A stretch of DNA of 32,000 bases, taken from an uncultured Chloroflexia bacterium. GTDB lineage: Bacteria > Chloroflexota > Anaerolineae > Anaerolineales > Anaerolineaceae. The stretch covers positions 3,840,001-3,872,000 of the forward strand of contig OY969938.1 of assembly GCA_963704755.1 (NCBI GenBank). The letters are read 5' to 3'. Under the pieces are notes generated by a model. It had not been told where the DNA came from and did no database searches. It was given only the letters and a program-made list of their open reading frames with translations. Shown here in pieces: positions 1-32,000 of the stretch. How positions within the stretch are numbered: the first letter of the stretch is position 1; each line of letters starts with the position of its first letter. The position numbers and the translations under genes are program-made.

Positions 1-1
1 G

Positions 2-370
2 GATGGCCTGAACGGCCAAATGAAACCGCTCAAGGGCAGCCATGTATTGGTCTTGGGGGCGGCTTACAAACCCGATATCGATGACCTGCGTGAGTCGCCG
101 GCCCTGGATGTAATCCACTTGCTGCGCGCAAAAGGCGCCCTGGTGGAATACCACGATCCCTACGTTGCCAGCCTGATTTCTGATGATATCGTGATGAAAT
201 CGGTCCCCGATTTGATGACAGCGGTCCGGGATGCGGATTGTGTGGTGATTGTAACCAACCACAAAAAATACGATTACAATGCCATTTTGGAAAATGCTCG
301 TTTGGTTATTGATACTCGAAATGCCCTGGGTAAACAAGGGCGGGACAATCCCAAAGTTGTGAGGCTGTAG
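2..370 (+). CDS. Nucleotide-sugar dehydrogenase (UDP-glucose/GDP-mannose dehydrogenase family), C-terminal fragment; 5-prime end lies outside the window
   Basis: The frame is open from base 2 (DGLNGQ precedes the first Met). VLVLGAAYKPDIDDLRESPALDV...YHDPY matches the C-terminal UDP-binding domain pattern of this family. Stop TAG at 368-370. Confidence 0.8.
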   Translation, partial: DGLNGQMKPLKGSHVLVLGAAYKPDIDDLRESPALDVIHLLRAKGALVEYHDPYVASLISDDIVMKSVPDLMTAVRDADCVVIVTNHKKYDYNAILENARLVIDTRNALGKQGRDNPKVVRL

Positions 371-372
371 TT

Positions 373-1353
373 ATGGCAGGAAATTATCTCGTAACCGGCG
401 CCGCCGGTTTTATCGGCTCGCGGGTCTGTGAAATGCTGCTTGAATCCGGGAACAAAGTGACCGGAGTGGATAATCTATGTGATGCATACGATGTGCGCAT
501 CAAGCACTGGCGCCTGGAGCAGCTACGCGGGCAAAAGGATTTCCGCTTTTTGCGGGCCGATATTGCTGACCGGAGTTTGTTGGATGATCTTTCCAACTCC
601 CCCGAGAAATACGATGGGGTGATCAACCTGGCTGCACGGGCCGGGGTACGCGCTTCGGTGGAAAACCCGTGGGAGTTTATCAATACCAACACCACCGGTA
701 CCCTCAATTTGTTGGAACTTTGCCGGCGGCGGGATATTCCCAAGTTTATCCTGGCTTCCACATCCAGTATCTATGGGCAGGATGCGCCTCTACCCACCGA
801 CGAAACGGCCTCCAGTGACCGGCCGCTCCAGCCTTACGCAGCCACGAAAAAAGGCGCCGAGGCCATGTGCCACGCCTACCATTTCCTCTATGATCTGGAT
901 GTGACTGTGTTCCGTTTCTTTACGGTCTATGGGCCGGCCGGCCGGCCGGATATGGTCATGTTCCGCTTCGCGCAATGGATCAACGAAGGGCGGCCGGTGC
1001 ATTTGAATGGCGACGGCAACCAGACCCGTGGGTTTACCTACGTGGATGATATCGCCCGGGGTACCATTGCCGGCCTGCGCCCGTTGGGATATGAGATTAT
1101 CAACCTGGGCGGGCATGAAGTGATCAGCATCAACGAAATGATTGCCCGCCTGGAAAACCTGATCGGCAAAAAAGCGAATGTGGTGTATCACCCGCCGGTC
1201 AAAGCCGATATGTTAACCAATCAGGCTGATGTCAGCAAAGCGCGCAGGCTGTTGGATTGGGCGCCGCAAGTCGGTATGGACGAGGGGATGAAACGTCTGG
1301 TGGATTGGTACCTGGCCGAACGCGAATGGGCGCGCCAGGTGATCACTGAATGA
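373..1353 (+). CDS. NAD-dependent epimerase/dehydratase, UDP-glucuronate 4-epimerase-like extended SDR
   Basis: 326 aa. It has the Rossmann motif GAAGFIGS, the catalytic YAATKKGAE (YxxxK) and the block RFFTVYGPAGRPDM typical of UDP-uronate 4-epimerases. The ATG lies 3 nt after the upstream stop. Confidence 0.85.
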   Translation: MAGNYLVTGAAGFIGSRVCEMLLESGNKVTGVDNLCDAYDVRIKHWRLEQLRGQKDFRFLRADIADRSLLDDLSNSPEKYDGVINLAARAGVRASVENPWEFINTNTTGTLNLLELCRRRDIPKFILASTSSIYGQDAPLPTDETASSDRPLQPYAATKKGAEAMCHAYHFLYDLDVTVFRFFTVYGPAGRPDMVMFRFAQWINEGRPVHLNGDGNQTRGFTYVDDIARGTIAGLRPLGYEIINLGGHEVISINEMIARLENLIGKKANVVYHPPVKADMLTNQADVSKARRLLDWAPQVGMDEGMKRLVDWYLAEREWARQVITE

Positions 1354-2699
1354 AAATTAGTCCGGCCTGGTGGAAGGAATGGCGAGAAGACTCGGTGTTG
1401 CGCAGGGTACTGCGTAACACCGGTTATATGTTAAGCGGAAATGTCCTCACCACCGGGATGGCGGCCGTACAGAGCATTCTGGCCGCCAGAATTTTGGGCA
1501 CAGAGATGTTCGGCGTCCTGGGTATTGTGACCAGCTTTGCCAGTACGATCAATCGCCTCTTTTCATTTCGTATGGGCGAGATGGTGGTCAAATACCTGGG
1601 CGCAGCGCTGGCCGAGGATGAGAAGGAGAGAGGCGCAGCGATTGTCAAGCTGGCCGGCCTGGCCGAGGGGATCACTTCGATCATTACCTTCGTCGCCCTG
1701 GTCCTCCTGGCACCTTTAGCGGCCCGCTTCCTGGCCAAAGATATCTCCTATAGAGATATTTTTATCTTTTATGGCATCTTCATCCTGGGCAATATCGTCA
1801 ATGAGACTTCTACCGGCATCTTGCAGGTAGGCGGCCATTTCCGCAGCCAGGCGGCCCTAAACGTGGGCAGCAGTGTGCTGACCCTGGCCATTACAATCAT
1901 CGCGATGATTTCCGGCAGCGGATTGTCGTTGATCGTCACGGCCTACCTGTGCGGCAAGTTGGTCGTCGGAGTTGGCATTATGGTCCTGGCCTGGGTCCGC
2001 ATCGAACAGATCTTAGGCAAAGGCTGGTGGCAGGTTTCTTTTTCCCATTTGCCGCCGCTGCGTGAACTGGCCCGGTTTGGTATCAGCACCAATATCAGCC
2101 AGACGGTGATTATGCTGGTGCGTGACAGCGAGTTGTTGTGGATCTCATTCTTCCTTTCCCCATTGGAAGCCGGCTATTACAAGACTGCCCAGGCGCTGGT
2201 CAATGTGGTATTGATCCCCACCTCGCTGTTTATCGGCACTACCTTCCCTGAAATTGCTAAAACAACCGCTGAACAGAGCTGGAAGCGGCTTAAATCACTG
2301 CTGCGCCACATAACCACCATCACGTTGAGTATGACGGTGGCCATTGGGCTGTTCGTGGCCCTGTTTGGCAATTTCCTGCTCCTGTTTTACGGGGTAGAAT
2401 ATTTACCGGCCTTCCCGGCAGTGCTGGTGTTGCTGGTCGGGCTGGGCTTTTCGAATGTCTTTTTCTGGAACCGGCCCTTGCTGCTTTCGCTGGGCATGCC
2501 GGAAGTGCCTTTTCGGATGAGCCTGTTATTTGGGGTAGCCAAAATCGGGCTGGCGTTTGTGCTGGTGCCCAGGTTTGGCTTTGTCATGGAAGCTGTCTTG
2601 CTCACCCTGTTTTCGATCTTTTCCGTTGGTTTGATCGTCATCCGCGGTTTGCGTGAGGTTCGCCGGCGCGAGCGGGTGACTTTAGGAGCGGCGTTGTGA
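1350..2699 (+). CDS. Polysaccharide flippase, Wzx/MOP-superfamily-like polytopic membrane protein
   Basis: 449 aa and hydrophobic throughout, with many TM-like segments. Its ATGA start/stop overlaps the epimerase gene (1350-1353), and it sits in a glycan-cluster context. Confidence 0.7.
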   Translation: MKISPAWWKEWREDSVLRRVLRNTGYMLSGNVLTTGMAAVQSILAARILGTEMFGVLGIVTSFASTINRLFSFRMGEMVVKYLGAALAEDEKERGAAIVKLAGLAEGITSIITFVALVLLAPLAARFLAKDISYRDIFIFYGIFILGNIVNETSTGILQVGGHFRSQAALNVGSSVLTLAITIIAMISGSGLSLIVTAYLCGKLVVGVGIMVLAWVRIEQILGKGWWQVSFSHLPPLRELARFGISTNISQTVIMLVRDSELLWISFFLSPLEAGYYKTAQALVNVVLIPTSLFIGTTFPEIAKTTAEQSWKRLKSLLRHITTITLSMTVAIGLFVALFGNFLLLFYGVEYLPAFPAVLVLLVGLGFSNVFFWNRPLLLSLGMPEVPFRMSLLFGVAKIGLAFVLVPRFGFVMEAVLLTLFSIFSVGLIVIRGLREVRRRERVTLGAAL

Positions 2700-3826
2700 G
2701 AATTGCAAGCATCACCACCTCGACCATGCCGACCAGTACGGCCCACAGTATTCAGGCTGCTAAAGTAACCCAGGCCCTGGCTCAAGTCAATGACGGCCCG
2801 GTACATCTTTGGGTGCCCGGAAAAGGGCGGACCTCCTGGGAGCGGATGGCGAGTAACTATGGCCTGTCCACTTCGTTCGGGATCGGTTGGCTGCCGGCTA
2901 ACCGGCCCTGGAGACGATACGACTTTACCCTGGAAGCCCTGGAGGCGGCCAGGAAATGGAAAGCGGACATGATTTACACCTGGACGATCCAGGTGGCAGC
3001 TTTAGCGACCTTGCGCGGCATCCCTACTATATTAGAGATGCACGATGTGCCTACCGGCCGGTTGGGACCCTGGCTGTTCCTGCGCTATATCCGCAGTCAT
3101 GCGCCTTACCGGATGTTGTGTACCACCCGCGCGCTGCGGGCGAAACTGGAAGAAACGCTTGGTTTTAGCCTGATGGAACAAAAAGTGCGCATCGCCCCGA
3201 ACGGTACGGACATGGCCCGATATGCCGGCCTGCCCTGTGCCGCCGATGCCCGCCGACAACTTGGGTTGCAGGATAACCCCACGGTGGTTTATACCGGCCA
3301 TTTCTATTCCGGCCGGGGCATGGACCTGCTGCTGGACCTGGCCCATGCTTTCCCATCGGTATCCTTTTTGTGGGTCGGCGGAAAGCCCAGGGACGTGGAT
3401 CCCTGGCGCGACCGGCTCAAAGAGGCCGGCCTGGGCAACGTGACCATCACCGGGTTCATCGAAAACGACCGCCTGCCGCTTTACCAGGCCGCGGCCGATG
3501 TATTGGTGATGCCCTATAACCAGGCTGTTTCTGGATCGGGTGGTGGTAATATTGTGGAAGTATTCAATCCGATGAAAATGTTCGACTACCTGGCTACCGG
3601 TAGGGCCATCCTTTCCAGTGACCTGCCCGTTTTGCACGAAGTCCTCAACGCAGGCAACGCCGAATTTGCCCGCCCGGGTGATTCACAGGAATGGATCGAG
3701 GCCCTGGGCGGCTTGCTGGCCGATCCGCTCCGGCGGGAAAAGTTAGGGGGGCAGGCCAGGCAAGATGCTGCTCAATACGATTGGCAGGTACGGGCCAAAA
3801 CTGCCCTGGCCCAATTTCCCTCCTGA
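2696..3826 (+). CDS. Glycosyltransferase family 4 (GT-B fold)
   Basis: 376 aa. The GTG start lies in a GTGA overlap with the flippase stop (2696-2699). It has the MRIASITT N-terminus typical of GT4 enzymes and a C-terminal donor-binding-like block (VLVMPYNQ...NPMKMFDYLATGRAILSSDLP). Confidence 0.8.
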   Translation: MRIASITTSTMPTSTAHSIQAAKVTQALAQVNDGPVHLWVPGKGRTSWERMASNYGLSTSFGIGWLPANRPWRRYDFTLEALEAARKWKADMIYTWTIQVAALATLRGIPTILEMHDVPTGRLGPWLFLRYIRSHAPYRMLCTTRALRAKLEETLGFSLMEQKVRIAPNGTDMARYAGLPCAADARRQLGLQDNPTVVYTGHFYSGRGMDLLLDLAHAFPSVSFLWVGGKPRDVDPWRDRLKEAGLGNVTITGFIENDRLPLYQAAADVLVMPYNQAVSGSGGGNIVEVFNPMKMFDYLATGRAILSSDLPVLHEVLNAGNAEFARPGDSQEWIEALGGLLADPLRREKLGGQARQDAAQYDWQVRAKTALAQFPS

Positions 3827-3852
3827 AAGTATCTTTAAGCCGGAGATCGCAC

Positions 3853-6800
3853 ATGGGTCGTAAACTCACGATCATAGGCGCAGGCGCTATCCTGCTGGGC
3901 GCCGGGTTAGCTACGCTTGGGCCCGGCTTGTTTTTGCAGGGCTGGCTGGCTGCCGCCGTCCTATTGCTGGTCAGCTTCTATTTGCTTTTCTTTGCCTGGC
4001 GCTGGGCCGGCGGGGGCCGTGGATTGGCCTGGCAGACGGGACTGGCCTTTGCGCTGCGCCTGGCGATTGGCGTGGGGTTGTGGCTGGCCCTGCCGCACCT
4101 CGGTTTCAGCGATTCGGCGGTCAACCAGGCCGGATATTCTTACCTGGATGCGTATAGCCGGGACGGCCAGGCCTGGAACCTGGCTATTTCTGGCCAGCCC
4201 TTGTGGGCCGCTTTTACCAGCCAGTTTTCTACCGACCAGTATGGCGGCTTGTTGAGCCTGAGCGCCCTGATTTACCGGGTTTTGAGCCCGGACGCCCAAC
4301 GACCCTGGCTGATCCTGATTGTGACGGCTTTCTTCGCCGCGCTAGGCGTGCCTTTCTTGCGCAAAGCCTTGGCGGACAAGTTCGGCGATAAAGTCACCAA
4401 TCTGGCGGTGTGGATTTTTGCGCTCTACCCCGAAAGCCTGCTGCTGGGTGGCTCGCAAATGCGCGAGCCGATCTTGATCGGGTTGACTGCTATTGGGCTA
4501 TGGACGGTGGGGGAGTGGCGTCGCTTGAGGTGGAAGTCATTGGCCCTGGTGGGCGTTGTTGGGGTGGTCATGCTGACCTTTTCCTGGCTGGTGGCCGTGC
4601 CGATGCTGGCGGTCCTGTTCGTGTGGTGGTGGATCGATTTTTCGGCCCAACTGGAGAGCCGGCGGCTGCGTTGGGCGGGCTGGTCGGCAATTGGCCTGTT
4701 CGGCCTGATCGCCCTGGCCGGGATTGGGGCCTGGCTAAGTGAGTTGGCCCATTGGGACGCGCTGCTATCCTACCGCAACTCGGGCATGATCCAGGCGGTT
4801 TTCAACGCCATGCCGGACTTCCTCGAACGGCCGTTCCTGCTCATCTATGGGTTGCTTCAACCGGTTCTGCCGGCAGCCATCTTCGATCCTTCCGTGCCGA
4901 TCTGGACGGGTATTTCTACTTTCCGCGCCCTGGGCTGGTATGCCGTCCTGCCGCTGTTGATTTTTATTCCCTTCGTTTTGTCTTCGGCCGAGCCGGGCGT
5001 CAAGCGGCGCTGGTTGATCTGGTCCTTTGTGTTTTTTGCGGGCTGGGCGCTGCTTTCCTCCTTCCGCGCAGGCGGCGACGAATGGGATAACCCGCGTTAT
5101 CGAACCCTGGCGATGCCCTGGATGGCCCTGCTGGTGGCCTGGGGCTGGGTCGAGGCGCGCCAGGCCGCGTCCGCCTGGCTGAAACGGCTGTACCTGTGCG
5201 AGGGTATTTTCCTGGTCTTGTTCTCGGGCTGGTACATCAACCGCAGTTTTGCCCTCAAGCTGCCGATCTCATTCTGGGACGTGATTGGCGGGGGCGTGGT
5301 TCTGTGCGGGCTGGTTTTGGTCGTGGGCTGGCTCAGTGACACGCTCCGCGCACAGCGCTCTTCACCCGGGCAGATTCCACGGGTTGATCCTAAAACGATC
5401 CTGGCTTCCTTGCGGCTGATCTTTGCGATTTTTGGCCTGGTCAGCCTGGCCAGCCTGTTCTTGAAGCTGGCCTACCTGGGCAAGACCAAAGATTGGTTCG
5501 AATTCGTCCGCTATTACCACCATATCCTTCCGGCCATGGGGATCCTGTTGTCGTTGGTGGGATTAGCCCTGACTTATGTGTCGGAAGGCGCGGCGATTGC
5601 GGCGGTCACCGGCCGGCTGCTGGATTGGCTCCATCGCCATCGACTGGCGGGCCTGGGGTTAATGCTGGTGGCGGCGGTCCCACTGCCGTTTTTGGAGCTG
5701 GAAGATGCGATTGTCAAAATCCGGCCTTACCTGCCCGACCTGTGGATATTTGGCCTGTCCGTGTTATTGGGCGCCTTTGTGATCTGGTCACTGCGCCCGG
5801 CCAAGGGCATTCAACGTGGCCTGGTGCTTGCGCTGCTGCTCTACGGGGTAGCCTTTTTAGCCGCCATGCAGCTTCCGCGCATCACCAATTATCCCTTCTC
5901 GCTGAACTGGTCGGAGGGCAGCCGTATTTATGAGGCCTCGCAGGTTTATGCCCCCCTGGTATACGGTTACAGCCTGCCCTTACCGCTCCTCGACGTGGGT
6001 CGCGCGATTTTACAGGGGCTGCCTTTCCTGATCCCGAACCTGACCCTGGCCGTTCACCGGGCCTGGCTGGTGTTCCTGGAGCTGGGCTTCGCGCTGGCCA
6101 CCGTGATGTTGATCGCCCGGCGGATGCACATTCGCCGGCGCGGCGATCGGCTTATTTTTGTGCTGCTGGGATTGTTGTTTTTCTACCAGGGACCGATCTT
6201 CCCGCACCTGCTGCTGGTCACCTGGCTGGTACTGTGGCGCTTCGATCCGAAAAAACCCTGGCAGGCACTGATCTGGGTAGGGCTGTCTTCGTTATGGGCC
6301 GGGCTGACTCGCATCAACTGGTTCCCGGTCGCCGGCAGCCTGGCGGCATTGCTGTATTTCCTGGAAACCCCAATCAACGGCAAGAAATGGATAAATTACC
6401 TGCTGGCCCCGGCTGCCTACGTTCTGGCCGGTACGGCGATCGCCTTTGGTGTCTATTATGGCTACATCCACCTCTCCGGAAATCCGCTTTCGGAGTTTGG
6501 GACCAGTTTGAGCTCGACCATGATCTGGGCCCGGCTGTGGCCCAACCCGTCTTTCGGCCTGGGCATCCTGCCGGGCATCTTGCTGGCCGTCCTGCCGGGT
6601 ACGGCTCTGGTTCTGGCGCGGCTGGCGCGCGGGCGGGGCAGTTGGAATGGACTGCGTCTGGCGGGTGTGACGGCGCTGCTGCTGGTCTTCCTGGCCGGCG
6701 GGGTGATCGTCAGCCTCAAGATCGGCGGGGGCAATAATTTGCACAACCTGGATGCCTTCCTGATGCTCTTCCTGGTCGCGGGCGCATCTGTGCTGCTCGA

Positions 6801-7335
6801 CCGCTTTGCACCCGACCGGCCGGGCCAGATGGCGGCGTTGAACTGGTCGCCGGTCTGGTTGGCCCTGCTGGTGATGATCCCGGTGGGTTTCACTCTGGCT
6901 ACCCAGGATGCCCCTGCCCTGCCTTCGGCTAAAGAGACCCAGGCTTCATTGGCCTATTTGCAGCGAGCCATTACGCGGGCCAACAGCCGCAATGAGAGCA
7001 TCCTGTTTATGAGCGAGCGCCAGTTGATCGCTTTCCACCTGGTGCCGCCGGTGAAGGTCGAACCGCCCTACGAGCGGGTGGTCATTGCCGAGATGGCCAT
7101 GGCCGATGACCGGAGCTACCTGGACCAGTATGACGCCGACCTGGCCAGCCACCGTTATGGCATGATCATCGTCGAGCCGCTGCGGATCGTCTACCTGGAC
7201 GAGACGAAAGAAAATTTTGCCCAGGAAAACAACCGCTTCGTAAAGGATATCTTTAGCCCGCTCTCGCAGTATTACGTGACCGACCGGGTTCTGCGCGAGG
7301 TGAACGTCTCGGTGATGGTCCCACCCAGAAATTAA
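3853..7335 (+). CDS. Very large (1160 aa) polytopic membrane protein, GT-C-like glycosyltransferase/polymerase candidate with a soluble C-terminal domain
   Basis: The ORF track starts at 3691, but those 54 codons overlap the GT4 gene. The ATG at 3853 has GGAG about 7 nt upstream and opens with a TM segment (MGRKLTIIGAGAILLGAGLATLG). The protein has two long hydrophobic blocks separated by RAQRSSPGQIPRVDPK, then a roughly 150-aa hydrophilic tail. Function is inferred from topology and context only. Confidence 0.6.
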   Translation: MGRKLTIIGAGAILLGAGLATLGPGLFLQGWLAAAVLLLVSFYLLFFAWRWAGGGRGLAWQTGLAFALRLAIGVGLWLALPHLGFSDSAVNQAGYSYLDAYSRDGQAWNLAISGQPLWAAFTSQFSTDQYGGLLSLSALIYRVLSPDAQRPWLILIVTAFFAALGVPFLRKALADKFGDKVTNLAVWIFALYPESLLLGGSQMREPILIGLTAIGLWTVGEWRRLRWKSLALVGVVGVVMLTFSWLVAVPMLAVLFVWWWIDFSAQLESRRLRWAGWSAIGLFGLIALAGIGAWLSELAHWDALLSYRNSGMIQAVFNAMPDFLERPFLLIYGLLQPVLPAAIFDPSVPIWTGISTFRALGWYAVLPLLIFIPFVLSSAEPGVKRRWLIWSFVFFAGWALLSSFRAGGDEWDNPRYRTLAMPWMALLVAWGWVEARQAASAWLKRLYLCEGIFLVLFSGWYINRSFALKLPISFWDVIGGGVVLCGLVLVVGWLSDTLRAQRSSPGQIPRVDPKTILASLRLIFAIFGLVSLASLFLKLAYLGKTKDWFEFVRYYHHILPAMGILLSLVGLALTYVSEGAAIAAVTGRLLDWLHRHRLAGLGLMLVAAVPLPFLELEDAIVKIRPYLPDLWIFGLSVLLGAFVIWSLRPAKGIQRGLVLALLLYGVAFLAAMQLPRITNYPFSLNWSEGSRIYEASQVYAPLVYGYSLPLPLLDVGRAILQGLPFLIPNLTLAVHRAWLVFLELGFALATVMLIARRMHIRRRGDRLIFVLLGLLFFYQGPIFPHLLLVTWLVLWRFDPKKPWQALIWVGLSSLWAGLTRINWFPVAGSLAALLYFLETPINGKKWINYLLAPAAYVLAGTAIAFGVYYGYIHLSGNPLSEFGTSLSSTMIWARLWPNPSFGLGILPGILLAVLPGTALVLARLARGRGSWNGLRLAGVTALLLVFLAGGVIVSLKIGGGNNLHNLDAFLMLFLVAGASVLLDRFAPDRPGQMAALNWSPVWLALLVMIPVGFTLATQDAPALPSAKETQASLAYLQRAITRANSRNESILFMSERQLIAFHLVPPVKVEPPYERVVIAEMAMADDRSYLDQYDADLASHRYGMIIVEPLRIVYLDETKENFAQENNRFVKDIFSPLSQYYVTDRVLREVNVSVMVPPRN

Positions 7336-7413
7336 GGTCTCGAATTCGAGTATTTCTTAGGCCGGCCCAGTGAATTCGCCTGACGCGGGATTTCCTTTGT
7401 ATAATAACTCTCA

Positions 7414-10014
7414 ATGGAATTCCCTGACGCTTCACTTATGAAAATCCGTGTTTTGGCTGCCGCCGTGTGGATTGCGCTGGAAGGCGCTGCGATGCTGGCG
7501 GCCGTGGCAGCGATCCCGGCTGAAGCCGAGAACGCCTTGTTGTTGGGCTATTCGGCCCAACGCCTGGCCTTGATGGCAATGATCGCCCTGCCGGCCCTGG
7601 CAGTGCTGGTTGTAGGGCTGTATGGGCTGTTGAACCCGGCCTGGTCCGCACGCCTCTACCGGCTGGCGTTGAGCCGTCCGTTTAGCCGGGCCGCGGGCCG
7701 GGTTGGCTGCATCGCTGCGATCGTTTTTGGCGCGGCTGCCCTGCTCACCCCCGGCTGGTTTAGCCGCTGGGCGGCTTATTTTGAGCGCTTGCAGCCTTTG
7801 CTGGTTTGGGCCGCGTTATTAGGCCTGGACGCCTGGGCGCTCAGCCTGACGACGGATTGGCCCGACCGCAAGCGCCACTTTTCTCTCGGGCTGCAAACGC
7901 AGCGGCGTGTGTTGATCACCAGCGCCATCGGGCTGGCCGTATTCCTGGTTGCCTGGCTGTCCATAGCCTTGAGCGGTCTGGGGCTGACCCCCGATACGAT
8001 GTTTTGGAACGAGGCCGGTGTGCCCCTGCTGGGGATCCAGGTACTGGCCTGCCTGGCGGTCACTTATGCGGCCGGGAGCCTGCTCTCGAAGGCCAATTCC
8101 GTGCGAGTGGATATTTTGGTGGCGGTGGGCGTTTGGCTGCTGGCCTGCGGGCTGTGGTGGGCTACCCCGGCCGTACATTCGTACTTTGCCCCGAACCCAA
8201 CCCCACCTAACAACGTGATTTACCCGTATTCGGATGCCGCGGTTTACGATGTCAGCGCCCAATACTTGCTGATGGGGCGCGGGATCGGCACGGTCTTTTT
8301 CCAGGATAAGCCCCTGTACGTCTTGATCCTGGCCGGGCTGCGGGCTATCGCCGGCCAGTCTTACGATACGACCATTTTGCTGCAAGTCGCCTTGCTGGCG
8401 ATTATGCCGGTAGGGATGTATTTCCTGGGGAAAACAATCGCCAACCGGCCGGCCGGTCTGCTGCTGGCCCTGTTGGCTGTTTTCCAGCAGCGCAATTCGC
8501 TGGCAGCGACCCCCTTCATCCAGGTCTCCAATTCGAAACTGCTTTTAACCGAGTACCCCGCGGCGACGGCGCTGGTGTTTGCTACCCTGGCGGCTTTCAT
8601 CTGGCTGCGCTCGCCCCTGGGCCGGCCGCAGCGGGCCGTATTGAGCGGGGGAGTATTCAGCCTGGCCGTCCTGATCCGCCCGAACGCCTTCCTGCCGCTG
8701 CTGGTCTTTGGGCTGGTTATTCTGGCTGTGTTTTGGCGGAATTGGAAACGTTTCTTTGTCGCGGCGGCCCTTTTTGGAGGCGCCGTTCTGTTGACTACGG
8801 TCCCCTGGCTGATGCGCATCCAGCCCGGTTTCGACGAGCCTTACCTGGTGGAAAAACTGCGCGCTATCTGGCAGACCCGCTATGCGCCCCAACCGCAAAG
8901 CCAGATCGAGGTCCCTTCGGCGGACGGCGGGAGCATCAAGCTGGCGTCTTTATCTGCTGCGGATGCGGCCAGCCTGCCCGCCCAGGTACAGGAATCGACC
9001 CCTTCCTGGCAATTTATCCCGGCTCACTTTTTACATAACGAAATTATGGCCTTGATGACCTTACCGGGTACTTTTTCCTTGCAGACCGTCCCTGAGACGG
9101 TCCAGGCGCCACAGTGGAGTTCGATCAACAACTGGTATGGTGCCCTGCCGTTTGGCTCGCTGGTGATGCTCCTGGTAGACCTGGGGCTGGTTGCAGCCGG
9201 GGCAGGCTATAGCTGGTGGCGCTGGCGTTTCGCCGGGCTGGTCCCGGCGGTGCTGCAGGTGAGCTATTACCTGGCCAATGGCATCTCGCGCAATTCAGGC
9301 GCGCGTTACCTGGTGCCGGTGGACTGGGTTTTCCCTTTGTATTATGGCCTGGGCCTGCTGTTGGTGGTTACCTGGCTGGCGCCATTGCTGGCCCCGGCCG
9401 GCTGGCCGGGCGGCCCGCTTGCATTCGAGAAGGGTGTGGTCGATGACTCACCGGCGGCCGGCCGCAAGACCTGGCTGAAGGCGGCCGCATTGGCCGGGCT
9501 CTTCCTGGTAATTGGCCTGGGATTAACCTTCTCGGACCGGCTGGTCCCGGACCAGCCGCTGCCGAAGGATAACGCGACTGTGATGCAAATCTTGCAAAAA
9601 GACAACGTGCTGAATCTGGACGATCAACAATTGAAGGCTTTCTTGGCGAGCGATGCCTCGATTGCCCGCATTGGACGCGGGCTGTACCCACGCTATTTTT
9701 GGAAGGACGTCGGTGAGCCTATACCAGGTGGCCTGGCCAATGCAGATGCTTTCCCCTTGGCGGCCAGGCATTACGCCCGCTTTACCCTGGCGCTGCTGGC
9801 CCCGGAGAACTGGTATACGGCCGTCCTGCCGTACTACGATTACTCGCTGACCACTTTCCCGGATGGGGCCGATGTTGCCGTGGTCGGCTGCAAGACAGGC
9901 GAAGGGACGACGATCGACGCTTTTCTGGTAGCCGTGCTGAGCGACCCGCCCCAGATCTACACGCGGGTGCCGGAGGCTGCCATGACCTGCCCGGTGGCCG
10001 ACCCGGGGTCCTGA
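7414..10014 (+). CDS. Large (866 aa) polytopic membrane protein, GT-C/ArnT-PMT-like glycosyltransferase candidate
   Basis: It has many hydrophobic helices. The loop motif YPYSDAAVYDVSAQYLLMGRG resembles the acidic first-loop motif of GT-C enzymes. The C-terminal third is hydrophilic. An alternative ATG lies at 7438 (MKIRVL...). Confidence 0.65.
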   Translation: MEFPDASLMKIRVLAAAVWIALEGAAMLAAVAAIPAEAENALLLGYSAQRLALMAMIALPALAVLVVGLYGLLNPAWSARLYRLALSRPFSRAAGRVGCIAAIVFGAAALLTPGWFSRWAAYFERLQPLLVWAALLGLDAWALSLTTDWPDRKRHFSLGLQTQRRVLITSAIGLAVFLVAWLSIALSGLGLTPDTMFWNEAGVPLLGIQVLACLAVTYAAGSLLSKANSVRVDILVAVGVWLLACGLWWATPAVHSYFAPNPTPPNNVIYPYSDAAVYDVSAQYLLMGRGIGTVFFQDKPLYVLILAGLRAIAGQSYDTTILLQVALLAIMPVGMYFLGKTIANRPAGLLLALLAVFQQRNSLAATPFIQVSNSKLLLTEYPAATALVFATLAAFIWLRSPLGRPQRAVLSGGVFSLAVLIRPNAFLPLLVFGLVILAVFWRNWKRFFVAAALFGGAVLLTTVPWLMRIQPGFDEPYLVEKLRAIWQTRYAPQPQSQIEVPSADGGSIKLASLSAADAASLPAQVQESTPSWQFIPAHFLHNEIMALMTLPGTFSLQTVPETVQAPQWSSINNWYGALPFGSLVMLLVDLGLVAAGAGYSWWRWRFAGLVPAVLQVSYYLANGISRNSGARYLVPVDWVFPLYYGLGLLLVVTWLAPLLAPAGWPGGPLAFEKGVVDDSPAAGRKTWLKAAALAGLFLVIGLGLTFSDRLVPDQPLPKDNATVMQILQKDNVLNLDDQQLKAFLASDASIARIGRGLYPRYFWKDVGEPIPGGLANADAFPLAARHYARFTLALLAPENWYTAVLPYYDYSLTTFPDGADVAVVGCKTGEGTTIDAFLVAVLSDPPQIYTRVPEAAMTCPVADPGS

Positions 10015-11480
10015 ACGGGATTTGGCGCGTGGCTTCTGGCAGCCTGCGTTTGGATGCGGAAAGCCGCGGTCAGCCAGCCGAGGGATAGCCAGTAATAGGG
10101 GAAGGCAAAGGTATCCACGCTCATACCTTCCATCAGCAGGGAGGTGAGCACGAACGCGCCTGCCAGGGCAACCGTGCGGAGGACTGCCGACCGGCTCTTG
10201 CGTACGTGGGAGACGGTCATGGCCAGCAGGGCCAGCCAACTGACGAAGCAGCTAAAGCCTAAAATGCCGGTCTCGGACAGCAGTCGCACCCATAAACTCA
10301 GTGTGTTCGGCAGAGCGGTGTTGTGATAGAGCTTGAACGGCTCGACCATTGACCAGGCTGCCGGAGTGAGCATGCTGGTCAAATAGAAGCCGGCCGAGTT
10401 GACGCCTACTCCCAGGACGGGATGCTGAGAAAAAACGGCCAGACCGGCCTGCCAGTAAGCGACCCGTTCGCCAAAAATCAGGTTATAGGCCAGTTGCTCG
10501 AAGGAAACCTGGTCCTGCAAGAGGGTAAACAGGTTGTGCATGCGCACATCGATGCGGGTCAGCAGAAAAGCCCCGCCGCCCAGGATGAGCAGGAAAGCCA
10601 GCGCCACCACCGACCAGATCGTGAAGGTCAGCCAGCGGACCGGGATGCGCGAATGGCCCTGGGTCACGATGCGCTGGCGCAGCCAACGGACCATGGCCTG
10701 CGTTCCCAGGAAAAACAGCAGCCCACAGGCCAGCAAGAACGACAACAAGGCGCTGCGCGCCAGCGAGGCGACCAGGATGCCAATGCCGATGACCAGCAGC
10801 AGGTTTTCCAGGCTCAAGCCGAGCAGCCGTTTGTTGAAGGCGCTGGTGCGGTTTACGGTGGCCGAGAGCCAGTAAGGCAAGAACAGCATGACCAGTTGGT
10901 GACCTAACCAGGAGGGCTCGTAGGAAAACCCGTTGACCCGCTGGGGGAAGAGCATCCCGTTGGATGAGAACAAATGCTGGAAAGAATACATCCAGGCCGG
11001 GTAGGCGGCCGAAAATTGCCACATGCCCAACTGGACCAGCGACCAGGCAAACAAGACACAGCCGCTCAGGTTGACCCAGCGGTAAATAAAGCGGATTTTA
11101 GCCTCAGAATCCGGCCAGGTGGAAGCTGCCAGGTAAAACGAAAGCCCGATGCCCAGGGTGAGCAGGCCGGAGAGGGCATTCTTGAGGCGGTTAATATTGC
11201 GGAAAATGGGCACGACGTTCATCAAACCCAGGCAGGTGGCCAGTACGGCCACCAGAACGAAGGCCAGGATGGGCAGGGACTGGCGGGGCAGCATTCCCCG
11301 GCGAAGAAGATAGGGCAGTGTGCTGACCAGCAGCAGCAGGATCAGGGGCAGCAGGCTGGCGGGTGCGACCATGGTTCCGCCGGTCAATTTAGCGATGATC
11401 GGGAAACTGGTGATCGGCAGCAGCAGGAGCAGTACCGCCCAGAGGAAGTACTCTAACGGCCTGCGGATGCGGTTAATCAC
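9957..11480 (-). CDS. O-antigen ligase / Wzy-polymerase-like polytopic membrane protein
   Basis: The longest ORF runs to 11561 (GTG) but would overlap the upstream gene by 88 nt. The GTG at 11478-11480 gives a GTGATTAA start/stop overlap with the Wzz-like gene. The protein is hydrophobic, with a large loop and an RSALLSFLLACGLLFFL-type segment typical of the Wzy_C/O-antigen ligase family. Confidence 0.65.
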   Translation of the reverse strand: MINRIRRPLEYFLWAVLLLLLPITSFPIIAKLTGGTMVAPASLLPLILLLLVSTLPYLLRRGMLPRQSLPILAFVLVAVLATCLGLMNVVPIFRNINRLKNALSGLLTLGIGLSFYLAASTWPDSEAKIRFIYRWVNLSGCVLFAWSLVQLGMWQFSAAYPAWMYSFQHLFSSNGMLFPQRVNGFSYEPSWLGHQLVMLFLPYWLSATVNRTSAFNKRLLGLSLENLLLVIGIGILVASLARSALLSFLLACGLLFFLGTQAMVRWLRQRIVTQGHSRIPVRWLTFTIWSVVALAFLLILGGGAFLLTRIDVRMHNLFTLLQDQVSFEQLAYNLIFGERVAYWQAGLAVFSQHPVLGVGVNSAGFYLTSMLTPAAWSMVEPFKLYHNTALPNTLSLWVRLLSETGILGFSCFVSWLALLAMTVSHVRKSRSAVLRTVALAGAFVLTSLLMEGMSVDTFAFPYYWLSLGWLTAAFRIQTQAARSHAPNPVQDPGSATGQVMAASGTRV

Positions 11481-12315
11481 GCCGTTTGCCTCCCAGCAGC
11501 CGGCCTGGCAGGCCCAGGTGCAGGACCCACAAGGCAGCAACCAGGCCAATCCCGGCGCCACCCAGGAGCAGGAACAGGCGCGCCCGCTGGACCGGCTCGG
11601 GCAAAAGGTAAGCGGGTTTGTTCAGGCTGTAGACTATTCCCGGGGTGAGCCCACGGGCATTGTCACGGGCGGTCAGGATCGCTTTGTTCGTCTGCGCGAT
11701 TTTTTCTTCGAGATCGGCCAGGTTGGTCGAGGTGCAGCCGCTTGCCCCGGCCGCGGTGGCCGGGATCTGCTGGACGCAATTGCTCAAGTTGTCCAGGTAG
11801 CGCAGGAGCGTATCGGCTTTGATCGCCTGGCCGGAGGCCTCGTTGAGCGCGTCCAGGGCCAGTTGACTCCAATAATCGGCCAGGTCCAGGGCGGTAGCCG
11901 GGTCGGTGGATTGAACCCGAATGGTGAAGCTATCGGCCTGGCGCTCGAGCACGGCCATATGATCGAATTCATCCTGGCTGACCTGGATGCCCTTATCGGC
12001 CAGGTGATGCTGCAAGGCGGCCATGATCGGAGCGGAATTGATCACTTTGCCGGTGGTATTGATCAGGATGTCCTGATTTTCACCGGTCAGGGTGCCGGTA
12101 CGAGACAGATCAAAGTCGATCGCAAATTCGGCGCGAGCTTCGTAGATGGGCGGTTGGGTACGGTTCAGCAGCCAGCCGGCGGCCACCCCGACCAGCATGA
12201 AAAGAACGATTATCCACCAATAACGCAGAGCGGATTCGAGATCCTGGTTTAAGATATAGTCTTCATTCATCGAGGATGTGACAGCACCGGAGATTTTTTT
12301 GGCTTGCGATTTCAA
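11473..12315 (-). CDS. Polysaccharide chain-length determinant (Wzz/PCP-like)
   Basis: It has an N-terminal TM helix followed by PPIYEARAEF (Wzz-domain pattern), a long hydrophilic middle and a second TM helix near the C-terminus (LFLLLGGAGIGLVAALWVLHL). The start is uncertain: TTG at 12315 or ATG at 12270. Confidence 0.7.
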   Translation of the reverse strand: MKSQAKKISGAVTSSMNEDYILNQDLESALRYWWIIVLFMLVGVAAGWLLNRTQPPIYEARAEFAIDFDLSRTGTLTGENQDILINTTGKVINSAPIMAALQHHLADKGIQVSQDEFDHMAVLERQADSFTIRVQSTDPATALDLADYWSQLALDALNEASGQAIKADTLLRYLDNLSNCVQQIPATAAGASGCTSTNLADLEEKIAQTNKAILTARDNARGLTPGIVYSLNKPAYLLPEPVQRARLFLLLGGAGIGLVAALWVLHLGLPGRLLGGKRRD

Positions 12316-12363
12316 CGGAGAGCCCGTTGACGATCTATCAGGCGATGCCCGACAGGCTCTACG

Positions 12364-12372
12364 ATTTTAACA
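12364..12372 (-). promoter_or_regulatory. Candidate extended -10 element TGTTAAAAT upstream of the Wzz-like gene
   Basis: The reverse complement of ATTTTAACA reads TGTTAAAAT, about 40 nt upstream of the TTG start. No convincing -35 was seen. Confidence 0.35.
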
Positions 12373-12403
12373 CCGTTTGGCGGAACCCAAACCCTGCTTG
12401 TAC

Positions 12404-12442
12404 GCAGGATCAAGGCAATGTAAAGCATTGCCTTGATCCTGC
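12404..12442 (-). terminator. Perfect 17-bp hairpin just downstream of the lipoprotein gene (putative terminator without a U-tract)
   Basis: GCAGGATCAAGGCAATG-taaag-CATTGCCTTGATCCTGC lies 10 nt after the stop at 12453. No U-run follows it on either strand. Confidence 0.45.
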
Positions 12443-12452
12443 AAAGAAAAGA

Positions 12453-13148
12453 CTATTGGACGGATTGGATTTTAGTATCCATGATTTGCGCCACGCTGGC
12501 AGCGTCGATCACCGGGGAGCCGCCGTTGGGGTAAAAGGTCAGGGCCAGTTGGACCACGCTACCGCGGCGCGAGATCACGGTCTGGCCGGCGATACTGGCG
12601 TAGCTTCCCTGGGTGAGCGTGTCCAGAACCAGGGATGAATCGCCGATGGTATCCGTGGGATGCTCGGTCAGGGTGGTGTTGGGCGCGTTGGGCGCAATGC
12701 TGTTAATCACGCGGGTCGAATCGTGCAGGAAAACGTCGAATGCGATCTTCTCCAGGGTGGTCAAGGACCCGACCACCACCGAGACGACGACCTCGTTGGA
12801 GGTCGGGTCGAGGAAGGCGGCGTAGTTTTCGGTGGTCACGTTGCTCATATTGGCGCTGATGCCGTCCGCGAAGGTGCGGTAGGAAATGCCCATTTGTTGC
12901 AACTCGGCGTCGGAGGCTTCGCGGAAGCCGGAGGGAAGGTCGCTCAGTTCGAGACGGACGCCGGCTAAGCCGGCCGGTGTCGCCGTGGCCGCGGACGTGG
13001 AATCACCGGGTTGGACCGCGGTAGGTGCGGCGGTCGCGGGAGCCGCGGCGGCGGTGGCTGCCTGCGAACTCACTTTGGACAGGTTGCAGCTCAGCCCGAC
13101 CAGGGCCAAAAGCGTGATGGCAATCAAAATGCGAAACTTGGGTCGCAT
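12453..13148 (-). CDS. Secreted lipoprotein of unknown function with an Ala/Thr/Pro-rich linker
   Basis: The ATG at 13148 is preceded by GGAGA. The signal peptide MRPKFRILIAITLLALVGLSC carries a lipobox-like LSC. The ORF-track start at 13232 adds a non-signal extension. Confidence 0.6.
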   Translation of the reverse strand: MRPKFRILIAITLLALVGLSCNLSKVSSQAATAAAAPATAAPTAVQPGDSTSAATATPAGLAGVRLELSDLPSGFREASDAELQQMGISYRTFADGISANMSNVTTENYAAFLDPTSNEVVVSVVVGSLTTLEKIAFDVFLHDSTRVINSIAPNAPNTTLTEHPTDTIGDSSLVLDTLTQGSYASIAGQTVISRRGSVVQLALTFYPNGGSPVIDAASVAQIMDTKIQSVQ

Positions 13149-13230
13149 GTTTTTTTCTCCTTTCCCTTGCTTGTTAGGGTGTTCGCATTCTATCATTAGT
13201 TGGGCAATGCTACCAATCCCAGGAGTTTTC

Positions 13231-13381
13231 ACCGCAGAGACGCAGAGGGCGCGGAGAGGATTAAAACCACGGAGGCACGGAGTTCACGGAGAAGAAAAGG
13301 AGAAGAGTATAACCGCAGAGGCGCAGAGGGCGCGGAGAGGATTATAACCACGGAAGCACGGAGTTCACGGAGAAGTAAAGG
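13231..13381. repeat. Two tandem direct copies (period 81 bp) of a CACGGAG/GCAGAGG-rich repeat
   Basis: Copy 1 (13231-13300) and copy 2 (13312-13381) share ACCGCAGAGrCGCAGAGGGCGCGGAGAGGATTAwAACCACGGArGCACGGAGTTCACGGAGAAG with only a few mismatches. Confidence 0.9.
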
Positions 13382-13410
13382 GTTTACGAAAAGGGGTGAA
13401 GTTTTTAAGT

Positions 13411-13490
13411 GATCGGCCCGGTCTCCAGACCGAGGCCGCTCTTCCTGGCCGGCCAATAAGAGCGGCCTCGGTCTGGAGACCGGGCCGATC
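13411..13490. repeat. Perfect 33-bp inverted repeat (hairpin/cruciform) with a 14-nt loop
   Basis: GATCGGCCCGGTCTCCAGACCGAGGCCGCTCTT (13411-13443) is exactly complementary to 13458-13490. Each arm also contains its own palindrome, CGGTCT-NN-AGACCG. Confidence 0.95.
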
Positions 13491-13520
13491 CACTTTAGGC
13501 TAATATTATTTTAAATAATA

Positions 13521-13571
13521 CTTTTTCTTCTTTTCTTTCTTTTCTCCGTGTCCTCTGTGCCTCCGTGGTTA
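13521..13571. repeat. Inverted partial copy of the 13231-13381 repeat
   Basis: The reverse complement reads TAACCACGGAGGCACAGAGGACACGGAGAAAAGAAAG... This aligns with AACCACGGAGGCACGGAGTTCACGGAGAAGAAAAGG of the direct copies. Confidence 0.75.
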
Positions 13572-13659
13572 TTTTCCTCCGTAGTTAAATCTTCCTTTTC
13601 TGTGTTCTCTTCGCCTATAATTTATATATAAGTGTTGACATGGAAGGAGAACAAATCTG

Positions 13660-14625
13660 ATGGAATATTGCAATCTCGGCCGGACCGGCCTGAGTGTTTC
13701 TCGCCTGTGCCTGGGGTCGATGCAGTTTGGCTGGACGGCGGACGAGCCGGCTTCGCACCAGGTGCTTTCGGCGGCCTATGACGCCGGCGTTACCTTTATC
13801 GACACCGCGGATGTGTATTCTCGCTGGGTGGAGGGCAACCCGGGCGGGGTCGCCGAAACGATCATCGGGAATTGGATGCAGCAAAGCAAAATCCCCAGGG
13901 ACCGGTTGGTGATCGCTACCAAGGTGCGCCACCCCACCGGCGAGGGGACCAATGACCAGGGTCTTTCGCGGGTCCACATCCTGCGGGCCGTGGAGGGCTC
14001 GCTGCGCCGGCTGAAGACCGATACCATCGATCTTTACCAGGCGCACGCTTTCGATGCCAATGTGCCTATCGAGGAAACCTTGCGGGCCTTCGATGACCTG
14101 GTCCACCAGGGCAAGGTGCGGTATATCGGCGCATCCAACTACCCGACCTGGCGGCTGATGCAGGCACTGTGGACCTCTGAGCGCGAGCGCCTGGTCTCAT
14201 ACAACAGCTTGCAGCCGCACTATAACCTGGTCAACCGGGCCGAATTCGAACGCGAACTGGCGGACGTCTGCCAGGTATACGGCCTGGGCGTGATCCCCTA
14301 CAGCCCGCTGGCCGGTGGTTTTTTGACCGGTAAGTACCGGCCCGAACAAAAAGAAATCGGCAGCCAGCGCCAACATACCGCGGCTCGCTATTTCAAAGAC
14401 AGCAATTGGGCCATCCTGGCAAAACTGGAAGAGGTCGCCGGGCGGCACAATGCCAGTATTTCGCAGATCGCCCTGGCCTGGCTGTTGACCCGCAAGGAAG
14501 TCACCAGCCCGATCATCGGGCCGCGCACACTGGAGCAATTGCAAGATAATTTGAAAGCGCTGGACGTGGCCTTGACTCCCACAGACCTGGAGGAAATCGA
14601 TCAGGCCAGCAGTTGGAAAGCTTGA
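13660..14625 (+). CDS. Aldo/keto reductase family oxidoreductase
   Basis: 321 aa. MEYCNLGRTGLSVSRLCLGSMQFGW, IDTADVYS and YIGASNY blocks are typical of the AKR family. GGAGA RBS upstream. Confidence 0.9.
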   Translation: MEYCNLGRTGLSVSRLCLGSMQFGWTADEPASHQVLSAAYDAGVTFIDTADVYSRWVEGNPGGVAETIIGNWMQQSKIPRDRLVIATKVRHPTGEGTNDQGLSRVHILRAVEGSLRRLKTDTIDLYQAHAFDANVPIEETLRAFDDLVHQGKVRYIGASNYPTWRLMQALWTSERERLVSYNSLQPHYNLVNRAEFERELADVCQVYGLGVIPYSPLAGGFLTGKYRPEQKEIGSQRQHTAARYFKDSNWAILAKLEEVAGRHNASISQIALAWLLTRKEVTSPIIGPRTLEQLQDNLKALDVALTPTDLEEIDQASSWKA

Positions 14626-14629
14626 GACA

Positions 14630-14682
14630 CCCGAATTAAAACATTAGCGGGCGCTTTGCGCCCGCTAATGTTTTAATTCGGG
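14630..14682. terminator. Bidirectional terminator hairpin between convergent genes (25-bp perfect stem, 3-nt loop)
   Basis: CCCGAATTAAAACATTAGCGGGCGC-ttt-GCGCCCGCTAATGTTTTAATTCGGG fills almost all of the 62-nt gap between the AKR stop (14625) and the metG stop (14688). Confidence 0.7.
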
Positions 14683-14687
14683 TAACT

Positions 14688-16484
14688 TTATAGCGCGACC
14701 GGTTTTCCCAGGCGGGCGCGTTCTTCTTCGATAATCGAGGCATCCAGTTTCTTGTAGAGCGGCTCGGGTTTAAGGAACTTGTGCCCGGGGGCTAATTGGC
14801 TGGGCTCCCAACGGCCGCTGGCCTGGCTGCCGTCGTAGCGCAAAACAGTGTGGCTGCCAACCTCATCGCTGATCTCTTCGGTGTAGGAGCTGCCGAAGAT
14901 AGGCGTCTCGTAACCCAGGAAGGTGTGCAGTTTCTCGCAAGTGAAGGGCAGGAAGGGGGCCAGCAGGATCTTGAGCGAGTCGATGGCCCGCATGGCGGTG
15001 TAGATGGCTCGCGCCGCGGCTTGTCGATCGGTCTTGATTGCGGTCCAGGGGGCGGTCTGGTCGAGGTATTTGTTCACCTCGGTGGCCAGGCGCATGGCCT
15101 CCCCCAGGGCGGCGCGCAGGTGCACGGCTTCGATGGACTGGCTGACGGTGGCGAAACCGCCCTCCACGGCTGCCAGCAGGTCCAGGTCGATCTGGGTCAG
15201 TTGGCCGGGGTCGGGGACGACGCCCTCCCAGTACTTGAAAGCGAAGGAAAGCACCCGGTTGGCCAGGTTGCCCCAGGTAGCCACCAACTCGTCGTTATTG
15301 CGGTGGTAGAAGTCGTCCCAATCCCAATCGGTATCCCGGTTTTCGGGCATATTGACCGTCAGGTAATAGCGCAGTGGATCAGGGTCGTAGCGGGATAGGA
15401 AATCGCGGGCGTAAACTGCCCAGTTGCGGCTGCCGGAGATCTTCTGGCCTTCCAGGTTCATAAACTGATTGGCCGGCACGTCAAAGGGCAGCACCAGGCG
15501 GCTGCCTTTTTCGCCCGAATAAATCTCCATGAACTGCTCGCCGATCCCCATCAGTTGGGCCGGCCAGAAAGCAGCGTGGAAGAAGATGTTGTCTTTGCCG
15601 ATGAAATAGAAAGATTTGGCAGCCTGGTTGGTCCACCATTCTTTCCATGCTTCGGTCTGGCCGTTCAGCCGGGCCCATTCGATGGATGCGGAAAGGTAAC
15701 CGATGACCGCCTCGAACCAGACGTACAGGCACTTGCCCTCCCAGCCCTCCAGCGGGACGGGGATGCCCCAATCCAGGTCGCGGGTGATCGAGCGCGGTTT
15801 CAGCCCCTCGGAATCGATCTGGCCCAGGGATTGTCCGCTGACCGTCTCACGCCAGTAGCTTTTGCGTTCGCGCAAAAAGCTCTCTACCTCGGGTTCCAGC
15901 TTGGAAAGGTCCAGGTAGAAATGCTCGGTTTCACGCAGCTCGGGGGTCGAGCCGTCGATCTTCGAGCGCGGGTTGATCAGTTTTTCGGGCTCGAGGACGT
16001 TGCCGCAGTGGTCGCACTGGTCCGAGCGGGCGCCTTCGAAGCCGCAAATATAGCAGGTGCCTTCGACGTAGCGGTCGGGCAAGAAGCGTTTACTGAAGGG
16101 CGAATACCACTGTGGGTGAACTTCACGCAGCAGAAAGCCGTTTTGTAGCAGGGCTAGAAAGGTCGTTTGGGAGACCTTGAAATGATTCTGGGTGTGTGTG
16201 GTGGTAAACAGGTCATACTGGATGCCCAGTTGCAGGAACAAATCGATAAACCCGCTGTGGAAGCGCTTGTAAATTTCTTCCACCGGTTTGTTCTCGGCAT
16301 CCGCGCGGATAGTGACGGGCGTCCCGTGAGAATCGGTACCGGAGACCATCAGAACGTCGTTCCCTTTCAGGCGATGGTAGCGCGCGGAGATATCGCCGGG
16401 CAGGTGAGAGCCGGTGACATTCCCGACGTGGATTTCGGCGTTGGCGTAAGGCCACGCGATGGCAACTAAGATATGGTCAGTCAT
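14688..16484 (-). CDS. metG: Methionine--tRNA ligase
   Basis: The ATG at 16484 (MTDHILVAIAWPYANAEIHVGN, HIGH-type motif) is preceded by AGAGGTG. It has the zinc knuckle CYICGFEGARSDQCDHCG and the KMSKS-type motif KISGS. The ORF-track start at 16526 adds 14 unlikely residues. Confidence 0.95.
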   Translation of the reverse strand: MTDHILVAIAWPYANAEIHVGNVTGSHLPGDISARYHRLKGNDVLMVSGTDSHGTPVTIRADAENKPVEEIYKRFHSGFIDLFLQLGIQYDLFTTTHTQNHFKVSQTTFLALLQNGFLLREVHPQWYSPFSKRFLPDRYVEGTCYICGFEGARSDQCDHCGNVLEPEKLINPRSKIDGSTPELRETEHFYLDLSKLEPEVESFLRERKSYWRETVSGQSLGQIDSEGLKPRSITRDLDWGIPVPLEGWEGKCLYVWFEAVIGYLSASIEWARLNGQTEAWKEWWTNQAAKSFYFIGKDNIFFHAAFWPAQLMGIGEQFMEIYSGEKGSRLVLPFDVPANQFMNLEGQKISGSRNWAVYARDFLSRYDPDPLRYYLTVNMPENRDTDWDWDDFYHRNNDELVATWGNLANRVLSFAFKYWEGVVPDPGQLTQIDLDLLAAVEGGFATVSQSIEAVHLRAALGEAMRLATEVNKYLDQTAPWTAIKTDRQAAARAIYTAMRAIDSLKILLAPFLPFTCEKLHTFLGYETPIFGSSYTEEISDEVGSHTVLRYDGSQASGRWEPSQLAPGHKFLKPEPLYKKLDASIIEEERARLGKPVAL

Positions 16485-16516
16485 ACTGCACCTCTGATTA
16501 TGGGATCGACAGCCGA

Positions 16517-16525
16517 ATTTTATCA
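16517..16525 (-). promoter_or_regulatory. Candidate extended -10 element TGATAAAAT for metG
   Basis: The reverse complement of ATTTTATCA lies about 33 nt upstream of the metG ATG. The -35 is weak. Confidence 0.4.
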
Positions 16526-16579
16526 TGATTCGCCTGCCTGCACCTGCCGCGGTGAGCCGCCGGGCGATTTTGAAAGAGG

Positions 16580-16624
16580 GAACCGGAGTTTATATGAGGC
16601 TTTGCCTCATATAAACTCCGGTTC
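16580..16624. repeat. Perfect 21-bp hairpin with a 3-nt loop
   Basis: GAACCGGAGTTTATATGAGGC-ttt-GCCTCATATAAACTCCGGTTC lies upstream of the metG promoter region. TTTTCG follows it on the plus strand. Confidence 0.85.
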
Positions 16625-17036
16625 TTTTCGCGTCCGAAATGGTATCGACCGGGTTTTGGGTTGTTAACCTTTTCATAACCTGGTCTTGCCCTACTCTTAA
16701 TCTCGAAAGGGTATATTTTTATCAGGCAACCATCCTGATCCAGATAGGGGTGTAGTTCTGGAAGGTGAGTTGAGAGAGACAAGATTGGGTTATAGGTTGG
16801 TGTGGAAAAAGCAAATTCGGGCTGCTTTTTCCCGTTTAAAGAAGAGATGTGTTCGGGATGGATACGTCCCAAACAGGGTTACTTGAGACGGTCGAAGGGC
16901 GTATCTCTGAAAGACAAAATAAAAGGGCGATTATTGAGGCGTTGGCATGCCAAACTCAGGGCACGCGAAGTGCGCCCTGATGGGAATAAGGTGACCTTGC
17001 TATCTAAACCGGGTTCTAAAATTGGTGTTGAAGAGC

Positions 17037-17059
17037 GGGCTCGGTCTGGAGACCGGCCC
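17037..17059. repeat. Third copy of the GGCC-CGGTCT-NN-AGACCG-GGCC palindromic motif
   Basis: GGGCTCGGTCTGGAGACCGGCCC is near-identical to the arm sequence of the 13411-13490 hairpin (GGCCTCGGTCTGGAGACCGGGCC). Confidence 0.8.
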
Positions 17060-17121
17060 GAACATTGGAATATTAAATCCCATTGTCTGGATTCTTTATT
17101 GAATTGTAAATACTAATGAGA

Positions 17122-17172
17122 AGGGTATTTTTATTTTACGCGTGCAAAGCACGCGTAAAATAAAAATACCCT
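17122..17172. repeat. Perfect 24-bp hairpin with a 3-nt loop
   Basis: AGGGTATTTTTATTTTACGCGTGC-aaa-GCACGCGTAAAATAAAAATACCCT. A T9 run follows at 17201-17209. Confidence 0.85.
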
Positions 17173-17227
17173 AAATTTCCGAATTGGCCTAAGTAGTAAC
17201 TTTTTTTTTGATATTTCTCCGGACGCC

Positions 17228-17391
17228 GGAAATCCGGGCAGGGCAATCGCATCATGCCAATTTAGTCCCAACAGAGAGATAATTTTGAGTGTTATTGTGA
17301 GGCGTAGCCCCACAATAACACTCAAAAACCCATTCTTTGGGGAATTGCCCTCGAAAAGCAGGCAGGCTGCAATCACCCTGGAAATCCGGGC
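17228..17391. repeat. Nested repeat structure (direct repeat / inverted repeat / central hairpin), MITE-like
   Basis: The 12-nt direct repeat GGAAATCCGGGC (17228-17239 and 17380-17391) encloses the 8-bp inverted repeat AGGGCAAT/ATTGCCCT (17240-17247 and 17344-17351). That in turn encloses a hairpin at 17283-17327 (17-bp perfect stem plus a GGC-gta-GCC apex). Confidence 0.6.
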
Positions 17392-17603
17392 GGTTTATCC
17401 CGTCTGAAGCGGGTTTTAATTGTATAATTTTAAAAAAGCCCTAACTAATCCGCCTGGTGAAGAAAGATACCGGTTTAAGAGCAAAATCTTCAAATAAGTG
17501 CTTTTTTGCAGACGGAGAAGTTTCATAAGTAAATTTGGTTGGTCCCCTAATAAAGTATTTCTTTTGACGATATTATTCCGGCTTACCAGATAAGGATAAC
17601 AAT

Positions 17604-18203
17604 ATGAGCCCGCTGATAAATCCCGACGTTGCATACCTCACTCTGGTGTTGGGTGTCGTGCTGGCCGTGCTGGCGTCGTTTACACCAGGGACCGGCCTGT
17701 TGGAGGTTGGCGCTTTTTTTGCGCTCATCCTGGCAGGGATCGCCGCTTCACAGCTTCAGACCAATATCTGGGCGATATTTCTCCTGGTTTTGGGGGTAGC
17801 TCCGTTCATCATCGCGCTGCGCCGGTGGAAGAACTGGATTTTTCTGGCGTTGGCGATCCTGGTGATCCTGGTCGGATCGATATTTATGTTCAGCAACCCG
17901 GATGGCTCGCCGGCAGTTAATTTTTGGCTGGCGGGAATTACCTCTTTGATGATCACACCGGGGCTGTGGTTTATCGGTCGCAAGACAGTGGATGCCCTCG
18001 GCCAGAAAAAGTTTATCGACCTGGCCAAACTGATTGGGGCGGTGGGTGAGACGAAGACGGCGGTATTCAAAGAGGGTACCGTTTATGTGGGCGGCGAAGA
18101 TTGGACAGCCTGGAGCAAGACGGAGATCCCGGCAGGCCAACGGGTTCAGGTGATTCGCCGGCAGGGATTGGTTCTGGAGGTCGAACCGGTTCAGGAAGCC
18201 TGA
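17604..18203 (+). CDS. NfeD-family membrane protein
   Basis: 199 aa. It has several N-terminal TM helices and a C-terminal OB-like segment (GTVYVGGEDWTAWS...GQRVQVIRRQGLVLEVEP), and sits immediately upstream of an SPFH gene, the classic NfeD-stomatin pairing. Confidence 0.8.
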   Translation: MSPLINPDVAYLTLVLGVVLAVLASFTPGTGLLEVGAFFALILAGIAASQLQTNIWAIFLLVLGVAPFIIALRRWKNWIFLALAILVILVGSIFMFSNPDGSPAVNFWLAGITSLMITPGLWFIGRKTVDALGQKKFIDLAKLIGAVGETKTAVFKEGTVYVGGEDWTAWSKTEIPAGQRVQVIRRQGLVLEVEPVQEA

Positions 18204-18258
18204 TTAATTGAGGATATTATCCTTGAGATAATGCCTTTTACATTCCACGGAGGTAAAA

Positions 18259-19167
18259 ATGAATTCGACAATTCTGTGCCTGGTTGGTGTTGTGGTACTT
18301 TTGGGTATTGTTTTTGTGGTTTCGGCCATCAAAATCGTCCCGGAGTACCAGCGCCTGGTGGTCTTTCGCCTGGGACGTTGTATTGGCGATCGCGGCCCCG
18401 GGTTGGTCCTGCTGATCCCGTTTGTCGATCGGGGTGTTCGGGTTGACCTGCGCGAGCAGGTCCGTGAGATTCCTGCCCAAACTTCGATCACCTCGGATAA
18501 TGCGCCGATCTCCATTGATTTCTTGTGGTACTACAAGGTCTTCGACCCTGTACAGAGCGTACTGCAGGTAGGTAATTTCGAGCTGGCCGCCCAGGGTATT
18601 GCTACCACGACGCTGCGGTCGGTCATTGGCGGTATTATGTTGGATGGTGTCCTTTCGGAACGCGAAAAGATCAACCAGGCACTGCGCAGCCGTTTGGACG
18701 AGGTCACCGAACGCTGGGGTGTCAAAGTGACCAACGTCGAAATCCGCGAGATCATTCCTCCGCGTGAGGTTCAGGAATCGATGAACCGCCAGTTGGCTGC
18801 CGAACGGACCCGCCGGGCTGTGGTGACCGAATCAACCGGTACCCGCGAGGCCGCCATCAACGTGGCCGATGGTGACCGGCAGTCCGCCATCCTGAAGGCC
18901 GAGGGGCAGAAGCAATCCGCCATTCTGGTCGCCCAGGGCGAGCGCGAAGCCCAGATCCAACGAGCCGAAGGTTTTGCCCTGGCTTTGGACAAAATCTTCG
19001 CGGTGGCCAACACCATCGATCCCAAGACCATGACTCTGCAATACTTCGATACATTGAAGACGATGGCCCAGGGCAGCTCTACCAAGTACATCTTCCCGCT
19101 GGAATTCACCAGCCTTTTGCAGGATTTTTCCAAAATGCGCGACGGGAAAGAAAAAGAAGACAAGTAA
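18259..19167 (+). CDS. SPFH/band-7 (stomatin-like) membrane protein
   Basis: 302 aa. It has an N-terminal TM helix, the IVPEYQRLVVFRLGR...GPGLVLLIPFVD block and a C-terminal coiled-coil-like region (ERTRRA...). GGAGG RBS upstream. Confidence 0.9.
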   Translation: MNSTILCLVGVVVLLGIVFVVSAIKIVPEYQRLVVFRLGRCIGDRGPGLVLLIPFVDRGVRVDLREQVREIPAQTSITSDNAPISIDFLWYYKVFDPVQSVLQVGNFELAAQGIATTTLRSVIGGIMLDGVLSEREKINQALRSRLDEVTERWGVKVTNVEIREIIPPREVQESMNRQLAAERTRRAVVTESTGTREAAINVADGDRQSAILKAEGQKQSAILVAQGEREAQIQRAEGFALALDKIFAVANTIDPKTMTLQYFDTLKTMAQGSSTKYIFPLEFTSLLQDFSKMRDGKEKEDK

Positions 19168-19186
19168 GTCCTTCTTTATAAAAAAT

Positions 19187-19220
19187 CCACCGTCACACCT
19201 GTAACCGGGTGTGACGGTGG
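19187..19220 (+). terminator. Intrinsic-terminator-like hairpin after the SPFH gene
   Basis: CCACCGTCACACC-tgtaaccg-GGTGTGACGGTGG lies 20 nt after the stop and is followed by TGTTGTATTT. Confidence 0.6.
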
Positions 19221-19265
19221 TGTTGTATTTCGCGGCAATGGTTATTTCTATTTTTCAGGAACGTC

Positions 19266-19757
19266 ATGGATCTTCAGGAACAACGAACGCTCAACTTTCA
19301 AGTCGAACAGGCTACCTGGCGTGACCTGATCAGCCTGCGCCGCCTGGAGAAAGAAAGTTTCGCGCTGGACGCCTGGCCATTGATCGACCTGCTGGCAGTT
19401 TTAATTATGCCGGGCCTGATCCACATCAAAGCGAGCGTAGATGATACCCTGATCGGGTTTATTGGGGGTGAGCGGCGCAGTGACAATGGTATTGGCTGGA
19501 TTGTTACCCTGGCTGTCAGTGGATCTTATCGCCGCCTGGGGGTGGCGCGGGCGCTGCTGCGGGCCTGCGAGCAGGAGTTGAACACCCGCCGGTTCAGGTT
19601 ATCGGTGCGCCGGTCGAACCTGGCCGCAATCCGGCTTTATCAAAGCGAAGATTACGTCCAGGTCGATACCTGGAAGGGTTATTATTCGGGGGGAGAAGAT
19701 GCCCTGGTCCTGGAGAAAATTGTTCTTAACCGGAATGGCGTTGGCCGGTGGGTGTAA
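19266..19757 (+). CDS. GNAT-family N-acetyltransferase, RimI-like
   Basis: 163 aa. The acetyl-CoA-binding-type block is IVTLAVSGSYRRLGVARALL, and the size and layout match ribosomal-protein-alanine acetyltransferases. Confidence 0.75.
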   Translation: MDLQEQRTLNFQVEQATWRDLISLRRLEKESFALDAWPLIDLLAVLIMPGLIHIKASVDDTLIGFIGGERRSDNGIGWIVTLAVSGSYRRLGVARALLRACEQELNTRRFRLSVRRSNLAAIRLYQSEDYVQVDTWKGYYSGGEDALVLEKIVLNRNGVGRWV

Positions 19758-19771
19758 GTAAAAAAAAAATC

Positions 19772-19883
19772 GTAACTGCTCAGCCCAGCGGGGATGAAAC
19801 CCGAATTTGATGTACGTGCGGGGGCTCCGCCCCCGCACGTACATCAAATTCGGGAACTTCTTAACAGAAGCCTGAGCAGTTAC
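19772..19883. repeat. Nested inverted-repeat element: a 12-bp outer inverted repeat enclosing a perfect 26-bp hairpin (probable terminator of the GNAT gene)
   Basis: The outer repeat is GTAACTGCTCAG (19772-19783) with CTGAGCAGTTAC (19872-19883), flanked by A-runs. The inner hairpin is CCCGAATTTGATGTACGTGCGGGGGC-tcc-GCCCCCGCACGTACATCAAATTCGGG (19800-19854). Confidence 0.8.
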
Positions 19884-19933
19884 AAAAAATCTGTAGAGTT
19901 TATGAGTGTTTCTTAAAAAATTTGCATAATTCG

Positions 19934-19962
19934 TTGACTTTCCGAAACAGGTAGGCTATTAT
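19934..19962 (+). promoter_or_regulatory. Sigma-70-type promoter (TTGACT, 17-nt spacer, TATTAT)
   Basis: The -35 TTGACT is at 19934-19939 and the -10 TATTAT at 19957-19962, with an exact 17-nt spacer. It lies about 130 nt upstream of the SWIM ORF. Confidence 0.6.
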
Positions 19963-20034
19963 AAAGTGAAAGGAATAAAAGGCTATACCGGGATGAATGG
20001 ATTTGTTGAACATACGATCATTGTTGCAGTCTAG

Positions 20035-20061
20035 AGGCACGCGTAATCACGCGTGCCTTTT
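20035..20061 (+). terminator. Intrinsic terminator/attenuator within the leader of the SWIM gene
   Basis: AGGCACGCGT-aatc-ACGCGTGCCT is followed by TTTCGTCTATT. It sits between the 19934 promoter and the ATG at 20094. Confidence 0.55.
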
Positions 20062-20093
20062 CGTCTATTAAAACCTTGAAAGGAGATTGAGTC

Positions 20094-20336
20094 ATGGACT
20101 ATGGGATGATCGGTAAGCGAGATAAAGCTAAACGGTACGCGTTAGAACGTGAGCGGTTCCATTTCCATTCTTTTACAGTTACGATGGATGGCGAGAACAA
20201 TTCTCACCAGGTGAGTTACGATCAAGGGAAGTGGCAATGCGATTGCGATTTTTTCCATACGCGCGGGGTGTGCAGCCACACCATGGCTCTTGAAATCCTC
20301 TTGGAAAACATGCTTACCGAGCCAGTCAATTCTTAA
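20094..20336 (+). CDS. Small SWIM zinc-finger protein (80 aa)
   Basis: CDCDFFHTRGVCSH fits the CxCxnCxH SWIM signature. There is an AAAGGAGA RBS 7-8 nt upstream and a strong terminator downstream. Confidence 0.75.
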   Translation: MDYGMIGKRDKAKRYALERERFHFHSFTVTMDGENNSHQVSYDQGKWQCDCDFFHTRGVCSHTMALEILLENMLTEPVNS

Positions 20337-20356
20337 CCTGAAGAACAATCCGTTTC

Positions 20357-20386
20357 AAACCCGGCCTGTAAAGGCCGGGTTTTTTG
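20357..20386 (+). terminator. Rho-independent terminator
   Basis: AAACCCGGCCT-gtaa-AGGCCGGGTTT has a GNRA-type loop and runs into a T-tract. Confidence 0.85.
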
Positions 20387-20478
20387 TTATTTAACCAAAA
20401 CGAAAGATTTGATCACTCCAGGCTACAAGCGGGCTTGCGCCTGCGGGCGACCAGGGCCGCGGCAACAATATGGACGCA

Positions 20479-20487
20479 TGTTATAAT
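20479..20487 (+). promoter_or_regulatory. Candidate extended -10 promoter element TGTTATAAT
   Basis: A perfect TGnTATAAT lies about 235 nt upstream of the GT87-like start. The -35 is poor. Confidence 0.35.
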
Positions 20488-20720
20488 TTTTTGGCGCCAG
20501 TTCAAGCCAGGCACCTAATCCGGCCGGTTGACACCTGAACACACCCACGAAAGCCATCCAGGGGGTTCGAGGCGGCCCAAGACTGCCAGGGAAAAACCGG
20601 CACAAAAAAATATTGTGACTTCAGGCCTGTTCTAGAAGCCTGCGTATTTGCAATTCTTCACGATCAGTTTGAGCCACTACACTTATCTCTTGCCATAAAC
20701 CTGGTCGATACGGAGGTCAG

Positions 20721-21576
20721 ATGGGGGAGTATGATTTTGCGATTTTCCATTCGGCGGCCAAAGCTGTATTGGCCGGCCTGAGTCCATATTCCGTTTATGA
20801 TTTTAATGGCCCATATCCACTGGCCGTCCTGTTCATTCCCTTTAGTTTTTTGCCCCAACACCTGGCCTATGCCTTGTTTGTGGCTCTCAATGTAATTTTA
20901 GTACTGGTCTTATTTAAGAAAAAAAGCGCTCTGGCCTTTACTCTCGTTCCCCATCCTTTTCACGCTTTTCGTCGGCCAGATCGATTTGCTTTTGGCTTTA
21001 TTGGCCAGTCTCAACGTACCCTGGTTGCTGGGTTTATTGATTGTCAAGCCCCAGGTTGCTTTTATCGCTGCACCATTTTTAATCCGCACGTTGGACAAAA
21101 AAGGCTGGATCCAGGCCGCTGCCAGCGCCCTGGCCCTGGCCTTGATCAGCTTCATAATCCGGCCGGATTGGGTTCAATTGTGGCTTTCCGGTAAACCTAC
21201 GTTTGAGGCGTACTCGGTGCGCACCTCCAACCTTTTTTGGCTCGTCCCGGCCGGGTTCATGAATTTCAGAGTTATCCTCAACCTGGCGGTTGCCGGGGTG
21301 GTCTTCGTGGTATGCATTATTTTCGTGCGTTCCAGGAAGATTTCATGGCCGGTCCTGGCGTTAGTTCAGCCGCTCAGCAATATCTATTCGGTGGCGGTGC
21401 TGGCAGAATGGTTTGGCCCGCTGGAAGCCGTCGTGTCCTGGCTGCCGGTGTTAGTCACCGGCGGGGATATCCACCATGGCATGCCCATGTTCCTGGCCAG
21501 CCTGGTGGTCCTGGTGCGGCAGTTTTTGAAGCATGAGAAAGCGGAGCCACTGGGTGAAACTGCCCAGGCTACTTAG
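20721..21576 (+). pseudogene. GT87/DUF2029-like polytopic membrane glycosyltransferase interrupted by a frameshift at an A7 run
   Basis: The N-terminal piece (frame of 20721) is YDFAIFHSAAKAVLAGLSPYSVYDFNGPYPLAVLFIPFSFL. After the A7 run (20919-20925) that frame becomes non-membrane junk. The +1 frame, open from 20902, continues as KKALWPLLSFPILFTLFVGQIDLLLALLASL...KPQVAF and stays hydrophobic through to 21576. Confidence 0.65.
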
Positions 21577-21674
21577 CCAGCCAGGTTTACCCCTGGTTGG
21601 CGCTGGAAGCGCGAGAATCTGCCATGGCCTCGTAAGGGGGGTCTGGTTCATCCAAAATGACTTATTATTCTTGC

Positions 21675-21720
21675 TTTTGGCAAAACCGGGTTGTTCGCCC
21701 GGTCTTGCCAAAAATGTTTT
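21675..21720 (+). terminator. Terminator-like hairpin between the convergent GT87-like and DUF5679-like genes
   Basis: TTTTGGCAAAACCGGG-ttgttcg-CCCGGTCTTGCCAAAA has one mismatch and is followed by ATGTTTTTG. Confidence 0.5.
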
Positions 21721-21765
21721 TGATGCTGTAGACGATTGGACGGCCTTAAGCCGTCAAATTCCCCA

Positions 21766-21930
21766 CTACTTGCCGCTGGCTTCCTTCTCGGAAAGGAAGC
21801 GGGTCACGGTTGTCTGGCAAACCGGGCAAGTCCCTTTGGCCATTTTCCGGCCGGATTTGGTCGTTTCGATGGTAGCGCCTTTGACCATTCTTTTGGTTCT
21901 GCATTTTACGCAATAGCCTTCGAAATCCAT
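21766..21930 (-). CDS. Small zinc-ribbon protein, DUF5679-like (54 aa)
   Basis: The ATG at 21930 is preceded by AAAAAGGAGATTCCA. MDFEGYCVKCRTKRMVKGATIETTKSGRKMAKGTCPVCQTTVTRF carries the two CxxC pairs. The ORF-track start at 21987 has no RBS. Confidence 0.65.
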   Translation of the reverse strand: MDFEGYCVKCRTKRMVKGATIETTKSGRKMAKGTCPVCQTTVTRFLSEKEASGK

Positions 21931-22053
21931 TGGAATCTCCTTTTTCTGCGTCCATTGATGCGTAATTCCTCGGGTATCTGCTTGCAAGAGCGGCGTTAAC
22001 CACCCTTGCCCTTATCTGGGTTACGCGCAAACCTGAGCAATTACTGAGCACCC

Positions 22054-22062
22054 ATTTTATCA
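22054..22062 (-). promoter_or_regulatory. Candidate extended -10 element TGATAAAAT upstream of the DUF5679-like gene
   Basis: The reverse complement of ATTTTATCA is the same 11-mer, CATGATAAAAT, found upstream of metG. It lies about 120 nt upstream of the ATG at 21930. Confidence 0.4.
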
Positions 22063-22179
22063 TGGAAATCGCTTTTGGCCTCTTTGTGGGGGAATTGTAC
22101 GGTCAGCGCGTGCTAGAAAACACCGGATTTGAGGTTGTTTTGTTACTGCCTTATGCGGGAGCTGAATAGTAACGGTATT

Positions 22180-23445
22180 TTAATATTTGGCGACCATTTC
22201 CATTTTAATCCAGCCATTCAGGTCGATGCGGACGTGGGCAAATTCTTTGGCGGGGTGACTGGCAGGATTACGCAGATGCCAGGTCGTCTTTGGAAAGGTG
22301 AAAGCCGGTCGTGTGGCCGGGCGATGCGCCATTAATTCATGGTAGTAGCCTAGAACCTGGGGAGCGACCCGGCTCCAATCATATTGCGCCGCCGTTTCCG
22401 GCCCGCACGCGGACATTTCGTTTCGCATAGCCGAGTCAGTGAGGATAGTTGCGGCTGCATCGGCCAGGGCTTGCGGGTCGCCGGGGGGCACCAGTAAGCC
22501 TTCTCTGCCAGGATGCAGGACGCTCTGGTAGCCGGCGATTTGCGATGCGACGATGGGCAGGCCGGAGGCCATTGCTTCGAGTAAAACAATCCCGAAACTT
22601 TCGCCGCCCAAGGAAGGCGCGCAAAACAGGTTGGCGCTGCGATAATAGCGGGGCAGGTCTTCGTCGCTGACCCGACCGGCCAGGACGACGTCGTTTTCCA
22701 GGCCATGCGCCTGGATTTCTCCCTGCAGGCGAGTTTGCTCTTCCGACTGGATCGCGCCGACCACCACCAGCCTTGCTCCTGGAACGGCCTTTTTTATAGT
22801 CAGAAGGGCCCGCAGCAGCACCGGCAGACCCTTACGCGGCTCGGAGCGGCCGACGAATAGGATGGTCGGCCGGCCATCTTGCAGCCCATCGATCGGGCGG
22901 ATCCCGGCGCCGCTGAAGCGGGCAAAATCGATGCCATTAGGAATGACGCGGTAATTGCCAAAAAGAGGGCTGGCGTAGGCCGGTTCCAGGGATGGCGAAA
23001 CCAGGATCCGTCCGTGCAGCTTCTGGCCAATCAGCGCCCGGACGGGCTTCAAGGTATCGTTGACCCTTGGGTCTTCGATAAAAGCGTGGAAAGTGCCAAC
23101 ATTGAGCGCCTGCGAAGCGTCCAGCACGGCCCAGTTCAAGAGCGGCGTCGCCGGTTCATGGATATGAACCACATCGAATTGCTCCTTCTTGAGGATATCC
23201 CCTACCCGTTGAATTATTTCTGGCGATAATGCCAGCCTGGCCGTGGAGCCATTGAACGGCATGGGGACTACTTCGTGAGAAACGGGGATAAAGTTGGCCG
23301 GCAGCGTTTCACGGGGGGCGGACGATGCAGCGATGATACGGGTTTCGTGGCCCAATTCTCGAAACGCCTTGTCCAGGTGGCGGATATGTTCGGTTACGCC
23401 GCCGGGATAAGGAAAATCATAGGGACTGACGAGTGCGATTTTCAT
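22180..23445 (-). CDS. Glycosyltransferase family 4, PimA-like
   Basis: 421 aa. It has the MKIALVSPYDFPYPGGVTEHIRHL N-terminus and the GGESFGIVLLEAMASGLPIVAS donor-binding block, plus a roughly 45-aa C-terminal extension beyond the usual GT4 length. Confidence 0.85.
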   Translation of the reverse strand: MKIALVSPYDFPYPGGVTEHIRHLDKAFRELGHETRIIAASSAPRETLPANFIPVSHEVVPMPFNGSTARLALSPEIIQRVGDILKKEQFDVVHIHEPATPLLNWAVLDASQALNVGTFHAFIEDPRVNDTLKPVRALIGQKLHGRILVSPSLEPAYASPLFGNYRVIPNGIDFARFSGAGIRPIDGLQDGRPTILFVGRSEPRKGLPVLLRALLTIKKAVPGARLVVVGAIQSEEQTRLQGEIQAHGLENDVVLAGRVSDEDLPRYYRSANLFCAPSLGGESFGIVLLEAMASGLPIVASQIAGYQSVLHPGREGLLVPPGDPQALADAAATILTDSAMRNEMSACGPETAAQYDWSRVAPQVLGYYHELMAHRPATRPAFTFPKTTWHLRNPASHPAKEFAHVRIDLNGWIKMEMVAKY

Positions 23446-23709
23446 GGCCTGTTCCTTTCAGGGACTGCCCAAATTATTTTTGGGACGAGCCCAAATCGAC
23501 ATGTTTATTTATGGTTTTCAAAACCATAAGACTTTTTTGAAAAGCTCATTATTTCAATCTAGATGCCTGGATTTTAATGACCTAGCGGGTGAGCCGGCAT
23601 CACCAGCCTGGGGTGATTGGGTGGGTGAAAAAGGTTCCTGGATAAGGTAAAATGGAATATCGTTATCTAAAAAGTGTAAGATTGTGCTCTCTTCCAAAAA
23701 AACACCCAG

Positions 23710-24438
23710 ATGAAAGTATTCAAAAAGCTTACCGTCCTGGCCCTCCTGCTGGCGCTCTTGCTGCCGGCCTTTTCGGCCCAGGCCGATGGCGGCACAACGC
23801 TTTATCTGCCCCTGGTTGCGCAATACAAAGCTTCTCCCAACCCGGTCCACCAGGGCCAGGCGACTTATTACAATGCCACCGGCAGCGGCGCTTGCCTGTT
23901 CGACGCATCGCCGGATGATTTGATGGTGGCCGCTTTGAACGCACCGGATTACGATAACGCCGCCTGGTGCGGGGCTTATGTGCACGTCAATGGCCCAACC
24001 GGAGAGGTGACCGTTCGTATTGTCGATTTATGCCCGGAATGCAAATCCGGTGACCTGGATTTGAGCAAAGAGGCCTTTGCCCAGATCGCGAATTTGTCTG
24101 CCGGGCGGGTCTCGATTAGCTGGCAGGTAGTCAGCCCGGCGTTGAGCGGCCCAATCGAATATCATTTCAAGGATGGCAGCAACCAGTGGTGGACGGCCGT
24201 GCAGATCCGCAACCATCGCAACCCGATCACCAAATTTGAATATTTCACCGGTGGAAGTTGGGTCGAGGTTCCCCGCACATCGTACAACTATTTCGTGCAG
24301 ACCAATCCGGGCATGGGGGTGGGACCCTATCGTTTCCGCGTCACCGACCTGTATGGCGTCGTGCTCGAGGATAGTGACATTCCCCTGACGGTCGATGGCA
24401 CAGTCGCAGGAAGCGCCCAATTCCCTGCCGGCCCTTAG
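23710..24438 (+). CDS. Secreted bacterial expansin (EXLX1/YoaJ-like; DPBB domain D1 plus CBM63-like D2)
   Basis: The signal peptide is MKVFKKLTVLALLLALLLPAFSAQA. D1 reads GQATYYNATGSGACLFD...CGAYVHVNGPTGEVTVRIVDLCPECKSGDLDLSKEAFAQIA...ISWQVV. D2 has SNQWWTAVQIRNH and YNYF aromatics. The layout parallels Bacillus subtilis EXLX1. Confidence 0.85.
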   Translation: MKVFKKLTVLALLLALLLPAFSAQADGGTTLYLPLVAQYKASPNPVHQGQATYYNATGSGACLFDASPDDLMVAALNAPDYDNAAWCGAYVHVNGPTGEVTVRIVDLCPECKSGDLDLSKEAFAQIANLSAGRVSISWQVVSPALSGPIEYHFKDGSNQWWTAVQIRNHRNPITKFEYFTGGSWVEVPRTSYNYFVQTNPGMGVGPYRFRVTDLYGVVLEDSDIPLTVDGTVAGSAQFPAGP

Positions 24439-24521
24439 CGTCTGGGTCGATCGGGGGATTTGTCATCCACAGTTAATCCATGTGTGAGAAGATTGGCGGT
24501 GAACAAAACCTTTCCACTCGA

Positions 24522-24530
24522 TGTTATAAT
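24522..24530 (+). promoter_or_regulatory. Candidate extended -10 promoter element TGTTATAAT for the sulfotransferase gene
   Basis: A perfect TGnTATAAT lies about 118 nt upstream of the ATG at 24648. Confidence 0.4.
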
Positions 24531-24647
24531 AGCCCGGCTTACGTGTCAGTTTTTTCCCGAAAACGTTGGCCAAACACATCGCAACTGACCACCTCTTCGC
24601 TCTATTAAGGGGAGTAGTACTAAAGAATTTGGATTGAGATTTGGATA

Positions 24648-25442
24648 ATGTCGATTGATCAAACGGCCAAGAAGCCGGTCATATTATTAGCGGGCATGCC
24701 TCGCGCGGGGACAACTTGGTTTTTCTATTTATTAACCGACCTGTGGAAAACGGCGGGGGGCGAGGACGCCCGTGATTTACGCTCCGCATATCATCTTGAA
24801 AGGTATATGAGCCGGGGGAGTGCAAACATTGCTACCGTTCTCCCGGATATGTACAAGGTGCTCGGGCCCTACCGGCAGGGGCATACTTACGTGCTCAAAA
24901 CCCACGATTCGCCCGCGGTTCACCGCAAGCGGCTTCTGTCGCAAATCGTAATGCGCCGTTTAATCGACCGGGGGATATTCAAACCGCTGTACATTTATCG
25001 CGACCCCCGCGATGCCATCCTTTCGGCCTACGAATATGGTATCCGGCGAAAAGAATCTGGCAACCCGAACATGTTCTCGGTCAAAGTCCAATCGATCGAC
25101 ATGGGAATCAATTGGATGGCGGTCGAGCCATTGGTCAACATGAATTACTGGCGCAACATGCCGGGCATCTATGTAACCAGCTACGAAGATTTAACCGCGA
25201 ATTATTTTGAGCGGACTGCCAAAGTGATCGACTACCTGGGGCTGGATAACGATTCGGAAGCCGTGCAGGCCGTCATTCAAAAATATAGGCCGGGTGTCCG
25301 TGCAGGAGAATCCCCGGTCGGCATGCATTTCTATAAAGGCGTGGCCGGCCGCTTTAATGAGGTTTTCAGCGAATCCCAGAAGACTTGCTGTAAAGAGCGC
25401 TTCGGCGAAGTTTTGGAAGAGCTGGGCTACCCGCTGGAATAA
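24648..25442 (+). CDS. Sulfotransferase-family protein (PAPS-dependent type)
   Basis: 264 aa. It has the 5-prime-PSB-like motif GMPRAGTTWFF, the 3-prime-PB-like motif YIYRDPRDAILSAY and a C-terminal HFYKGVAGRFNEVF block. Confidence 0.8.
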   Translation: MSIDQTAKKPVILLAGMPRAGTTWFFYLLTDLWKTAGGEDARDLRSAYHLERYMSRGSANIATVLPDMYKVLGPYRQGHTYVLKTHDSPAVHRKRLLSQIVMRRLIDRGIFKPLYIYRDPRDAILSAYEYGIRRKESGNPNMFSVKVQSIDMGINWMAVEPLVNMNYWRNMPGIYVTSYEDLTANYFERTAKVIDYLGLDNDSEAVQAVIQKYRPGVRAGESPVGMHFYKGVAGRFNEVFSESQKTCCKERFGEVLEELGYPLE

Positions 25443-25556
25443 TACCGTACCTTTCCGTCATTATTCCAGGGCCAGGCTAATTTTTTCCCCAGCGGCGTTG
25501 ACGGAACGGAACGAACGGAACCAGTCAGTTCCTGAATTGATCTGGCTGATCTTATC

Positions 25557-26156
25557 TCAATTTCCGATGGTGCCGCGATCCTCAATCGGTTCGCCGATCA
25601 TTCGTTGACCGCCGTTGTCGTGGCATTGGCTGCAGAAATCGATTTGCTCGCCATGTGATTTGTGGCAGGTGCTGCAGGCGAGTTCCCCATTATGGGAATC
25701 GTGAGGGTTCCTGTATAAGTAGTCGGTGAGTTCGGCAACATGCTCGTATGAAATGTGGCATTTGAGGCACATCTGGTCGTCGAACTGCCGCTGGGCCAGG
25801 TTGCCGCTCTCGTCCACCGTATAATTGCCGGTGATAAACTTGATTCCCAATTCGATCTCGGCCGTCAGGGGGTAGTCGTGGCAATCTTTGCACTGTACCC
25901 CGGCCTGTTGGTGGACGTGATCGAGATTAGAAGATGTCTGGTAGGATGTAACGTTAGCCTGCATGATGTGACAGGTGGCGCAGAAGGTAGAATTGGTGTC
26001 GGAGAGATGGACTACATAAGACCCGGCAATGAACAGGACGATAACGACCGCCACCGCGATATTGGCACCGATACTAATTTTTGGCCAATTAAGCTTTTTC
26101 CTGGGTTGACTCCCTTTGGACTCAGGGGTTTCGAGTATTGGATCTTCTTGTGACAT
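25557..26156 (-). CDS. Membrane-anchored multihaem c-type cytochrome, NapC/NirT/CymA-like, with five CXXCH motifs
   Basis: 199 aa. It has one N-terminal TM helix (ISIGANIAVAVVIVLFIAGSYVV) and the haem motifs CATCH, CKDCH, CLKCH, CSTCH and CSQCH. Confidence 0.85.
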   Translation of the reverse strand: MSQEDPILETPESKGSQPRKKLNWPKISIGANIAVAVVIVLFIAGSYVVHLSDTNSTFCATCHIMQANVTSYQTSSNLDHVHQQAGVQCKDCHDYPLTAEIELGIKFITGNYTVDESGNLAQRQFDDQMCLKCHISYEHVAELTDYLYRNPHDSHNGELACSTCHKSHGEQIDFCSQCHDNGGQRMIGEPIEDRGTIGN

Positions 26157-26189
26157 GATAGCCTTAATGGTTCGAGAGGTATAAATCAG

Positions 26190-26251
26190 AAAAAAGAAGC
26201 CTGGTAGAGGCCCAGACCTGTCGGTCTGATTTGAGTAAGGTCTCTACCAGG
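26190..26251 (-). terminator. Intrinsic-terminator-like hairpin between the reductase and cytochrome genes
   Basis: On the minus strand, CCTGGTAGAGA...(internal CAGACC/GGTCTG hairpin)...CCTCTACCAGG is followed by CTTCTTTTTTCTG. Alternative pairings are possible: AGACCT (26214-26219) with AGGTCT (26238-26243), or CAGACC (26213-26218) with GGTCTG (26223-26228). Confidence 0.5.
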
Positions 26252-26271
26252 AAGAGGGACAAAAAGATGGT

Positions 26272-28013
26272 TTATGCCGCCGAAGTGGCCCCTTTGGCAA
26301 TGTCGCGACCGGTTGTATAACCAAAAGTCACACAAGTCGCGCCAAGGTTCCCACCGCAGGTGAGGAAGTTGTAGATATTTCCCCAGAAATCACCGACCAT
26401 TGTGCCGACATTGTACAAGCCGGGGATTGGCTGGTCGTTCTCATCACATACCTGCATGTTGATATCTGTACGCAAGCCGCCCAAGACCGTCAGGAAATCA
26501 GGGGTGTCATCTTCTACGCCATAGAACGGAGCCGCTTGAATGGGGAAGAGCAAATCCTTGCGTTTGAAGAAATCCTCATCAACCCCTTTTGTACAAAGTT
26601 CATTGTAACGATCTACAGTGGCTTTCGCCGTATCCGCGGGTAAGCCCAATTTCTGGATTACCTCTTCGATGGTATCGGCCTTTACCAGAGTGCCACTCTC
26701 CACCTGTTTCTCCCAATTTGCGACGATATTCTCTGGAGGAACAGGATCCGCACCATATTTCATCCCAAATGTATGCCAGGGAGCTGCATTTTCTGCATAA
26801 TTTGAATCCCAGATTGCATAGATCTTCATTTCGGGCTGGTGCATTTGGGTTATTCCGGCAAAGGACTGATTGATGTCTTCGTTCCCATAGCGAATCCCGT
26901 TTTTATTCAATAACAGACCTCGGTGGAACCCATACGGTAGGTTTTGGGGGGGATATGCCTGTTTGGCTGCGATCATCGGGGCATTAGGATAGGTTTTCTG
27001 CCAGGCTGCCCCCACCCATAGGCCCATTTTTTGGCCGTCTCCCGGGAAAATACCACCCCACTTAACGCCCGTATCGTATCCCTGTGATCCGGTATCGTAC
27101 AACAGCGGGAGTACGGTGGGACAATATTTTGCCATCATTTCCATGTCTGCTGAAAAGTCGCCAGTCGCCAGGACAATAGCGTTTGTCCCTACGTATTTAA
27201 CATATTTACCATCTTCACCCTTGGCAATGACTGCCGAGACCCGCCCAGTATTGTTATCTTCCCGGACAAGCTGTTCGGCCACCATCTGGTAGATGATTTG
27301 AACACCTGCATCGGTTGCCGTCTTTGCCAGGGTGTCAACCACAAACTGCTGGCCCGCACCAGTCATTTGCATGTCTTCACTTAACCAGCAATGTGAGCCG
27401 GCTGGTTGAAACATTGGTCCAAGGTTGGTATCTGTATTGCCGATCTCCAGCGCTGTTTCATATCCGGCCGCTTCCATTTTATCTATCAACCAGTTCATGG
27501 CTTCTTCGTCATATTTGGCATATTTCCACCATTTATCCTGGTCTACGTTGTATCCGGCAGCCGCCAACTCTTTTCGAATCCATTCATCCGGATCGGTAAT
27601 GGGCACGCCCATTTTTTGCATAAACTTGCTGTTCATGGCATGGTTCGAACCACCCCGTGAGATGTTCCCCTTGCTTGCGGAGATTAAACTTCTTTGGCAC
27701 CATTCTCGGCAGCCGAGTTGGCACATACCAATCCAGAGGTTCCTGCGCCAACGATGATAATATCGGCCGTTACCGTATTGGTGATCTCGCCATCGGGGAT
27801 TGGATCCGGAGGAATCTCGAAACTCCATTTTTGGGAAGCCATAGCCGCATTCATCTGCCCGGCAGTAACCTCATTTGCCGCGCTGGTGGGTTGAGCCGTA
27901 CTGGCAACCTTTGGGGAACAACTAATCAAGATCTCGCTACCAGCCACAACGGCTACCCCTTTGATAAAATCGCGCCTGGTCAAGCCATGCTTCTTGCTCT
28001 CGTTCTCACCCAT
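26272..28013 (-). pseudogene. Tat-exported lipoprotein FAD-dependent reductase (fumarate/urocanate-reductase flavoprotein family), split by a frameshift near 27685
   Basis: The N-terminal fragment (27684-28013) has an AAAAGGAGTGAAAG RBS, the Tat motif TRRDFIKG, a lipobox-like LISC and the Rossmann motif IIVGAGTSGL, then ends ...AENGAKEV*. The next frame continues LISASKGNISRGGSNH..., exactly where the paralog reads QLGAQVILLESQEKTGGNG. The C-terminus is ...GGNLGATCVTFGYTTGRDIAKG. Confidence 0.75.
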
Positions 28014-28063
28014 CTTTCACTCCTTTTCTCAATTATCAGAAATAAACTGCCTTCAATTTCTTT

Positions 28064-28136
28064 CAGGTTAACCAGGAGAGGCAATCCATCTTCCTTACGA
28101 CCGCCTTTTCCTGGGAGTTTCTTCCTGGTTAACCTG
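28064..28136. repeat. Perfect 14-bp inverted repeat between the two reductase paralogs
   Basis: CAGGTTAACCAGGA (28064-28077) pairs with TCCTGGTTAACCTG (28123-28136), separated by 45 nt. No U-tract on the minus strand. Confidence 0.8.
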
Positions 28137-28171
28137 ACTTTCTGTGAAAGATTTGCCTCTGCTGACGGCTA

Positions 28172-29728
28172 CTAAATCATTGCAACTGCATTCTTGGCTG
28201 CAGTCCTTCCGGAATTAATATTGTGACCATTCATAGACCCCGGTTTATTGATGGTGTATGTCTCCCGATACATCTCGCATGCATCTGTCCCCACCGAATA
28301 GAGGCCGGGAACAGCCACTCCAGCCCCATCTATGACCTCCATCTTGCGATTGATTCGAATCCCGCCAATCGATGTGGCATAACCTATATTTTGCCCAAAG
28401 ATGTAATATGGAGGCTTTGTCAAAGCAACCATCATTTCGGTTGGTTTATTAAAATCTTCGTCGGCGCCTTTGTCGCATAATTCGTTGTAGTGGCTGATTG
28501 TGGCAGCGAGCGAAGTTGGATCGATCCCGGCTTTGGTGGCCAGTTCTTCGATCGTATCCGCCTTGAAAAAGACCTTGTTTTCGTTTTTGGTGATGGCGTC
28601 CTCGACATCGTCGATCAAAGTATCGGCATTGCTGGAAAGTTTTTCAATGAGACCATGATCAACGACTGCAAAAGATTTCTCCTGTGAGGTAATCGCATTG
28701 ACGGCGTATGCGTCCATGTAAGTGGTGCCAATATCCTCCCTGACGTAGCGTTCACCATTTTCGTTAACCCATAAGGAATATTTCCCGTTTAGCTGTGATG
28801 CCACAGTCCCCAGGAAACTCAACCCATTAAAGGTCGGTACCCGCAAGAAAGTACGATTTGGAGTAACGTCCACACCGCCGGCGGAAAGGGCCATCCGTAA
28901 GCCATCGCCATTATGCCCGGGGTAGCCAATATATTTATTCTTCACCAGATCGTGCCCCCTGGCGCTCATCATCTCGGCATTTTGTGCATATCCGCCAGCA
29001 GCCAGAATTACGGCTTTACAATTAATTTGGAGCAAGGTTCCATCTGCTTTGGTCGCATAAATCCCCACGACCTTTCCGTCTTCCAGGATCAGATCACTCG
29101 CAGCAGTCTTGGTCAGGATCTGTACCCCTAATTCCTGGGCTTTGGCTGTCATCGGTTCGCCGTAATTGGTTCCCTTTCCGTCCTTCCACCAATGGAAGGA
29201 TTTGACAATGCCCATACCATGATAATCGTCCACCGTACCCGAGAAGAGCACACCGTTTTCTTGTAACCAATCGATGTTGTCGGCAGAGGCCTCAAACATA
29301 TCTTTCCAGAATAATGAATTCAAGCGGTAGTTGAAGGTCAGGTTTTCTTCGTCGACGACATCGATGAGTTTGAAGTCAATACCTGCATCCTTTTGCATCT
29401 TGCTTCCGGCTGCAAAGATGCCCTCTGTAGCCTGGCCATTCCCGCCTGTCTTCTCCTGAGATTCCAGCAGAATAACTTGTGCACCCAGTTGTGCAGCTTG
29501 AACCGTTGCGGCCAGACCGGAGTTTCCACCGCCCACGACGACAATGTCCGTTGATTGAGTTTCTGAAACGGCTGGCTTTGTTGCAACTGGTGTAGGCGAA
29601 GGTGCATCGCTGGAGATTTGCTTGGGGCTGCAACCTTCTAACAAACCAATGGTAGTAATGCTTGCCGCACCTACCGCGGCGTCCTTCAAAAACTTCCTTC
29701 GAGAAATCGTATTGCTTTTATTTTCCAT
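28172..29728 (-). CDS. Tat-exported lipoprotein FAD-dependent reductase (fumarate/urocanate-reductase flavoprotein family)
   Basis: The ATG at 29728 is preceded by GGAGGAAAGAGA. It has the Tat motif SRRKFLKDAAVGAA, a lipobox-like LLEGC, the Rossmann motif IVVVGGGNSGLAA...LLESQEKTGGNG and a C-terminal GGIRINRKMEVID...PGLYSVGT block. The ORF-track GTG at 29773 is an unsupported extension. Confidence 0.85.
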   Translation of the reverse strand: MENKSNTISRRKFLKDAAVGAASITTIGLLEGCSPKQISSDAPSPTPVATKPAVSETQSTDIVVVGGGNSGLAATVQAAQLGAQVILLESQEKTGGNGQATEGIFAAGSKMQKDAGIDFKLIDVVDEENLTFNYRLNSLFWKDMFEASADNIDWLQENGVLFSGTVDDYHGMGIVKSFHWWKDGKGTNYGEPMTAKAQELGVQILTKTAASDLILEDGKVVGIYATKADGTLLQINCKAVILAAGGYAQNAEMMSARGHDLVKNKYIGYPGHNGDGLRMALSAGGVDVTPNRTFLRVPTFNGLSFLGTVASQLNGKYSLWVNENGERYVREDIGTTYMDAYAVNAITSQEKSFAVVDHGLIEKLSSNADTLIDDVEDAITKNENKVFFKADTIEELATKAGIDPTSLAATISHYNELCDKGADEDFNKPTEMMVALTKPPYYIFGQNIGYATSIGGIRINRKMEVIDGAGVAVPGLYSVGTDACEMYRETYTINKPGSMNGHNINSGRTAAKNAVAMI

Positions 29729-29778
29729 TCTCTTTCCTCCAGATTTCGAATTTATAAAATGCTTTCTATTCACTCGTT

Positions 29779-30046
29779 CCCTCCACGCCTGTGGAGGCTA
29801 ACTTACCCAACTTTAACGATCGATACTTGTTACGATGACGAATCCACCTTTGCAATCGGATTGCGACGTTTTTAACATTCCCATCCCGCAAGCGACCATA
29901 TAAATATGGCAAAGGTGGATCATTGATCCGAGATTATTCTTTTACCCTCCACAATCTAATCTGATAATATAAGCCCCATTAAAAATCCAATACCACTGAG
30001 AGCCATAAAGCAAGGCGTTGAAAACGCCTCGCTGCAGGCCCTCCAC
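29779..30046. promoter_or_regulatory. Iterated CCCTCCAC octamers and palindromes in the reductase-regulator divergent control region
   Basis: CCCTCCAC occurs at 29779-29786, 29945-29952 and 30039-30046. The first copy is half of the hairpin CCTCCAC-gcct-GTGGAGG (29780-29797). There is a 12-bp inverted repeat ATCCACCTTTGC/GCAAAGGTGGAT (29842-29853 and 29909-29920). Palindromes are GCAATCgGATTGC (29852-29864), CCATATaaATATGG (29896-29909) and GGATCAtTGATCC (29917-29929). Confidence 0.5.
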
Positions 30047-30426
30047 TTATGGAATGTTTTCTTGTGGGTCGTTGTTAATTCGGCAATTTATACCTTTCAA
30101 TGATGAATGGCGTGTCTAACCCTTATCGAAAATTTAAACTAAAAACTGGAAAGCACATTACTCAGTAGCTTTCCCCCCTTCGGGCTTCAATATTTGAGGA
30201 CCATTTATTCGAACATTCGGAGATAGGGACTGGTGAGCATCTTCGTTTATTTCAAAGCACACTCCACCTATTTTTCTGCTTACCAGGTTAATAAGGAGTA
30301 CTTACACCTGGCGACCTCAAACCGATGAGCAATTCAGTGGAGCGTGTATTTAGCCATAGTATAGCCCCCATATCCCAGGCTCTAAATCACACACTGTGGG
30401 TGATCGGCATGTGATTTTAATGTGAT

Positions 30427-30481
30427 GGGGAGGCAAATCATAGAATATGCATAGGAAAATCAATATTCTATTTGTCTCCCC
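30427..30481. promoter_or_regulatory. Inverted 12-mers GGGGAGRCAAAT forming an imperfect long hairpin upstream of the regulator gene
   Basis: GGGGAGGCAAAT (30427-30438) pairs with ATTTGTCTCCCC (30470-30481, reverse complement GGGGAGACAAAT). An inner 9-bp stem is ATAGAATAT/ATATTCTAT. Confidence 0.45.
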
Positions 30482-30619
30482 TGAGTTCTAATGATAAGAT
30501 AGGTGCGTACCTTCTCTGTTTAGAAAACCCCCAGCTCTCTTGATAAGTAGTCACGGCTCTAGTGTAATTGGTCTATCAATTCACGATCTATTGGAATTTT
30601 AATGGCCTGATCCTCCTCA

Positions 30620-32000
30620 ATGAAAACAACAAGTGAAAATCCATTTATTCCTGAAGTTACGATCCAACCTTACCCGGCCACCAAACTACAGGTTCCGAAA
30701 TTAACCACTCCTAATGTGCAGCGGCCTCGCCTCCTCCAGGCCCTGAACAACGGAAGTAACAAGAAGGTTACACAAATCATAGCCCCTACAGGATATGGAA
30801 AAACGACCTTATTATCCAAGTGGCTATTAACAGTGCGATCGCTCAATTTTCTTTTCGCATGGATTACGCTCGATTCAAGCGATAACGATTTGCTTTCTTT
30901 CTGGATGTTATTGTTGAGCGGGATACGAAAAGCTTATCCGAACTTCGGAGTAAATGCCAAACAGATCCACAACGACCCAATCGATCTGGAAGAATATACT
31001 GTCCTTAATCCGTTCATCAATGAAATTGCACAGATCCCGTCGCAGGTGTATTTAATCCTGGATGATGTTCAGGAAATTACCGATAATCATATTTTTCAAA
31101 GTCTCTATTACCTGATCACTCATCAGCCTGCGAATATGCACCTTATTCTCTCCAGTCGTGAGAACCTGCAAATCCCATTGGCGCGGTTGCGTGTACAGGG
31201 ACAATTGGTGGAAATTAATTCCAGAGACCTGGCATTTACACAAGGCGAGGCTCGGGCGTTCCTTATTGAATGTATGAAGCTAAAGATCGAGCCCGAGCAA
31301 CTTCAGCAAATTATCGACACAACTGGTGGATGGATAGCCGGGCTGAAATTAGTTGCTTTTGCCATTAAGCAGCAAAACGATGCCCATTTTTTGGACAACC
31401 ATTTGGATTTAGGGAAGCAATGGATTCTGGAATATCTCACCGAGGAAGTTATCAATCGGCAAAGCGAGGATATTCGGAATTTCCTCTTGAAGACTTCGAT
31501 TTTATCCGATTTGTCTGCTCCTCTATGTGACGCCGTTCTCCAGCGGTCCGACAGCCAGGTTATTCTCCAGCAGATCGAAAAAGCCAATTTATTTATTGAT
31601 AATTTAGACGTAGAAAAGCATTGGTACCGTTACCAGGAATTATTTGCTCAACTGCTCAGAACTTTACTCGAGCGCACTCAACCCGAAATTGTTCCGGAAT
31701 TGCACCACCGGGCACATATCTGGCTAATCAGAAACGGTTATCCTGATAAGGCGATAACGCACGCCTTATCCCCGCAGGACCTTGAGAATACTGCCAAAAT
31801 GATGGATGAAAAAACCATCCAGGTCATCATCAAAAACGACCTGGTCGATTTTGTCCATTGGCTCGGTCGCTTTTCTAATAATCTCTTCGATAATTATCCC
31901 GATTTGTGTGTTCATTATGCCCTGGCAAATCTTGCTTCTGGGCGGTTCGCTGTGGCGGAAAAGGCTTTACAAAAGGCCGAAGACGTCCTCAACAACTTCG
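30620..32000 (+). CDS. MalT/LAL-family (large ATP-binding LuxR-type) STAND regulator, N-terminal 460 aa; 3-prime end lies outside the window
   Basis: This ORF is absent from the ORF track because it has no stop within the window. It is the first ATG after an in-frame TGA at 30608. It has Walker A APTGYGKTTL and Walker B YLILDDVQ, plus MalT-type blocks WITLDSSDNDLLSFW, TGGWIAGLKL, FLLKTSILSDLSAPLCDAV and LFIDNLDVEKHWYRYQELFAQLL. The frame stays open to 32000. Confidence 0.85.
   Translation, partial: MKTTSENPFIPEVTIQPYPATKLQVPKLTTPNVQRPRLLQALNNGSNKKVTQIIAPTGYGKTTLLSKWLLTVRSLNFLFAWITLDSSDNDLLSFWMLLLSGIRKAYPNFGVNAKQIHNDPIDLEEYTVLNPFINEIAQIPSQVYLILDDVQEITDNHIFQSLYYLITHQPANMHLILSSRENLQIPLARLRVQGQLVEINSRDLAFTQGEARAFLIECMKLKIEPEQLQQIIDTTGGWIAGLKLVAFAIKQQNDAHFLDNHLDLGKQWILEYLTEEVINRQSEDIRNFLLKTSILSDLSAPLCDAVLQRSDSQVILQQIEKANLFIDNLDVEKHWYRYQELFAQLLRTLLERTQPEIVPELHHRAHIWLIRNGYPDKAITHALSPQDLENTAKMMDEKTIQVIIKNDLVDFVHWLGRFSNNLFDNYPDLCVHYALANLASGRFAVAEKALQKAEDVLNNF

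Follow-up and report, generated by a model that had tools for sequence, protein, structure and literature searches.

A predicted quinol-linked flavin-reductase module with a pentahaem cytochrome in an Anaerolineae genome

A pentahaem cytochrome, two flavoproteins and a divergent regulator

The window analysed here is a 32,000-nucleotide stretch of a Chloroflexota genome, whose last part (25557-32000) encodes a c-type cytochrome and two FAD_binding_2 flavoproteins on the minus strand, facing a regulator gene on the plus strand. The cytochrome gene (25557-26156) specifies a 199-residue protein that Pfam, a motif scan and its transmembrane helix identify as a pentahaem c-type cytochrome, as an earlier note on this DNA had read it. 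Its single N-terminal membrane helix (residues 24-54) is preceded by basic residues, and its CXXCH motifs (n=5) start at residues 59, 89, 130, 161 and 175. Residues 27-93 match Pfam Cytochrom_NNT above the cutoff (33.7 bits), covering only profile positions 6-72 of 174, while residues 122-180 match Cytochrom_c3_2 (54.8 bits) and residues 123-180 align with the Fcc3 haem domain from Shewanella (E=3e-6). Haems 1-2 lie in the NapC/NirT-like N-terminal part and haems 3-5 in the Fcc3-like c3_2 part. The first motif has the NrfH-style form CXXCHxM, and M65 and each of the five CXXCH motifs are kept without exception in 24 homologs. The top NCBIfam match is Cgr1, which at 60 bits stays below its cutoff of 340, and the NrfH, NapC/NirT and TorC profiles score far under their cutoffs. 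Other Chloroflexota copies are 72-75% identical to this cytochrome, and this 199-residue pentahaem family is, judged by its homologs, typical of Anaerolineae. We propose that the protein oxidises quinol and passes the electrons on to the reductases.

Reductase 1 (28172-29728, minus strand; 518 residues) is an intact FAD_binding_2 flavoprotein by Pfam (E=5e-47, 161 bits), motifs and an AlphaFold2 (AF2) model, and carries the SRRKFLK (residues 9-15), LLEGC (Cys33) and GGGNSG motifs noticed earlier. A Pro/Ser/Thr-rich tether is present, and a Shine-Dalgarno sequence (GGAGG) precedes its ATG by 7 nt. The AF2 model (pLDDT 90.6) has UrdA and Fcc3 as its closest structures, which confirms the UrdA/Fcc3 fold at the level of a predicted structure. 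The exact protein (P0001) is found on a contig of 4,871,623 bp.

Reductase 2 (26272-28013, minus strand) carries the motifs TRRDFIKG (Tat), LISC (lipobox-like, with Cys32) and GAGTSG (dinucleotide-binding), and its C-terminal part matches FAD_binding_2 (E=1.3e-24). Between its stop and the cytochrome start lies a terminator-like hairpin with a T-run (26197-26219, minus strand; 8 pairs, then CTTTTTTCTG), found in a consensus scan as a pattern match only, in a region where such patterns number 9 against 5.8 expected. Co-transcription of the two genes is uncertain because this hairpin separates them.

The divergent gene (30620-32000, plus strand) is cut by the window end, and its visible part encodes 460 residues from the N-terminus of a MalT/LAL-type STAND regulator, in agreement with the first reading. 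These residues score 297 bits over positions 5-439 of 903 of the NCBIfam MalT profile NF003420, under the family cutoff, and contain a Walker A (GYGKTT) and a Walker B (LILDD) motif along with weak Pfam matches to AAA_22, NPHP3_N and nSTAND5. Full-length homologs (915-933 residues, 34-46% identical) all have TPR_MalT and GerE domains; the C-terminal LuxR helix-turn-helix was present in 7 of the 7 examined, and the corresponding part of this regulator lies beyond the window. The 890-bp AT-rich region between regulator and reductase 1 (29729-30619; GC 0.416) is a putative control region, in which a repeat search found an inverted repeat with 17-nt arms at 29976-29992 and 30589-30605.

Frameshift, composition and recurrence

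The earlier note had the motifs of reductase 2 right, but had taken it for a single open reading frame. It is instead split between two frames (27684-28013 and 26272-27828): the first 109 codons, with all three motifs, end at a TAA. At the frameshift site (27684-27688, minus strand), where homologs have Val-Leu, the sequence reads GTT-TAA; one base is missing at the T-run 27686-27688, which creates the premature stop (27684-27686). Adding one base back yields a 580-residue protein whose junction, ENGAKEV|LISASKGN, aligns unbroken with ENGAKVVLISASKGN of intact homologs, two of which (P0241 and P0242) are 81-82% identical to it over the full length. The lesion was established from the sequence, from DNA comparison with loci L001, L046 and L018, and from protein alignment across the junction. 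The deposited genome annotates only a 454-residue C-terminal fragment (P0243).

The block also differs in composition from the rest of the window. Its AT-richness, first judged by eye, is borne out by a GC of 0.473 over 25557-32000 against 0.59 over 1-16526. GC3 is 0.526 in reductase 1, about 0.54 in reductase 2 and 0.49 in the regulator, compared with 0.64-0.80 in every other gene tested (0.76 in MetRS), and in tetranucleotide usage the block correlates with the rest of the window at 0.74-0.77, while the other segments correlate with one another at 0.88-0.91. These values agree with the earlier suggestion that the reductases and the regulator were acquired horizontally. The same proposal had been extended to the cytochrome, for which a foreign origin is not supported: its GC3 of 0.635 is at the low end of the other genes' range and near that of its neighbours, and its type is usual in Anaerolineae.

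These observations bear on whether the locus is a decaying, non-functional remnant, with reductase 2 a true pseudogene in a recently acquired cassette that is being lost. The frameshift in the deposited assembly and the foreign composition would fit such a history, and loss could be tolerated given intact reductase paralogs elsewhere in the genome. The lesion is nevertheless single, the start codon and Shine-Dalgarno sequence of reductase 2 are preserved, its remaining sequence stays close to intact homologs, and the cytochrome and reductase 1 are intact. An unrelated GT87-like gene in the window has a second frameshift, at the A7 run 20919-20925, which means that the lesion may be an assembly error rather than gene decay, and split genes in four related metagenome-assembled loci (L008, L030, L040 and L049) likewise suggest assembly indel errors. 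The frameshift, which the earlier note did not contain, may thus be a sequencing or assembly artefact; reductase 2 may also be the one decaying copy which that note had envisaged, but decay of the module as a whole is distinctly unlikely.

The same 4.87-Mb contig encodes cytochrome paralogs P0136 and P0172 as well as reductase paralogs P0021 and P0252. The genome therefore holds at least two further copies of each component, and the module is one of several rather than the orphan it had been called. Nor does a duplication account for the two reductases: they share 25% identity and recur as an intact pair on contig L001 (75% and 81% identity), and therefore represent two old subfamilies. Among 50 related Chloroflexota loci, 28 have an FAD_binding_2 gene adjoining the cytochrome gene (within 600 bp on the same strand). 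An RR motif is present in 28 of 31 cytochrome-adjacent reductases, which fall into at least 10 clusters, or subfamilies, at 45% identity. In loci other than those 28, ccm and tat genes adjoin the cytochrome. MalT-type regulators with GerE adjoin the reductase-cytochrome pair in about 11 loci, and a reductase paired with a pentahaem cytochrome is also encoded on a contig of Syntrophomonas and on a second metagenome contig from NCBI. Relatives of reductase 2 are the usual cytochrome neighbours (L018, L046), yet it is this copy that is frameshifted in the present assembly.

Export signals, active sites and the proposed electron path

Tat export and lipid anchoring of the reductases, suggested before, are plausible from their N-terminal sequences. 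In an alignment of 65 members, R10, R11, F13 and Cys33 are each retained in no fewer than 90%, and the closest 120 homologs have the RR motif in 113 cases and a lipobox-like Cys in 91. On manual reading neither lipobox fits the strict PROSITE-type pattern, reductase 1 having Glu at -2 and reductase 2 at -5; the Pfam TAT_signal profile scores 18.3 on reductase 2 (cutoff 22.7) and reported no match for reductase 1.

Fcc3 and UrdA are the top PDB matches of the reductases by sequence and by fold (24-27% identity), and source databases name homologs 'fumarate reductase flavoprotein subunit', both of which would favour a conventional FccA- or UrdA-type system with a soluble enzyme that reduces fumarate or urocanate. 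The catalytic positions argue otherwise. In reductase 1, Fcc3 His365 aligns with a gap, and Arg381, Arg402 and His504 are replaced by Asn, Tyr and Thr; in reductase 2, His504 and Arg545 are both replaced by Thr. As aligned, neither protein has the Arg/His set found in fumarate and urocanate reductases. The flavocytochrome c profile TIGR01813 gives 179 and 144 bits for the two reductases against a cutoff of 285, and Pfam places neither an FMN_bind nor a fused haem domain in either. We consider a fumarate or urocanate system barely tenable, in line with the earlier proposal of a different acceptor.

We judge it probable that these genes encode a quinol-linked, extracytoplasmic reductase module that serves one or several organic electron acceptors other than fumarate and urocanate. 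In this mechanism, haem 1 of the membrane-anchored cytochrome would oxidise menaquinol, and the five haems would pass electrons to the FAD of reductase 1, and to that of reductase 2 if its gene is intact. The Tat system would export the folded reductases, each held on the outer face of the membrane by an N-terminal lipid anchor, and the FAD would reduce the substrate at an activated C=C bond. The cytoplasmic MalT-type STAND regulator, with inducer and ATP bound, would probably turn on the reductase genes.

Electrons can travel along haem chains either way, and the same components might operate oxidatively, with a flavin dehydrogenase outside the cytoplasm, akin to those for ketosteroids or cyclohexanone, feeding the quinone pool through the cytochrome. 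The 3-ketosteroid and cyclohexanone dehydrogenases are among the structural relatives (TM-scores 0.62-0.70), but are farther off than UrdA and Fcc3. Anaerolineae are anaerobes, and the locus has no obvious high-potential acceptor. Moreover, the characterised Tat-exported members of the superfamily that have NapC/NirT-like cytochromes are all reductases (PMC5953540; bioRxiv 10.1101/2022.12.26.521950), and oxidative flow is very unlikely. The reductive module agrees with secreted flavin reductases of gut bacteria, which are substrate-induced respiratory enzymes (bioRxiv 10.1101/2022.12.26.521950).

Relation to characterised systems

By profile score, the closest named families are VprA for reductase 1, Cgr1 for the cytochrome and MalT for the regulator, all under cutoff. 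Lactiplantibacillus plantarum VprA (NF053717) is the best named family for reductase 1 (309 bits) and for ten relatives, with 291-324 bits in all 11 clade members tested. Reductase 1 spans its profile nearly end to end (positions 3-479 of 481), although the profile starts past the signal peptide and tether of reductase 1. The vinyl group on which VprA acts is a non-carboxylate one, in keeping with the absence here of the Arg residues that bind a carboxylate. The divergent LysR regulator of VprA, in place of which this locus has a MalT-type protein, is mirrored in the Firmicutes homologs. VprA is not known to have a partner cytochrome.

The VprA likeness and the shared LysR arrangement raise the prospect of a detoxification or redox-balancing sink for toxic unsaturated phenolics such as vinylphenols, uncoupled from growth. 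With quinol oxidation and substrate reduction both at the outer face, the step alone would generate no proton gradient. The VprA scores, however, reach about half of the equivalog cutoff (600), residues of the pocket differ between members of the reductase 1 clade, and related gut-bacterial reductases sustain respiratory growth (bioRxiv 10.1101/2022.12.26.521950). Such a sink, which departs from the respiratory module in physiology only and shares its mechanism, is unlikely but has some claim to consideration.

The architecture of the respiratory module resembles CymA-FccA and Cgr1-Cgr2, as the earlier note had proposed, with a NapC/NirT-like cytochrome, Tat-type FAD_binding_2 reductases and a MalT/LAL regulator. 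In Shewanella, FccA shares the flavoprotein fold, and its haem domain corresponds to haems 3-5 of the cytochrome, whose N-terminal part resembles NapC/NirT/CymA-type quinol dehydrogenases. That haem domain is joined to the flavoprotein in FccA and to the membrane anchor here, so that one pentahaem protein would fill the roles of both CymA and the FccA haem domain. FccA also differs in having the catalytic Arg/His set and in being soluble and periplasmic, whereas the reductases here are predicted lipoproteins. The NrfH/NapC/NirT quinol dehydrogenases share the N-terminal helix, the first haem motif and the Cytochrom_NNT match, but have four haems rather than five and lack the c3_2/Fcc3-type C-terminal half.

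The digoxin reductase of Eggerthella is a system of this same kind, of which the module is an ordinary new member rather than an oddity; the broader group of 'respiratory-like' secreted flavin reductases in Eggerthellaceae is likewise among its closest known counterparts. Eggerthella lenta Cgr1/Cgr2 likewise combines a membrane-anchored Cytochrom_c3_2/NapC-NirT-like cytochrome with a Tat-exported FAD_binding_2 reductase under the same proposed electron-transfer logic (PMC5953540). Both clusters include a LuxR-family regulator, both cytochromes have a paralog in the core genome (Elen_2528 in E. lenta; PMC5953540), and proteins from Eggerthellaceae reach about 50% identity to reductase 1. The low Cgr1 score indicates that the cytochrome here is not an ortholog, and two unrelated reductases accompany it. 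Cgr2 is a [4Fe-4S]-dependent enzyme. In E. lenta, transmembrane LuxR-type sensors reportedly adjoin 64 reductase genes (bioRxiv 10.1101/2022.12.26.521950), in contrast to the cytoplasmic STAND protein of this locus, and the present host belongs to an environmental Chloroflexota lineage.

Gene layout and the frameshift in reductase 2

ORF listing and translation agree with the earlier note in placing three genes in the same direction on the minus strand. Reductase 1 (28172–29728, 518 aa) is an FAD protein whose translation contains the motifs SRRKFLK, LLEGC, and GGGNSG, while the 199-aa cytochrome (25557–26156) carries five CXXCH motifs at residues 59, 89, 130, 161, and 175. The divergent regulator gene begins at 30620 on the plus strand and extends past the window end at 32000. 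Profile searches, which the earlier note had proposed, place Pfam FAD_binding_2 on both reductases and assign Cytochrom_NNT (N-terminal) and Cytochrom_c3_2 (C-terminal) to the small protein.

Reductase 2 (26272–28013, minus strand) had been read as a single ORF, which translation contradicts: codons 1–109 (27684–28013) run to a TAA stop, and the remainder lies in a different frame. Repair by one base at the T-run 27686–27688 restores a 580-aa protein that aligns unbroken with intact homologs, sharing 81–82% identity with two of them over its full length. The deposited genome has the same lesion, with only a 454-aa fragment (P0243) called as a gene. A second frameshift in the window, at an A7 homopolymer (20919–20925) in a GT87-like membrane glycosyltransferase gene (20721–21576, plus strand), suggests indel errors in the assembly; joining ORFs 20721–21194 and 20986–21576 produces a PF09594 (GT87) match spanning the junction, and neither fragment alone has a Pfam match. 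Because two homopolymer frameshifts fall within 32 kb, assembly error is a serious possibility, and we regard an artefact and a true pseudogene as about evenly matched explanations for the reductase 2 lesion. Split genes also occur in the related MAG loci L008, L030, L040, and L049. Programmed frameshifting in reductase 2 was rejected, as no slippery heptamer is present, the homologs are continuous, and the second homopolymer frameshift lies in an unrelated gene. A promoter/terminator scan revealed no enrichment relative to shuffled sequences, the only feature singled out being a hairpin 3' of reductase 2.

Reductase and cytochrome families

Both reductases belong to PF00890 (cutoff 20.4 bits), with scores of 161.4 bits for reductase 1 and 87.6 bits for the C-terminal part of reductase 2. 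Consistent with the class assigned in the earlier note, the AF2 model of reductase 1 (pLDDT 90.6) supports the two-domain FAD plus capping fold expected of FAD_binding_2 proteins; its closest folds are UrdA (TM-scores 0.72/0.81) and Fcc3, followed by ketosteroid dehydrogenases. We take the Fcc3 active site to comprise His365, Arg402 (the proton donor), His504, and Arg545, with Arg381 and Glu378 forming the proton path. In pairwise HMMER alignments, which are not structural superpositions, reductase 1 lacks this catalytic set (His365 aligns to a gap, Arg381 to Asn, Arg402 to Tyr, and His504 to Thr), as does reductase 2 (His504 and Arg545 both align to Thr). We therefore rejected an Fcc3/FccA-type fumarate reductase identity, since the active-site Arg/His set is replaced in both proteins. 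Both also fall short of the TIGR01813 cutoff of 285.45 bits (178.8 for reductase 1 and 143.9 for reductase 2). These replacements fit a report that in several cinnamate reductase clades the active-site arginines are missing and a tyrosine is conserved in their stead (bioRxiv 10.1101/2022.12.26.521950). Within the reductase 1 family a C-terminal C484-x-x-Y487-R488-x-x-Y491 motif is conserved, and pocket positions vary.

The best-named family for reductase 1 is VprA (NF053717), with scores of 309 bits for reductase 1 and 168 bits for reductase 2 against a cutoff of 600. Orthology of reductase 1 to VprA was rejected, as the whole clade scores about 300 bits. Since all ten reductase 1 relatives score 291–324 bits, VprA is, judged by these profile scores, a sister family of the entire clade rather than a substrate assignment for reductase 1.

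The cytochrome has a transmembrane helix and five haem motifs, and matches PF03264 at 33.7 bits (cutoff 24.1) over profile positions 6–72 of 174 only. Across 24 homologs the five CXXCH motifs, Met65, and four more histidines are invariant; Met65 completes CXXCHxM, the NrfH-type first-haem motif. Residues 123–180 align to the haem domain of Shewanella flavocytochrome c3 (E=3e-6). The invariant CXXCHxM and this Fcc3-type alignment make the protein look like the membrane anchor and first haems of a NapC/NirT/NrfH quinol dehydrogenase joined to a haem domain that in FccA is part of the flavoprotein. Its best NCBIfam family is the Cgr1 equivalog NF051471, where residues 74–181 score 60.4 bits and do not reach the cutoff of 340; scores for TIGR03153 (46 versus a cutoff of 134) and TIGR02161 (26.5 versus 310.6) are likewise low. 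The AF2 model of the cytochrome has a pLDDT of 56.9, and the transmembrane helix is its sole usable part. Searched with a profile, 1.84 billion cluster representatives yielded 858 clusters at E<=1e-3, of which 204 reach E<=1e-10. Of the best 150, 107 representatives were 160–260 aa long, the length taken as a complete protein, and five CXXCH was their commonest count (49). The nearest cytochromes come from MAGs of Anaerolineaceae and Chloroflexota.

Recurrence, regulation, and export of the module

The earlier note described the module as an orphan, a claim overturned by the same source contig, which carries two further cytochrome paralogs (P0136, 69%, and P0172, 61%), a reductase 1 paralog (P0021, 52%), and an intact reductase 2 paralog (P0252, 63%). 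Nor does the proposed duplication of the reductases hold: reductases 1 and 2 are only 25% identical to each other, yet their homologs are paired on the related contig L001 at 75% and 81% identity, with reductase 2 preceding reductase 1. On these identities the two are best regarded as old subfamilies, with no recent duplication. No cytochrome gene was found near the L001 pair within the 16 kb seen. L001 further encodes, within 5055–15437, two regulators, one MarR and one MalT/GerE, and a third FAD_binding_2 protein of 697 aa.

A scan of genomes identified 52 cytochrome loci, nearly all in Chloroflexota. Among the 50 with an ORF-level cytochrome match, 28 have an FAD_binding_2 gene within 600 bp on the same strand, three of the loci having two such genes. 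These adjacent reductases form at least 10 clusters at 45% identity, and they carry the RR motif in 28 of 31 cases and a lipobox-like Cys in 23 of 31. Reductase 2 groups with the cytochrome neighbours of L018 and L046; reductase 1 is without a close relative among the neighbours. We also examined three contigs bearing reductase 1 relatives. Two of them, one labelled Syntrophomonas, encode the reductase together with a 180-aa pentahaem cytochrome built on the same plan, and all three have a divergent LysR regulator, not one of the MalT type.

In about eight loci (L013, L016, L017, L019, L031, L034, L041, and L004, around positions 9800–10600) the cytochrome gene is flanked by ccm genes and tatA/tatC, a placement based on gene order and checked with Pfam in L016 (CcmE/F/H, ABC ATPase, and TatC). 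These Anaerolineaceae copies have ccmE-ccmF-ccmH and an ABC ATPase on one side and are without an adjacent reductase. The ccm/tat-flanked cytochrome looks like a core housekeeping copy, paralleling the core Cgr1 paralog of E. lenta (PMC5953540).

Although visible only to residue 460, the regulator shows a Walker A (GYGKTT) and a Walker B (LILDD), which identify it as a STAND NTPase. Its match to MalT (NF003420) scores 296.6 bits against a cutoff of 537 over profile positions 5–439, with the N-terminal half alone in view. All seven full-length homologs (34–46% identical) contain TPR_MalT and GerE. MalT-like genes of about 920 aa adjoin the cytochrome-reductase pair in about 11 loci; the seven homologs comprise the six of these that were tested and the L001 homolog. 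A 17-nt inverted repeat (29976–29992 and 30589–30605, 94% complementary) lies in the AT-rich DNA that separates reductase 1 from the regulator, and its two arms are oriented alike with respect to their respective divergent genes. The repeat is a candidate operator pair, or may be the ends of a small inserted element.

Export through the Tat system, as the earlier note proposed, is favored by twin-arginine motifs in both reductases (SRRKFLK and TRRDFIK): RR is present in 113 of 120 homologs, and R10, R11, and F13 are each kept by 90% or more of 65 aligned sequences. With the Pfam TAT_signal HMM the match stays below threshold. A lipobox-like site occurs in 91 of the 120 closest homologs, and Cys33 is conserved at >=90%; the sites of the two reductases here depart from the strict pattern by Glu at −2 in LEGC (reductase 1) and at −5 in SEILISC (reductase 2). 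LEGC or VEGC is also found in the database proteins P0003 and P0013. Lipidation is predicted from these motifs.

Base composition, proposed function, and minor features

The block is AT-rich, as the earlier note had judged by eye, with a GC content of 0.473 across 25557–32000 versus 0.59 across 1–16526. The compositional deviation expected of a genomic island is also evident within the window: reductase 1, reductase 2, and the regulator have GC3 values of 0.526, about 0.54, and 0.49, whereas every other gene tested falls at 0.64–0.80 (MetRS, 0.76). With 0.635, the cytochrome gene lies at the lower edge of that range, near its neighbours. Horizontal acquisition, proposed as probable for the entire module, is thus supported by composition for the reductase pair and regulator but not for the cytochrome. 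The homologous pair on L001 is likewise low (GC 0.486–0.489, versus about 0.57 in adjoining genes), whereas in 19 other Anaerolineae loci the reductases next to the cytochrome have the composition of their flanks (mean difference +0.013, none below −0.05). Together, the low GC3 here, the low-GC pair in L001, and the flank-matched modules elsewhere support relatively recent horizontal movement of the reductases and regulator to a site beside a resident cytochrome gene. Scans of the window found no tRNA and no Rfam match, a window-wide repeat search found no flanking direct repeats, and no integrase or transposase domain was detected in the subset of window ORFs scanned against Pfam. These searches for mobility features covered the window, and the right border of the low-GC block lies beyond it.

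The best-supported reading of the module is a path in which electrons would pass from quinol, the inferred donor, to the pentahaem cytochrome, then to one or both Tat-lipoprotein flavin reductases, and finally to a non-fumarate organic acceptor, with a cytoplasmic MalT-type switch probably controlling, and perhaps inducing, the module. What the analysis establishes is the anatomy of the module and how well it is conserved. With the sensor in the cytoplasm and the enzyme facing outward, the inducer would presumably be imported or able to cross the membrane. Gut Eggerthellaceae and others are now recognised to respire dietary and host metabolites by means of secreted flavin reductases that small membrane cytochromes supply with electrons, and few of these enzymes have known substrates. 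The module is a system of the Cgr1/Cgr2 kind, like the flavin reductases secreted by gut bacteria (PMC5953540; bioRxiv 10.1101/2022.12.26.521950), its closest structurally solved relatives being UrdA and FccA. The result for this window is incremental, since systems of this kind are already known.

Anaerolineae are usually regarded as fermenters. This locus and 50 related loci demonstrate that the same module type recurs and diversifies in environmental Anaerolineae, and full-text literature searching found no published description of such modules in this group. If they are active, organic-acceptor respiration would become part of the physiology of a lineage that is abundant and poorly cultured, and reductase 1, reductase 2, and the cytochrome provide a concrete enzyme set for testing. 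A broader proposal, which we consider unlikely, is that the pentahaem protein may be an Anaerolineae-wide quinol-dehydrogenase "adaptor," with a core copy at ccm/tat and further copies next to Tat-lipoprotein flavin reductases of at least 10 subfamilies, permitting respiration on a range of unsaturated organics in soils, sediments, and digesters; in this view the clade of reductase 1 would be the extracytoplasmic, cytochrome-fed counterpart of VprA, and its substrates would be alkenes without a carboxylate, for example vinylphenols derived from lignin.

Several other features were observed in the window. Adjoining the cytochrome gene on the opposite strand (23710–25442, plus) are genes for a secreted DPBB protein (expansin or lytic-transglycosylase-like) and a sulfotransferase, for which no link to the module was found. 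In the glycan cluster, two plus-strand ORFs (3691–7335, 1214 aa, and 7414–10014, 866 aa) are without Pfam match, and the region shows a strong AT skew of −0.3 to −0.4. A small repeated intergenic element (13231–13490) consists of 70-nt direct repeats (13231–13381) adjoining a palindrome with 40-nt arms (13411–13490, 95% complementary), of which a 94% identical 31-nt copy lies at 17031–17061 (element region 17030–17084). Finally, five long intergenic hairpins (14629–14683, 16580–16624, 17122–17172, 17283–17327, and 19800–19854), four of them perfect and one situated between convergent aldo-keto reductase and MetRS genes, share the same geometry of 21–26-nt arms and 3-nt loops in unrelated sequences, and could be terminators or REP-like elements.
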